Source: Candidatus Eiseniibacteriota bacterium (GTDB taxonomy: Bacteria > Eisenbacteria > RBG-16-71-46). Taken from it: a stretch of 64,000 bases of DNA. Both the position numbers and the translations under genes were made by a program. Location of the stretch: contig CAVQXP010000004.1 of NCBI GenBank assembly GCA_963717935.1, positions 2,048,001 to 2,112,000 of the forward strand, read 5' to 3'. The notes beneath the pieces were generated by a model. The model was not told the origin of the DNA. It was given only the letters and a program-made list of their open reading frames with translations, and did not search any database. This document shows positions 1 through 64,000 of the stretch, one piece after another (the first letter of the stretch is position 1; every line of letters starts with the position of its first letter).

Positions 1-309
1 GTCGGCCTGGGAGACCGCATGAAGCATCGGCCGAACGAGCTCTCGGGGGGGCAGCGGCAGCGCGTGGCCATCGCCCGGGCGCTGGTGAACCGTCCCAGCA
101 TCATCCTGGCCGACGAGCCCACCGGCAACCTGGACAGCGTGACCGGCGAGGAGATCATGGCCGCGTTCGAGCGCATCTGGGAGCAGGGCAACACCGTGAT
201 CCTCGTCACCCACGAAGCCGACATCGCCGCTCACGCGCGGCGCGTGGTGCGCATGCGTGACGGACACATCGAGAGCGACGGCCCGGCCCCCGCCCACCCT
301 GCCCCATGA
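1..309 (+). CDS. ABC transporter ATP-binding protein, MacB/LolD type (5' truncated by window edge)
   Basis: Frame open from base 1; signature [15 protein letters not shown], Walker [13 protein letters not shown]-loop VTHE. Confidence 0.95.
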
Positions 310-1523
310 ACCTCCGCGAGAGCATGGGCATCGCCCTGCGGGCCCTTCGGGCGAACAAGCTCCGGTCTTTTCTGACCCTGCTGGGCACCATCATCGGGGT
401 CGGCTCGGTCATCTTCGTGCTCTCGGTGGTCGAGGGGCTCAACCGCTACGTCTCGGAGAAGATCCTCAACGCCGGGGCGAACGTCTTCTGGATCGACAAG
501 TACGGCCTCATCACCAGCGAGGATGCCTTCCAGGAGGCGCAGAAGCGGCCCGACATCACGCTCGACGACGCCGATGCGCTCCGGCTCACACTGCGGCACG
601 CCCGCATGGTCGTGGCCATGGCCGACGCCACGGCTCCCGTGCGCCAGGGCAACAAGGTCGTCCGGGGCGTGGGGGTCCGGGGCCGCGGAGCGGGCTACGA
701 CGTGGTGGATGACCTGACCATCGACCAGGGGCGCCACCTGACCGAGTTCGACGACCGCCGCCGCCAGATGGTGTGCGTCATCGGGCCGGAGATCGCCGAG
801 GAGCTCTTCCCGGGACTGCAGGCGGTCGGGCGCATGGTCCGCGTCCGGGACTGGACCTTCGAGGTCGTGGGGGTGACGAAGGCGAAGGGCAAGTTGCTGG
901 GCCAGTCGCAGGACCGCTTCGTGGCCATCCCGATCCACACGTTCCAGAAGTACTGGCAGGCGCGCGGAAGCTTCTACGTTTCCATCAAGAGCGTGGACCA
1001 GCCCTCGCTGCCGGTGGCGGAACAGGAGGCGCGCAACCTCATGCGCGCGCGCCACCACCTGCCGCCGGGCCGCCCGGACGACTTCGGCCTCAGCACGGCC
1101 GACACGTTCCTCGAGCTCTACCGGAACATCACCGGGGGCGTCTTCGCTCTCACGATCGGGGTGGCGGTCATCTCGCTCCTCGTGGGCGGCATCGTGATCA
1201 TGAACATCATGCTGGTCTCGGTGACCGAGCGGACGCGGGAGATCGGGGTGCGCAAGGCGCTCGGCGCACGACGCCGCGACATCCTCATGCAATTCCTCGC
1301 CGAGGCCTCGACGCTCTCGCTCGCCGGGGGGCTGGTCGGGATCGGGTCGGGCGTGGCGTTCGCCCTGCTGGTCGGTCTGGTGAGCCCCCTGCCCTCGGCC
1401 GTGAGCGTGCCGTCCCTGTTCCTGGGCCTTGCGATGTCGTGCCTGGTGGGTGTGTTCTTCGGGTCGTACCCGGCCTGGCGAGCCTCCCGTCTCGACCCCA
1501 TCGAAGCACTGCGCTACGAGTGA
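306..1523 (+). CDS. ABC transporter permease, MacB/FtsX family
   Basis: N-term [17 protein letters not shown]-term [28 protein letters not shown]...[16 protein letters not shown] overlap with ATPase. Confidence 0.95.
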
Positions 1524-1525
1524 CC

Positions 1526-2794
1526 ATGGACCTCCCGCTGCTGTTCGAGACATTCGCCATCGCGGGCCGGGCGCTGGCCGCCAACCGCATGCGCTCGCTG
1601 CTCGCCCTCCTGGGCATCGTCATCGGCGTGGCCACGGTGATCGGGATGGCCTCGCTGGTGAACGGCTTCCAGCGCTCCTTCGAGCAGAGCATCCGCTCGA
1701 TGGGCTCCAACACGATCTACATCCGGCGCATCCGCCCCGGGGTGCGCGTCGGCGGCGACATCCCCGACAGCCTCCGCCAGCGCAGGGCGTTCACGATGGA
1801 GGACGGGCGCGCCATCCTCGACCAGGCGCCCGCCGTCCGCGCCGTCGCCCCGGTGAAGTACCCGTTCAACGGCGTGCGCATCGGCTTCCGGGACAAGCTG
1901 ACCAAGGCCACGTTCGTCTTCGGAACGAACTCTGACTACACGCTCGTCCACGGTTATGAACTCGGACGCGGCCGCTACTTCACCGCGCAGGAGATCGAAC
2001 GACGCGCCAACGTGGCGGTGCTCGGCTCCGACACGCGTGAGGCGCTCTTCGGCAACCGGGATCCGCTGGGTCACACCATCCACATGGCCGGCATCCCGTT
2101 CACCGTGATCGGCGAGTACACGCCCAAGGGGAAGCTGCTCGGGAACAACTTCGACGAGGTGGCGACCATCCCGTACACGGTGGTGGACAAGTATTTCCCC
2201 GCGCCCCTGGACGCGCCTCCCTGGTTCCCCGGCGCGGGGAGCTGTTCCTGCGACGCGATCGCCGTCTCGCCCGAGTTGAACGCCGAGGCGCAGCGCCAGA
2301 TCATGGACGTGCTGCGCATCCGGCGGAACCTGCCCAGCAACAAGCCCAACGACTTCGTGGTGATCACCGACGACGCCTTCATGACGCTCTACAACACGGT
2401 CACGGGCGGGATCGTGGCGGTGATGCTGCTCATCTCGGGCGTGTCGCTGCTGGTGGGCGGCATCGGCGTGATGAACATCATGCTGGTGGCGGTGACGGAG
2501 CGCACCCGCGAGATCGGCCTGCGCAAGGCGGTCGGGGCCCCGCGCCGCGCGATCCTCACGCAGTTCCTGGCGGAGGCGGTCGCGCTCACGGCGCTGGGGG
2601 GCGCGATCGGCGTCCTGCTGGGCGCGGCGATCGCGGTGGTCGTGAAGGCGCTCTCGCCGCTGCCGACCTTCGTGTCGCCATGGTCCGTGGTGGTCGGGCT
2701 TCTGTTCTCGGCGTCCGTGGGCGTCTTCTTCGGCCTGTATCCGGCGCTGCGCGCCTCACGGCTGGACCCGGTGGACGCCCTGCGCTACGAGTAG
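1526..2794 (+). CDS. Second MacB/FtsX family permease
   Basis: ATG at 1526 inside ORF 773..2794; [51 protein letters not shown]; short probable compensating indel near 2230-2250. Confidence 0.93.
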   Translation: MDLPLLFETFAIAGRALAANRMRSLLALLGIVIGVATVIGMASLVNGFQRSFEQSIRSMGSNTIYIRRIRPGVRVGGDIPDSLRQRRAFTMEDGRAILDQAPAVRAVAPVKYPFNGVRIGFRDKLTKATFVFGTNSDYTLVHGYELGRGRYFTAQEIERRANVAVLGSDTREALFGNRDPLGHTIHMAGIPFTVIGEYTPKGKLLGNNFDEVATIPYTVVDKYFPAPLDAPPWFPGAGSCSCDAIAVSPELNAEAQRQIMDVLRIRRNLPSNKPNDFVVITDDAFMTLYNTVTGGIVAVMLLISGVSLLVGGIGVMNIMLVAVTERTREIGLRKAVGAPRRAILTQFLAEAVALTALGGAIGVLLGAAIAVVVKALSPLPTFVSPWSVVVGLLFSASVGVFFGLYPALRASRLDPVDALRYE

Positions 2795-2830
2795 GCCCGC
2801 GGCGGCGGGCCGGCGTTCCCGCACGACTCC

Positions 2831-2839
2831 TGCTATATT
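2831..2839 (+). promoter_or_regulatory. Extended -10 promoter (TGcTATATT) of uvrA; likely leaderless
   Basis: TG-n-TATATT in GC-rich context, 6 nt before ATG 2846, no Shine-Dalgarno. Confidence 0.6.
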
Positions 2840-2845
2840 CCGGGC

Positions 2846-5764
<2,919 letters not shown>

Positions 5765-5768
<4 letters not shown>

Positions 5769-6875
5769 ATCCGACCACCACCACTCCCCGCGAGACACCG
5801 CGAACGTCCGGCGCCATTCCCACCGGCACGATGAGAGCCGTCCTCAAGACGAAGGCCGGCACCGGCGTCGAGATCCGCGAGGTGCCCATCCCCGTGGCGG
5901 GACCGGGGCAACTGCTCCTCCGGGTGCTGCGCGCCGGCATCTGCGGCACCGACCTGCACATCTTCGAGTGGGACGCCTGGAGCCAGAACCGCATCCGTCC
6001 CCCCGTCACGATCGGGCACGAGTTCGTGGGTGAGATCATCGCCCTGGGTCCGGGGGTCACGGAGTTCCAGCTCGGCGAGCGGGTCTCGTTCGAGAGCCAC
6101 ATCGTCTGCGGGCACTGCACCGCGTGCCGCACCGGGAACGCGCACGTCTGCCAGAACACCCGGATCCTCGGGGTGGACGTGGACGGCGGCTTCGCGGAGT
6201 ACGCGGTCGCACCGGCGGTCAATGCCTGGCGTGCACCCGGCGAACGTGCCGCTCGAGGTGCAGAGCATCATGGAGCCGCTCGGCAACGCGGTGCACACGG
6301 CCTTCTCCGGAGACCTTTCCGCCTGCCGCATCGCCGTGACCGGCTGCGGCCCCATCGGGCTCTTCGCGATCGGCGTGGCGCGCGCGGCGGGCGCCTGCCA
6401 GGTGATCGCCAGCGACGTCTCGCCTTACCGGCTGGACCTCGCGCGCAAGATGAGAGCCGACGCCGTCATCGACGTGTCGAAGGAGGACTTCGTCCAGCGC
6501 GTGACGGAGCTCACGGACGGCCGCGGGCTGGACGGCGTGCTGGAGATGTCCGGCAACGCGAAGGCCATCCGCGACGGTCTCGCGGCGCTCCGCAACGGCG
6601 GGCGGCTCTCGCTGCTGGGGCTGCCGCGTGAGGAGTTCGGCCTGGACTGGAACAAGCTGCTCGTCTTCAAGGGAGTGACGATCCACGGCATCGCCGGGCG
6701 GCGCATGTACGAGAGCTGGTACCAGATGGACAACCTGCTGCGCACCGGCAGCCTCGACGTGCGGCCCGCCATCTCGCACGTGATGCCCATGGAGAGGGTG
6801 ACCGAAGGCATCGAGTTGCTGCGTTCCGGCAATGCCGGCAAGATCGTGCTCATCCCCTGGGGGCAGGAGGCGTAG
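5765..6875 (+). CDS. tdh: L-threonine 3-dehydrogenase (Zn-dependent; one frameshift near 6235; alternative start 5831)
   Basis: [66 protein letters not shown]. Confidence 0.92.
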
Positions 6876-7133
6876 CTTCGGGGGACGTCCGCCGCCAGCC
6901 TGAAGGCGCACGCGCGGGCCGTCATCCGGCGACGGTGAACGGGACCACGGTCGCTCGCTCGGCGCCGGCGGGGATCTGCTCCGGTCGCAGGCACACCGCG
7001 AGCGCGCCTCACCCGGAGACCGGGCGTGCCCCGCTGGCATCGGACGGCGGCTTGGAACGGCTCCGCCAGCTTGCGAGCGCCTGGCGTCGATCAGCCGTGG
7101 GGCATCGCGCCGCGGCGTCCGACGGCGTGCTCC

Positions 7134-7162
7134 TTGACCGTCTCGGGGCCCTTCGGTACCTT
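7134..7162 (+). promoter_or_regulatory. Sigma70-type promoter of gcv operon
   Basis: TTGACC-N17-TACCTT followed by AAGGAG RBS and ATG 7195. Confidence 0.65.
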
Positions 7163-7194
7163 GCAAATGTCCGCTCATCCGCAAGGAGATAGTC

Positions 7195-8304
7195 ATGTCC
7201 ACGCTCGGCGCTGCAAGGCCTACCCCGTTCACCGTCTACCACCGCGCCCTCGACGCGAAGCTCGTGGAGTTCGCGGGGTTCGAGCTTCCCCTGCGGTACA
7301 CCGGCGACCTGCGCGAGCACCAGTGCGTGCGCAACGCGGTGGGCGTCTTCGACATCACCCACATGGGCGAGTACCACGTTTCGGGCCCCGGAGCGGGCGA
7401 TTTCATCCACCGCATGGTCACGAACGACGTGCTGGGCATGCAGGTCGGCCAGGCGATCTACACGGCCATGTGCCGCCCGGACGGGGGCATCGTGGACGAC
7501 CTGCTCGTCTACCGTCTGCCGGACCGCTGGATGATGGTCGTGAACGGGGCCACCAACGCCAAGGACTGGGCGTGGCTGAAGGAACAGGTGCCGACGGGCG
7601 TCGAGTTCCGGGACATCAGCGACGAGACGGCGCTGCTCGCCGTGCAGGGGCCGAAGGCCGAGCTCGTGCTCCGTGGCCACGTGCCCGACGCGGCGCTCGA
7701 CCTGGGCTTCTACCGCCTCATGGAGGGTGCGGCCTTCGGCGCCCCGGCGGTCATCTCGCGCACCGGCTACACCGGCGAGGATGGCTTCGAGCTCTACTTC
7801 GCTCCGCGCCACGCCGCGCAAGTGTGGGAGGGGCTGATGGCGGCGGGCCGCCCCCACGGTCTACAGCCCGTGGGGCTCGCGGCCCGGGACTCGTTGCGGC
7901 TCGAGATGGGCTACATGCTCTACGGGAACGACATCGACGACACCACCACGCCGCTGGAGGCCGGGATCGGCTGGACGGTGAAACTGAAGAAGGACGCATT
8001 CAACGGGCGCGAGGCTCTGCTCCGGCAGAAGGAGGCGGGGCTCGTCCGCAAGCTCGTGGGCTTCGAGCTCGACGGACGCCGGGTCGCTCGGCACGACATG
8101 ACGATCGAGTCCGGCGGGCGCGCGGTGGGCCGGGTCACGAGTGGCACGTTCAGCCCGAGCCTCGAGCGCCCGATCGGCATGGGCTACGTGGAAAGCGCGC
8201 TGGACCGCCCGGGTGGCACCCTCGAGGTGCTGGCCGGCGGGACGCGCCTCAATGTGCGCATCGCTCCGCGCCCCTTCTGGACGCGGGGCTCGCGCCGCTC
8301 CTGA
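7195..8304 (+). CDS. gcvT: Glycine cleavage system aminomethyltransferase T
   Basis: FDITHMGE, GGIVDDLLVY, SRTGYTGEDGFE, ARDSLRLEMG, GRVTSGTFSPSL. Confidence 0.97.
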   Translation: MSTLGAARPTPFTVYHRALDAKLVEFAGFELPLRYTGDLREHQCVRNAVGVFDITHMGEYHVSGPGAGDFIHRMVTNDVLGMQVGQAIYTAMCRPDGGIVDDLLVYRLPDRWMMVVNGATNAKDWAWLKEQVPTGVEFRDISDETALLAVQGPKAELVLRGHVPDAALDLGFYRLMEGAAFGAPAVISRTGYTGEDGFELYFAPRHAAQVWEGLMAAGRPHGLQPVGLAARDSLRLEMGYMLYGNDIDDTTTPLEAGIGWTVKLKKDAFNGREALLRQKEAGLVRKLVGFELDGRRVARHDMTIESGGRAVGRVTSGTFSPSLERPIGMGYVESALDRPGGTLEVLAGGTRLNVRIAPRPFWTRGSRRS

Positions 8305-8314
8305 GGAGGATGCC

Positions 8315-8704
8315 GTGGGCTACCCCGATGACGTCCGCTACACCGCCGAGCACGAGTGGGCCCGGCTCGAGAAGGGCATCGTCACCATCGGCGTCACGTC
8401 CTACGCCACCGAGCAGCTCGGCGACGTGGTCTTCGTCGAGTTGCCGGAAACCGGCGCCCGGCTGGAGGCGCTGAAGGCCTTCGGCGTGATCGAGGCCGTG
8501 AAGACCGTCAGCGACCTCTTCGCGCCGGTGTCCGGCGAGGTGATCGAGCGCAACGGTGCGCTCGCCGACAACCCCGCGCTCGTGAACCAGGATCCGTTCG
8601 GCGAGGGCTGGATCCTGCGCATCCGGCCCTCCGACCCGGCCGAGCACGCGAAGCTGATGTCCAACGTGGACTACGAGAAGCACGTGGAGGGGCAGCACGC
8701 ATGA
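8315..8704 (+). CDS. gcvH: Glycine cleavage system H protein
   Basis: GAGGAGG RBS then GTG; YTAEHEWA, LGDVVFVELP, lipoyl-lysine motif EAVKTVSDL, NQDPFGEGW. Confidence 0.96.
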   Translation: MGYPDDVRYTAEHEWARLEKGIVTIGVTSYATEQLGDVVFVELPETGARLEALKAFGVIEAVKTVSDLFAPVSGEVIERNGALADNPALVNQDPFGEGWILRIRPSDPAEHAKLMSNVDYEKHVEGQHA

Positions 8705-10041
8705 GCTTCGTCGGCCTGACGCGTGACGAGGAGCAGCGCATGCTGCAGGAGATCGGCGTCGCGCGCTTCGAGGACTTGCTCGCGGCGATCCCGAAGGACG
8801 TGCTGCTCGAGCATCCGCCCGTGATCCCCGGGCCGCTCTCGGAGATCGACCTTCGCCGCCTGCTGGGCAAGTGGTCCAGCGAGAACCACGCCGCCGAGAT
8901 GGTCTCCTTCCAGGGCGGCGGGGTCTACGACCACTGGATCCCGGCGGCGGTGGACGCGCTCGCGAACCGCTCGGAATTCGTCACGGCCTACACGCCCTAC
9001 CAGCCCGAGGTCGCGCAGGGCACTTTGACGGCCATCTTCGAGTTCCAGAGCATGATGGCGGAGCTGACGGGCTGCGACGTGGCCAACGCGTCGATGTATG
9101 ACGGCGCCACCGCCACGGTCGAGGCCGCGCTGCTCGCGCGCCGCCAGACCGGACGCAAGCGCGTGGTCGTGGCGGGGATGGTCCATCCGCACACGCTCGC
9201 GGTACTGCGCACGTACCTCGACCCGGTCGAGGTCACGCAGGTCGGGGACATCGCGGGACTCGCGGCCCCCGCCGCCCTGAAGGCGGCCCTCGGGCTCGAC
9301 ACGGCCTGCCTCATCTACCAGCACCCGAACTTCTTCGGCCTGCTCGAGAGCCCCGCGCCCCTGCACGCGCTCGCCCACGACGCGGGTGCGCTCGCCATCG
9401 CGGTCTGCGATCCCATCGCGCTCGCCCTGCTCGAGCCGCCCGGCCGCACCGGCGCCGACCTCGTGGTGGGGGAGGCGCAGTGCCTCGGGAACCCGATGTC
9501 CTTCGGCGGCCCGCTGCTGGGCTACTTCGCCGCGAAGCAGAGCCTGCTCCGCGGGCTGCCCGGCCGGCTCGTCGCAGAGACCGCCGACCGCCAGGGTCGC
9601 CGCGGATTCGTCCTGACGCTGCAGACCCGCGAGCAGCACATCCGGCGCGAGAAGGCCACGTCCAACATCTGCACGAACCAGGGACTGATGGCGCTGCGCG
9701 CCACGATCCACATGGGCCTGCTGGGCCGCCTGGGGATGCGCGAGGTCGCGGAGTTGTGCGTCCAGAAGAGCCACCACGCCGCGCGGCTCGCCGCCGGGAT
9801 CCCGGGCTACGCGCTCGCCTACGAGGCCCCCTTCTTCCGGGAGTTCGTGCTGCGCTGCCCGGTCGAGGCGCGCCGGGTGATCGAGGCCGGCCTCGAGTTC
9901 GGGGTGAGTCCCGGGATCAACCTCGGGCGCTTCCGGCCCGAATGGAAGGACCTCCTGCTGGTCGCCGTGACGGAGCTGCGGGACGCGAGCGAGATCGACC
10001 TCTGGGTCCAGGCCCTGCGCAAGGCAGGGGGTGCGCGATGA
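8701..10041 (+). CDS. gcvPA: Glycine dehydrogenase (decarboxylating) subunit 1
   Basis: EFVTAYTPYQPEVAQG, ANASMYDGATA, LQTREQHIRREKATSNICTNQ; ATGA overlap. Confidence 0.96.
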   Translation: MSFVGLTRDEEQRMLQEIGVARFEDLLAAIPKDVLLEHPPVIPGPLSEIDLRRLLGKWSSENHAAEMVSFQGGGVYDHWIPAAVDALANRSEFVTAYTPYQPEVAQGTLTAIFEFQSMMAELTGCDVANASMYDGATATVEAALLARRQTGRKRVVVAGMVHPHTLAVLRTYLDPVEVTQVGDIAGLAAPAALKAALGLDTACLIYQHPNFFGLLESPAPLHALAHDAGALAIAVCDPIALALLEPPGRTGADLVVGEAQCLGNPMSFGGPLLGYFAAKQSLLRGLPGRLVAETADRQGRRGFVLTLQTREQHIRREKATSNICTNQGLMALRATIHMGLLGRLGMREVAELCVQKSHHAARLAAGIPGYALAYEAPFFREFVLRCPVEARRVIEAGLEFGVSPGINLGRFRPEWKDLLLVAVTELRDASEIDLWVQALRKAGGAR

Positions 10042-11498
10042 TCATGCCCCGCCGGCTGTTGATCGAGCAGGGTGGCGCGGGCCACCGGGGCCCGGCGCTG
10101 CCCGCGTGCGACGTGCCGCAGCGGCCGCTCGCCGAGTTGTTCCCGGGCGTGGCCCTGCGGGCCGAGCTGGCGTTCCCGCAGGTCAGCGAGCCCGAGGTGG
10201 TGCGGCACTTCACCGAGCTCTCGACGCTCAACCACCACGTGGATCGTGGCTTCTACCCGCTCGGTTCGTGCACGATGAAGCACAACCCGAAGATCGACGA
10301 GGAACTCGCCGGCCTGGCGGGCTTCGCGAAGGCGCATCCCCTGGCGGGCGACGACGCGACCCAGGGCGCACTGCGGGTCATGGCGTCGGTGCAGCGCCTG
10401 CTCGCCGACATCACCGGCTTTGCCGCGGTGACGACGCAACCCGCCGCGGGCGCGCACGGCGAGTTGACCGGCCTGCTGCTGATCCGTGCGTATCACCGGG
10501 CGAAGGGCGATGGCGAGAAGCGCCGCCGCGTGATCGTGCCCGATTCGGCGCACGGCACCAACCCGGCGAGCGCGAGCCTGGTCGGCTACGAGACCGTGGT
10601 GATCCCCTCCGGCCCCGATGCGACCGTGGACCTCGAGGCGCTGGCGCGGGCTCTGGACGAGCGCACGGCGGCGGTGATGCTCACCGTGCCGAACACGGTC
10701 GGCCTGTTCGAGCCGCGCGTGCTCGACGTGACCAGGCTGGCGCACCAGGCCGGGGCGCAGTGCTACATGGACGGAGCCAACCTGAACGCTCTCGTGGGAA
10801 GGGTGCGGCCGGGTGACCTGGGCTTCGACGTCATGCACATCAACGTGCACAAGACGTTCTCGACCCCGCACGGCGGGGGCGGCCCGGGAGCCGGGCCCGT
10901 GGCCGTGGCCAGCCACCTCGAGCCATTCCTGCCGATGCCGATCGCCGTGGTCGAGCAGGGCGGACGGGTGCGCCTCGATTGGGAGCGCCCGCAGTCGATC
11001 GGCCGCGTGCACTCCTTCAACGGCAACTTCGGCATCCTGCTGAGAGCCCTGGCCTACATGCTCACGCTCGGGCCCGAGGGACTCGCCGAGGTGAGCCGGG
11101 TCGCCATCCTGAATGCCAACTACCTCATGCGGCGGCTGGCGAAGACGTACGACCTGCCGAATCCGCAACACTGCATGCACGAGTTCGTGCTCTCGGGCCG
11201 GGGGCTCAAGAAGCACGGCGTGAAGACCCTCGACGTGGCGAAGCGCCTGCTGGATTTCGGCGTGCACGCGCCGACGGTCTACTTCCCGCTCATCGTCGAG
11301 GAGGCCCTGATGATCGAGCCCACCGAGACGGAGACGCTCGACCGGCTCGACCACTTCGCCTCGGCGATGGAGCGCATCGCCACCGAGGCGGCAGAGAACG
11401 CCGAACTGCTGCAGCAGGCCCCTCACACCACACCCGTGGGCCGCCTCGACGAGGCTCGCGCCAGCCGTGAGCCCAAGCTCCGATGGAGCCTCCCGTAG
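10038..11498 (+). CDS. gcvPB: Glycine dehydrogenase (decarboxylating) subunit 2
   Basis: GFYPLGSCTMKHNP, QPAAGAHGE, PDSAHGTNPASA, PLP-lysine motif HINVHKTFSTPHGGGGPG, MIEPTETE. Confidence 0.96.
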   Translation: MIMPRRLLIEQGGAGHRGPALPACDVPQRPLAELFPGVALRAELAFPQVSEPEVVRHFTELSTLNHHVDRGFYPLGSCTMKHNPKIDEELAGLAGFAKAHPLAGDDATQGALRVMASVQRLLADITGFAAVTTQPAAGAHGELTGLLLIRAYHRAKGDGEKRRRVIVPDSAHGTNPASASLVGYETVVIPSGPDATVDLEALARALDERTAAVMLTVPNTVGLFEPRVLDVTRLAHQAGAQCYMDGANLNALVGRVRPGDLGFDVMHINVHKTFSTPHGGGGPGAGPVAVASHLEPFLPMPIAVVEQGGRVRLDWERPQSIGRVHSFNGNFGILLRALAYMLTLGPEGLAEVSRVAILNANYLMRRLAKTYDLPNPQHCMHEFVLSGRGLKKHGVKTLDVAKRLLDFGVHAPTVYFPLIVEEALMIEPTETETLDRLDHFASAMERIATEAAENAELLQQAPHTTPVGRLDEARASREPKLRWSLP

Positions 11499-11589
11499 GG
11501 TCGAGACCCACCAGGTGGGAAGGAAGGGAGATTTGGGGCTGAGCGCAGGACGCGCTTCGCAGGAGGCTCGGTCCATCGAGCCGGGCACG

Positions 11590-12039
11590 ATGCCGCCCGA
11601 TGTCCGCGTGGGCTCTCCGGCCACGGTGGAGTGGACCGTCAGCCCATGGCGGGAGGACCCCGCCCGAGCAGCGCTCGCGGTGCTCGCGGCCCTGCTCCTG
11701 GGGTTGTTGGCAGCGTGGCTGCTGGCGGGGGAACGCTTCCTCGCCACGCTCATGGGTCTGGCCGTGCTCGGCGTGCTGGCGCCGGGAATGACCCCGATCG
11801 CGTGCCGGGTGGACGACGATGGTGTGGCGCGCCGCGTGCTCTTCGCCTGGCACCGCAGGACCTGGCCGGAGATCCGGCGGGCCCGGCTGAGTGCCAACGG
11901 GCTCTTCGTCTCGCCGTTCGCGCGGCGCAGCCGGCTCGACCGTTTCCGGGGCCTGTACCTCCCCGTGCCGCGCCGCACGGCGCGTGCCGAGGCGTTGCTC
12001 GAGGCCCTGCGGCAGGAGGTGCAGCGTCATGGCCTCTGA
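11590..12039 (+). CDS. Hypothetical membrane protein (two TM helices plus small C-terminal beta domain)
   Basis: EWTVSPWRE followed by two hydrophobic helices, then SPFARRSRLDRFRG; overlaps next gene; start uncertain. Confidence 0.7.
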   Translation: MPPDVRVGSPATVEWTVSPWREDPARAALAVLAALLLGLLAAWLLAGERFLATLMGLAVLGVLAPGMTPIACRVDDDGVARRVLFAWHRRTWPEIRRARLSANGLFVSPFARRSRLDRFRGLYLPVPRRTARAEALLEALRQEVQRHGL

Positions 12040-12400
12040 GACGCCCCCGCTGGCCGCCGAGGATCTGGCGCTGCTCGAGCGCGTGGCCGGGCGTGTGGTG
12101 GAGTTGCGCCTCGAGGTACCGGCGATCCTGACGCTGGAGTCCGTGCGGCCTCTCTCGTTCGTGGCAAGCCAGGCCATGCTCTTCTTCCAGCCGCTGGTGC
12201 AGGCGCTCCTGCGCTTCGGTGACTACCAGCGTTTCGCAGCGCTGGCCGAGCGCCGCGACGCGCTCGAAGCGTTGACCGCGTGCATCGAGCGCCGCGCGGA
12301 GGAGTCCCGGGCCGCGCGCAGGGCGGCACGCGCGGGGGCCGCGAAGGGCCCGGCGGCGGCCTCCGGAGGACCCGGTGGGCGCGCCGGGAAGACGACATGA
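12029..12400 (+). CDS. Hypothetical helical protein
   Basis: AGGAGG RBS; VPAILTLESVRPLSFVASQAMLFFQP; ATGA overlap with next gene. Confidence 0.75.
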   Translation: MASETPPLAAEDLALLERVAGRVVELRLEVPAILTLESVRPLSFVASQAMLFFQPLVQALLRFGDYQRFAALAERRDALEALTACIERRAEESRAARRAARAGAAKGPAAASGGPGGRAGKTT

Positions 12401-14240
12401 GCGGCCGCACGACGCCTCCCCGCCCGGAGGACGTCCATTCGATCCTCGCCACCGACTGCGGGTCCACGACCACCAAGGCCATCCTCATCGAGCGTCGGGG
12501 CACCGCGTACCGGCTCATCGCGCGCGGCGAAGCGCCCACCACGGTCGAGGCCCCGTTCGAGGACGTGACGCGCGGCGTGCTGAACGCGGTGCGCGAGGTG
12601 GAGGAGCTGGCCGGCCGGCGCCTGCTGGATGGGGATGTCATCCTCACGCCGATGCAGCAGGGCGCGGGCGTGGACCTCTACGTCACGACCTCGAGCGCGG
12701 GCGGCGGGCTCCAGATGATGGTCTCGGGCCTGGTGCTGCAGATGACGGGGGAGAGCGCCCAGCGGGCGGCGCTGGGTGCCGGGGCGATCGTGATGGACGT
12801 CATCGCCCTGAACGACGGCCGACGGCCGCACGAGAAGATCCAGCTCCTGCGGCAGTTGCGCCCCGACATGATCCTCCTCTCGGGGGGCACGGACGGCGGG
12901 GACGTGCGGCGCGTCGCCGAACTCGCCGAGTTGCTCGTCGCGGCCGGTCCGACGGCCCGGCTCGGCGCCGGCTACCAGCTCCCGGTGGTCTACGCGGGCA
13001 ACCACGACGCGGCGGGCGTGGTGCGCGATCTGCTCGAGCCCCATGCGGCCATGAAGGTGGTCGCGAATCTGCGGCCCGCACTCGAGCGCGAGAACCTGCG
13101 CCCCGCTCGCGACGCCATCCACGAGCTCTTCATGCAGCACGTCATGGCGCACGCCCCGGGCTACCGCCGGCTCATGAGCTGGTCGCCGGTGCCCGTCATG
13201 CCCACGCCCGCTGCGGTGGGTCTCATGATCGAGCGCCTGGCGCGGCGCGACCACCTCTCCGTGCTGGGCGTGGACATCGGCGGAGCCACCACCGACGTGT
13301 TCTCGGTGTTCCAGGGGAGCGGCGGCGAGGCGGTCTTCCACCGGACCGTCTCCGCCAACCTCGGCATGAGCTACTCGATCGCGAATGTCATGGCCGAGGC
13401 CGGCCTCGAGAACATCCTGCGCTGGGTGCCGTTCCCGGTGGAGGAGGCGGTGCTGCGGAACCGCGATCCGCAACAAGATGATCCGCCCCACCACCATTCC
13501 GCAGACCCTCGAGGACCTGCTGATCGAGCAGGCCATCGCGCGCGAGGCGCTGCGGCTGGCGTTCGAGCAGCACCGGGCGCTGGCGGTGGAGCTCAAGGGC
13601 GTGCAGCAGGAGCGCACGATCTCCGAGGCGCTCCGCCAGTCGGCGGGGGGGGCCTCGGTCGTGGACCTGCTGGAAGTCGGGCTCATCGTGGGCTCGGGCG
13701 GCGTGCTCTCGCACGCCCCGCGCCGCGTGCAGGCAGCGCTCATGATGGTGGATGCGTTCCTGCCGGAGGGGCTCACGCTGCTGGCGGTGGACAGCATCTT
13801 CATGGCGCCCCAGCTCGGCGTCCTCTCGACCGTGCACGAGCAGGCCGCCAGCGAGGTCTTCGATCACGACTGTCTGGTGCGGCTCGGCGCGGTGCTCGCG
13901 CCTATCGGCACGGGGCGTCCCGGACAGGCCTGCGTGACCGTCGAGGTGAGCGGCCCCGACATGACGCCCGTGAGCCGGCGCGTGGCCTTCGGGGAGATGG
14001 CCCTGCTCCCGCTGCCCCCGGCCAACGCGTTCGGCCGCGTGAGCGCGGTGCCCGAGCACGGCTTCGACCTCGGAGCCGGGCGGGGGCGCCCGGTGAGCGC
14101 CCGCGTCCCCGGCGGCAGCGTGGGACTCATCGTGGACGCACGCGGACGTCGGCCCTTCGAGCTGCCCGTCGCCACAGCCCGCATCGAGCGCCTGCGCGCC
14201 TGGCACCGCGCGCTCGCGCTCTATCCCCGGGAGGTCGTGA
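12397..14240 (+). CDS. Glutamate mutase L (GlmL)-like ASKHA-fold ATPase (frameshift near 13465; 3' end ambiguous)
   Basis: Phosphate-1 ILATDCGSTTTKA, SSAGGGL, LLSGGTDGG, phosphate-2 GVDIGGATTDVFS, RTVSANLGMSYS, adenosine motif VGSGGVLSHAP. Confidence 0.85.
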
Positions 14241-14242
14241 GC

Positions 14243-15375
14243 ATGGCGCACGCCTACACGCCCGGGACTCCGGGTGACCGCGCGCACCGTCGTGCGCCGC
14301 GAGCGACGGCTGCCGCTGAAGGGGCACGTCCTGGTCAAGGCTCGGCGACGCCGTCGGCCCCCAGGACGTCGTGGCGCGCACCGAGCTGCCCGGGAACGTG
14401 CAGACCATGAACCTGGCCTCGCGGCTGGATGTCGATCCCGCCCGGGTCCCGCAGGCCCTCCGCAAGCCGCTCGGCTCGGACGTGCGCGCCGGGCGAGGTG
14501 CTGGCCGGGACGCGGGGATTCTTCGGGTTCGCCCGGCGCAGCGTCGTGGCGCCGGCCGACGGCTTCCTCGAGAGCGTCTCGTCCGTGACCGGGCAGCTCG
14601 TCCTGCGCGAGCCGCCGATCCCGGTCGAGGTCAGCGCCTACGTACGCGGCATCGTGGTCGAGGTGCTGCCGGACGAGGGCGTGATCGTGGAGGCGCGCGG
14701 CGCTCTCCTGCAGGGCATCTTCGGTGTGGGGGGCGAGACCTGGGGCGCGGTGGCGCTGGCGGTGGACTCGCCCGATGCCGAGCTGACGCCGGGGCGCCTG
14801 CGGCCCGAACACCGCGGGCACGTGGTCGTCGGCGGCGCGCTACGTCAGCCTACGAGGCCCTCATGCGCGCACGCGCGCTGGGCGTCGCGCGCGGTGGTGG
14901 CGGGCGGCATCGACGACCTCGGACCTGCGGCAGTTGCTGGGGCACGAGCTGGGGGTGGCCATCACCGGCTCGGAGAACCTCGGCCTCACGCTGGTGCTGA
15001 CCGAGGGCTTCGGACGGATCCGCATGTCGGACCGCGCCTGGGACCTGCTCGGCGCTCGTGCCGGCCGCCTGGCATCGGTCAGCGGCGCGACGCAGATCCG
15101 TGCCGGGGTGCTGCGCCCCGAGGTGCTGATCCCCGAGTCCGACCCCGGCACGGCGCCCGTCGAGCGCGACACGGGCGCGGGGCTCGCACTCGGATCGCTG
15201 GTGCGCGTGATCCGCGCGCCGCACTTCGGACGCGTCGGCCAGGTGGTGGAACTCCCATCCGAGCTCAGGAAGCTCGAGACCGAGGCCATGGTGCGCGTGC
15301 TGGTCGTCGCCTTCCGGGAGGACGGGGCGCGCGCCGCTGGTCCCTCGCGCCAACGTGGAGATCATCGCCTCGTGA
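14243..15375 (+). CDS. Conserved-looking hypothetical protein with barrel-sandwich-hybrid-like repeats and C-terminal KOW-like motif (multiple frameshifts)
   Basis: Reconstructed across frames: MAHAYTPG..RRERRLPLKGHVLVK..VVARTELPG..GEVLA..VVAPADG..QGIFGVGGE..GVAITGSE..TEGFG..GATQIRAGVLRPE..GSLVRVIRAPHFGRVGQV..VPRANVEIIAS*. Confidence 0.8.
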
Positions 15376-15395
15376 GCCGGGCATCCCCGAAATCG

Positions 15396-15424
15396 TTGAC
15401 AGGGCGGGCGGGGCGTCTTAGGCT
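15396..15424 (+). promoter_or_regulatory. Sigma70-type promoter in front of the membrane-protein genes
   Basis: TTGACA-N17-TAGGCT. Confidence 0.7.
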
Positions 15425-15493
15425 TTCCGCACCCGCGTGCCCATTCGCTGCCGGCCGCGGCCTGGGCCCCGCACGTGCAACACGGAGGTCGCC

Positions 15494-16773
15494 ATGACGG
15501 GAGGGACGGCGTGCAACACCGCGCGGGCCTGACGGCCGTGGTCGTGCTGGTGGCGCTGCTCGCGCCGCCCGCCGCGCGCCCAGGTAACCGCCATGAGCGG
15601 AGCGCCGCCGATCATCGTCCCCGAGGCCGCGATCGCGAGCCCTCCTGCGCCGGCGCTCCTCCCGGGCGAGTTGCAGGCCCCCCATCCCGCCCGCAGCCTC
15701 ACCTGGACGGACGCCCCGGACGACGCCGGACGCGCCGTGGACCTGTCCTGGGAGCCGTCGCCCGACGACGACGGGCTTCACGTGCTCGTGGACGGCTATT
15801 ACCTGATGCGCTCGGAGAGTCCGGGCGGGCCCTGGACCCTCGTGGACTCGGTCGCCGCCGGGGTGGCCACCTCCCGGGACCAGTCGGCGAGCCTCCGCCG
15901 CGACGTGGCCTACTTCTACCGCGTGGACACGCACGGCCCGGGCGGCGTCACCCCGGCCGGGAGCGTGACCGGGCCGGCCTTCGCGAGCGTCGCAGTGGTT
16001 CAACCACACGCGCTGGAGCGTGCTGCTGCTGACCATGTTCTTCTTCGGCTTCGTGCTGTTCTTCATCCAGAGCGCGCAGGGCGAGGGAAAGAAGCCCGTT
16101 CCTCCGGCGCATCCCCGGCATCGACGCCATCGAGGAGGCCATCGGCCGGGCGACGGAGATGGGGCGCCCGGTGCTCTACGTGCCCGGCGTGCAGGACATC
16201 GAGGACATGCAGACCGTGCAGGCGCTGATCATCCTCGAGAGCGTCGCGAAGACCACCGCCCGTTATCGAGACGCCGATCAAGGTGCCGGTCTCGTACCCC
16301 ATCCCGTTCACGATCGCGCAGGAGATGGTGAAGAGCGGCTACGTGCACGCCGGGCGCGCGGAACAGTACGACCCGGACAGCGTTCAGTTCGTCTCGCCCG
16401 AGCAGTTCGCCTACGTCGCGGCGAATCACCGGCGTGATGACGCGCGACAAGCCGGCCGCGCACATCTTCCTGGGGGCGTTCTTCGCGGAGTCCCTGCTGC
16501 TGGCCGAGAGCGGGCCACGCGACCGGGGCCATCCAGGTCGCGGGCACGGCGAACGCGAACCAGCTGCCCTTCTTCGTCGTGGCCTGCGACTACACGCTCA
16601 TGGGCGAGGAGTTGTTCGCGGCCAGCGCCTATCTCTCGGGCGAACCGAAGCTCGTGGGCAGCCTCAAGGGCGCCGACCTCATGAAGATCACCATCATCGT
16701 CCTGCTGGTGGTCGGCTGCGTGCTCGAGACGTTCGGGCAGCACGGCCTCACGCAGTGGCTGGCAACGCAATAG
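15494..16773 (+). CDS. Membrane protein: signal peptide, fibronectin-III-like domain, DUF6754-like domain (multiple frameshifts; start 15494 or 15511)
   Basis: Signal-like VVVLVALLAP; FN3-like VDLSWEPSPDD..GYYLMRS..YFYRV; TM; RRIPGIDAIEEAIGRATEMGRPVLYVPG; FLGAFFAESLLLAE; IQVAGTANANQLPFFVVACDYTLMGEELFAASAYLS. Confidence 0.8.
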
Positions 16774-16783
16774 GAGGCGAGGC

Positions 16784-17434
16784 GTGAAGCGCGAGATCCC
16801 GCTGTTCGTGACCGCCACGATCGGCCTCTTCATGATCCTGTCGTTCTTCGTGCCCCATCAACTGGTGAGCGTGCCCGCGGACTTCCTCCAGCAGAGCGCG
16901 ATCATCATCGTGGCCTTCGGCATCGTGCTGGGCGGGGCGAACCTGCTGCGCGTGAACCTCGAGGCGGTGGTCCGGCGCCAGCCCGACTGGCCGTACAAGC
17001 TCGTGCTCATCGCGGGGCTGGTCGTGACGGTCGCCCTCGGTCTCATCGAGGGCCGCGACTTCCAGGCGCCCGGCACCCGCTCGACCTGGATCTACGACCA
17101 CGTGTACTCCTCGATGAGCAGCGCGATGTTCGCCCTGCTGGCCTTCTTCATCGCGTCGGCGGCGTTCCGCGCGTTCCGGATCCGCACCGTGGAGGCCGCG
17201 CTGCTGGCGGCGGCCGCCTTCATCCTGATGATGGGGCGCGTGCCGCTCGGGGGCGTGCTCACGGCCGGGCTCCCGCGCGAGCTGCGGATCGAGACCCTCG
17301 CGCAGTGGATCCTGGACGTCCCGCAGAACGCCGCCAACCGCGCCATCCTCATCGGCGCGGCGCTGGGCGTGATGGCCACCGGCCTGCGCGTGATCCTCGG
17401 GATCGAGCGCAGCTACCTGAGCGGGGAGGATTGA
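16784..17434 (+). CDS. Hypothetical polytopic membrane protein (about 6 TM)
   Basis: Intact 216-aa ORF, AGGAGG RBS; MFALLAFFIASAAFRAFR, WILDVPQNAANRAILIGAALG, LRVILGIERSYL. Confidence 0.88.
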   Translation: MKREIPLFVTATIGLFMILSFFVPHQLVSVPADFLQQSAIIIVAFGIVLGGANLLRVNLEAVVRRQPDWPYKLVLIAGLVVTVALGLIEGRDFQAPGTRSTWIYDHVYSSMSSAMFALLAFFIASAAFRAFRIRTVEAALLAAAAFILMMGRVPLGGVLTAGLPRELRIETLAQWILDVPQNAANRAILIGAALGVMATGLRVILGIERSYLSGED

Positions 17435-17437
17435 GCC

Positions 17438-18273
17438 GTGAGCCTGGCCGCTTCCTTCGAGCGTCTGGACCGCCGCTGGATCTATCGGCATCATGGCGCT
17501 GCTCGTCCTCCTGCCGCTGCTCTGGCCCCTGAACCTGCCCGCTGGAGCCCTCGCCGCCGGTGCGCGCCTACCACGACGCGATCGCCGCATTGCCTCCCGG
17601 CAGCACCGTGCTGATGTCCTGCGACTTCGACCCGGCGTCGCGGCCCGAGCTCGAGCCCATGGCCCGCACGACCCTGCGGCAGCTCTTCCGCAGGCACTGC
17701 AAGGTCGTCGTGGTGGTGCTGTACCCGGGTGGCGCGCGCATCGTGGACGCGATCGTCCAGGACGTGGCGCAGAGAGTGCCGCCAGGTCGACGGCGTCGAC
17801 TACGTCAACCTCGGCTACAAGGCCGGGCAACGAGGCGGTCATGGTGCTCATGGGGCAGAGCATCGCGCAGACCTTCCCGCGCGACCACAACGGCCGCGAC
17901 GTGACGCGCCTGCCCGATCATGCGGTTGCTGCGAAACTACTCCAGCTGCGCCCTGCTGGTGAGCCTCTCCGTGGGCTACCCGGGCACCAAGGAGTACGTG
18001 CAGCAGGTGCAGGGACGCTTCCACATCCCCATCATCGCCGGCGTGACCGCGGTGTCCGCGCCGCACGCTCTACCCGTACCTGCAGAGCGGGCAGTTGCGC
18101 GGGCTGCTCGGCGGCATGGCCGGGGCTGCCGAGTACGAGGACCTGCGTTACGAGCGCGGCATGGCATCGCGGGGCATGGACGCGCAGTCGCTCGCGCACA
18201 TGTTCATCGCGCTGTGCATCGTGCTCGGCAACGTGGCGCAGTGGGAGCGCAAGCGGAAGGAGACGCGCGATGA
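17438..18273 (+). CDS. Hypothetical membrane-anchored alpha/beta protein (multiple frameshifts)
   Basis: Reconstructed: MSLAASFERLDRRWIY..DFDPASRPELEPM..GVDYVNLGYK..GYPGTKEYVQQ..IIAGVTAV..GLLGGMAGAAEYE..MDAQSLAHMFIALCIVLGN. Confidence 0.78.
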
Positions 18274-18947
18274 GCCCGCACCCGAGTCCCGACCCTGCGG
18301 CGTGTGGGTGGCGGCCGCGCTCACGCTCTGCGTCTTCAGCTTCCTCTACCGGGAGAATCCGTTCTATCGCTTCGCCGAGCACCTGTTCGTGGGCGTCTCG
18401 GCCGGGTACTACATCGTTCTGAACTTCTGGACCGTGCTCGTGGCGAACCTCTGGGATCCGCTCGTCGCCGCGTTCGACGGCCGGCAGGGCTCGCCGTTCG
18501 CCGCGCACCTCGGGGACTACCGCGCGTTCCTGCTGCTGCCCGCCCTGCTCGGCTTGCTGCTGTTCTCGCGCTTCCTGCCGCGCTACGCCTGGATGGCGCG
18601 CTGGTCGCTGGCGGTCATCATCGGGGTCTACGCCGGCCTCAAGACCACGGGCTTCGCCCAGGGCGACTTCGTGGCGCAGGTCCACGGCAGCATCCAGCCG
18701 CTCTGGACCGGCCACTGGGGCTCGAGCGTGAACGCGTGGATCTTCACCATCGGGCTCGTGACGTCGCTGCTCTTCTTCTACTTCAGCCGCGAGCAGAAGG
18801 GGGCGCTGGGCTCGGCTTCGCGTCGTCGGCGTCTTCTTCCTGATGGTCTCCTTCGGCGCGGGCTACGGCTACACGGTGATGTCCCGCATCTCGCTCCTCA
18901 TCGGGCGCTTCCAGTTCCTGCTGTTCGACTGGCTGGGCCTGCGCTGA
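18270..18947 (+). CDS. Hypothetical polytopic membrane protein (frameshifted)
   Basis: ATGA overlap at 18270; WVAAALTLCVFSFLYRENPFYRFAEHLFVGVSAGY..FFYFSRE..FLMVSFGAGYGYTVMSRISLLIGRFQFLLFDWLGLR*. Confidence 0.8.
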
Positions 18948-18966
18948 GCGCCGACCTCCGCCCGCG

Positions 18967-19756
18967 ATGATCCTCTGGTGCGACGGGGGCCACGATCCCG
19001 CCGAGAACATGCGGCGTGACACGGCACTCCTCGAGGCCGCAGCCGCGGGGGCAGAGCCGGTCCTGCAGGCTCTTCACGCTTCGTCCCCCCGGGCATCACC
19101 CTGGGCCGCGCGCAGGATCCCGGGCGCGAGCTCGACCTCGACCGGTGCCGCGCAGCCGGGGTCCCCTGGGCCGTGCGTCCCACCGGAGGCCGCGCCATCT
19201 ACCACGACGAGGAGTGGACCTACTCGCTGGCCGCCGCGGCTGGCCGACCCATCGTGGGGCGGCGGGCTGGAGGCGGCGTACGGAAAGGCCTCCGGCCTCC
19301 TGGTGGCCTCGCTCACGCGCCTGGGCGTGCCCGCCACGCTCACGCCCGGGGCGGCGCGCGGCGGACCTCGCGCCGCGCTCCGCCCGGGGCGCCGCAGCAC
19401 CGTGCTTCGCCTCGACGGCGCGCCACGAGATCGTGCTGGAGAGCGGCAAGCTCGTGGGCAGCGCGCAGCGGCGGACGGCGCGGGCATTGTTGCAGCAGGG
19501 AAGCGTGCTGCTCGGCCCCGCCCACCTGAGGCTGGCGGACTTCCTCGCGATCCCGGATTGCGCGCGGGAGCGCGTGCGCGCCGGCCTCGATCAGGCCTCG
19601 GCGCACGCCGGTCCGTGGCTGGGGCCACGGCCGCCGCTCGCGCGCTGGGCGGACGCCTTGCAGCCGGACCTGCCCGCGGGCACCCGCCGGATCGACGGCG
19701 AGAGCGGGCTGGCCTTGACGGGCGCCGGCATCCCGACACCGTCCCTGCTCGGTTGA
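18967..19756 (+). CDS. Lipoate-protein ligase A / octanoyltransferase (LplA/LipM family), frameshifted
   Basis: ENMRRDTALL, RPTGGRAIYHDEEWTYS, PCFAS, KLVGSAQRR, LLQQGSV. Confidence 0.88.
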
Positions 19757-19825
19757 CCCCCGACCCGGAGCGGTCGGATACTCGGGTTGCCTCACGCGCT
19801 CCCGCTCCTCCTGGAGGGCAGGAAG

Positions 19826-21614
19826 ATGGCCCACCGGCATGCGATCCGGATGGGACTGGCCGCGGCGCTCGTCGTGAGCTGCGGTGGCCGCTCCGGCCTG
19901 CGCCCAGCCCCTGCGCACCCCCATGCGCGAGGCGGGCGTCCCCGGGCGGCCGCTTCGTGATCGGCGTGACCAACGACGCCAGGACCTTCAATCCGATCAT
20001 GTCGAACGAGACCAACTCGAGCGACGGTGAGCGACCGGCTCTTCACGGCGCTGACCGAGTTCGACAACATCGCGCAGAAGCCGTCCCCGGCGCTCGCCCG
20101 GAGCTGGGAGGTGAGCCGCGGACGGGCTCACCTGGACGTGGCACCTGCGGCGGGGCGCGCGGTTCTCCGACGGGCATCCGATCACCGCGGAGGACGTCCT
20201 CTTCAGCTTCGCGGTGGCCTACGATTCGACCCTGCACCAGTCCATCTACGATCTGCTCACGCCGTACGGGCAGAAGCTGCAGGTCTCGGCCCCGGACTCC
20301 TACACCGTCGTGACGCGCGTCGCCCGGCCGCACGCCCTCCTGGTGCCGGCGGTGGGGGCCCTGCGCATCCTTCCCCGGCACGTGCTCGAGCCCGCCTGGC
20401 GGGCAGGCCGCTTCGCCTCGTCCTACGGCGTGACCACGCCCACCCGAGAGCCTGGTGACGAGCGGGCCCTGGAAGCTCAAGCAGTTCGTCCCGCGGGAGA
20501 AGACCGTCCTGACGCGCAACCCGTACTGGTTCGGCGTGGACGCCCGCGGGCGGCGGCTCCCGTACCTGGACGAGCTGGTCTTCCTCGTGGTCCCGGACCA
20601 GAACACCGCGGCCCTCAAGTTCCAGGCCGGCGAGGTCGACGGCATCGACAACGTGAAGGCGGAGGACTACGGGACCTTCGCCCGGAGGCAGACGCGCGGC
20701 GGCTACACGCTCCACGACCTGGGTGCCGCGCTGACGAGCAACTTCTTCTGGTTCAACCTCAATACGGTCAAGCAGCCGGGCGGGCAGGAAGCCGGTGGGC
20801 GCGCCGTTCGCGGACCCGGTCAAGCTACGCCTGGTTCTCCAGCCGCGACTTCCGTCGCGCGGTCTCCATGGCCATCGACCGCGATGCCATCATCCGCAGC
20901 GTCTTCTTCGGCGAGGGCGTGAAGAACTGGTCCCTCATGACCCCGGGCTACCGGCTCGTTCCACGACTGCGCGGTCACGGCCGCCTGCGACTACGACCCG
21001 CCGCGGGCGATGCGCCTGCTCGCCCGGCTCGGCTTCCGCGACCGCGACGGCGACGGCGTGATCGAGGACTCGAAGGGCAACCCCGTGCGCTTCACCCTCA
21101 AGACCAACGCGGGCAACGTGCGCGTCCAGATGGCCAACTTCGTGCGGGACGACCTGGCCCGGGTCGGCATCCAGTGCAGCGTGGCCGCGGTCGACTTCAA
21201 CACCTGATCGACAACATGCGCGAGGACTTCGACTACGACGCCATCCTGGCCGGCCTGGGCGCCGCGGTCCCGCCCGACCCGGCGATGTGCGGCAACTTCT
21301 ACCGCTCCAGCGGGCTCTCGCACTTCTGGAACGTCCGGCAGAGCGCGCCCGGAGACCGCCGGCAGAGGCTCGGCTCGACTGCCCTCTTCGGCGAGCTGCT
21401 CCTGCCCGCGCACTTGTCCGACCCGCCGGCAGCCTGAGCGCGCAGCATGGACCGGATCCTGGACGATCGAGTGCTGGCTCATCTGGCTGCCGACCATGAA
21501 GGTCAGAGCTGCCGGTGCGCGAACCGCTTCGGGAACGTGCACCCCACGATCCTGCCGCACCGCCTGCTCTGGAACATCGAGACGGTGTTCGTCAAGCCAC
21601 GGGGCCGGAGCTAG
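19826..21614 (+). CDS. Peptide/nickel ABC transporter substrate-binding lipoprotein, family 5 (heavily frameshifted)
   Basis: Lipobox AALVVSC; RTFNPI, ALARSWEVS, FSDGHPITAEDV, TSGPWKL, RNPYW, LPYLDE, FRRAVSMAIDR, GFRDRDGDG. Confidence 0.85.
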
Positions 21615-21652
21615 GGCCCGGGCCCTTGCGACCGCGGCCGACGCACCGGAGC

Positions 21653-22631
21653 ATGCGAACCTACGTCCTGCGCAGGCTGCTGCAACTCGATCCCGCTGCT
21701 GCTCGCCGTCGTCGTGCTCACCTTCGCTGCTCCTGAAGCTCGCGCCCGGGCGACTACCTCACGACCCTCGTCGGCGAATCCCCAGGTGCTCGGCCGCGAC
21801 GCTCGAGGCCATGCGGCACCGCTTCGGCCTCGACCGGCCCTGGACCGTGCAGCTCGCTCTCTACCTGAAGAACCTCGTCCTGCGCCTCGACCTCGGCGAG
21901 TCCTTCTCGCGCCACCGCCGGTGTTCGCGGTGCTGCGCGAGGGGCTGCTCGAACACGCTGCTGCTGGCCGCTGGCGGGCGCGCTGGTGACCTGGGGCGCT
22001 GGCCATCCCGCTGGGCGCCTGGGCGGCCGCGCGACAGGGCACCGCCGTGGACCGCACGCTCTCGCTGGTGGCCTTCATCGGTCTCTCGGTGCCGGAGGTG
22101 CTCTCGGGGCTGCTGCTGCTCATGCTCGCCGCGCACACCGGGTGGTTCCCGGTGGGAGGGATGCGCTCGCTCGACTGGGAGATCGCTGCCGCTCGCGGGC
22201 CGGGCGCTGGACGTGCTGCGGCACCTCGCGCTGCCCGGCGCTGGTCGTGGGGCTCGTGCCGCTCGCCGAGCCGCATGCGGCAGATGCGCTGCCAGCCTGC
22301 TCGACGTGCTGCGCCTCGAGTACGTCACGACCGCCCGGGCGAAGGGCCTCGACGAGCGCACGGTGGTGATGAAGCACGCGCTGAGGAACGCCTCAATCCG
22401 CTCATCACGCTCTTCGGCTACACGCTCGGGTCGCTGCTGTCGGGCTCGCTCGTCGCCGAGATCGTCTTCTCGTGGCCCGGCCTGGGACGCGTCACCTACG
22501 AGGCCATCCTGTCGCGCGACCAGTACCTGGTCGTCGGCTCGGTCCTGATGGCCGCGGTGGTGCTGGTGCTCGGCAACCTCGTCGCGGACCTGCTGCTCGC
22601 CGCGGCGGACCCGCGGATCCGCCATGAGTGA
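21653..22631 (+). CDS. Opp/Dpp ABC permease, OppB-like (frameshifted)
   Basis: MRTYVLRRLLQ, FGLDRP, LDLGESF, YVTTARAKGL, EIVFSWPGLG, NLVADLL..DPRIR. Confidence 0.88.
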
Positions 22632-23737
22632 GCCCGCCGCCGGCCGCCGCCACAATCGCCCGGGCGCGTGTTCTGGCGCCAGTTCCGCGCGCAACCCGCT
22701 CGCGCTCACCGGCGGCGCGCTGCTCGCGCTGTTCTACGCGCTCGCGCTCCTCGCGCCCTTCGTCGCCCCCTACCCCCAGGACGAGCTGGACCGCAGCCGC
22801 TTCTACCACCCGCCCGCAGGCGCCGCACTGGCGGGACGCCGGCGGGCCGGCTGCACCTGCGCCCGTTCGTGTACGCGACCGTGCCGGGTCCCGGCATCTT
22901 CGAGTACCGCGAGGACCGTTCACGCCGCTGCCGCTGCGCTTCTTCGTGCGCGGCTCGCCGCTACCGGCTGCTCGGGCTCGTGCCCACCGACCGGCACCTC
23001 TTCGGCGTGGACGCGCCCGGAGCGCGTGAACCTGCTCGGCACCGACCCGGCGGGCCGCGACGAGCTCTCGCGGCTGCTCTTCGGGGCGCGCGTCTCGCTG
23101 ACCGTCGGGCTCGTGGGCATCGCTCATCTCCTTCGCCCTCGGGCTGCTCCTGGGCGGCGTGTCGGGCTACCTCGGCGGCTGGGTGGACGGACTCATCATG
23201 CGCGTCGAGCGAGGTCCTGCTCAGCATCCCCGGGCTCTACCTGATCATCGCCCTGCGCTCGGTGTTCCCGGCCGAGCCTGCCGAGCCGGCAGGTCTACCT
23301 CGCCATCGTGGCCATCCTGGCGCTCATCGGCTGGGCCGGGCTGGCCCGCGTCATCCGCGGCATGGTGCTCTCCATCCGGCGCTCCGACTTCGTGACCGCC
23401 GCCGAGGCCCTGGGCATGAGCCGCATGCGCATCATCGTGCGCCACGTGCTGCCCAACACGCTGTCCTTCGTCATCGTGGCGGCGACGGTCTGGCCGTGCC
23501 GGGCTACATCCTGGGCGAGGTCTTTCTGTCCTTCCTCGGCGTCGGCGTGCAGGAGCCCAGCGCTTCGTGGGGGAACATGCTGCAGCAGGCGCGCAGTCTC
23601 ACCGTGCTCACGGACTTCCCCTGGCTGCTGTACGCTCCCGGCGTGGCGATCTTCCTGACGGTGATGGCCTTCAACTTCCTCGGCGACGGGCTGCGCGACG
23701 CGCTCGACCCGCGCCGGACCGGCGCAGGCAGGGCGGG

Positions 23738-23741
<4 letters not shown>
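22624..23741 (+). CDS. Opp/Dpp ABC permease, OppC-like (frameshifted)
   Basis: [76 protein letters not shown]. Confidence 0.88.
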
Positions 23742-25798
<2,057 letters not shown>

Positions 25799-26037
25799 CG
25801 CTCCGCCCGTCCCGGCAGGTTCCGTGAGCGGCGCCCGACACCGCCTCCCAGCCGAATTGCGGGTTCCGCCCCATCCGGAGGCCCCGACCCGGGGCTAAAC
25901 CCCCGCGGCCTCCCGGTCGCCCGAACACGATCCATCGGCGCCCCCCCCGCAGCCCACGTCGGGACCCACCGTAACGGATTGCTGCGAGGCGGCATGCGCC
26001 GAGCGCTGCGCGCCCGAGGGCGCAGCCCGGCACACGA

Positions 26038-26052
26038 CGGCACCGCCCTTGC
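26038..26052 (+). promoter_or_regulatory. Candidate sigma54 (-24/-12) promoter
   Basis: CGGCACCGCCCTTGC matches YGGCAC-N5-TTGC (GG-N10-GC). Confidence 0.45.
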
Positions 26053-26447
26053 GAACAGCTATCCATTGAGGCCGCCGACTCGACGGGGCCAGATGAGCGC
26101 CAGAGGGCGCGAGGTCCCGGGAAGCGGACGCCGACAACCGAATACGGTGTGTTCCCTGTGCGACTCGTGCTTCGCCGCCCCCATGGCTGATCCCCCTATC
26201 GCGAGCGAAGGAGTCTTGAGGACCGGCACACGGTCGATACGGGGAACCAATCTGAAGGGCCCTGGCCCGCGGGGACCACGCTTCGACCTCCGCCCGCGCC
26301 GCCAGGGCCCGCCTCTTCTATCGCCGCTCGCGGTTTCGCTCTCCCGGCTCGCCCGCCACCCTTCCCGGCGGGCCCGCGCAGGCCCGCCCACCGGTCATTC
26401 CCGCGCAGCGCCGGTACTTGCGGTCCTCCGCAGAGCTCTGCGACCCG

Positions 26448-26476
26448 TTGACCGCCCCACCCATCCCTGATAGCGT
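26448..26476 (+). promoter_or_regulatory. Sigma70-type promoter of BMC operon
   Basis: TTGACC-N17-TAGCGT with extended TG at 26468-26469. Confidence 0.6.
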
Positions 26477-26547
26477 TCCGCCCTCGGAGTGGGTCGAACG
26501 ACGCGCGGGCCGGCCTCTCAGCCCGCCAGGGAGGAGCCTCAGGGCTC

Positions 26548-26862
26548 GTGCCACGTGAAGCGTTCGGTCTGGTCGAGACGCGCGGGCTGGTCCCTGCCAT
26601 CGAGGCCGCCGACGCCATGTGCAAGACGGCCCGGGTCCGCCTGACGCGCTTCGAGATCACGCGCGACGCCCTGGTCACGGTCACCGTTCGCGGTGCGCTC
26701 GCCGAGGTCGAGGCAGCAGTGGCCGCCGGGGCTGCCGCGGCGGCGGGCAAGGGCACGGTGCTCGCGCGCCATGTGATTCCGGCGCCCGAGCGACAACTCG
26801 AAGAACCGATCGCGGGACCCCCGCCGGGTGCGGCGGCCCCCGGGAACGACACAACCCCCTAA
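26548..26862 (+). CDS. BMC hexamer shell protein (BMC-H), divergent, with Pro-rich C-terminal tail
   Basis: [50 protein letters not shown]. Confidence 0.9.
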
Positions 26863-26872
26863 GGAGAGTCCC

Positions 26873-27172
26873 ATGCAGGAAGAGGCTCTGGGCCTGATCG
26901 AGACGCGCGGCTTCGTCGCGATGGTCGAGGCATCCGACGCGATGGTGAAGGCTGCGCGGGTGCAGTTGGTGCACTACGAGAAGATCGGCGGCGGGTACGT
27001 GACCACGATCGTCCGCGGCGACGTGGCCGCGGTGCGCGCGGCCACCGAGGCCGGCTCGGCGGCGGCGGCCAAGGTGGGAGAGGTGGTCTCGGTCCACGTC
27101 ATCCCGCGCCCGCACGCGATGCTCGAGGACGTGCTGCCCATCCGGCGGCCCGAGAGCAGCGGCAAGAAGTAG
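26873..27172 (+). CDS. BMC hexamer shell protein (BMC-H, EutM/PduA-like)
   Basis: [62 protein letters not shown]. Confidence 0.97.
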
Positions 27173-27174
27173 CG

Positions 27175-27480
27175 ATGATCCTGGCGCGCGTGCAGGGCAC
27201 CGTGGTCTCGACGCGCAAGGACCACGGGTTGCTGGGCCTGAAGCTCCTTCTCGTCCGCGAGGTGGACGGGCAGTTCAAGCCCGCCGGCAGCCATGTCGTG
27301 GCCGCCGACGCGGTGGGCGCGGGTGAGGGCGAGATCGTCATGGTCGCCGCGGGCTCCTCGGCGCGCCTCACCGAGGTCTCCCGCGACAAGCCGGTGGATG
27401 CGGTCATCGTCGGGATCGTGGATGCCGTCGAGGTGGCCGGGAAGGACGTCTACCTCAAGAGCTCCGGCGTGGCGGGCTGA
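27175..27480 (+). CDS. BMC pentamer vertex protein (EutN/CcmL family)
   Basis: MILARVQGTVVSTRK..VAADAVGAGEGE..GSSAR..PVDAVIVGIVD. Confidence 0.96.
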   Translation: MILARVQGTVVSTRKDHGLLGLKLLLVREVDGQFKPAGSHVVAADAVGAGEGEIVMVAAGSSARLTEVSRDKPVDAVIVGIVDAVEVAGKDVYLKSSGVAG

Positions 27481-27490
27481 GGCGCTTCCC

Positions 27491-28928
27491 ATGGCGCTCG
27501 ACGAGCAGCGGATCGCCTCCATCGTGACCGAGGTGCTGGAGCGCCTCGAATCCGGGCAGCAGGCGTCCGGCGGGCCTGCGCCGGCGGGAGGGCGGGGCGC
27601 GCTGCTGGGCGTGCATCCCGACCTCGACCGCGCGGTGGACGCCGCGCGCGCGGCCTTCACGGCCTACGACCGGACCCCGCTCGAGACCCGCCGCCGCATC
27701 ATCGCCGCAGCGCGCGAGGCGCTCTCCTCCCAGTACGAGACGCTGGCCGCCCTGGCGGTCGAGGAGAGCGGCCTGGGACGGGTCGAGGACAAGATCCAGA
27801 AGAACCGCCTGGTCACCGAGCGCACGCCGGGGACCGAGGACCTCGAGCCCGTCACCTGGACCGGCGACCACGGCCTGACGCTGATGGAGCGGGCACCCTA
27901 CGGCGTGATCGCCGTCATCACGCCCGTCACGAATCCCAGCGAGACCATCATCAACAATGGCCTTTCGATGATCGCGGGCGGCAATACCGCGGTCTTCTGC
28001 CCGCACCCGTCCGCCCGCAAGGTCTCGATGCCTCACGATCGACCTGATCAATCGAGCGGCCCTGAGCGCGGGGGCCCCGTTGCCGCTGCTGCACACGGTG
28101 GAGCAGCCCAGCATCGAGGTCGCGAAGGCGCTGCTCAACTACCAGGGCATCCGCCTGAACGTCGTGACCGGGGGGCCCGGGGTGGTCAAGGAGGCGCTCG
28201 CGGCCGGCAAGAAGGCCATCACCGCCGGGCCCGGCAACCCGCCCGCCGTGGTGGACGAGACCGCCGACCTCGAGCGGGCTGCGCGCGATCTCGTGGCCGG
28301 GGCGTCCTTCGACAACAACATCATCTGCACCGACGAGAAGGAGGTCGTGGCGGTCGCGCTGATCGCGGACGGGCTCAAGGAGGCGTTCGCGCGCGCCGGG
28401 GCGGTCGTACTGCCGCCGCACCAGACCGAGAAGCTGCGACGGCTGCTGCTCGAGAAGGAGCACGGTCCGCGCCACCACGCCGAGATCAACCGCCGCTACG
28501 TCGGCAAGGACGCGGGGCTCATCCTGCGCGACGCGGGGATCCCGTGCGACCCTCGCGCCCGCCTGGCCGTGTGCGAGGTGGAGGCGGACCATCCCTTCCT
28601 CTGGACCGAGATGATGATGCCCGTCCTGCCTCTGACGCGCGCGCGAACCGTCGACGAGGCCATCGAATTCGCCCTGCTCGTGGAGCAGGGCTATCGCCAC
28701 ACCGCCTCCATGCACTCGCGCAACATCGAAAAGCTCTCGAAGATGGCGCGGCAGTGCGATTGCTCGATCTTCGTGAAGAACGGCCCCAACTACGCCGGCC
28801 TCGGCTTCGGCGGTGAGGGGCCCACGAGCTTCACGATCGCGAGTCCCACGGGAGAGGGCATGACCACCGCACGCAGCTTCACCCGGGTGCGCCGCTGCAC
28901 CCTGGTGGACCATTTCCGGATCGTCTGA
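27491..28928 (+). CDS. Acylating aldehyde dehydrogenase (EutE/PduP family) with N-terminal encapsulation peptide; one frameshift near 28030
   Basis: ESGLGRVEDKIQKN, TPGTEDL, PVTNPSET, TGGPGVV, AGPGNPP, catalytic SFDNNIICTDEK, HTASMHS, FVKNGP, PTGEG. Confidence 0.93.
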
Positions 28929-29476
28929 TGCACGTCGCCATCGCCGCCGTCGAGACCAGCAGCATCGCCCAGGGAACGGTCGCGGCTGACGCCATCCTGA
29001 AGACCGCCGAAGTGGAGATCCTCGAGCTCGGGCCGCTCTCGCCGGGGAAGTTCTGGATCCTGATCGGCGGGGAGGTCGCGACCGTCCGGGCCTCCTTCCA
29101 ACGCGGCCTCGAGGTCGCGGGCGAGACCCTGCTCGACTCGCTCTTCATCCCGCAGCTCCACGAGCTGGTGATCCCGGCCCTGAGGGGCACGTGTCCACCC
29201 CGGGACCATGACGCCCTGGGCGTCATCGAGACCCTGACGGCCGCCTCCGCCATCGTCGCGGCCGACCGTGCCGCCAAGGCGGCCGAGGTCGTGCTGCGCG
29301 ACCTCAGACTCTCGAACGGCCTCGGAGGCAAGGGCGTGCTGTGGTTGAGCGGGGCGGTGGGCGACGTCCAGGCCGCCGTCGAGGCCGGGCGGGCGGAGGC
29401 GCTCCAGAAGGGCCTGCTGGCCCGCTCGGTCGTGATCCCCAGGCTGCATCCGCAGCTGAAGGCGAGGCTCTTCTAG
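28928..29476 (+). CDS. BMC trimer shell protein (PduT-like tandem BMC domain)
   Basis: ETSSIAQGTVAADAILK..SPGKF; second domain ALGVIET..AADRAAKAA..GLGGKG..VIPRLHP. Confidence 0.93.
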   Translation: MHVAIAAVETSSIAQGTVAADAILKTAEVEILELGPLSPGKFWILIGGEVATVRASFQRGLEVAGETLLDSLFIPQLHELVIPALRGTCPPRDHDALGVIETLTAASAIVAADRAAKAAEVVLRDLRLSNGLGGKGVLWLSGAVGDVQAAVEAGRAEALQKGLLARSVVIPRLHPQLKARLF

Positions 29477-29766
29477 TGTTCTTCGCGCGCGTCGTCGGGA
29501 CCGTGGTCTGCTCGACGCGCGTCCCCGCCTGGACCGGCCAGCGCACGCTGCTGCTGCAGCCCACCGATCCCGAGGGCAATGACCAGGGCCGCTGGGTGGT
29601 GGCGGTGGACCTGGTGTCCGCGGCGCAGGGCCAGCGGGTCTTCTACGTTCGCGGACGCGAGGCCGCGAACGCACTCGCGGACCCGGACAACCCGGCCGAC
29701 GCCGCCATCGTGGGCATCGTGGACGAGGTCCGGGCGCGCGCCTGGACCACCCCCGGAGATGCTTGA
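29476..29766 (+). CDS. BMC pentamer protein (EutN/CcmL family) 2
   Basis: GTG overlapping upstream TAG; MFFARVVGTVVCST..VAVDLVSA..GREAA..PADAAIVGIVD. Confidence 0.92.
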   Translation: MFFARVVGTVVCSTRVPAWTGQRTLLLQPTDPEGNDQGRWVVAVDLVSAAQGQRVFYVRGREAANALADPDNPADAAIVGIVDEVRARAWTTPGDA

Positions 29767-30047
29767 TGTTCCTGGCCCGCGTGATCGGTGACGTGGTGGC
29801 CACCATCAAGCACGACCACCTTGCGGGGCAGAAGCTGCTCCTGGTCCAGCCGGTCACGCCCGCGGACGCACCCACGGGCAAGCCGGTCATCGCCGTGGAC
29901 GCGGCGGACTCCGGTCCGGGCGACCTGGTGCTGGTCGCCGATGAAGGAAACATGGCCGCCCAGGTGCTGCGGCGCTCGCGCGGGCCGATCCGGACGGTGA
30001 TCGTGGGGGTGGTGGACAGGGTGGAGGTCGGGGACACGGCCGGGTAG
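29766..30047 (+). CDS. BMC pentamer protein (EutN/CcmL family) 3
   Basis: MFLARVIGDVVATIKH..IAVDAADSGPGDLVLVADEG..PIRTVIVGVVD. Confidence 0.94.
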   Translation: MFLARVIGDVVATIKHDHLAGQKLLLVQPVTPADAPTGKPVIAVDAADSGPGDLVLVADEGNMAAQVLRRSRGPIRTVIVGVVDRVEVGDTAG

Positions 30048-30139
30048 GTCCGGGGGTCCCCGGGCCGTCCGGCGAGGAAAGGGCTGCGCAAATCGCCCTG
30101 TTAGTGTAGATTACGCGCGTCCGGCGCCGAGAGGCGAGC

Positions 30140-30346
30140 GTGCCGATCCACGAACTCCGCTGGAGGGCATGCGCGCATCGCTGCAAGGCTCTGCTGAAGC
30201 GCAGGGACGAGGCCGCCCCGAAGTGTCCGAAGTGCGGGGCGTCGCAGTCGGAGAAGTCGCTGTCCGCGTTCGTCATGACCGGAGGGGGCCGCCAGGCCTC
30301 GCCGGTGGTGTGCGCTTCTGCGGACCGCGCATGTCGCAGACACTAG
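30140..30346 (+). CDS. FmdB-like zinc-ribbon protein (degenerate or error-containing)
   Basis: MPIHE..ACAH..CPKCG..EKSLSAF resembles MPIYEYxCxxC..CPxCG; first Cys read as Trp. Confidence 0.6.
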   Translation: MPIHELRWRACAHRCKALLKRRDEAAPKCPKCGASQSEKSLSAFVMTGGGRQASPVVCASADRACRRH

Positions 30347-30428
30347 CCGCCGGGAGAAGTGGCGCCCGGCGGGCAGGGAACCTGTCGACCCCGGTCGATG
30401 GGACGGGCAGGCACACGGAGGACCAGCC

Positions 30429-30737
30429 ATGACCAAGGCGGACCTGGTGGAAGAGATCGCGGCGCAGACCGGGATCTCGCGCAACCAAACCGCGGTCATC
30501 GTGGATCAACTGCTGGACGCGATGTCCCGGGCACTGAGCGAGGGCAGGCATCTCGAGATCCGTGGCTTCGGCACGTTCAAGGTGCGCGAGCGCCGCGCGC
30601 GGCGGGCCCGGAACCCACGCAGCGGCTCCGAGGTCATGGTACCCGCGAAGCTCGTGCCGGTGTTCAAGCCGAGCAAGGAGCTCAAGGCCGTGGTGCTGGG
30701 AGAGGTCGCCGAAGTCGCCGAGCCCGTACTGAGCTGA
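30429..30737 (+). CDS. HU/IHF family DNA-binding protein
   Basis: GGAGGA RBS; MTKADLV, EIRGFGTFKV, ARNPRSG, PVFKPSKELK. Confidence 0.95.
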   Translation: MTKADLVEEIAAQTGISRNQTAVIVDQLLDAMSRALSEGRHLEIRGFGTFKVRERRARRARNPRSGSEVMVPAKLVPVFKPSKELKAVVLGEVAEVAEPVLS

Positions 30738-30786
30738 ATGACGCCGATCGCGGAATGCCATCGGGCAAGGGCATGGAGGATGAGGA

Positions 30787-30882
30787 ATGGGGTCAGGCAA
30801 GAAGCGCAAGCGTAAGAAGATCGCAACGCACAAGCGCAAGAAGCGGCTTCGCAAGAACCGGCACAAGAAGCGGATCCGTTAG
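30787..30882 (+). CDS. Small basic ribosomal protein bS22-like (AURKAIP1/COX24 domain), 31 aa
   Basis: GGAGG RBS at 30775; MGSGKKRKRKKIATHKRKKRLRKNRHKKRIR*; below the ORF-track length cutoff. Confidence 0.88.
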   Translation: MGSGKKRKRKKIATHKRKKRLRKNRHKKRIR

Positions 30883-30925
30883 CCCCGCGGAGTCGCCCGC
30901 CAGACGCCTGATCGGCCGCGCGTAT

Positions 30926-32653
30926 GTGACGCGCGGCCGCTGGGTGTTCGACCCGGCACGGCGCTGGCGGGGGGGCCGCAGGGAGTTGGTGTGGCGCGGC
31001 GAGCACGAGCCGCTCGACGGCGACTGGTGCATCGCGGAGGTACCCGACGAGGGCCCGGCTTCCCTTGTCGAGGTCCTCGGGGCGGATGACCGTCCGGAGT
31101 GGGACGACGCGGGTGTCGCCTCGCAGTTCCGGCTGCGCACCCGGTTCCCTGGGGCCGTCGAGCGTGAGGTGCTGGGGCATCGCGAGCCCGGCGCCCGCGA
31201 GCGTCACGGGCGGCTCGACCTGCGTGAAGAACTGGTCTTCACGATCGATCCCGAGGACGCGCGTGACCACGACGACGCTCTCTCGGTTCGTCCGCTGGGG
31301 GAGGGCCGCTTCCTGATCGGCATCCACATCGCCGACGTCTCCCACTACGTGACCCCGGGCTCGGCCGTCGACCACGAGGCCCGGGCGCGGGGCACGAGTT
31401 GTTACCTGCCCGGCGGGGTCGTCCCGATGCTCCCCGAGGCCCTCTCAGGCGACCTGTGCTCACTGCGCCCGGACCGCGACCGGCTCGCCCTGTCGGCCCT
31501 CGCCGAAGTCGACCTGGAAGGACGCCTCCTCGGCTGCAGGTTTGCCGAAACCGTGGTGCGCAGCCGCCACCGGCTGCACTACGGCGAGGTCCAGGCGGCG
31601 CTCGACCACCGGGAGGCCGCGGACCCACCCCTCCAGCAGGCGCTGCGGACGCTCCTTCAACTCGCCCGGGCGCTGCGACGCCGGCGCGTCGCGGCAGGGA
31701 CCCTCGAACTGGACGTGCCCGAGGTCAAGGCCTGGGTGGATGAGCGCGGAGCACCCTGGAAGGTCGAGCGCCGCCCCCACTTCGAGAGCCACGAGCTGGT
31801 CGAGGAGTTCATGCTCCTCGCCAACCGCTGCGTCGGGCAGGAGGGCGCCAGACGTAAGGCTGGGCTCCTCTACCGTGTGCACGAGCCGCCCTCGCCGCTG
31901 AAGCTGGAAGCGCTGGACTCGATGCTCGGGACGCTGGGCCTGCCCCGCCTCGCCGTCCCCGGACCCGGGCGACGCGCCGGCGCGTTCACCGACCCGGCCA
32001 AGCCCCTGCAGGCCCTGCTGCGCGCCTCGCTCGACCCTCCGCGGCGCCGGCTCCTGCACCGGCTGGTGCTCCGCTCGCTGCCGCGCGCGCGCTACCTCGA
32101 GCGGGACCTTGGCCACTTCGGGCTGGCGGCCCGCGACTACTGCCACTTCACCTCGCCCATCCGGCGATACCCCGACCTTCACAACCACCGTCGCGTGCGC
32201 GAGTGGATCCAGTCCCGGCCCGACCAGGCCTGGGATCCGGTCGCACTCGAAGCACTCGCCCAGGGCTGCAGCGCCACGGAGCAGGCCGCCACCGACGCCG
32301 AGCGCGAGGCCACGCGCGTCAAGGGCCTCCGCTTCATCGAGGGGCGACTTGGGGACCGGGGTTCGGGTATAGTGACCGGCCTGGTGCCTCAGGGGTTCTT
32401 CGTCGAGTTGGACGATGTCCCCGTGGAAGGTTTCGTGCGTGTGTCGCTGTACCTCGAGGACCAGTTCACGCTCGATCGGACCGGGGTCCGCATGGTGGGA
32501 CGCCGGACGCGACGTCGCTTCTCTCTCGGCGACGCCGTCCAGGTCATCATCGCCCGGGTGGACGTACCGGCGCGCGAGTGCGACCTCGCGCTGGAAGAGC
32601 CGAGACGGCGCGGTGCGCGCAAGCGGGGCCGCAGCCGCGGTGGGAGGATTTGA
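30926..32653 (+). CDS. rnr: Ribonuclease R / RNase II family exoribonuclease (start uncertain)
   Basis: FTIDPEDARDHDDALS, HIADVSHYV, RGTSCYLP, LVEEFMLLAN, YRVH, HFGLA..YCHFTSPIRRYPDL, C-terminal S1 domain. Confidence 0.9.
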   Translation: MTRGRWVFDPARRWRGGRRELVWRGEHEPLDGDWCIAEVPDEGPASLVEVLGADDRPEWDDAGVASQFRLRTRFPGAVEREVLGHREPGARERHGRLDLREELVFTIDPEDARDHDDALSVRPLGEGRFLIGIHIADVSHYVTPGSAVDHEARARGTSCYLPGGVVPMLPEALSGDLCSLRPDRDRLALSALAEVDLEGRLLGCRFAETVVRSRHRLHYGEVQAALDHREAADPPLQQALRTLLQLARALRRRRVAAGTLELDVPEVKAWVDERGAPWKVERRPHFESHELVEEFMLLANRCVGQEGARRKAGLLYRVHEPPSPLKLEALDSMLGTLGLPRLAVPGPGRRAGAFTDPAKPLQALLRASLDPPRRRLLHRLVLRSLPRARYLERDLGHFGLAARDYCHFTSPIRRYPDLHNHRRVREWIQSRPDQAWDPVALEALAQGCSATEQAATDAEREATRVKGLRFIEGRLGDRGSGIVTGLVPQGFFVELDDVPVEGFVRVSLYLEDQFTLDRTGVRMVGRRTRRRFSLGDAVQVIIARVDVPARECDLALEEPRRRGARKRGRSRGGRI

Positions 32654-33189
32654 TGCCGCAGAAGCGCAGGACCCGCAGGAGAGAGCGGCGCGCGACAGCG
32701 CGCGTGGACGCCCGCCTCAGCATGAGACTCAAGGGCGCGCGCGCGGACGGCGACCTCACGCAGGTCGTGACGGAAAGCCAGAACATCTCCGCGAGCGGGG
32801 TCTATTGCCTCTCGCCGCATTACCTCGCCCCACTTTCGAAGGTGAACCTGGCCATCGTGCTGCCGCGCCTGCCGGGAGGCCGCGGCACCAAGGACATCAT
32901 CAGCTGCGAGGGCATCGTGGTGCGCTGCGACGCCTGCGTCCGCCGGACCGAGGGCCAGTATCAGTTGGCCTGCATGTTCACCGAGCTCGATTCGCAGCGC
33001 CGCCAGCGCATCGAGGAGTTCGTGACCTGGCGGAACCTGCAGGCGCTGCGCGCCGCGACCGGCGGCAGCGGCAGGACGGCCGCGCGCGCCCGCGTCGCGG
33101 CCACGAAGGCCACGAAGACCACGGCGGCCCGCAGTGCCCGCGCGGGCGTCCGGCGCGCGGCCCCCGGCCGGCGCGAGACCACTCACTGA
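32653..33189 (+). CDS. PilZ domain protein
   Basis: ERRATAR (RxxxR) and NISASG (D/NxSxxG) motifs, then GIVVR; TGATG overlap. Confidence 0.8.
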   Translation: MPQKRRTRRRERRATARVDARLSMRLKGARADGDLTQVVTESQNISASGVYCLSPHYLAPLSKVNLAIVLPRLPGGRGTKDIISCEGIVVRCDACVRRTEGQYQLACMFTELDSQRRQRIEEFVTWRNLQALRAATGGSGRTAARARVAATKATKTTAARSARAGVRRAAPGRRETTH

Positions 33190-33224
33190 GCGGGCCCGCC
33201 CCGCGGGCTCCCTCGCAGACGACC

Positions 33225-34568
33225 TTGTCCCCGACGAGCCACCTCATCGTCAGTCCGGGTCCGCCGCTGGCGGGTCACGTGCGGCCTCCCGGTGACAAGT
33301 CCATCACACATCGGGCCTACCTCCTTGCCCTGCTGGCCGAAGGGGACACGCTGGTCCGGAGCCCGAATCCCGGCGACGACTGCCGTGCCACGCTCCGCTG
33401 CGTCGAATCGCTGGGCGCCGGCGTGCAGGCGGGGGAGGACGCCGTGCGAGTGCACGGCACCGGCGGGCGGCTGCGGAGGCCGGACGGGGTCCTGGATTGC
33501 GGCAACTCGGGCACCACGCTGCGGCTGCTCGCGGGCGTGCTGGCGGCGCAGCCGTTCGAGGCCACGCTCACGGGAGACGCGTCGCTCCGCCGCCGCCCCG
33601 TGCACCGGCTGATCGCGCCGCTGCGCCAGATGGGCGCTTCGCTCCGCGCGCAGGATGGCGATCGCCATCCACCCTTGATCGTGTGCGGCGGCCGCCTGCG
33701 GGGGCTCACGCTCGCCGAACCGACACCGAGCGCCCAGGTCGCCAGCGCACTCCTGCTCGCCGGCGTGCAGGCTCACGGCGCGACCACGGTCCTGACGTCC
33801 CGCGGGGTGCGCGATCACATCGTGGGCATGCTGGGCGACTTCGGGGCCCCGGTCGAAGCGCAGCGGACGGACGGCAGCCCCATGCGGATCTCCGTGGAGG
33901 GACCGGCACGCCTGCGAGGCTGCTCCGTGAGCGTGCCCGGGGACTTCTCCGCGGCGGCGTTCTTCTTCGCGGCAGCCGCCGCCTGTCCGGGCGCCCGGGT
34001 CAGCGCGGCCGGTGTGGGGCTGAACCCGTCGCGCATCGGGCTGCTGGACCGGCTGTCGCAGATGGGGGCGGGCGTGCAGGTGGCCTCCGTCTGCACCGCG
34101 AACTCGGAGCCCGTGGGGGACGTCACCGTGACGGGCGCGGACGTGTTGCGTCCCGGCGACATCCCGCCCGCGCAGGTGATAGGACTCCTCGACGAGATCC
34201 CGGCCTGGGCCGTCGCGGCGAGCGCGGCCCCCGGCACCTCGCGGCTGCGCGGCGCCGCCGAACTGCGGGACAAGGAGAGCGACCGGCTCCGCGCGCTGGC
34301 CGAGGGACTGCGCAGCCTCGGCGTGCAGGTCGAGGAGACCCCGGACGGGCTCGACATCCACGGCGGCCCCGTGACCGGAGGTACGGTGCGCTCCCACGGC
34401 GATCACCGCATCGCCATGGCCTTCGCGGTGATCGGCACCCGCGCCACGGGTCCGGTCACCGTGGATGAGGCCTCCTCCATCGCCACGTCGTATCCGGGGT
34501 TCGCCGATGACCTACGCTCGCTGGGCGGCCGGGTCGACGGGACCTGGTTCCGCCGGGAGGAGACATGA
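33225..34568 (+). CDS. aroA: 3-phosphoshikimate 1-carboxyvinyltransferase (start uncertain)
   Basis: PGDKSITHR, DCGNSGTTLR, LTGDASLRRRP, SAQV, VPGDFS, ELRDKESDR, GDHRIAM. Confidence 0.93.
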   Translation: MSPTSHLIVSPGPPLAGHVRPPGDKSITHRAYLLALLAEGDTLVRSPNPGDDCRATLRCVESLGAGVQAGEDAVRVHGTGGRLRRPDGVLDCGNSGTTLRLLAGVLAAQPFEATLTGDASLRRRPVHRLIAPLRQMGASLRAQDGDRHPPLIVCGGRLRGLTLAEPTPSAQVASALLLAGVQAHGATTVLTSRGVRDHIVGMLGDFGAPVEAQRTDGSPMRISVEGPARLRGCSVSVPGDFSAAAFFFAAAAACPGARVSAAGVGLNPSRIGLLDRLSQMGAGVQVASVCTANSEPVGDVTVTGADVLRPGDIPPAQVIGLLDEIPAWAVAASAAPGTSRLRGAAELRDKESDRLRALAEGLRSLGVQVEETPDGLDIHGGPVTGGTVRSHGDHRIAMAFAVIGTRATGPVTVDEASSIATSYPGFADDLRSLGGRVDGTWFRREET

Positions 34569-35319
34569 GGTTCGTCGTCACGATCGACGGTCCATCGGCC
34601 GCCGGCAAGAGCACGGTCGCACGCGAGGTGGCGGTGCGTCTGGGGCTCCTGTACGTGGACACCGGCGCCCTGTACCGGGCGCTCGCGCTGAAGCTCCGGC
34701 GGCAGGGCGGCTCTCCGGACCAGGCGGACCAGGTGGAGCGGATGCTGGCGGACACGGTCCTCGACCTCTCGGGCTCGCCCGAGCAGCCACACGTCTGGCT
34801 GGACGGCGAGGACGTGAGCGGGCTGATTCGCACCCCGGAGGTGAGCGAGCTCTCCTCGCGGCTGGCCGCGCTGCCGACGGTGAGGCGACGGCTCGTCCAG
34901 ATCCAGCGGGCCCTGCGCGAGCGCGGCCCCCTGGTGGGCGAGGGGACGGGATCTCGGAACCGTGGTGTTCCCGGACGCCGAGGTGAAGATCTACCTCGAC
35001 GCCGACGCGCTCACCCGGGCCGGGCGCCGGGCCCGGGAACTCGAGCAGCGGGGACTGCCCGTCGCGCTCGAGCAGGTGCTGGCGGAGATCGAGCGCCGCG
35101 ACCAGCGCGACCGCACGCGCGCGGACAGCCCCCTGCGGCCGGCCGCGGGCGCGACCGTCATCGAGAGCAGCGGCAAGGACGTCGAAGCGGTGGTCCAGGA
35201 GGTCCTGCGGGTCGTGCTGGCCGGGCCTGGCTGCCCGCCGATGGCGCCCCGGTCAGGGACCTCCACGCGGCGCCCGCCGGGCGGCCCGACGGCCGCCCGG
35301 GCCCGGCCGGGCCGATTAG
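34565..35319 (+). CDS. cmk: Cytidylate kinase (frameshift near 34945; 3' end ambiguous)
   Basis: TIDGPSAAGKST, YVDTGALYR, VFPDAEVKIYLDA, RRDQRDRTRADSPL. Confidence 0.9.
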
Positions 35320-35327
35320 GAGTTTTC

Positions 35328-35975
35328 TTGTGCTGGCATTATAGTCTCGCAAAGGCTGTCGTCGGTGTCGCGTTGCGCGCGGCGACCGGGTGGGAAGTGA
35401 GGGGGCGCGAGCAGATCCCGCGGTCCGGGGGGCTGGTCGTGGCCTCGAACCACATCTCCTTCTGGGACCCTCCGCTGATCGGCGCCGTCCTCCCCAGGGA
35501 AGTGCATTTCCTCGCCAAGGAAGAGCTGTTCTCGAATCCGGTCTTCGGCGCGCTGATCCGGAGCTACAACGCGATCCCGATCCGCCGCGGCATGGTGGAC
35601 CTGAGCGGGATGGCCCGGGCGGTCGAGACGCTGCGCCGGGGCGAGGCGATGATGATGTTCCCGGAGGGGACCCGCATGCGGGACGGCAGGCTGCACCCGG
35701 CGCGGCCCGGGGTCGGCATGATGGCGGTGAACGCCGACGTGCCGATCGTGCCGTGCTACATCTCCGGCAGCAGCCGGCCTGGCCGGTGGCTGACGCGGAA
35801 GTCCAGGGTCCGTATCTCGTTCGGACCCGCTTGGAAGTGGCAGGAACTGGCCGGACCTGGGGCGGACCTCACGCCGGGACGCGCTCTCTACCAGCAGGTG
35901 GGGGACGCGGTCATGCGGGAGATCGCCCGCCTGAAGGCCGACCAGGAACCCATGGCATCACGCGGGGTGGTTTGA
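35328..35975 (+). CDS. plsC: 1-acyl-sn-glycerol-3-phosphate acyltransferase
   Basis: AGGAG RBS then TTG; NHISFWD (HX4D), FLAKEELF, FPEGTR. Confidence 0.88.
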   Translation: MCWHYSLAKAVVGVALRAATGWEVRGREQIPRSGGLVVASNHISFWDPPLIGAVLPREVHFLAKEELFSNPVFGALIRSYNAIPIRRGMVDLSGMARAVETLRRGEAMMMFPEGTRMRDGRLHPARPGVGMMAVNADVPIVPCYISGSSRPGRWLTRKSRVRISFGPAWKWQELAGPGADLTPGRALYQQVGDAVMREIARLKADQEPMASRGVV

Positions 35976-36015
35976 ACCGCCCCCTATCTTAATGTTCAAG
36001 GAGGTTCTCATTTCC

Positions 36016-37830
36016 ATGCAGGACACGACCGACACGACCCTCAACCCCATTGCGGACGCACCGCAGCGGGCTCCGTCACCCCCACGCATCCCGTTCAACG
36101 CCGACGACGAAGACGAGCTGGACGTCGAGCAGCGCGCCGAGATGTTCGGCCAGTACGAGGAGTCGCTCCGCTCCATCAGCGAGGGCGAGATCGTCCGCGG
36201 CACGGTGCTCGGCATCGACGAGAAGGAAGTCCTGGTGGACGTCGGCTTCAAGAGCGAGGGCGTCATCTCGCTCGCCGAGTTCACCGACCCCTCCAGCATC
36301 AAGGTGGGCGACATCCTCGAGGTCTTCCTCGAGAAGATGGAGAACCAGGACGGGCTCGTCGTGCTCTCCAAGCAGCGCGCCGACTTCGTGCGCGTCTGGG
36401 ATCGCGTCAAGGAGGCCCACGACACCGGTCAGGTGGTGGAAGGGAAGCTGGTCCGCAAGATCAAGGGCGGAGTCGTCGTGGATCTCTACGGGGTGGAGGC
36501 CTTCCTGCCCGGCTCGCAGATCGCGCTGCGCCAGGTGCAGAACGTGGACGCCCTGCTGGGCCAGAACGTGCAGGTCAAGATCATCAAGCTGAACAAGCGG
36601 CGCCGGAACATCGTGGTGTCGCGCCGGGCCGTGCTCGAGGAGGAGCGCGACCGGATGAAGTCCACGATCCTCAAGGACCTCGCGAAGGACCAGATCCGCG
36701 AGGGCGTGGTCAAGAACATCACCGACTTCGGCGCCTTCGTCGACCTCGGCGGCATCGACGGCCTGCTTCACATCACCGACATGTCCTGGGGCCGCGTCTC
36801 GCACCCGTCGGAGATCTCGAAGATCGGCGACAAGGTGCGGGTCAAGGTGCTCAACTTCGACCCCGAGAAGGAGCGCATCTCGCTCGGCCTGAAGCAGCTC
36901 GAGCCCTACCCCTGGGAGGGCGTCGAGGAGAAGTACAAGGTCGGCGACCGCATCAACGGCAAGGTGGTCTCGATCACCGACTACGGCGCATTCATCGAGC
37001 TGGAGAAGGGCGTCGAGGGCCTCATCCACGTCTCCGAGATGTCCTGGACGCGGCACGTCCGGCACCCGTCCAAGGTCGTCAACATCGGCGACATCATCGA
37101 GGCCGTGGTGCTCAAGGTGGACAAGGCCAACGAGAAGATCTCGCTCGGTCTCAAGCAGGTCGAGCCGGATCCCTGGCTGACGCTCGACGAGAAGTACCCG
37201 GCCGGCATGCGCGTACGCGGGAAGGTCCGCAACCTGACCAACTTCGGCGCGTTCGTCGAGCTGGAAGAGGGCATCGACGGGTTGGTGCACGTCTCGGACA
37301 TGTCCTGGACCAAGCGCGTCGCGCACCCCAGCGAGGTGCTCAAGAAGGGTGACACGGTGGAGGTGGTGATCCTGTCCATCGACAAGGAGCACCGCCGCAT
37401 CAGTCTCGGCCTGAAGCAGGTCAGCGACGATCCGTGGCCCTATCTTGCGGAGCGCTTCCCCTCGGGCATGGAGCTCGCGGGGGCGGTCAATCGCCTGTTC
37501 GACCGCGGCGCGATCGTGGACGTCGGCGAGGGCATCGAGGGCTTCGTGCCGCTCTCACAGCTCGGCATCGAGGATCTCAAGCGCCCCAACGACGCCTTCG
37601 AGGTGGGCGAGGAGTTCGCCATGAAGGTGACGCGCGTGGATGTCGCCAACCACCGCCTGATCCTCAGCGTGAAGGCCTGGCTCTCCGAGCAGGACGACAT
37701 CGCCCTCGCCGAGTGGACCTCCAAGCGGAACTCCGTCCGCGCCAGGATCGCGGCGAACCCGCCGGAAGAGACCCCGGTGGACCCGAAGACGAAGGAGCGG
37801 GCCCCGGCCGAGCCGGAGGACGAGGAATAG
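36016..37830 (+). CDS. rpsA: 30S ribosomal protein S1
   Basis: Six S1 repeats (VDVGFKSEG, AFLPGSQ, DFGAFVDLGGIDGLLHITDMSW, DYGAFIELEKGVEGLIHVSEMSW, NFGAFVELEEGIDGLVHVSDMSW). Confidence 0.98.
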   Translation: MQDTTDTTLNPIADAPQRAPSPPRIPFNADDEDELDVEQRAEMFGQYEESLRSISEGEIVRGTVLGIDEKEVLVDVGFKSEGVISLAEFTDPSSIKVGDILEVFLEKMENQDGLVVLSKQRADFVRVWDRVKEAHDTGQVVEGKLVRKIKGGVVVDLYGVEAFLPGSQIALRQVQNVDALLGQNVQVKIIKLNKRRRNIVVSRRAVLEEERDRMKSTILKDLAKDQIREGVVKNITDFGAFVDLGGIDGLLHITDMSWGRVSHPSEISKIGDKVRVKVLNFDPEKERISLGLKQLEPYPWEGVEEKYKVGDRINGKVVSITDYGAFIELEKGVEGLIHVSEMSWTRHVRHPSKVVNIGDIIEAVVLKVDKANEKISLGLKQVEPDPWLTLDEKYPAGMRVRGKVRNLTNFGAFVELEEGIDGLVHVSDMSWTKRVAHPSEVLKKGDTVEVVILSIDKEHRRISLGLKQVSDDPWPYLAERFPSGMELAGAVNRLFDRGAIVDVGEGIEGFVPLSQLGIEDLKRPNDAFEVGEEFAMKVTRVDVANHRLILSVKAWLSEQDDIALAEWTSKRNSVRARIAANPPEETPVDPKTKERAPAEPEDEE

Positions 37831-37868
37831 CGTCGGGCTCGCGCCTCGCGCGCAGGCGGACGGAACAC

Positions 37869-37907
37869 GAACCGGGCGGGGGCACGCTCCCCGCCCGGTT
37901 CACTTTT
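37869..37907 (+). terminator. Rho-independent terminator after rpsA
   Basis: GAACCGGGCGGGG / CCCCGCCCGGTTC 13-bp stem followed by ACTTTT. Confidence 0.8.
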
Positions 37908-37935
37908 GCGGGCGGGCGCTCTATCCTCCCCACCC

Positions 37936-38862
37936 ATGTCGGCTCTCCACGTGTTCCTGCTCGCCTTCCTGGCGACCACGCCGTCGTCCTCGACCGTCCG
38001 GCAGGTGCTCGAGTCCTACCCGGCCGACAGCCTCCCCGCGCCCCTGGCCCGTCTCGAGGCCACCCATCGCGCCAGCGACGCCGCAGAGGCGGCGCTCACG
38101 CTCGGCCGCCTGCACTACGCGCGCGGCGAGTACCGCCAGGCGGCCGGGGACTTCGCCCGCGCCACCCCGCACTTCGACCCGGCCCGCCGTGGCGAGGCCC
38201 ACTACTGGACGGGGCTCGCCTGGCTCGGCGCAGGGGAGATCGGCCAGGCGCGGGCGGCATTCCAGGAGGCGGCGCGGAAGGACTCCCCGCGGCGTCCGGA
38301 GGCCCAGCTCGGCGTGGCTCTCTGCTGGGAGGCCGCGCGCCGGCCCGAGCGCGCACTCGAGACGCTCCAGACCCTCCTCGCGGGCGAACCCGGCGAGGCC
38401 GGCCCGGCCGCGCTGGAGCGCGTCGTGGTCCTCGCCACCCGGCTCGAGCGGACCGAGCTCGCCCGACGCGCGCGCGAGCGGCTCGCGAAGGACTACCCGC
38501 GCAGCATCGAGGCGGTGCGGGCCCTGCGCCTGCCCGCGAACGCGGCCGGACGGGCTTCACGCCCCGCATCCCGCCCGCCGGCGCCTCCAGCAGCGCGCGT
38601 GGCGCCCCCGCCCGTGGCCGCGCAGGTGCCGCTGGCCGTCCGGATCGGCGTCTTCCGCGAGGAGGCACGCGCGCGCGAGCTCGCCGAGCGCGCCCGCCGC
38701 GAGGGATTCGGACCCGTGCGTGTCAGGGCCCTCACGGACGCGGGCGGCATGCTCTACGCGGTGCGCGTCGGCGTCTATGCCACCGCCGAGGATGCCCGCG
38801 GCGCCGGACAACGGCTGGGCCGCGCGCTGGGCGTCGCCTGGCGGGTGGTGCCCGCACCGTGA
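37936..38862 (+). CDS. TPR-repeat plus SPOR-domain envelope protein
   Basis: Signal-like N-terminus; TPR helices (LGRLHYARGEYRQA, AHYWTGLA), KDYPRS; C-terminal VRIGVF..YAVRVGVYAT. Confidence 0.8.
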   Translation: MSALHVFLLAFLATTPSSSTVRQVLESYPADSLPAPLARLEATHRASDAAEAALTLGRLHYARGEYRQAAGDFARATPHFDPARRGEAHYWTGLAWLGAGEIGQARAAFQEAARKDSPRRPEAQLGVALCWEAARRPERALETLQTLLAGEPGEAGPAALERVVVLATRLERTELARRARERLAKDYPRSIEAVRALRLPANAAGRASRPASRPPAPPAARVAPPPVAAQVPLAVRIGVFREEARARELAERARREGFGPVRVRALTDAGGMLYAVRVGVYATAEDARGAGQRLGRALGVAWRVVPAP

Positions 38863-41478
38863 AGCCCCCGAAGAACGTCGGCCGCACCCCGCTCATGGAG
38901 CAGTACCTGAGCGTCAAGCGGGAGCACCCCGACGCGTTCCTCTTCTTCCGCCTCGGCGACTTCTACGAGATGTTCTTCGACGACGCCGTCCGCGGAGCCG
39001 CGCTGCTCGGTCTCACGCTCACTTCACGCAACCGGCAGGATCCCGAGCCCATCCCGATGTGCGGCATCCCCTGGCACCAGCGCGACGCCTACCTCGCACG
39101 CCTGCTGCGGCTGGGCCACAAGGTCGCCGTCTGCGACCAGCTCGAGGACGCGGCTCTGGCGAAGGGACTCGTCCGGCGCGGTGTCACCGAGGTGCTGACG
39201 CCGGGCTCGGTCACGGGTGACGCCTTCCTCGAAGCGTCGGCGAACAATTTCCTGGCCGCCCTGTGGCCCGGGGCGGAGGCGCTGGGCGTGTGCCTGGCGG
39301 ACGCCTCGACCGGCGAGGTCAAGCTGGCCGAGGCCCCGTGGGAGGACGCGGCGGGCTTCCTCTCCCGCCTGCACGTGGCCGAGTGGCTCATGCCCCAGGA
39401 GCGCGACCTCCAGGATGCGGCTGGCGACCGGCTCGAGGCCGCGCTGCGCGGGCTCCCGGGCACCCGCAGCACCGCGACCGCGCTGCGCTTCCTCGACCCC
39501 GGGCTGCCGCGCGCACGATGGGACACCGCCGGCTCGGCCCTGCTCGACGCGCTCCCCATCGCCGCGCTGGCCGCCGCGACCGCGCTCGACTACCTCGACC
39601 GCGTGCAGGGCGGCGCGGCGCTCCAGCTCACGCGCGTCGAGCGCTGGAGCGAGGAGGCCGTGCTGCGCTACGACGGTGCCACCGCGCGCCACCTCGAGTT
39701 GTTCCACGCGCAGCCCGGAGGCGACCCCGCCCACACCCTCTGGCGCCACCTGAACCTGTGCGTGAGTCCGCTCGGGACGCGCCTCCTGCGCGTCTGGCTC
39801 GAGCGCCCCCTCACGGACCTGGCAGCCATCACCGCCCGCCACGACGCGGTCGGGGCCTGGCTCGCGCCCGGCACCGCGCGAAGCGCGTTCCGCGAGCGGC
39901 TCAAGGGGCTCGCGGACCTCGAACGCCTGGCCGCCCGGCTCGCGTGCGCCAGGGCCACGCCGCGCGACCTGGGCGCCCTGCGCGATGCCCTCGGCCGCCT
40001 TCCCGCGCTGGCGGCGGCTCTCGAGGACCTCCCCGGGCACGCGGCCGGCCACCGCCTCGCTCGCGGTCGACCCGACCCTCGAGCAGATGCTGCGGGAGGC
40101 GCTCGTGGACGACCCACCGCCCCTCTCACGCGAGGGCGGCATCATCCGCCCCGGCCACGACGAGCGCCGGGACGAACTCGACGCCCTGGCCCATTCGGGC
40201 AAGCGATGGATCGCCGAGCTCGAGACCTCGGAACGCGCGCGCACCGGGATCGGCAGCCTCAAGGTGGGCTTCAACCGCGTCTTCGGCTACTACCTCGAGG
40301 TCACCCGGTCGCACCTCGAGAAGGTGCCGCCGGACTACGAGCGGCGGCAGACGCTGACGACTGCCGAGCGCTTCGTGACCCCCGCCCTCAAGGCGCGCGA
40401 GTCGGAGGTCCTGGGCGCGGAGGAGAAGCTCAAGGCGCTCGAGCACGAGCTCTTCACTGCGCTGCGAGAGCGGGCAGCCGCCCACGTCGCCGAAGTCCAG
40501 CGCACGGCCGCGACGCTCGCGCGCCACGACGCGGAAGCCGCGCTGGCCGAGGCGGCGGCCCGCTACGGCTGGGTCCGGCCCGCCGTCGACGACTCGGACC
40601 GCATCCAGCTCGTCGCGGCCCGCCACCCCGTCGTGGAGCGCGTGCTGGCGCGCGGCGAGTTCGTGCCCAACGACTGCGTGCTGGACGGCTCGGCGCGGCA
40701 GATCCTGCTGCTCACCGGCCCCAACATGGGCGGCAAGAGCACCTACCTGCGCCAGGTCGCGCTCATCGTGCTGCTCGCCCAGAGCGGCTCCTTCGTGCCC
40801 GCCGCGAGCGCGGCTATCGGCCGCGTGGACCGGCTCTTCACGCGCGTGGGCGCGGCGGACCGGCTGGGCGCGGGGCAGAGCACCTTCATGGTCGAGATGA
40901 GCGAGACTGCCGACATCCTGCGGCTCGCCACGCCGCGCTCGCTCGTGCTGCTGGATGAGATCGGGCGCGGTACGGCCACCTATGACGGACTGGCCCTGGC
41001 CTGGGCGGTGACGGAGCACCTGCACGCTGGCGACGGCCCGCGGCCACGCACGATCTTCGCGACCCACTACCACGAGCTCACGCAGCTCGCCGGGAGTCTG
41101 CCGCGGCTCGCGAACATCCAGGTGACCGTGGACGACTCCGGCGGGAGCGTGGTGTTCCTGCACGGCATCGCCGACGGGGCGGCCGACCGTTCCTACGGCA
41201 TCCACGTGGCGAAGCTGGCCGGGCTCCCGGAGACGGTCCTCTCCCGGGCACGCGAGGTGCTCGTGGAGCTCGAGAGCGAGCGGACGGTCGAGCACCTGGA
41301 GCCTCCCGGGCGCCGCCGCGCGCGCGCGCCCCGGCCCCCCACGAACCAGCTGCCGCTGTTCGGCGCGGCACCGCACCCGGTGCTGGAGGACCTGGCGCGG
41401 CTCGAACTCGAGAAGCTCTCGCCCCTCGAGGCGCTCAACCGGATCGCGCAGTGGAAGCGGACGCTCGGGACGGGATGA
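38859..41478 (+). CDS. mutS: DNA mismatch repair protein MutS (frameshift near 40050)
   Basis: TPLMEQY, FFRLGDFYEMF, PMCGIP, TGPNMGGKSTYLRQ, STFMVEM, LLDEIGRGT, FATHYHEL, SYGIHVAKLAGLP. Confidence 0.96.
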
Positions 41479-41980
41479 CCGCGGTGCGCCGCCGGGGCGA
41501 CACGCCCCCGGCCGCGCTGCGGGCCTTGCGCCACGCCTCGAGCCGCGCCCAGTGCCCGGGCCGCTCTGCCCGGATCCAGTCCTCGAACTCCGCGGGCGTG
41601 TCGAACCAGGCGCGGATGTCCGCGAGCGGCAGCCAGCGCTCGCAGGAGCGCGGGTCGTACTCCCGGCACATCACCGGATGCCGTCCATGGATGGCGCAGC
41701 GGTCGTCCGGGCCCAGTTGCGCGCACCGGGTCTCGAAGTGCAGTGACCAGCGCTCCGGCCGCTCCACGTAGAGCTGCACGCCGCGGTGGTGAAGGGCCCA
41801 GATCCACTGGTCGTACTCCCACGGAGTGCGCGGTGCGTCGATCTCGACCGTGATGTAGGTGCAGCACTTGACGCAACCGCGGCACAGCGCCGCCGTCTCG
41901 GCACGCCGCAACGCGAGGGATGTTCGCGGGTCCTCCCCGGGAGCGGGGCTGCGGTCAGGGTGGTCGGGTCCTTTCTTCAT
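41435..41980 (-). CDS. YkgJ family CxxCxxCC Zn/Fe-chelating protein
   Basis: LCRGCVKCC, RCAQL..RCAIHGRHPVMCREY; 3' end overlaps mutS. Confidence 0.85.
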   Translation of the reverse strand: MKKGPDHPDRSPAPGEDPRTSLALRRAETAALCRGCVKCCTYITVEIDAPRTPWEYDQWIWALHHRGVQLYVERPERWSLHFETRCAQLGPDDRCAIHGRHPVMCREYDPRSCERWLPLADIRAWFDTPAEFEDWIRAERPGHWARLEAWRKARSAAGGVSPRRRTAVIPSRASASTARSG

Positions 41981-42074
41981 CGCGTCCGTGTATAGCGGAA
42001 CCGCGCCCCGGAGCCAAGTGGACCGGCTCGTGGCCCACCGATTGCGGCGCCGGGCGCTCGTCCACGGGCGGCTA

Positions 42075-42149
42075 CCGCACGGCCTGCACACGCTGGGGGA
42101 CGAGCAGAGGCACCATGCGCTCGTCCCCCAGCGTGTGCAGGCCGTGCGG
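42075..42149. repeat. Perfect 31-bp inverted repeat with 13-nt loop
   Basis: CCGCACGGCCTGCACACGCTGGGGGACGAGC (42075-42105) is the exact reverse complement of 42119-42149. Confidence 0.95.
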
Positions 42150-42153
42150 CTTC

Positions 42154-42501
42154 TCAGTTTGCCCGCGAGAGGCCCTTCCAGACCATCCCCACCAGGCTCA
42201 GCACGATGGAGGCGAGGATCGTCGTGCCGAAGCCACCGGGGATGGAGAACCCCCGCACGAGCCTCGCGGCCAGCCACAGCATCAGCGCGTTGAGCACCAG
42301 GAGGAAGAGCCCCAGCGTGAGGAGCGTGAGCGGGAGCGTCAGGAGGAAGAGAACGGGCTTGAGCAGCGTGTTCAGGAGGGCGAGCCAGAAGGCCGCCCAG
42401 AGTGCGGGCCCCCAGCCGGTCACGACGAACCCCGGGAGCACGCGCGTCAGCAGGAGCATGGCACCGGCCATCACGACGAAGTACAGCACCAGGCCGATCA
42501 T
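42154..42501 (-). CDS. YvlD-like (phage holin 4 family) four-TM membrane protein
   Basis: LLNTLLKPVLFLLTLPLTLLTLGLFLLVLNALML; overlaps the yitJ stop codon. Confidence 0.88.
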   Translation of the reverse strand: MIGLVLYFVVMAGAMLLLTRVLPGFVVTGWGPALWAAFWLALLNTLLKPVLFLLTLPLTLLTLGLFLLVLNALMLWLAARLVRGFSIPGGFGTTILASIVLSLVGMVWKGLSRAN

Positions 42502-44357
42502 CAGCCCTCCAGCACCTCGAGACAGTTCTCGTAACGCCCGAACGAGGGCATCAGGTAGACGCCGCTCGAGCTGGAGCGGCAGCGCGCGAGCAGTTCCCGC
42601 GCCAGATCGACACCCGCCCGCTGCCCTTCGTTGCCCGCCGCGTGCAGCTTGGCGCGGATCCAGTCGGGCACCTGGATGCCGGGCACCTCGTTGTGCAGGA
42701 ACTCCGCGTGCCGGAAGGACTGAAGCGGCAGGATCCCGACCAGGATCGGGATGCCGGGGCTGCGCGCCCATGCGCTCGAGGAAGCGCTCCCAGGCCTCCA
42801 GCTCGTAGACCGGCTGGGTCATGACGAACTGGGCGCCGGCGTCGAGCTTCCGGCGGAAGCGGTCCAACTCGAGGTCGAGGTCCTCGGCGGTCGGGTTCAC
42901 GCCGCAGCCCATGGCGAAGGAGGTGCTGGCGCCGATCGAGTTGCCCGCCAGGTCCGTGCCATGGTTCATCTGGTCCACGATGCGGATGAGCCCCATCGAG
43001 TCGGTGTCGTAGACGGCGGTGGCGTTCGGGATAGTCGCCGAGGCTCGGCGGGTCGCCGGTGAGGCAGAGGATGTTGCGCAGACCCAGGGCGTGGCAGCCC
43101 AGCAGGTCGCTCTGCAGGCCCATCAGGTTCCGGTCACGGGTGGTGAAGTGCAGGATGATCTCGAGCGGCGGGCAACTGGGCGTGGACCTCGTAGGCCAGC
43201 GCCAGCGCGCTCATGCGGATGCGGGCCATCGGCGAGTCGGCGATGTTGACCGCGTCGACGCCGCGCCGCGCCATGAGCTGCGCGCCCTCCAGCACCTTCT
43301 TCGTGGAGACGCCGCGCGGCGGGTCGATCTCGACGCTCACCAGGAACTTCTCGCCGCAGCTGCGCGAGGAACGGCGGCTCGGACCCGGCGGGCGCGGGCT
43401 CGACCGGCGCGGGCGCGCTCTTCGAGCACCCGCACCTCGGCCCCCGGCGCCAGCTTCTCGGCCGGCAGGCGCGAGGCGAGCCGCTCCCGCATGACGCGCA
43501 CGTGCGCGGGCGTCGTGCCGCAGCAGCCGCCCACCAGGCGCACGCCCATCTCCAGCGCGCGGGCGGCGAACTCCGCGAAGTACTCGGGGCTCGCGAGGTA
43601 CTGGAAGCGGCCGCCGTGCAGGTGCGGAAGCCCCGCGTTGGGCATGGCCGAGACCGGCAGGGCTCCGGCCGCCACCCTCATCATCTCCTCGAGCACCTCG
43701 AGCGTCGCCTGGGGGCCCACCCCGCAGTTCACGCCCACCACGTCCGCCCCGGCCTGCCTCAGCGCGGGCACCGCCAGCGCGGGAGCGTGTCCGTAGAGCG
43801 TCTTGCCGTCCACTCCGAACGTCATCTGCGCGATCACCGGCACGTCGATCGAGACCCTTCGCACCGCGCGCAGCGCCGCCAGGATCTCGTTCAGGTCCTG
43901 GAACGTCTCGAGGATGAAGCAGTCCACGCCCGCCCTCGATCAGGCCCTCCGCGCTGGCCTGGAACCAGCGCTCCGCGTCGGCTACCGCGATCTGTCCGAA
44001 GGGCAGGAGCGCCTTGCCGAGCGGCCCCATCGAGCCCGCCACGAACGCCGGCACGCCCGCGATCTCGCGCGCCGCACGGGCCACACGGGCGCCCTGCCGG
44101 GCGATGACGCGCACTTCCTTCTCGAGTCCGTGGGCGAGCAGGCGCAGGTGGTTCGCGCCGAACGTGTTCGTCTCGATGAGCTCCGCGCCGGCGGCGAGAT
44201 AGTCGCGATGGATCGACTCGACCAGGCCGGGGTTCGTGAGGTTGGCCTGGTCGAAGCAGTGGCCGAAGGGCACGCCGCGCTCGTAGAGCAGGGTGCCCAT
44301 CGCGCCGTCGGCGAGGAGCGGCCCCTGGGCCAGTCGGTCGAGAAAGGGAGCACGCAT
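42501..44357 (-). CDS. yitJ: Bifunctional homocysteine S-methyltransferase / 5,10-methylene-THF reductase (several frameshifts)
   Basis: [34 protein letters not shown]; then [40 protein letters not shown]. Confidence 0.92.
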
Positions 44358-44364
44358 GACGCGC

Positions 44365-44393
44365 AGCCTAAGTGGTGAGGTACGGGGTGGCAA
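44365..44393 (-). promoter_or_regulatory. Sigma70-type promoter of yitJ, leaderless
   Basis: Minus strand TTGCCA-N17-TAGGCT, then 7 nt to ATG 44357. Confidence 0.65.
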
Positions 44394-44448
44394 GGGCGGC
44401 CCCGCGGGCGGACGTCTTCATCGTTTCGTCAATTCCCGCCCCGTCGGA

Positions 44449-44477
44449 TTGGCCACCCCCGGAGCCTCTGATACAGT
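44449..44477 (+). promoter_or_regulatory. Sigma70-type promoter of S55 peptidase operon
   Basis: TTGGCC-N17-TACAGT with extended TG. Confidence 0.55.
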
Positions 44478-44485
44478 GCCCGGCC

Positions 44486-46377
44486 GTGCCACCAATCTCC
44501 TGCGACCGTTCCGCCCGTGGGCCCCACGCCGGGCCTCCGTGCTCGCGGGCCTGCTCGTCGCCATCCTGGGGGCGTCCGCGCTCCTGGTGCCGGCGCCCGG
44601 CGGTGCCGCGACGCCGCCGACCCTCGCGCCCGAGCAGCTCAGGCCGGGCGACCGCGCCGTGGTGCGCTCGGTCTTCCGCGGTGACTCGATCGAGGAGTTC
44701 CCGGCCGAGATCGTGGGCGTGCTTTCCGGCGGGCGCATCGCCGGTCAGACCATCATCGCCCGCGCCACGTCGGAGCGCCTGAGACGACTCGGCGTGGCCC
44801 AGGGGATGAGCGGTTCGCCGGTCTACGTGGACGGCCACCTGATCGGGGCGCTGGCCTCCTCCTGGCCCTTCGCGCGCGACCCTCTCTTCGGGATCACCCC
44901 GATCCGCGAGATGCTGAGGCTGTTCGAACAGCCCTCTTCCTCCACGACGGGGCCGGCGGGCGGACCTGCCGGGGTCGAGCTCACCGCGCTCCCGGACGAC
45001 CTGCGCTTCGGCGAGTTCTACTGGGACGAGAGCGGCCCCAAGGAACCCGCGCCCACGCCCGGAATCGATGACGTCCGGCGCGGATCCCCGGCGGGCGCAC
45101 CGGTGTCGCTTCCCATCCCGCTCGCCTGCGGCGGCCTCGCGCCGGTCGCGCTCGACGCGGCGCAGCAGTGGCTCGCGCCACTCGGCTTCCGCGCCGTCCC
45201 GGGCGGCAGCACTCCCGACGGCGGCCCGGACGCCTCCAGTCTCGAACCGGGCTCCGCCGTGGCCGTGGACCTCATGCGCGGAGACCTGCAGGTCTCCGCC
45301 ATCGGCACGCTCACCTGGCGCGACGGGGCCCGCGTGCTGCTCTTCGGGCATCCCTTCTTCCATTCGGGCGACGTGCGGCTGCCGCTCTCGACCGCGCGCA
45401 TCACCACCGTGGTCTCGAGCGACTACGTCTCCTTCAAGCTCGGTTCCCGCGGCCGCGAGGTGGGGGCCGTGACGCAGGACCGGCGGACCGGCTTGTCGGG
45501 CACGATCGGACCGCGCGTGCCGCTGCTGCCGCTGGCGGTCCGCGTCGAGGGCGCGCGTCCGGCGCCGCAGCACTTCCGAGTCGAGCTGGTCGAAGACCGC
45601 ATCCTGGCGCCCCGACTGGCGGGGCTCGCGACGTTGAACAGCCTGCTCGAGTCGGGCGGCACCGGCCCGGGTCAGGCCCTGGCGTGGACGCTGACGCTCC
45701 ATCGCCGCGACGCGCCCCCGCTGGTCCTGCAGGACGTGACCTCGGGCGAAACACCCACGGCCGAGGCGGCCAGCGCGATCAACGGACCGCTGGCCTTCCT
45801 CTTCGGGAATCCCTTCGAGCGCCTGCGGCTCGACAGCATCGAAGTCGTGGTCCACCTCTCAGCGGGACGCCGATCGTGCGCGCTGCGCTCCGCGCGCCTG
45901 CTCGACGCGGCGGTCCGGCCCGGCGGCCGTGCTCGCATCGAGTGCCGCATCGAGCACTGGCGCGGTCCCACCGAGACCCGCCTGATCGAGCTGCCAGTCG
46001 CGGCGGAGCTTCCGGACGGGCGCTATGCCCTCTGGGTGGGAGGGGGAGCGGAACTCTCGCGCCTCGAGGCCAAGCGCTTCCCTGCCCGCTACCGTCCCAC
46101 GTCGCTCGACGACGCCTGGCGGCGTCTCGGGCGGCTGCGGCCCGCGGACGCGCTCTATGCCGTCATCCTGGCCAGCGCTCCCGACGTCACCTCTGCGGGG
46201 CGGGACTACCCGGAGTTGCCCGCTTCCGCCGCGGCCGTGCTGTCCAGCGGGCTGGCGGCCGGCGATCTCGCCAACCGCGCCGAGGCGGCGCTGCTCGACG
46301 AAACGTCGCTCCCGCTCGGCGCTGCGACCCGGGGCGAGCTGCAGCTCGTCCTCACCGTGGATTCCAAGGCCCCATGA
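44486..46377 (+). CDS. SpoIVB peptidase S55 domain protein, secreted (start uncertain: 44486 needs an indel, 44539 is in frame)
   Basis: Signal peptide; GVAQGMSGSPVYVDGHLIGAL, GITPIREM, SAIGTLT, FGHPF, QDRRTG. Confidence 0.88.
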
Positions 46378-48563
46378 GCCAGGGAGGTTCCGTGCACGAG
46401 TCCCCGAGGCGCGGCAGGTCCTGCGCGCCTGCCGTCCTTCCGACGCTCGTCCTCGCCGCGCTCCTGGCGGCGGGAGCGCAGGCCTCCGACACGCAGTGGT
46501 GGATCTTCGACAGCCCCTCCGACTACGCCAAGTCCGAGTCGCGCGGCATCCTGGTGCGCTCGGACGGCTCGCTCGAGCCCGGACCGAGCGCCGTCTCGAC
46601 GCCGCTCGACAGTCTCGCGGTCGTCTGGTCGGCCGTCGTGCTCAAGGATGGCTCGGTCGCGCTGGCGGGCGACCAGGGGCTCATCCTGCGCTGGAGCCCT
46701 GGCGGGACCGTGCGACCGTGGGCGCGGCTCGCCGCGGGGCAGGTGCTCTCGCTGGCGGCGGACGGCGACGGGCTGGTGGCCGGCACCGGGCCCGAGGGAC
46801 TCGTCTACCGGGTCTCCGCGCGCGGTGACACGGCGCTGCTGGCGCGCACGGGCGAGCGCTATGTCTGGGGGCTCGTGCGCGCGGGCGGTGGCGCCTGGTA
46901 CGCCGCGACCGGCTCGAAGGGCCGGCTGCTGCGCATCGAGGGTGGCATGGTCCGCATCGTCGCCGATACCGACGAGAGCAACCTGGTCTCGATCCTTGCC
47001 GACGGGCGCGGCGGTGCGTTCGCCGGCGGTGACTCCAAGGGACGGGTCTATCACGCCCTGGCGGACGGTTCGGTGCGCACGGTCTTCGACGCGAGCGAGG
47101 ACGAGGTGCGCGCGCTCGCCTTCGGGCCGGATGGCGCGCTCTACGCGGCGGCGCTGAGCACCCCGGGCACGACCGAGGACGCCAAGGCCGGGGAGCCCAA
47201 GCCGGTGCAGAGCGCGCCCGCGAGCGGCCGGGCGACGATCTATCGCATCGTCCCCGATTCCTCGGCGACCGCCTGGTGGGTCTCGCCCCAGTCGCTCGTC
47301 TTCGCCCTCGCCGGGACGGACGAAGCCGCCGGGGACTGGCGCGGGGTCATCGCGGCCACGGGGAGCCGCGCCGCCGTCTATCTGGTCGAGCGCGCGGGGG
47401 GTGCGTCCCAGTGGCTCGCCAGCCCCGAGGGCCAGGTCACGGCCCTGGCCGCCGGGCCGGGCGGAAGGCTCTACGCGGCGACCTCCAATCCGGCCGCGCT
47501 CTGGCAACTGGGCCCGGGCCGCGCTCCCCGGGGCGAGTTGCTCTCCATGACGCTCGACGCGCGCCGCATCGCGCGCTTCGGCCTGCTCCAGTGGCGCGGC
47601 GAGGCGACCGGCGGGCGCGTCTCGCTCAGCACCCGCAGCGGCAATTCCGAAGAGCCCGACACGACCTGGAGCGCCTGGGCCACGGTGAGTGGCGCCGAGC
47701 GCGGCGGCGCGATCCGCTCCCTGCCCGCACGCTACCTGCAGTGGCGGGTGGCGTTCGAGGGCGGGAGCCCCAGGATCGAGTCGGTCGAGACGGCCTGGCG
47801 CGAGCAGAACCAGGCGCCCCGGGCCGAGGACGTGCTCGTCGCCCCGCAGGGCCACGGGTTCCGGGAGGGCGAGCTTCAGCCCCACCAGGAGCCCGTCACC
47901 CAGAACCTGCCCGGCGGGCAGCGCGTCGAGTACAGCGCCCCGTCCGCCACCACGCCGCGCCAGCTGCGCGACCTGCCCATGTGGGCCCGCGGGCTGCGGA
48001 CCGTGCAGTGGCGCGCCACCGACCCCAATGGTGACCCGCTGAGCTTCCGCCTCGACGTGCGGCCCGAACCCGCCGGCCCGTGGACGCTGGTCGCGCGGGA
48101 CCTTGCGCAGGCGAACCACACCTGGGACACGAGCGCGCTGCCCGATGGCCGCTACCGCGTACGGGTGACCGCCACCGATGCAGGCGGGAACGCGGTGGGT
48201 GAGGAGCTCCTCACCGAGGCCCTCAGCCAGCCCTTCACGGTGGACAACACGCCACCGCTCGTGACCGCGCTCGAGGCGCGCGGTGAGGCGGGCGCCCTGC
48301 TCGTGACCGGGACGGCCGAGGACGCGGCCAGCGCGCTCCAGCGCGTCGAAGTCTCGCTGGACGACGGCCCCTGGCGCGTGGTGACGCCCGACGGCGGCTT
48401 CACGGACCGTCCGGCGCACTCCTTCCACGTCCGGCTGGGCGATCTGGACCCCGGCGAGCACAGCGTCAGCGTGAGGGTCGTGGATCTCTCAGGCAATCCC
48501 GCCGTGCGGGCCGTGCGCGCCACGGTCCCCGTCCAGGCGGGCCGGGCGACCCGCATCCGGTAA
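46374..48563 (+). CDS. Secreted beta-propeller protein with C-terminal FN3/Ig-like domains
   Basis: Signal peptide (AGAQA); repeated blades AGTGPEGLVYR, AATGSKGRLLR, AGGDSKGRVY, AATSNPAAL; TRSGNSEEPDTTWSAW; ARYLQWR; DPNGDPL; WDTSALPDGRYRVRV; VDNTPP. Confidence 0.85.
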   Translation: MSQGGSVHESPRRGRSCAPAVLPTLVLAALLAAGAQASDTQWWIFDSPSDYAKSESRGILVRSDGSLEPGPSAVSTPLDSLAVVWSAVVLKDGSVALAGDQGLILRWSPGGTVRPWARLAAGQVLSLAADGDGLVAGTGPEGLVYRVSARGDTALLARTGERYVWGLVRAGGGAWYAATGSKGRLLRIEGGMVRIVADTDESNLVSILADGRGGAFAGGDSKGRVYHALADGSVRTVFDASEDEVRALAFGPDGALYAAALSTPGTTEDAKAGEPKPVQSAPASGRATIYRIVPDSSATAWWVSPQSLVFALAGTDEAAGDWRGVIAATGSRAAVYLVERAGGASQWLASPEGQVTALAAGPGGRLYAATSNPAALWQLGPGRAPRGELLSMTLDARRIARFGLLQWRGEATGGRVSLSTRSGNSEEPDTTWSAWATVSGAERGGAIRSLPARYLQWRVAFEGGSPRIESVETAWREQNQAPRAEDVLVAPQGHGFREGELQPHQEPVTQNLPGGQRVEYSAPSATTPRQLRDLPMWARGLRTVQWRATDPNGDPLSFRLDVRPEPAGPWTLVARDLAQANHTWDTSALPDGRYRVRVTATDAGGNAVGEELLTEALSQPFTVDNTPPLVTALEARGEAGALLVTGTAEDAASALQRVEVSLDDGPWRVVTPDGGFTDRPAHSFHVRLGDLDPGEHSVSVRVVDLSGNPAVRAVRATVPVQAGRATRIR

Positions 48564-48609
48564 GGCCCGTCACGGCCCGCGACGGGGGAGAGGAGGAGGA
48601 GGGAAGAGC

Positions 48610-49032
48610 ATGCAGGTCCAGCGCACCCGCTACGGGTATGCCGTCAAGATCGAGACCGGCGAGGAGATCATCGCGGCGCTCAGCGGATTCGCCCGGCGCG
48701 AGAACGTGCGCGCGGGGCTCATCTCGGGGCTGGGCGCAGTGGGTGAGTGCGAACTGGGCTTCTTCATCCGCTCGACGAAGCAGTACGCGCGCCGGGTGTT
48801 CTCAGGGGAGCACGAGATCGGTTCGCTCACGGGCAACTTCAGCGAACTGGACGGGGAGCCGTTCCCGCACTGTCATGTGGTGATCGCGGGGGAGGACCTC
48901 GCGGCGTGGACCGGGCACCTGTTCCGCGGCATCGCCACGGTGACGTGCGAGGTCCAGGTGGTGACCGACCCAGGAGTGTTCAGGCGGACGCGCCGTCCGG
49001 ACCTGGGGTTCAACCCGCTCGACTTGGGGTGA
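48610..49032 (+). CDS. PPC / DUF296 domain protein
   Basis: GEEII, ISGLGAV, EIGSLTGN, FPHCHV (HxH), GHL; strong RBS. Confidence 0.88.
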   Translation: MQVQRTRYGYAVKIETGEEIIAALSGFARRENVRAGLISGLGAVGECELGFFIRSTKQYARRVFSGEHEIGSLTGNFSELDGEPFPHCHVVIAGEDLAAWTGHLFRGIATVTCEVQVVTDPGVFRRTRRPDLGFNPLDLG

Positions 49033-49056
49033 GCAGGAGGCAAGCCCCCGGAACCC

Positions 49057-49065
49057 TGCTATAAT
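49057..49065 (+). promoter_or_regulatory. Perfect extended -10 element (TGcTATAAT), antisense to pgeF
   Basis: Exact TG-n-TATAAT in GC-rich context, overlapping the pgeF stop codon. Confidence 0.55.
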
Positions 49066-49847
49066 CCGTGCCCGTGCGCCCGTGCCGGCTGACGCCCGGC
49101 GCGCAGCGCGGCAAAGCCCCAGAGGCGCCCGGTGCGGCCCGCGTCGCGACGGTGGGAGAAGTACCACTCACGCTCGCACGCGGTGCAGGCGCCGGTGTCC
49201 TCGAAGGCTTCCGGCGGGAGCCCCGCCTCGAGCAGCTGGATCCGGGCCACGCCGGGCAGATCGAGATGCAGGCGGCCGTCTACGGTCCGCACGGTCGAGG
49301 CCGGGAAGCGCCGTGCGACGTCCGGGCCGATTTCGTAGCAGCAGGCGCGGATGCAGGGGCCGAGGGCCACGCGCGCCGCGCTCGCCGGCACGCCGGCGGC
49401 AGCACAGAGAGCGTGCAGGGTGGCAGCGGGGAGGCCCGCGGCGGCGCCACGCCAACCGGCATGCGCGGCGGCGACGGCGCCCGGGACGGTGTACAGGAGG
49501 CTCATGCAGTCGGCGGTCGCGACGGCGAGGATGACGCCGGGCGTGAGCGTCAGCAGGGCATCGCAGCCGGGCTCGTGCCCGGGACGCGTGACAGAACGAA
49601 TACGGCTCCCGTGGACCTGGCCGGCGGTGACGAGGCCCGCGGGATCGAGCGTCTGGCTCTCGAGCAGGCGGCGGCGGTTCTCGAGCACGGACTCGGGGCG
49701 ATCGCCGCACGAGAGCCCGAGGTCGAGGGTGTCCCAGGGCGGTCCGCTGACCCCGCCCTGGCGGGTCGAGAAGGCGAGCACGCAGGCCGGGTCCGCGGGG
49801 GCGGGACGCCAGGCGGGCACGGCTGCGGAGCGATCGAGGGTCCACAT
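49059..49847 (-). CDS. pgeF: Peptidoglycan editing factor / purine nucleoside phosphorylase YfiH family
   Basis: FSTRQGGVS, QVHG, DALLT, TADC, AHAGWRG, GPCIRACCYEIG, CTAC..YFSHRR. Confidence 0.92.
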   Translation of the reverse strand: MWTLDRSAAVPAWRPAPADPACVLAFSTRQGGVSGPPWDTLDLGLSCGDRPESVLENRRRLLESQTLDPAGLVTAGQVHGSRIRSVTRPGHEPGCDALLTLTPGVILAVATADCMSLLYTVPGAVAAAHAGWRGAAAGLPAATLHALCAAAGVPASAARVALGPCIRACCYEIGPDVARRFPASTVRTVDGRLHLDLPGVARIQLLEAGLPPEAFEDTGACTACEREWYFSHRRDAGRTGRLWGFAALRAGRQPARAHGHGL

Positions 49848-49916
49848 CACAGGGCCGCACGCTAGTGAACGGCGCACGGGAGCGTCAAGGCGGCGGCCAC
49901 GAAGGGAGCGTTCCGG

Positions 49917-52907
49917 ATGAGCGAGTTCAGGTGGCGGACCGTGGCGGCGGCGGTGGCGGTGGCGGCGATGGCCGCGTGGGTCGCAGGCGCGCAGGTCGCC
50001 CCGCGGGCGCCGGCTGCGGCGCAGACGCCGCAGGCGCCGGCTCCGCCTCCCGCGGCAGCGACCGTGGGCACCCGGCGCATTCCGCAGGCCGAGCTCGAGC
50101 AGCGCGCGCAGGTGGCAGCCTCCGACTACAAGGGCCGCACGGGCAGCGACCTGCCGCCCGAGGTCCGGCCCCTCATGCGCCGGCAGCTCCTCGAGAGCCT
50201 CATCCGCCGCGACCTACTCATCCTGGAGGCACAGCGCCGCGGGCTCCTCGGCAGCGAGGAGGAGGCCGAGGCCCAGCTCAAGAAGGACCCCTTCTTCCAG
50301 GTCGACGGGCGGTTCGACCCCGCGCGTTACGAGCAGGTCCGCCTCCAGAACCCGGCTGCCCTGGCCACCACGTTGCGGGATCTGCGCGGGACTCTCGGGG
50401 CCCGGGACCTCCTGACGCGCGTTCAGAGCGAGAGGGGCCCGAGCGAGGTCGAGCTGCGCGCCCGGGCCACGCGCGCGCTCACGCACATCTCCGTCGACTA
50501 CCTCGCCCTGCGCCGGCCCGACTTCGACGACAGCGACGCCGAGCCACGCGAGAGCGAGGTGCTCGATTACTACCGTTTGCATGGCGCCGATCGCCTCGAG
50601 CCGGCGCGCGCGACCTTCTCCGCCGTGTTCGTGGACCAGCCGGCGCTCTCCGACGCCGAGGCCGAGAACCCCGCGGCGACCACGGCCTGGAACTCCCGCA
50701 TGAAGCAACGCGCCGACAGCATCCTCGCCGCGGTCGCAGCCGGCCGGACCCTCGAGGAGGCCTCGCGGGACGTTGGCGGCCTCCACCCGAATCAGGTCGT
50801 CGTGCCCGGCAACTTCCCCGGCTACTGGCAGGGCAGCCCCGCGACGAACGCGGCCCTCTTCTCGGCCTCGCCCGGCACCATCCTGCCGCACCCGGTACGC
50901 GCGCAGAAGGGCTGGCTCGTGGTGCGCGTGGACGACGTCCAGCCCGCCCACGCGACCCCTCTGCAGAACGTCGCTCGCGAGATCCGTTCGCGGCTGCGCT
51001 CCGAGCGGCTCGCGACGCGCGAGGAAGGCGAGCTCCGGCCGCTGTACGACCGGTTGCGCGACAGCCTGAAGCTGACAGGGTACCGCCTGCGCTACGCTGT
51101 CGCCGATACGAGCGCCCTCGCCCCCGTGCGGCTCACCCCGGCGGAGATCGACCGCTACTACCGCGGCCATCTCGCCGACTATTCCTCCTTCAGCAGTCGC
51201 CTGGGTGGCGTCGCCGCCAAGAGCCTCGACGAGGTGCGGCCGGACGTGGAGGCGCGGCTGCAGAGCGAGCGCCGGCTCGAGCGGTCCCGCGGCATCGCGG
51301 CGCAGTTGCTGGATACCTGGGCCCGCGGGCGCCGGAACGCCTCGCTGGAACGCCGGCTGCGTGTGCGTGACGTCGGCCCGCTCGTCCCCGGCCTGCCGGC
51401 CGACAGCGGATCCGTCGGAACGATGCTGGGCGATTCGTTGACGCGGCGCGAGGGCGCACTCGGGCCCGGCCTCGCCCGTTCGGCGCGCGGCTGGGTCGCC
51501 TTTGACATCTACCAGGAGGTGCCCGAGTACGTGCCGTCCTTCGAGCAGACCCGGCGGGAACTGACCCTCCGCCGCACCGCACGCCGGCTCCAGGACGACG
51601 AGGAAGGGGCTCGCCGGTTCTTCGACGCGTCGCCACAGCGGTTCACCGATGGCCCGGTCATCCACTACACGCGCGCCTTCGTGGCCACCCCGAGCCCACT
51701 CACCATCCACCTCACGCGGGCGGACGTCGAGCGCTTCCACCGTGACCACATGGACCGCTTCTCGGCGCCCGAGCTGGTGCGCGCGAGCCACATCCTCATC
51801 AGCCCGCGCGATGCCACCCCCGAGGCCGACCAGGAGGCGAAGGCCCGGGCCGACAGCCTGCTCGCCCGCCTGCGCGAAGGCGAGGACTTCGCGGACATGG
51901 CGGCCCGGGTGACCGATGACCCCGCCACGCAGGAGAATGGCGGCGACCTCGGCCAGTTCGGGCGCGGCACGATGCTTCCCGAGGTGGAGCGCGCCGCCTT
52001 CGCGATGCGTCCGGGCGACCTGAGCCCCGAACCGGTCAAGAGCCCGGTCGGCTACCACATCCTCAAGGCACGGGAGTACGTGCCGATGGTCGCCCAGCCC
52101 CTTCCGCTGATCTACGCCGACGTCGCGGAGGCGGCTGCCCAGGAGAAGGCTGACACCATCGCGATCCAGCGCGTCGACAGCCTGCTGCACTTCCTGAAGA
52201 ATGCCGACCAGGCGCGGGCCGCCGCCACGCGACTCGGACTCGTGACCATCTCCTACGTGCACACCAGCGGCAATTGGAGCCAGTACCCCGCGACCCTTCA
52301 TGCGTACTACCAGCAGCTCGAAACGCTCAAGGCCGGTCAGATCCTCCCGATGCGCACCAAGCTCGGGGGGATGGGCTACCCGCTGACCTGGGTGGACAGC
52401 ATCGCCCCGCCCGCCCCACCGGACTGGAAGAAGGCCCGCGACCGGGCACTCGAGGCGTACCGGGCGGACAGGAATCTGCGCGCCCTTGCGGCCAAGCGCG
52501 CCGAGCTGGATTCCTTGCTGCAGGCCGGGTGGTCCTTCGACAGCCTCGGCGCACTCTGGGGTGGGCTCCAGCACGCCGATGACCTCATGGCCGGCCAGCG
52601 CATCACCGGGATCGGCACGAGTGGAGGGCTGGACACGCTGTTGTTCGGGCTGGCGGGGACCGACGGACTCCCACCCGGCGCCCTCAGCGATTGGATCACG
52701 CTGTCGACCGGGATCGTCCGCATGCGCACGAGCGCGATCCGTCCGCCAGATGCGAGTGCCCTCACCGCCCACATGGAGAACGAACGCCGGGTGGAGACGG
52801 AGCGGGCGCTCGTGACGTATTTCGAGGAGCTGAAGAAGCGATACCCGGTGCGAATCCTGGATCGCACGCTTCGCGACGTGGCGCTGTCTCCACCACCCGC
52901 CCGTTGA
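49917..52907 (+). CDS. Large periplasmic peptidyl-prolyl isomerase / chaperone (SurA-N and parvulin, PpiD-like), 996 aa
   Basis: Signal peptide; SurA-N-like LLESLIRRDLLILEAQRRGL, FQVDGRFD; parvulin VRASHIL..EDFADMA..GGDLGQF..PVKSPVGYHILK. Confidence 0.85.
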   Translation: MSEFRWRTVAAAVAVAAMAAWVAGAQVAPRAPAAAQTPQAPAPPPAAATVGTRRIPQAELEQRAQVAASDYKGRTGSDLPPEVRPLMRRQLLESLIRRDLLILEAQRRGLLGSEEEAEAQLKKDPFFQVDGRFDPARYEQVRLQNPAALATTLRDLRGTLGARDLLTRVQSERGPSEVELRARATRALTHISVDYLALRRPDFDDSDAEPRESEVLDYYRLHGADRLEPARATFSAVFVDQPALSDAEAENPAATTAWNSRMKQRADSILAAVAAGRTLEEASRDVGGLHPNQVVVPGNFPGYWQGSPATNAALFSASPGTILPHPVRAQKGWLVVRVDDVQPAHATPLQNVAREIRSRLRSERLATREEGELRPLYDRLRDSLKLTGYRLRYAVADTSALAPVRLTPAEIDRYYRGHLADYSSFSSRLGGVAAKSLDEVRPDVEARLQSERRLERSRGIAAQLLDTWARGRRNASLERRLRVRDVGPLVPGLPADSGSVGTMLGDSLTRREGALGPGLARSARGWVAFDIYQEVPEYVPSFEQTRRELTLRRTARRLQDDEEGARRFFDASPQRFTDGPVIHYTRAFVATPSPLTIHLTRADVERFHRDHMDRFSAPELVRASHILISPRDATPEADQEAKARADSLLARLREGEDFADMAARVTDDPATQENGGDLGQFGRGTMLPEVERAAFAMRPGDLSPEPVKSPVGYHILKAREYVPMVAQPLPLIYADVAEAAAQEKADTIAIQRVDSLLHFLKNADQARAAATRLGLVTISYVHTSGNWSQYPATLHAYYQQLETLKAGQILPMRTKLGGMGYPLTWVDSIAPPAPPDWKKARDRALEAYRADRNLRALAAKRAELDSLLQAGWSFDSLGALWGGLQHADDLMAGQRITGIGTSGGLDTLLFGLAGTDGLPPGALSDWITLSTGIVRMRTSAIRPPDASALTAHMENERRVETERALVTYFEELKKRYPVRILDRTLRDVALSPPPAR

Positions 52908-53162
52908 AGTCCGGAGCGGGCGCCGCGGCCCTGGGGCACGGCGCCCGCTCCGGCCGAGCCCCCGTTCGCCTGGGTGCGATGCGCTTGAATCCGGCAACAC
53001 GGACTCCGAATCCGCAACCCCGCCGGGCCCGGCATCGTGCGCAATGCCCGATGCGGTTCGCGCTGCCACGGCGGAACGCGCGCCCCGACCGCGGCCCCGG
53101 GGCCGGTGGCACATGGTACGGTCCCTGCATTCGCCGCCTTGGCCCCTGGCCAGGAGCTGCCC

Positions 53163-54494
53163 ATGACCCTCTCCGCGACAACTTCCCACAACGCTTCCCC
53201 CAGGCGGGTGGTGCTCGTCGACTTCGACTGGCGCGACGCCGACCTGTTGCCCGAGTTGCTGGCGCGGCCCGGGCTCTCGGTGCGTCTGGTGGCGGGGCAG
53301 AGAAGCGATGGCGCGGGCCTGCAGATGGCCGAGCTCTGCGAACTGCCGCACACCATCGACCTGGCGGACCTGACGCGCGAGATCTTCGACCTCGCGGTGG
53401 TGAGCGAGCGGAGTCCGCGGCGCACACAGGTCGAGGGCCTGCTGCTCGCGCTGGGCACTCCCTGCGTGTCCCCCGAGAGCCTCTTGCGAGGGGCCGACCT
53501 GACGCACGCGCACACGCCCGCGGTCGAGGCCCCGCTCGCCCTGCACGCGGTCGCGCTCGAGAACGCGCTCGGCGGGGCGGACTTCGACGCCCTGATCGAG
53601 CAGGCGCTCCCGGACATCGGCGAAGGCGCGCCCACGGCGCCACGGTCCGTGGCGCCCGCCGGGCGCTCCGAGCTGCGCATGCCGAGCCTCGCGGAGTTCC
53701 CATCACTCGAGGACCGGCAGGGACTCGAACAGGCGCTCGCGGACCTGGCCAGCGGCACGGGCGCGCAGGCCGCCGAGCTGCGCGCCGGCCGCACCGGGAA
53801 CGTCGAGTTGCTGGCCCGCGTCGGGGGAGAGGACCCGCTGCTCTCGGGGTTGATCGATCTCGCCCTGAGCCAGAACACCCCCCAGGTGATCAGCCGGCTC
53901 ACGGGACCGCACGAGGGCAAGGCGTGGGGCGCGTGGCCCTTCCGTACCACGCGCAGCCGCGGCGTGATCGCCGCGGCCGCCATCGACCCGGCATCGGGAT
54001 GGACCACCTGGCAACAGACGCTCGAGGGGCTGCGCCAGGCCTGGGACCTGCGAGACCGCGAACAGGCGACCCCGGCTTTCCCCCTCGTGCCGGACGGCCA
54101 GCAGGGGTGGCTCGACCCCGAGGGCTTCCGCACGGCGATCTCGCTCGCCGTCGCGCGGAACCAGCGCGACGGGCTGTCCTTCGCAGTGCACCGCTTCGAG
54201 TTCGCGAACCGGCCGGAGGCGCTCGGTTCCCTGTGCGAGCGGCTCCCCTCCCAACTGCGCGACACCGACCGGCTGCACCGCTCGGAGCAGCGCGTCGTGC
54301 TGCTGCTCACGACCTGCTCCCAGGTGGCCTTCGAGCCCGTGCGGCGGCGGATCACCGCGCTCTGGGAGGCGGTGTGGCAGGAGGTCGGCGGCACGCCTCC
54401 GGCGCCCGGTGTCGTCGAGAGCCGCACCGAGATCACCGGGCCCGCCGAGGCAGAGCGGTTCCAGGCCACCGCCACGAGCTGGCTGCCGCAGTAG
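53163..54494 (+). CDS. Hypothetical multidomain protein (possible GAF-like and degenerate GGDEF-like domains)
   Basis: CAGGAG RBS; intact ORF; C-terminal AVARNQRDGLSFAV..LPSQLRDTD..VVLLL..VRRRI resembles the GGDEF fold without the GGDEF motif. Confidence 0.65.
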   Translation: MTLSATTSHNASPRRVVLVDFDWRDADLLPELLARPGLSVRLVAGQRSDGAGLQMAELCELPHTIDLADLTREIFDLAVVSERSPRRTQVEGLLLALGTPCVSPESLLRGADLTHAHTPAVEAPLALHAVALENALGGADFDALIEQALPDIGEGAPTAPRSVAPAGRSELRMPSLAEFPSLEDRQGLEQALADLASGTGAQAAELRAGRTGNVELLARVGGEDPLLSGLIDLALSQNTPQVISRLTGPHEGKAWGAWPFRTTRSRGVIAAAAIDPASGWTTWQQTLEGLRQAWDLRDREQATPAFPLVPDGQQGWLDPEGFRTAISLAVARNQRDGLSFAVHRFEFANRPEALGSLCERLPSQLRDTDRLHRSEQRVVLLLTTCSQVAFEPVRRRITALWEAVWQEVGGTPPAPGVVESRTEITGPAEAERFQATATSWLPQ

Positions 54495-54595
54495 AGCCCG
54501 CGCCCGGGCGCTCCGTCCCACGGCACGCCCGGGGCCGTTCGGCACCCGGCCCGCGCACTCCCCGGGCCCACCCCGCGAAGCCTCGCCCGCACCAC

Positions 54596-54604
54596 TTATC
54601 CACA
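54596..54604 (+). promoter_or_regulatory. Consensus DnaA box upstream of mutL
   Basis: TTATCCACA, 8 nt before a TTGACC -35-like hexamer (54613-54618). Confidence 0.6.
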
Positions 54605-54666
54605 CCGCTTTCTTGACCGGGCTTCCCACGGTCGGGTATTGCTCCGCTCCGAAACGCGGAGGCCCG

Positions 54667-56418
54667 ATGGAAGGCTCCATCCGGCGGTTGCCGCCCGAGA
54701 CCGCCTCGCGCATCGCGGCGGGGGAGGTCATCGAGCGGCCGCTCTCGGCCCTGAAGGAGGTACTGGAGAACGCACTCGACTCCGGGGCGCGCTCGGTCGA
54801 GGTGCGCGTGGAGCGGGCGCTCGACCATTCCTTCGCGGTGGCCGACGACGGCGCCGGCATCCGGGCGGACGAGTTGGACCTGGCGCTGGAGCGCCACGCG
54901 ACCAGCAAGCTCGCGAGCCTGGAAGACCTCGACCGGCTCGCCTCGCTCGGGTTCCGGGGCGAGGCTCTGCCGAGCATCGCCGCGGTGAGCCGGCTCAGGC
55001 TGACGAGCCGACCGGCGGCCGCCGCGGCCGCCGCCTTCGTCGCGCTCGAAGGCGGCGGGGTCACGGCGCGCGGCACCGCCGCCCGCGCGCCGGGTACCAC
55101 GGTCGAGGTCGCGGACCTCTTCTTCAACACGCCCGCCCGGCGCAAGTTCCTCGCCTCGCCCACCGGCGAGCTGCGCGCGGCGCTGCGCTTGCTCGAGGCC
55201 TACGCACTGGCCTTCCCGCAGGTGGGCTTCCGGCTGGTCGTGGACGGCAAGGAGCGCCTGCAGTGGCCCGCCGTGCCGGGGGCGGGCCTCGCGGCCCGGC
55301 GCGACCGCGCGTCCGCGCTCTGGGGAGCGCGCCACGCCACTCAACTGCTCGAGGTGGAGTCCGAGCGCGAGGGCGTGAAGGTCGAGGCGCTGCTGGGTCT
55401 CCCCGAGCACGCACGCGCCACGCGCGAAGGGCAGATCTACATCGTGAACGGACGCTGGATCCAGAGCCCCATGCTGGGCGCGGCGCTGCGCCAGGCCTAC
55501 GGCAACCTGCTCCCGCCGGGACGGTTCCCCGCGGCCACGCTCTGGCTCGCGGTGCCACCCGCGCGCCTCGACGTGAACGTGCACCCGACCAAGCGCGAGG
55601 TGCGCTTCGCGGACGAGGAGCGCGTCTTCTCGCTCGTCACCTCGGCCTGCGCGCGCCCGCTCTCGCAGATCGCACCTCCCTTCACGGTGGTGGCGGGCGG
55701 CACGCGGGAGACCGAGACCTACCCCGCCTGGGCCGAGCGCGTGCGCGAAGGGCCGCCGGAGCAGACCTACCTCGGCCTCGGCGTGGCGGGCACCACGCCG
55801 GGGGCCGGCCAGCCGGCGGCGCCGAACCCGCCCGCCGCCGGCGCGGAACCGGAGCTCTGGCAGCTCCACCGCACCTACGTGCTCGCGCCGGTGCGGGGCG
55901 GGCTCGTGATCATCGACCAGCACGCCGCGCACGAGCGCATCCTCTACGAGGAGGCGCTCGCGCGCCTCGCAGGGCGAGTACGTGGCTCGCGCAGCAGCTC
56001 CTCTTCCCGGCGCTCGTGGATCTCACGAACGACCAGTTCGAGCTCCTGCTCGAGCTGGGCCCGTACCTGCAAGCAGCTGGGCTGGGACCTCTCCCTGCTC
56101 GGGCCGCCCACCGTGGTCATCCAGGGCGTGCCCTCGGGCCTGCGCCACGAGCGCCCCGGGCAGCTCCTCCAGGACGTGCTCGACGGCATGAGCGAGAGCA
56201 CCGGGCGCGCGCCCGACGAGGACCTCTCGCACCGCCTCGCCGCATCCTGGGCCTGCCACGCGGCGACCCGCGCGGGCGACCCGCTGAGCCAGGAGGAGAT
56301 GCGCTCGCTCGTGGACCGCCTCTTCGCCACCTCGCGGCCACACGGCGATCCGCACGGACGCGTGACCTTCGTGCGGCTCGAGCTCGACGAGCTGCACCGG
56401 CGCTTCGGCCGGGCCTGA
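54667..56418 (+). CDS. mutL: DNA mismatch repair protein MutL (compensating indels near 55980-56070)
   Basis: IAAGEVIERP, ENALDSGA, HATSKL, LGFRGEALPSI, DVNVHPTKREVRF, endonuclease motif DQHAAHERILYE, PHGR. Confidence 0.96.
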   Translation: MEGSIRRLPPETASRIAAGEVIERPLSALKEVLENALDSGARSVEVRVERALDHSFAVADDGAGIRADELDLALERHATSKLASLEDLDRLASLGFRGEALPSIAAVSRLRLTSRPAAAAAAAFVALEGGGVTARGTAARAPGTTVEVADLFFNTPARRKFLASPTGELRAALRLLEAYALAFPQVGFRLVVDGKERLQWPAVPGAGLAARRDRASALWGARHATQLLEVESEREGVKVEALLGLPEHARATREGQIYIVNGRWIQSPMLGAALRQAYGNLLPPGRFPAATLWLAVPPARLDVNVHPTKREVRFADEERVFSLVTSACARPLSQIAPPFTVVAGGTRETETYPAWAERVREGPPEQTYLGLGVAGTTPGAGQPAAPNPPAAGAEPELWQLHRTYVLAPVRGGLVIIDQHAAHERILYEEALARLAGRVRGSRSSSSSRRSWISRTTSSSSCSSWARTCKQLGWDLSLLGPPTVVIQGVPSGLRHERPGQLLQDVLDGMSESTGRAPDEDLSHRLAASWACHAATRAGDPLSQEEMRSLVDRLFATSRPHGDPHGRVTFVRLELDELHRRFGRA

Positions 56419-56422
56419 GCGC

Positions 56423-57391
56423 ATGAGCCCGCCGCGGGTCATCGCGGTCGTCGGCGCGACCGCCACGGGCAAGACCGACCTCGGCGAGGCGCTGGCCGAG
56501 ACGCTCGACGGCGAGGTGGTCTGCGCCGACTCCCGCCAGGTCTTCCGCGACCTGGACGTCGGCACCGGCAAGCCGGCGCCCGCCGATCGCGCGGCGCGCC
56601 CGCACCATCTCTTCGACGCGCTCGCGCTCGGCCAGCGGCCCAGCGCGGGCTGGTACGCGAAGGCGGTGGGCGCGGTCTGCAGGGCCATCCACTCGCGCGG
56701 CCGCACGCCCGTGCTGGTCGGCGGCTCGGGACTCTGGCTGCGGGCCGCCCAGCGTGGCCTCTCGGGCGAGCCACCGCACGACCCGGACGTGCGGGCGCGC
56801 CTCCAGGCCGCCCTCGAGCGCGATGGGCCCGAGACCCTGCATGCCCGGCTCGCCCTCGCCGATCCGGTCACCGCCGCCCGGCTGCAGCCCCGCGACCGCC
56901 AGCGCATCACGCGCGCGCTGGAGGTCCTCGAGGCCAGCGGCCGGCCGCTCTCGTGGTGGCACGAGCGCCAGGGCCAGCCGGCCGTTGCAGGGGAGTGGCT
57001 CGTCTTCGAGTTGACGCTCCCGCCGCAGGCGCTCGACGAGCGCATCGTCCACCGCACGCGCTGGATGTACGAGAGCGGGCTCGTCGAGGAGACACGGGGG
57101 CTCGTCGCGGCCGGCCAGGAGGCGCCGCTGCGGGCGCTGCGCGCGGTGGGCTACGACGAGGTGCTCGAGTTGCTGGCTGGCCGCAGCGATCGTCGCGCGG
57201 CCGAGGAGCGCACGAACCTGCGCACCCGCCAACTGGCGAAGCGCCAGCGCACCTGGTTCCGCCACCAGATCGAGGCCGTGCGCCTGGACGCCGGGGCCTC
57301 CAGCTCGAGGGCTCGCCTCGCCGCCATCCTGGCGGCCCTCCGGGCCCGAGATGCGGCTCCAGCGGGTGGCCCGTCCCCCCAGCCCGGTTGA
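56423..57391 (+). CDS. miaA: tRNA dimethylallyltransferase
   Basis: GATATGKT, ADSRQVF..GTGKP, VGGSGLW, RITRALEV, TRQLAKRQRTWF. Confidence 0.95.
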   Translation: MSPPRVIAVVGATATGKTDLGEALAETLDGEVVCADSRQVFRDLDVGTGKPAPADRAARPHHLFDALALGQRPSAGWYAKAVGAVCRAIHSRGRTPVLVGGSGLWLRAAQRGLSGEPPHDPDVRARLQAALERDGPETLHARLALADPVTAARLQPRDRQRITRALEVLEASGRPLSWWHERQGQPAVAGEWLVFELTLPPQALDERIVHRTRWMYESGLVEETRGLVAAGQEAPLRALRAVGYDEVLELLAGRSDRRAAEERTNLRTRQLAKRQRTWFRHQIEAVRLDAGASSSRARLAAILAALRARDAAPAGGPSPQPG

Positions 57392-57416
57392 CAGCACGGG
57401 TTTCCGGCACTAGGTT
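57388..57416 (+). promoter_or_regulatory. Sigma70 promoter of tRNA-Gly/der operon
   Basis: TTGACA-N17-TAGGTT. Confidence 0.7.
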
Positions 57417-57446
57417 CGCACCCGGCTTGAAGCGGACCTCGTATGG

Positions 57447-57522
57447 GCGGGCATAGCTCAGTTGGTAGAGCGCGAGCTTCCCAAGCTTGAGGTCGCGGGT
57501 TCGACCCCCGTTGCCCGCTCCA
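57447..57522 (+). tRNA. tRNA-Gly(CCC)
   Basis: Cloverleaf GCGGGCA/TGCCCGC acceptor, D-arm GCTC/GAGC, anticodon loop TT-CCC-AA, T-loop TTCGACC, encoded CCA. Confidence 0.97.
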
Positions 57523-57609
57523 TTTCATCCTGGCCTGAGGCGCGCCGGCGCGGGTGGACGATCCCGCCGGCGCGTCGAGCCTCTTGAGGAGGCCTCCCTG
57601 GCCGCACCC

Positions 57610-58923
57610 GTGATCCGTCAGCCGATCGTCGCCATCATCGGCCGCCCGAACGTCGGCAAGTCCACGTTCTTCAACCGCGTGCTCGGCGAGCGCCGCGCCG
57701 TGGTCCACGACCGTCCTGGCATCACCCGCGACCGCAACACGGCGCAGGCCGAATGGTCCGGCTACACGTTCCTGCTCGTGGACACCGGCGGGTTCCTGCC
57801 CGGCGCGGCCGAGGGGCGCGACGCCCGCATCCGCCGCCAGGCGGAGATCGCCATCGAGCTGGCCGACGCGGTGATCTTCATGGTGGACGTCAAGACCGGC
57901 GTCACGGATCTCGACGTCGCCATCGCGCGCGATCTGCGGCGCCGCCAGGTGAAGAGCCTGCTGGTCGTCAACAAGGTGGACAAGCCCGGCGACCTGGGCA
58001 CGCACGACTTCCACCGCCTGGGCCTGGGCGAGCCCCTGCCGGTCTCCTCGGAGAACGGCTTCGGCGTCGGCGACCTGCTCGACGAGGTGGTCGCGCTCCT
58101 GCCCGGGCGCGTGCAGGAGCAGGCGGCGCCCGGCACGCGCGTGGCCATCGTGGGGCGTCCCAACGTCGGCAAGTCCTCGATCGTGAACATGCTGCTGCGC
58201 GAGGACCGCGTCCTGGTCGAGCCCCTGGCCGGCACCACCATGGACGCCATCGACACGGACTGGAAGACCCCCGCCGGCACGTTCACGCTGGTGGACACGG
58301 CCGGCATCCGTCGCGAGTCGCGCTACCAGGACGAAGCCGAGTTCTACGCCGTGGTGCGGGCGCTGAACGCCCTGCAGCGCGCGGACGTCGCCTGCCTGGT
58401 GCTGGACGCCACGCAGGGGTTCCTCAAGCAGGAGGCCCGGCTCGCCCACAACGCCCTCGACGCGGGCTGCGCGCTCCTGCTGGTCTACAACAAGTGGGAC
58501 CTGATCGAGGGCCGCCACGAAGCCTGGAAGCGCCTGACGCTCGAGCGGATCGAGCGCTACCCCACGCTCGCGGACCTGCCGGCGGTGCCGGTGTCGGCCA
58601 CGGCGAAGATCAATCTCGGGCGGCTCCCGAAGCTCATCCTGCAGCGCGTCGAGGAGCACGTGCGCAAGATCCCGACCCGTGCCCTGAACGACTGGCTGGA
58701 GGCGGTGCAGCGGGTCCGCGGCGTGCCCTCCACCGGGGGCGGGCTCATCCCGAAGCTCTACTACATCGCACAGACGGGCACCGGGCCGCCCCAGTTCACG
58801 CTGTTCGTGAACCATCCACAGCGGCTCAACGACAACTACCGCCGTTTCCTCTGGCTGCGCTTCGCGGAGCACTTCGGCTTCCACGGCACGCCGTTGAAGA
58901 TGCGCGTGCGCAAGAGCGAGTAG
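57610..58923 (+). CDS. der: Ribosome biogenesis GTPase Der (alternative CTG start at 57598)
   Basis: Two GTPase domains GRPNVGKS..DTGG..NKVD and GRPNVGKS..DTAG..NKWD; C-terminal KH-like domain. Confidence 0.96.
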   Translation: MIRQPIVAIIGRPNVGKSTFFNRVLGERRAVVHDRPGITRDRNTAQAEWSGYTFLLVDTGGFLPGAAEGRDARIRRQAEIAIELADAVIFMVDVKTGVTDLDVAIARDLRRRQVKSLLVVNKVDKPGDLGTHDFHRLGLGEPLPVSSENGFGVGDLLDEVVALLPGRVQEQAAPGTRVAIVGRPNVGKSSIVNMLLREDRVLVEPLAGTTMDAIDTDWKTPAGTFTLVDTAGIRRESRYQDEAEFYAVVRALNALQRADVACLVLDATQGFLKQEARLAHNALDAGCALLLVYNKWDLIEGRHEAWKRLTLERIERYPTLADLPAVPVSATAKINLGRLPKLILQRVEEHVRKIPTRALNDWLEAVQRVRGVPSTGGGLIPKLYYIAQTGTGPPQFTLFVNHPQRLNDNYRRFLWLRFAEHFGFHGTPLKMRVRKSE

Positions 58924-58925
58924 CC

Positions 58926-59565
58926 ATGGCCCTCGCCGTGCTGTCGTGCGTCGCCATCGCCTACCTGAGCGGCTCGCTGCCCTGGGGCCTGTGGATCGGC
59001 CGGTTCGCCCGCGGCGTGGACATTCGCACCCTGGGCTCCGGCAACCTCGGGGCCACGAACGTCTACCGCTCGCTCGGCCCCGGGCTCGGCGTCCTCACGC
59101 TGCTCCTGGACATCGCGAAGGGCGCCCTGCCGGTGTGGCTGCTGCCGCACGCCGCCTTCGCGGCGGCCTTCCCTGGCGGCCCCGAATGGTGCGGGCTGGC
59201 CGTGGGCTTCGCCGCGGTGGCCGGGCACGTCTGGACCTTCCTCGCCGGCTTCAAGGGTGGCAAGGGCGTGGCCACCACCGCGGGCGTGCTGCTGGCCCTC
59301 GCGCCCGCCGCCTTCGGCGTCTTCGTCGCTGGTCTTCCTGCTGGTCGTGGTGGTGACGCGCTTCATCTCGCTCGGCTCGACGCTGGGGGCGGCCGCCTTC
59401 GCGGTGGCGCTCGCCCTGCTCGCGCCCGGCGGGCTTCGCAGTCCCACGTTCCTGCTGGGTCTGCTGCTCGCGCTCCTCGTGGTGTTCAGGCACCGCGACA
59501 ACTTCCGCCGGCTGCTGCGTGGCGAGGAGCGGCGTTTCTCGTTCCGGGGAGGACGGACCTCGTGA
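58926..59565 (+). CDS. plsY: Glycerol-3-phosphate acyltransferase PlsY (frameshift near 59330)
   Basis: DIRTLGSGNLGATNV, LDIAKG, GH..FKGGKGVAT, RHRDNF..GEE. Confidence 0.93.
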
Positions 59566-60552
59566 GCACCGTGGCCGTGCTGGGAGCCGGTTCCTGGGGT
59601 ACGACGCTGGCGGTCCACCTGTGCGAGGCCGGGGCCCAGGTCCGGCTCTGGGGCAATGTGCGGGAGGACCTGGACGCCATGATCCGAGTCGCGGGAGAAC
59701 CGGAAGTTTTTGCCTGGCATCCGGCTCCCCGATGGGGTTAAGGTTCTGCTCGAACTCGAAGACGCGCTCGAGGCGGCTGATTTCACCTTCTACGTGGTGC
59801 CCTCGCAGGCGGTTCGCGAGGTCGCGCAGAGGGTGGCGGACACCGGGCACCGCAGCCTCCCGGTGTGCGCAGCCAAGGGGCTCGAACTCGGCAGCCTCAA
59901 GCGCATGAGCGAAGTGCTCCGGGACTGCCTCGGCGATCCCGGCCCCGTGATCCTCACGGGTCCGAGCCACGCCGAGGAAGTCAGTCGCGGCATCCCGACC
60001 ACGGTGGTGGCCGCCGCCGCGGACGAGGCCCGGGCCAGGGCGGCGCAGTTGCTGTGCTCGACACCGTCGTTCCGGGTCTACACGAATACCGATGTCGTCG
60101 GCTGCGAGTATGCCGCCGCGCTGAAGAACGTCATCGCGATCGCCGCCGGGGTGTGCGACGGCATCGGCTGGGGGGACAACACCAAGGGCGCGCTGCTCAC
60201 GCGGGGGCTCGCGGAGATCTCGCGCCTCGGGGTCGCCCTGGGCGGACGACGCGAGACCTTCTTCGGGCTCGCGGGGCTGGGAGATCTGATCACGACGGCG
60301 ATGAGCCGCCACAGCCGGAACCGGCACGTGGGCGAGGGGATCGGCCGGGGCCGTCCGCTCGCCGAGGTGCTGGGGGACATGGTGATGGTCGCGGAAGGCG
60401 TGACCACCGCCCGCGCGGCCAGGGACCTGGGCCGGGCACACGACGTCGAGTTGCCGATCACCGAACAGGTCTGCGCGATGCTGTTCGAGGGCCGCAGCCC
60501 CCGCGAGGCGCTGCAGAACCTCATGACGCGAGACCTGAAGAGCGAGCAATGA
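59562..60552 (+). CDS. gpsA: NAD(P)H-dependent glycerol-3-phosphate dehydrogenase (frameshift near 59690)
   Basis: VLGAGSWGT, AKGLE, GPSHAEEV, ALKNVIAIAAG, GLAGLGDL, SRNR, VAEGV. Confidence 0.94.
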
Positions 60553-61010
60553 AAACCGCATCGCCCGCGCCGCGTCGCGGCGGGACCGGCAAGCGCCGGC
60601 AGGGGAGGACCAAGTTGTCGCCGCTCAAGACGGAACCCGAGTCCGAGTCCAGGTCCAAGCTCTACCGGCCGATCAGCGAGGTCGCCGAGGTCGTCGGCGT
60701 GAAGCCGCACGTGCTGCGCTACTGGGAGACCCAGTTCAGCATGCTGCGTCCCAAGAAGAACCGCGCCGGGAACCGCATGTACCGGCCCGACGAGGTGAAG
60801 CTGCTGTTCCGGATCAAGGAGCTGCTCTACGACCGGCGCTTCACCATCGCGGGGGCGAAACGGCACCTGCTGGACCACCGCAAGGACCCCGCGCCGCGCC
60901 AGGTGGAGCTGGTCTTCGGCGAGGCCGAGAAGAAGCTCGCGCTCCACGAGGTCAAGGCCGAGCTCAAGCAGCTCCTCGGCCGCCTGCGCGGGCCTGGCCC
61001 GCGCCCCTGA
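60549..61010 (+). CDS. MerR family transcriptional regulator
   Basis: ISEVAEVVGVKPHVLRYWETQF..PKKNRAGNRMY..FTIAGAK; usual synteny with tRNA-Pro(GGG). Confidence 0.9.
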   Translation: MKTASPAPRRGGTGKRRQGRTKLSPLKTEPESESRSKLYRPISEVAEVVGVKPHVLRYWETQFSMLRPKKNRAGNRMYRPDEVKLLFRIKELLYDRRFTIAGAKRHLLDHRKDPAPRQVELVFGEAEKKLALHEVKAELKQLLGRLRGPGPRP

Positions 61011-61039
61011 GCGGCCTCGCGGTCGGCCCCGCCGTCCAC

Positions 61040-61068
61040 TTGCGCGGCGGGCCGGGGTCGCATAGATT
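61040..61068 (+). promoter_or_regulatory. Sigma70 promoter of tRNA-Pro
   Basis: TTGCGC-N17-TAGATT. Confidence 0.6.
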
Positions 61069-61097
61069 GGTTCGCAGAAGATCCGCACCGCTTCGGT

Positions 61098-61174
61098 CGG
61101 GGCGTAGCGCAGCCCGGTAGCGCACCTGCATGGGGGGCAGGGGGTCGAAGGTTCAAATCCTTTCGCCCCGACCA
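61098..61174 (+). tRNA. tRNA-Pro(GGG)
   Basis: CGGGGCG/CGCCCCG acceptor, anticodon stem CCTGC/GCAGG with loop AT-GGG-GG, T-loop TTCAAAT, encoded CCA. Confidence 0.96.
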
Positions 61175-61262
61175 TTCTTCCCGCGGCCCACCCCACACCG
61201 CCCCGCCCGTCCCGTGCCACCCCCCGCTCCGCCTCCCGCGGTTTGACCGCGCTCCGCCCACC

Positions 61263-61290
61263 GTGTTACGAGTCGGGTCGGAGGTCACAC
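61263..61290. promoter_or_regulatory. Candidate NikR operator
   Basis: GTGTTA-N16-TCACAC pseudo-palindrome overlapping the putative -10 and RBS of nikR. Confidence 0.55.
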
Positions 61291-61291
61291 G

Positions 61292-61720
61292 ATGAAGAAA
61301 CCGCTGCTCTCGAGGTTCAGCGTCTCGATGTCACGCGCCCTGGGGGGGCAACTCGACGCCATGGCGAAGGCGAAGGGCTACGCCAATCGCTCGCAGGCCA
61401 TCGCCGACATGGTCCGCGCCCACCTGGTCGAGCACCGGGCCCAGGTCGGGGCACACGAGATCGCCGGCACCATCACGCTCGTCTATGACCATCACCGGCG
61501 GAACATCCAGGCGCTCCTGACAGGCCTCCAGCATGACCACGGCGACCTCATCGTGGCCACCCTCCACGTGCACCTGAGCCACCACGAGTGCATGGAGGTC
61601 CTCGCGGTGCGCGGGCCCGCCGATGCGGTGAAGCGTCTCGCGGACCGGCTCACCGCGGCGAAGGGCGTCACGCACGGCAAGCTGACCGTGACCACGACCG
61701 GGAGGGAGCTGGCGAAGTAG
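61292..61720 (+). CDS. nikR: Nickel-responsive regulator NikR
   Basis: RFSVSM ribbon, GYANRSQAI, TLVYDHH, HVHLSHHECMEV. Confidence 0.95.
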   Translation: MKKPLLSRFSVSMSRALGGQLDAMAKAKGYANRSQAIADMVRAHLVEHRAQVGAHEIAGTITLVYDHHRRNIQALLTGLQHDHGDLIVATLHVHLSHHECMEVLAVRGPADAVKRLADRLTAAKGVTHGKLTVTTTGRELAK

Positions 61721-61799
61721 GCAGCGGTCAGGTCCCGGCAGCGTCTTTCGCGTCCCCGGCCGCTCCCCGAACGGACGCCTGCGAGAAGGAAGGATCGAA

Positions 61800-62795
61800 G
61801 TGCACATCCCGGATGGGTTCCTCGACGCGAAGACGGCCGTGGCCACCAGCGTGCTCGCGACCGCGGGCCTGGGGCTGGCACTGGCGGGCGTGCGTCGCAC
61901 GGTCCCGCCCCGCCGGATCCCGCTGATCGGCCTGGCGGCGGCCTTCGTCTTCGCGGCGCAGATGCTCAACTTCCCCGTCGCCGGCGGAACCTCGGGGCAC
62001 CTCATCGGGGCAGTGCTCGCCGCCGTCCTGCTCGGCCCCAGCGCCGCGGTCCTGGTCATGAGCGCCGTGCTGATCCTCCAATGCCTGCTGTTCGCGGACG
62101 GCGGCGTGACCGCGCTCGGGGCGAACCTCTTCAACATGGCGCTGGTCGCCCCGATCGTGGGCTACGGCATCTACCGCATCCTGCGGCGCTTCGCGGGGGA
62201 GGGGCTGCGGGGCCTCCTCTTCGCCACGGCCTTCGCCGCCTGGTGCTCCACGCTCGCAGCCGCGATCTCCTGCGCCGGGCAACTCGCGCTGTCCCGCACC
62301 GTCCCCTGGGCGGTCGCGCTGCCCGCCATGGGCGGCATCCACCTGCTGATCGGTCTCGGCGAAGCGGTCATCACGACCCTCGTGGTCGCGGCGGTCGCCC
62401 GCGCGCGGCCCGAGCTGCTCCTCGAACGAACGGAACGCCACCTGCGGCCCCCGTACCGCGTCCTGGCGGCCCAGGGCCTGCTCGTCTCGCTGGGGCTCGT
62501 GCTCTTCGTCGCGCCCTTCGCTTCCGGCTGGCCCGACGGCCTCGAGAAGGTGGCCGCGACGCTGGGCTTCGAGCACCGGGCGGCGGCCACTCCGATGCTC
62601 GCCGCACCGCTCCCCGACTACCGCTTCCCCGGGGTCGGCTCCGCCGCGCTCTCCACGGTCGTCGCCGGCGCCACGGGCACGCTCATCGCCTTCGGCCTCG
62701 CGTGGTCGCTCGCCTCTCTGCTGACGCCGTCCCGCGGCGCAGGCGCCCGCCCGGGCGGGAAAGGCAAGGCCCCCGGTGCACCGCGCGCTGCTTGA
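61800..62795 (+). CDS. cbiM: Ni/Co ECF transporter substrate component CbiM/NikM fused to PDGLE (NikN-like) domain
   Basis: N-terminal MHIPDGFL, GGTSGHL, ADGG, HLLIGLGEA; C-terminal ASGWPDGLE..PLPDY. Confidence 0.93.
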   Translation: MHIPDGFLDAKTAVATSVLATAGLGLALAGVRRTVPPRRIPLIGLAAAFVFAAQMLNFPVAGGTSGHLIGAVLAAVLLGPSAAVLVMSAVLILQCLLFADGGVTALGANLFNMALVAPIVGYGIYRILRRFAGEGLRGLLFATAFAAWCSTLAAAISCAGQLALSRTVPWAVALPAMGGIHLLIGLGEAVITTLVVAAVARARPELLLERTERHLRPPYRVLAAQGLLVSLGLVLFVAPFASGWPDGLEKVAATLGFEHRAAATPMLAAPLPDYRFPGVGSAALSTVVAGATGTLIAFGLAWSLASLLTPSRGAGARPGGKGKAPGAPRAA

Positions 62796-63390
62796 GCCCT
62801 ACCAGCATCAGCGCAGTGTGATCCACCGCCTTCCCGCCGGGCTGAAGGCGGGCGGGGCGCTGGCGTTCGTCCTCGCCGTCGTGTTGCTGCCCCGGGCGGC
62901 GTGGCCCGCCTACGCGGCGGGCGCCGCGCTGCTGCTGCTGCTCGCGGGGCTCTCGCGCATCCCGCCACTGGCCCTGGCCCGGCGGCTCCTGCTGGTCGAG
63001 CCGTTCGCTCTCGGGGTCGCCCTGCTTTCGCTCCTGCAGCCGAACGGACTCACGATCTTCGCCGTCACCCTGACCAAGAGCACGCTCTGCCTGTTCTGCA
63101 TGGTGCTGCTCTCCGCCACGACTCGCTTCTCCGCCATCCTGCGCGTGCTGTGGCGCATCCGCGTCCCGTCCCTGCTCGTCACCACGCTGGCGCTCATGCA
63201 CCGCTATCTCTTCGTGCTCGCCGACGAGACCGGCTGCATGGTGCGCGCGCGCCGGAGCCGCACCTTCACCCGTGATCGCGCATCCGCCTGGCGCTCCTCC
63301 GCCTCGGTCATCGCGCACCTGTTCATCCGCAGTTCCGAGCGCGCCGAGCGCATCTACATGGCCATGTGCGCGCGGGGCTGGAAGACGTGA
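62776..63390 (+). CDS. cbiQ: ECF transporter transmembrane component CbiQ/NikQ
   Basis: SVIHRLPA..K, MHRYLFVL, RARRSR, LFIRSSERAERIYMAMCARG. Confidence 0.92.
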   Translation: MHRALLEPYQHQRSVIHRLPAGLKAGGALAFVLAVVLLPRAAWPAYAAGAALLLLLAGLSRIPPLALARRLLLVEPFALGVALLSLLQPNGLTIFAVTLTKSTLCLFCMVLLSATTRFSAILRVLWRIRVPSLLVTTLALMHRYLFVLADETGCMVRARRSRTFTRDRASAWRSSASVIAHLFIRSSERAERIYMAMCARGWKT

Positions 63391-64000
63391 ACGCGCTGGA
63401 GGTCGAGGACCTCGGTTATCACTATCCCGACGGGACGGCCGCCCTGCGGGGCATCCGCTTCACGGTGGCCGAGGGCGAGCGCGTGGGGCTCATCGGCCCC
63501 AACGGGGCTGGCAAGTCCACGCTGCTGCTCCACCTCAACGGGCTGCTGCCCGAGCATCCGGCCGCGGCCCCCGCGGTCCACGTCTTCGGGACCCCGGTCG
63601 CGGAGCCCCATCTCGCGGCGATCCGCGCCCGCGTGGGGCTGCTCTTCCAGGACCCGGACGACCAGATCTTCTGCCCGACCGTGTGGGAGGACGTCGCCTT
63701 CGGTCCCCTGCAGCTGGGTCTGCGGGGCGCCGAGCTGGCGGCCCGCACCGCGCGCGCCCTCGAGCAGGTCGGCCTGAAGGGCTTCGACGAACGGCTGCCC
63801 CATCACCTCAGCCGGGGCGAGAAGCGGCGCGTCTGCCTGGCGGGCCTGCTCGCGTGCGAGGCGCGGCTGCTGGCGCTGGACGAGCCGACCAGCGACCTCG
63901 ACCCGCGCGGGCGGCGGGAACTGAAGGGCCTGCTCGAGAGCCTCCCGGTGGCCCAGGTGATCGCGACCCACGACCTGGAGCTCGTCGTCGAGTTGTGCCC
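63387..64000 (+). CDS. cbiO: ECF transporter ATPase CbiO/NikO (3' truncated by window edge)
   Basis: YPDGTAAL, GPNGAGKSTLL, FQDPDDQIF, DVAFGP, HLSRGEKRR, LDEPTSDLDP, ATHD. Confidence 0.93.
   Translation, partial: MNALEVEDLGYHYPDGTAALRGIRFTVAEGERVGLIGPNGAGKSTLLLHLNGLLPEHPAAAPAVHVFGTPVAEPHLAAIRARVGLLFQDPDDQIFCPTVWEDVAFGPLQLGLRGAELAARTARALEQVGLKGFDERLPHHLSRGEKRRVCLAGLLACEARLLALDEPTSDLDPRGRRELKGLLESLPVAQVIATHDLELVVELC

Follow-up and report, generated by a model that had tools for sequence, protein, structure and literature searches.

GlmL (MutL) is the accessory protein of the coenzyme-B12 glutamate mutase, and Or-4 is a GlmL-related protein of ornithine degradation. The B12-enzyme reactivases DdrAB/PduGH and EutA likewise employ an ASKHA-superfamily ATPase, there combined with a small alpha/beta partner. 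In one review, the superfamily that comprises actin, MreB, FtsA and PilM is listed as also including glutamate mutase L, the diol dehydratase reactivase and EutA (PMC5597319).

Here we analyzed a cluster of eight genes, g1 to g8, within a 64-kb stretch of bacterial DNA (the window), with an ATPase encoded by g3. This ATPase shares with GlmL and Or-4 the Pfam family, the ASKHA fold and conserved nucleotide-binding motifs, but differs from them in having the constant partners g2 and g4, the latter often fused to it, in being adjoined by a four-gene membrane module and in having no glmS/glmE or other mutase nearby. The combination of an ASKHA ATPase with a small partner is also reminiscent of DdrAB/PduGH and EutA, to which, however, no sequence match was found in Pfam or PDB searches, and no target B12 enzyme was found.

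Results

Gene layout and reading frames

As judged from third-position GC profiles together with homology, positions 11590-18947 hold eight genes in the same orientation, directly 3' of gcvT-H-PA-PB and 5' of an LplA-like gene (Table 1). Upon checking of the sequence, the g1 stop and g2 start were found to share 11 nt (12029-12039), ATGA overlaps were seen at g2/g3 (12397-12400) and g7/g8 (18270-18273), and the spacing was 10 nt between g5 and g6 and 3 nt between g6 and g7, with the TGA stop of g8 at 18945-18947. The packed, co-oriented genes with ATGA overlaps that an earlier note on this DNA had described were thus indeed there, but they could not be read as intact or complete, as only g1, g2 and g6 are unbroken in the window copy. 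The other five are split into pieces, requiring at least 13 frame changes. Frameshifts elsewhere in the window disrupt uvrA, ADH, the Opp genes, an aldehyde dehydrogenase, cmk, mutS, plsY and gpsA, so the breakage is not special to the eight-gene cluster and represents assembly-wide noise, or possibly decay. A microcompartment locus is also encoded in the window (26.8-30.0 kb), about 8 kb from the cluster, and was not seen next to the cluster in any other locus examined.

Table 1. Genes of the cluster and its immediate surroundings, in window coordinates.
Feature	Position	Strand	Description
gcvT, gcvH, gcvPA, gcvPB	7195..11498	+	Intact; Pfam GCV_T, GCV_H, GDC-P, GcvP2_C; context, not claimed as members
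g1	11590..12039	+	Small membrane protein, 149 aa; hydrophobic hairpin and basic C-terminal domain; intact; high GC3 in phase 0
g2	12029..12400	+	Small helical protein, 123 aa; central hydrophobic stretch; intact ORF
g3	12397..14239	+	GlmL/MutL-family ASKHA ATPase; two pieces, one frame change near 13465
g4	14243..15375	+	About 374 aa; four pieces; from HMM pieces and tblastn
g5	15475..16773 (start approximate)	+	FN3 and DUF6754 membrane protein; five pieces
g6	16784..17434	+	Polytopic membrane protein, 216 aa; intact; GTG start behind GGAGG motif
g7	17438..18273	+	About 277 aa; five pieces
g8	18270..18947	+	Polytopic, about 225 aa; two HMM pieces; start region 18270 in third frame
LplA/LipB-type lipoyl ligase-like gene	18967..19760	+	Frameshifted; LplA-B_cat and BPL_LplA_LipB pieces; context

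The ATPase g3

The MutL profile (PF13941) matched the window copy of g3 with 322.5 bits in one frame (profile positions 1-316) and 74.6 bits in the next (312-450), and the motifs DCGSTTTKA, DIGGATTDV and GSGGVLSHAP were found, with the ATPase motifs being conserved in relatives. The assignment to the GlmL/MutL family in the earlier note therefore held, whereas its terms orphan and complete did not. At least 8000 homologues were obtained at E ≤ 0.001 (all 8000 candidates scored in one search), the best (P0001) having 92% identity over 353 aa, and the window copy carries a frame change, is without an in-frame stop and reads in frame into the start codon of g4 at 14243. Unbroken relatives of g3 have 603-614 aa, and relatives are named 'glutamate mutase L' in their sources.

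The orthologue in locus L002 scored 412.5 bits against PF13941, with g3 residues 12-480 aligned to the family, but stayed far under three curated NCBIfam cut-offs, with 217.2 bits against the required 475 for GlmL (NF040745), 202.1 against 600 for Or-4 (NF040744) and 156.7 against 204 for TIGR01319, and hence it is not a member of the GlmL equivalog. Its C-terminus is furthermore extended, past model position 455, by an additional domain of about 120 aa. Between phyla, g3 is about 60% and g4 about 50% identical, and the g3 tree tracks the phyla (14 label changes versus a minimum of 13). The low GlmL score, the extra domain and the tree together point to g3 being a separate and old subfamily within this Pfam family with mostly vertical inheritance, and not a recently repurposed GlmL as had been proposed.

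No mutase or B12-binding protein was found among the 78 window ORFs scanned, in agreement with the earlier note, and none was seen among the 96 flank proteins scanned from 18 loci or among 24 further proteins, mostly one representative per recurrent neighbour cluster.

Soluble partners of the ATPase

The small protein g2 was a near-constant partner of the ATPase, found in 70 of the 78 loci having upstream sequence and fused to g3 in L004 and in 1 of 150 representative proteins, while g1 is an accessory component that joins the soluble module in some lineages, with relatives in 25 of 77 loci having at least 1 kb upstream. Neither g1 nor g2 matched any Pfam or NCBIfam family. The third partner, g4, was present in 63 of the 75 loci for which 1.5 kb or more of downstream sequence was available; it is a separate gene in close relatives but was fused to g3 in 43 of the 150 representative proteins, one such fusion (P0122, 995 aa) being colinear with window positions 12421-15320.

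Three domains make up g4, the N-terminal one being a barrel-sandwich-like beta domain, the central one alpha/beta and the C-terminal one KOW/SH3-like, with a weak KOW match in the window copy. When the AF2 model of the L002 orthologue (pLDDT 86.4) was searched with Foldseek, only domain-level matches were obtained (Spt5/NusG KOW, BesA and an MccF-like domain), with no global fold match (TMq at most 0.19). The succession of a barrel-sandwich-like and an alpha/beta domain is found also in NqrA/RnfC-type proteins, and an Atlas cluster of g4 relatives has RnfC_N on 19% of its members. As in Na+-NQR and RNF, the gene cluster includes a pair of membrane subunits of about 200 aa each along with a periplasmic domain protein that is anchored in the membrane. 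At E ≤ 1, however, Pfam gave no match to RnfC_N, Rnf-Nqr or NQR2_RnfD_RnfE, no redox cofactor motifs were seen, and g6 and g8 were not detectably related to each other.

Membrane proteins g5 to g8

The domain order of g5 is a signal peptide, a predicted periplasmic FN3 domain, one TM helix, DUF6754 as an alpha/beta domain and a second TM helix at the C-terminus; because of a K/R cluster after the first TM helix, the DUF6754 domain is predicted to be cytoplasmic. DUF6754 matched the window copy in four frames (86.6, 45.6, 37.7 and 124.2 bits; profile positions 31-256) and the L002 orthologue with 379.6 bits. The FN3 domain matched titin FN3 in a PDB profile search (E 2e-28), with which the predicted fold agrees (AF2 model of g5, pLDDT 83.7); in a fold search, matches to DUF6754 were masked by FN3 hits. 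The domain calls made earlier (MutL, DUF6754, KOW and FN3) were thus upheld by Pfam, the PDB profile search and the predicted fold.

Neither Pfam nor NCBIfam gave a family for g6, g7 or g8, and PDB searches gave no relative of them. Over its full length g6 is 70% identical to the L002 orthologue, and 7 of 14 members of its family show a weak match to TMD0_ABC (best E 0.0069). Between its N- and C-terminal TM helices, g7 has a large alpha/beta domain with a predicted periplasmic location, and K/R residues are found at both of its termini, while g8 has conserved charged residues in the stretches YKDNP and S-EH-G.

Conservation of the gene cluster

Genes g3-g8 occurred together in 43 of 80 fetched loci, coming from ten named phyla including Eisenbacteria (the clade of the window), Nitrospirota, Zixibacteria and Planctomycetota, with g(1)-2-3-4-5-6-7-8 as the recurring order. 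A grouping that recurs in this manner is more than chance, and the gene-neighbourhood conservation that the earlier note proposed to test was thereby confirmed. Among the 48 loci flanked on each side by at least 6 kb of sequence, 31 had all four membrane genes, one had part of them and 16 had none, an all-or-none pattern indicating that g5-g8 behave as one unit. All 31 loci with the complete membrane module also had g4, and nowhere in the fetched loci were g5-g8 found without g4 and g3. The 16 loci having no membrane module within 10 kb, from WOR-3, Brocadia, some Marinimicrobia and Ignavibacteria and others, carry g2-g3 with or without g4. In six loci, two or three copies of g5 are found beside a single g3/g4, with g7 also duplicated in five of these six.

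Predicted docking of the ATPase on the membrane module

Complex prediction with g3, g2 and residues 195-391 of g5 (the cytoplasmic DUF6754 part) gave a score of 0.54 (runs 0.47, 0.55 and 0.54) against 0.00 for the best of three controls, with at least 76% of contacts agreeing between runs and a partner pLDDT of at least 73. For this part, an interface between ATPase and membrane subunits of the kind sought by the earlier note thus received 'weak support'. Of 157 solved complexes, 116 reached the mark, versus 2 of 215 mismatched pairs, but only 18 of the solved complexes and both passing mismatches reached it at 0.60 or below, and this calibration is only approximate here, as our own alignments and three chains were used. 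The tool itself states that passes of this kind are wrong in more cases than they are right, unless the guess was a likely one to begin with. At that strength, the prediction hints that the DUF6754 domain may dock on g3/g2.

Discussion

Recurring in at least ten phyla and matching no described system, the cluster probably encodes an undescribed ATP-driven membrane machine, and this machine is probably a transporter; we found no paper on this gene cluster in the literature. To a two-module, ATP-driven membrane system, mostly vertically inherited and most likely moving a substrate across the membrane, we assign a probability of roughly 0.45. A membrane-coupled role, such as that suggested by the earlier note, would be the most economical reading and has weak in-silico support from the predicted docking, while the 16 of 48 loci without a nearby membrane module speak against it. 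By its one ATPase module beside one to three paralogous membrane modules, its tethered extracytoplasmic domains and its small polytopic subunits, the system would resemble ECF and ABC transporters that share an energizing module, although its ATPase fold is actin-like instead of RecA-like and no ABC ATPase, EcfT or S-component family was matched in Pfam or NCBIfam. None of the subunits resembles a known transporter, and no PDB sequence relatives or global g4 fold match were found.

It is also possible, but unlikely, that the two-module complex moves or remodels membrane lipids or envelope components instead of solutes. Co-directional phospholipid genes adjoin g2-g3 in separate lineages, with plsX-fabH beginning 200-260 nt 3' of g3 in four WOR-3-clade loci, and cdsA directly upstream of g3 in three Marinimicrobia loci and at a distance of 3.9 kb on that side in a fourth. 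In Nitrospira, plsY is present in 13 loci, six to nine of which also have a CDP-alcohol phosphatidyltransferase and KDO genes upstream. Such a function would also suit the periplasmic FN3 and alpha/beta domains and the high conservation and vertical descent, which resemble those of a housekeeping function. However, as by a rough estimate about one lineage in 12 would have such a neighbour by chance, the three or four lineages with lipid neighbours are only suggestive; neighbours in other lineages are unrelated (gcv, Opp, ribosomal proteins and restriction-modification genes), and none of the Mla, Lpt, Lol and MCE families was reported as similar by Pfam or NCBIfam.

Slightly less probable still is that g2-g3(-g4) acts as a chaperone or maintenance ATPase, much as reactivases do for B12 enzymes, its target being a soluble enzyme such as the PLP-dependent glycine decarboxylase whose genes lie just upstream, with the membrane genes being mere neighbours. 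The loci lacking a nearby membrane module would agree with this, as would the nearest named relatives of g3, which are enzyme accessory proteins, and the finding of gcvP directly upstream in 28 of 80 loci, including WOR-3, where the gcvPB ORF overlaps or abuts that of g2. The WOR-3 arrangement of g2-g3 at gcvPB followed by plsX-fabH is also compatible with a soluble role. L002 has the same gcv order upstream, and an LplA-like gene flanks the cluster in 15 of 80 loci (81.9 bits for the L002 orthologue), so that the synteny from which the earlier note suggested a link to glycine or lipoyl metabolism is real. This synteny is, however, confined to a few related clades. On the g3 tree the gcv linkage is limited to the Eisenbacteria and WOR-3 clades plus L044 and L049, with no gcv nearby in the 20 Nitrospirota loci and many others, and uvrA has the same synteny in 11 loci, which argues for inherited gene order. 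Moreover, the barrel-sandwich protein g4 has no conserved lysine able to carry lipoate or biotin, and a search of the window, L002, L068 and L057 gave no glycine riboswitch at Rfam gathering scores. That g5-g8 were never found without g4 and g3 in the fetched loci and that the docking was weakly positive also count against a purely soluble role.

We regard as improbable a scaffold or cytoskeletal role, in which the actin-fold g3 would polymerize or, in the manner of PilM or FtsA, serve as a nucleotide-gated platform for positioning or gating the membrane complex, instead of powering transport. Its ASKHA fold, a weak MreB-like_C match (E 0.02), the grouping of glutamate mutase L with actin, MreB, FtsA and PilM in the review cited above and the tether-like appearance of g2 and g1 would be in line with such a role. 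PilM-PilN, FtsA and GspL are ASKHA proteins docked on bitopic membrane proteins, as weakly predicted here for g3, but g3 is of a different ASKHA branch with unrelated membrane partners, and the cluster has no pilus, secretion or division genes. Polymerization is not known in the GlmL/hydantoinase branch, and the tight fusions of g3 with g4, like the polar pockets conserved in g4 and DUF6754, are more suggestive of an enzyme or an engine. Finally, a canonical GlmL-type reactivase whose B12 mutase would be encoded at another place in the genome is strongly disfavored, for although the PF13941 match, the naming of relatives and a CbiMQO cobalt transporter with NikR in the window (61.2-64 kb) would fit, the NCBIfam scores, the extra C-terminal domain, the lack of mutase and B12-binding domains in the window and every examined flank, and the constant neighbours being instead g2, g4 and g5-g8 all oppose it.

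In the preferred reading, that of a two-module ATP-driven membrane system, a cytoplasmic module A would consist of the ASKHA ATPase g3, the three-domain g4 and the small helical g2, joined by g1 in some lineages, and module B would be a four-protein inner-membrane complex of g5 (FN3 outside, DUF6754 inside), g6, g7 (alpha/beta domain outside) and g8. ATP would be bound and hydrolyzed by g3, with the resulting movement being relayed through g4 and g2 to DUF6754, the cytoplasmic domain of g5, the motion of which could drive a conformational cycle in the polytopic g6 and g8. That cycle would most likely carry a substrate across the cytoplasmic membrane, with the tethered periplasmic domains of g7 and g5 handling the substrate, and a single module A may be shared by two or three paralogous modules B. 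For the bacterium of the window, the frame changes, if real, would mean that its own copy of the system is non-functional.

Gene layout of the cluster and broken reading frames

The eight co-oriented genes g1 to g8 form an unbroken coding run on the + strand at window positions 11590-18947, in which third-position GC profiles and domain searches revealed that the reading frame switches many times. Because the G+C content of the window is 72%, raw ORF lists were uninformative, and the limits of the eight genes were resolved through homology to intact relatives. With a probability of about 0.45, we read this cluster as a two-module, transporter-like ATP-dependent membrane system whose engine would be a distinct branch of GlmL-like ATPases, with a soluble module A (g2-g3-g4, where g3 is the GlmL-like ATPase) and a membrane module B (g5 to g8, where g5 carries FN3 and DUF6754 domains).

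Features of the window, with the state of each reading frame or the gene content of the locus
Feature	Position (nt)	Strand	State or content
uvrA	2795-5800		frame breaks
ADH (alcohol dehydrogenase)	5669-6872		frame breaks
gcvT-H-PA-PB	7195-11498		upstream of the cluster
g1	11590-12039	+	intact
g2	12029-12400	+	intact
g3	12397 to about 14239	+	one frame change near 13465
g4	14243-15375	+	four pieces
g5	about 15475-16773	+	five pieces
g6	16784-17434	+	intact
g7	17438-18273	+	five pieces
g8	18270-18947	+	two pieces
Opp	20115-25800		frame breaks
Microcompartment locus	26777-30044		BMC-H, tandem-BMC, three EutN/CcmL pentamer genes
cmk	34511-35972		frame breaks
mutS	37353-41475		frame breaks
tRNA gene	57447-57519
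plsY/gpsA	57588-60549		frame breaks
tRNA gene	61098-61171
Cobalt/nickel locus	61247-63995		NikR, then CbiM(N)-CbiQ-CbiO ECF-type transporter at the window end

The ATGA overlaps described in the earlier note were recovered upon checking of the sequence (at g2/g3 and at g7/g8), and the stop of g1 and the start of g2 share 11 nt; the note's description of g3 as complete did not hold for the window copy, which changes frame once, without an in-frame stop. The end of g3 ('...YPREVVS') also reads in frame into the start of g4 ('MAHAYTPG') at positions 14237-14245, and this read-through would give a g3-g4 fusion of the kind that is common in other lineages. The closest relative of g3, the protein P0001, terminates at 'YPREV', and g3 and g4 are separate genes both there and in L002, a locus from an Eisenbacteria MAG whose synteny with the window extends from uvrA to opp and which served as the source of intact orthologues. 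The read-through in the window is either an indel error or a recent true fusion.

Since similar breaks were found in housekeeping genes across the window, as well as in an aldehyde dehydrogenase, those in the cluster were treated as assembly-wide indel noise, with genuine gene decay being a possible alternative. The 4.3 kb gcv operon was free of frame breaks, and eleven inspected frame-change sites mostly lay outside long homopolymer runs; the assembly looks unpolished. A scan for promoters and terminators at positions 7000-20500 gave nothing above shuffles.

Genes neighbouring the cluster

Directly upstream of the cluster, gcvP was found in 28, gcvT in 18, gcvH in 12 and uvrA in 11 of the 80 fetched related loci, and a gene for an LplA-like protein flanked the cluster in 15 of the 80, placed after g8 in 13 and before g1 in two Latescibacterota. 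Loci with gcv or LplA-like neighbours fell on the g3 tree within the Eisenbacteria clade, the WOR-3 clade and the pairs L044/L049 and L019/L027. The synteny from which the earlier note had suggested a link to glycine or lipoyl metabolism is therefore real; being limited to certain clades and including uvrA as well, it speaks more for an inherited gene order than for a common function. Glycine riboswitches were not detected in the window, L002, L068 or L057, where only tRNAs reached Rfam gathering scores.

Upstream of the cluster in Nitrospirota loci we found plsY, CDP-alcohol phosphatidyltransferase and KDO genes, with plsY present in 13 Nitrospira loci and accompanied in six to nine of these by CDP-alcohol phosphatidyltransferase and kdsA/B/D. 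In four loci of the WOR-3 clade (L033, L054, L068 and L073) plsX-fabH immediately followed g3, and in Marinimicrobia cdsA was found right before g3, the loci with cdsA being L015, L018, L034 and L032. Differing phospholipid or LPS precursor genes were co-directional beside g2-g3 in three or four separate lineages. This recurrence of phospholipid genes may hint at a role in membrane biogenesis, as a lead rather than a result, and the corresponding alternative, that the cluster encodes a lipid or envelope machine, is in our judgement unlikely.

Several further neighbours were observed. A Memo-like PF01875 gene (about 430 aa) lay directly after g8 in 15 Nitrospirota loci (L024, L028, L029, L035-L042, L046, L060, L062 and L071). 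Opp-type ABC genes recurred in the window, L001, L002, L004, L022 and L032, and the Latescibacterota chromosomes L019 (at 11700-16700) and L027, having their LplA-like gene upstream of g1 and not after g8, carried an Opp-type binding protein gene and two permease genes between g3 and g4. Upstream of the cluster in a Brocadia locus (L030, 160-4443, - strand) was a 1428-aa 'CoA enzyme activase' fusion of BcrAD_BadFG, DUF2229 and HGD-D, another ASKHA ATPase, of a family seen in four loci. In the window itself, a bacterial microcompartment locus was located about 8 kb downstream of the cluster, past the LplA-like gene and the Opp genes; it also contains an aldehyde dehydrogenase split by a frameshift, and no signature enzyme was identified in it.

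Distribution, fusions and copy number

In a homologue search with g3, all 8000 of 8000 scored candidates matched at E <= 0.001, the best 120 relatives having 78-92% identity. At E <= 1e-30 it matched 724 clusters of a library built at 50% identity, and a scan of GTDB species genomes, using a pattern drawn from a 12-sequence alignment, showed a g3 relative to be encoded in at least 552 of them (552 of 600 pattern-matched stretches). Judged by these counts, the g3 subfamily is very large and strongly conserved. Its tree tracks the phyla, needing 14 label changes where 13 would be the minimum, and places the window within an Eisenbacteria clade (SH-aLRT 98).

When g1 to g8 were sought in the 80 loci using iterated HMMs, the complete set g3-g8 was found in 43, distributed over ten named phyla (Eisenbacteria, Dormibacterota, Nitrospirota, Latescibacterota, Zixibacteria, Ignavibacteriota, Fidelibacterota (Marinimicrobia), Planctomycetota, Armatimonadota and Rifleibacteriota), and the neighbourhood on which the earlier note had built its reading is thereby seen to be conserved across genomes. 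With correction for the sequence available, the counts were 70 of 78 loci for g2, 63 of 75 for g4 and 25 of 77 for g1. In the 48 loci that extend at least 6 kb on either side, the four membrane genes were all present in 31, present in part in one and absent from 16, and no case of membrane genes without g4 was encountered in the fetched loci. That g3 would be a soluble maintenance ATPase, with the membrane genes as mere neighbours, we consider rather improbable.

Fusion of g3 to g4 was seen in 43 of 150 representative proteins, and of g2 to g3 in L004. In six loci (L044, L048, L049, L052, L065 and L070) the membrane module is repeated in tandem, with two or three copies of g5 beside a single g3/g4 and a second g7 in five of the six; these copies lay on the opposite strand in the Ignavibacteriales loci L052 and L070.

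Proteins of the membrane module and predicted docking of module A

In g5, a signal peptide precedes an FN3 domain, which is followed by a TM helix, the DUF6754 domain with its alpha/beta/alpha fold and a final TM helix (AF2 model, pLDDT 83.7). The L002 protein matched PF20539 (DUF6754) with 379.6 bits over profile positions 3-256, against a gathering score of 27, and in the window four DUF6754 pieces each scored above 27 bits. From the charge distribution, the DUF6754 domain is probably cytoplasmic and the alpha/beta domain of g7 probably periplasmic. In Foldseek searches with the g5 model, FN3 dominated among the matches listed and masked the DUF6754 domain, for which no usable match was found to named ESM Atlas clusters. 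The two small polytopic subunits, g6 and g8, bear conserved charged residues. Permissive Pfam scans across the families of g6, g7 and g8 revealed no recurrent family apart from TMD0_ABC, which was matched weakly by 7 of 14 members of the g6 family (best E 0.0069).

No family was found for g4, whose AF2 model (pLDDT 86.4) begins with a beta domain, continues through an alpha/beta domain and ends in a KOW/SH3-like domain. In Foldseek, PDB entries matched at the level of single domains only (Spt5/NusG KOW, the membrane-fusion protein BesA and MccF-like alpha/beta), with query-normalised TM-scores of at most 0.19; the C-terminal domain matched Spt5/NusG KOW with a probability of 1.0 and target-normalised TM-scores of up to 0.86. 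A g4 piece of the window reached 19.2 bits with KOW PF00467, below the cut-off of 22.3, and g4 scored 15.8 bits with the lipoyl/biotinyl carrier family PF00364, where the cut-off is 22.1. Since none of the columns that are invariant or 90% conserved in 56 g4 sequences is a lysine, a role of g4 as lipoyl/biotinyl carrier is unsupported. ESM Atlas searches with g4 returned its own family only.

Profile comparisons gave no relationship between g6 and g8 or between g5 and g7 (profile-profile probabilities 0.3 and 1.1), nor between the alpha/beta domain of g4 and either g5 or g7, the latter result leaving a DdrB-like 'subunit swap' without support from sequence. No entry in Pfam, NCBIfam, PADLOC or the PDB matched g1, g2, g6, g7 or g8; PDB sequence searches with profiles of g3, g4, g6, g7 and g8 yielded nothing usable, and that with g5 yielded FN3 only. 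Among the eight proteins there was no match to ABC, ECF or Rnf/Nqr families of Pfam and NCBIfam at E <= 1, and the PADLOC anti-phage defence models gave no family for any of the eight L002 proteins at E <= 0.01.

One complex was predicted, in which g3 and g2 were combined with residues 195-391 of g5, its soluble DUF6754 part. The prediction scored 0.54 (runs 0.47, 0.55 and 0.54), graded 'weak support', and the best of three controls scored 0.00; the runs shared at least 76% of contacts, with partner pLDDT of at least 73. Among solved complexes, 116 of 157 attained the mark, as did 2 of 215 mismatched pairs, passes at 0.60 or under comprising only 18 of the 157 solved complexes plus both passing mismatches, and the calibration is approximate for custom alignments and three chains. 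An interface between the ATPase and a membrane subunit, which the earlier note had proposed as a check, is predicted at this weak grade; with synteny as prior, docking of module A on module B becomes modestly more likely. A scaffold role we hold to be quite doubtful.

The GlmL-like ATPase

The L002 g3 protein matched Pfam PF13941 (MutL) with 412.5 bits over profile positions 1-450, where the gathering score is 27, and the pieces of the window g3 gave 322.5 bits (1-316) and 74.6 bits (312-450). The translated window copy contains DCGSTTTKA, DIGGATTDV and GSGGVLSHAP, which we take to be the phosphate-1, phosphate-2 and adenosine motifs of ASKHA ATPases, and these columns are invariant or nearly so in alignments of the family. 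We thus regard g3 as a predicted ASKHA ATPase of PF13941. It fell below the curated cut-offs of the GlmL equivalog NF040745 (217.2 bits against 475), of Or-4, the GlmL-related ornithine degradation protein NF040744 (202.1 against 600), and of glmL_fam TIGR01319 (156.7 against 204.05). GlmL has a length of about 460 aa and no additional domain; the g3 relatives have 603-614 aa, with the alignment to the GlmL model stopping at residue 480 and about 120 residues continuing beyond the end of the models. Some representatives have big additions ahead of the g3 domain, which may be either true fusions or errors of gene calling: P0124 (1304 aa) has a TSP3 repeat, P0131 (1332 aa) has a peptidase M1 domain, and extensions of 88 and 206 aa without assigned domain precede the g3-g4 fusions of P0199 and P0267.

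As stated in the earlier note, the window encodes no mutase or B12-binding protein: no such domain was found among its 78 ORFs, among 96 flank proteins of 18 loci or among 24 further proteins, and the glmS/glmE neighbourhood of GlmL was not seen within the sequence examined. A classical mutase reactivase, as the PF13941 match might suggest, is scarcely credible in view of this absence and of the missed GlmL cut-off.

Interpretation and significance

Our transporter-like reading is based on the architecture, which combines alpha/beta domains on the cytoplasmic and the periplasmic side with two small polytopic subunits having conserved charges, on the g3-g4 fusions, and on the single module A found beside several copies of module B. 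More tentatively, the cluster could represent a new class of primary-active membrane machine, in which an actin-fold ASKHA ATPase of the GlmL branch would replace the ABC, P-type, V/F-type or AAA+ engine. The soluble module g2-g3-g4 would then be shared among exchangeable membrane modules of four subunits each (DUF6754/g6/g7/g8), and the system would serve as housekeeping equipment in Nitrospirota, in the anammox Planctomycetota and in many candidate phyla of the FCB group.

No literature was found on DUF6754 or on the cluster, and no relevant paper on PF13941, TIGR01319 or GlmL-like or MutL-like ATPases; a search for glutamate mutase with Nitrospira matched a source whose relevant passages deal with a true glutamate mutase in Dictyoglomus. 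Apart from the ATPase superfamily, FN3 and KOW, no component has a known relative. As judged from sequences and models, the system is neither a member nor a variant of anything described.

If our reading is true, GlmL-like proteins would be more than helpers of B12 mutases, with a big and strongly conserved branch of the family being the engine of an uncharacterised membrane complex. DUF6754 and five families without a Pfam or NCBIfam model would gain their first functional context, and these genes would lose their automatic annotation as 'glutamate mutase L', a misleading hint at glutamate fermentation. The bacteria in which the complex would occur are environmentally important, among them nitrite oxidisers, anammox bacteria and candidate phyla that are abundant in soil and sea. 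Since the cluster is also carried by Nitrospira in culture, the question is open to direct test.
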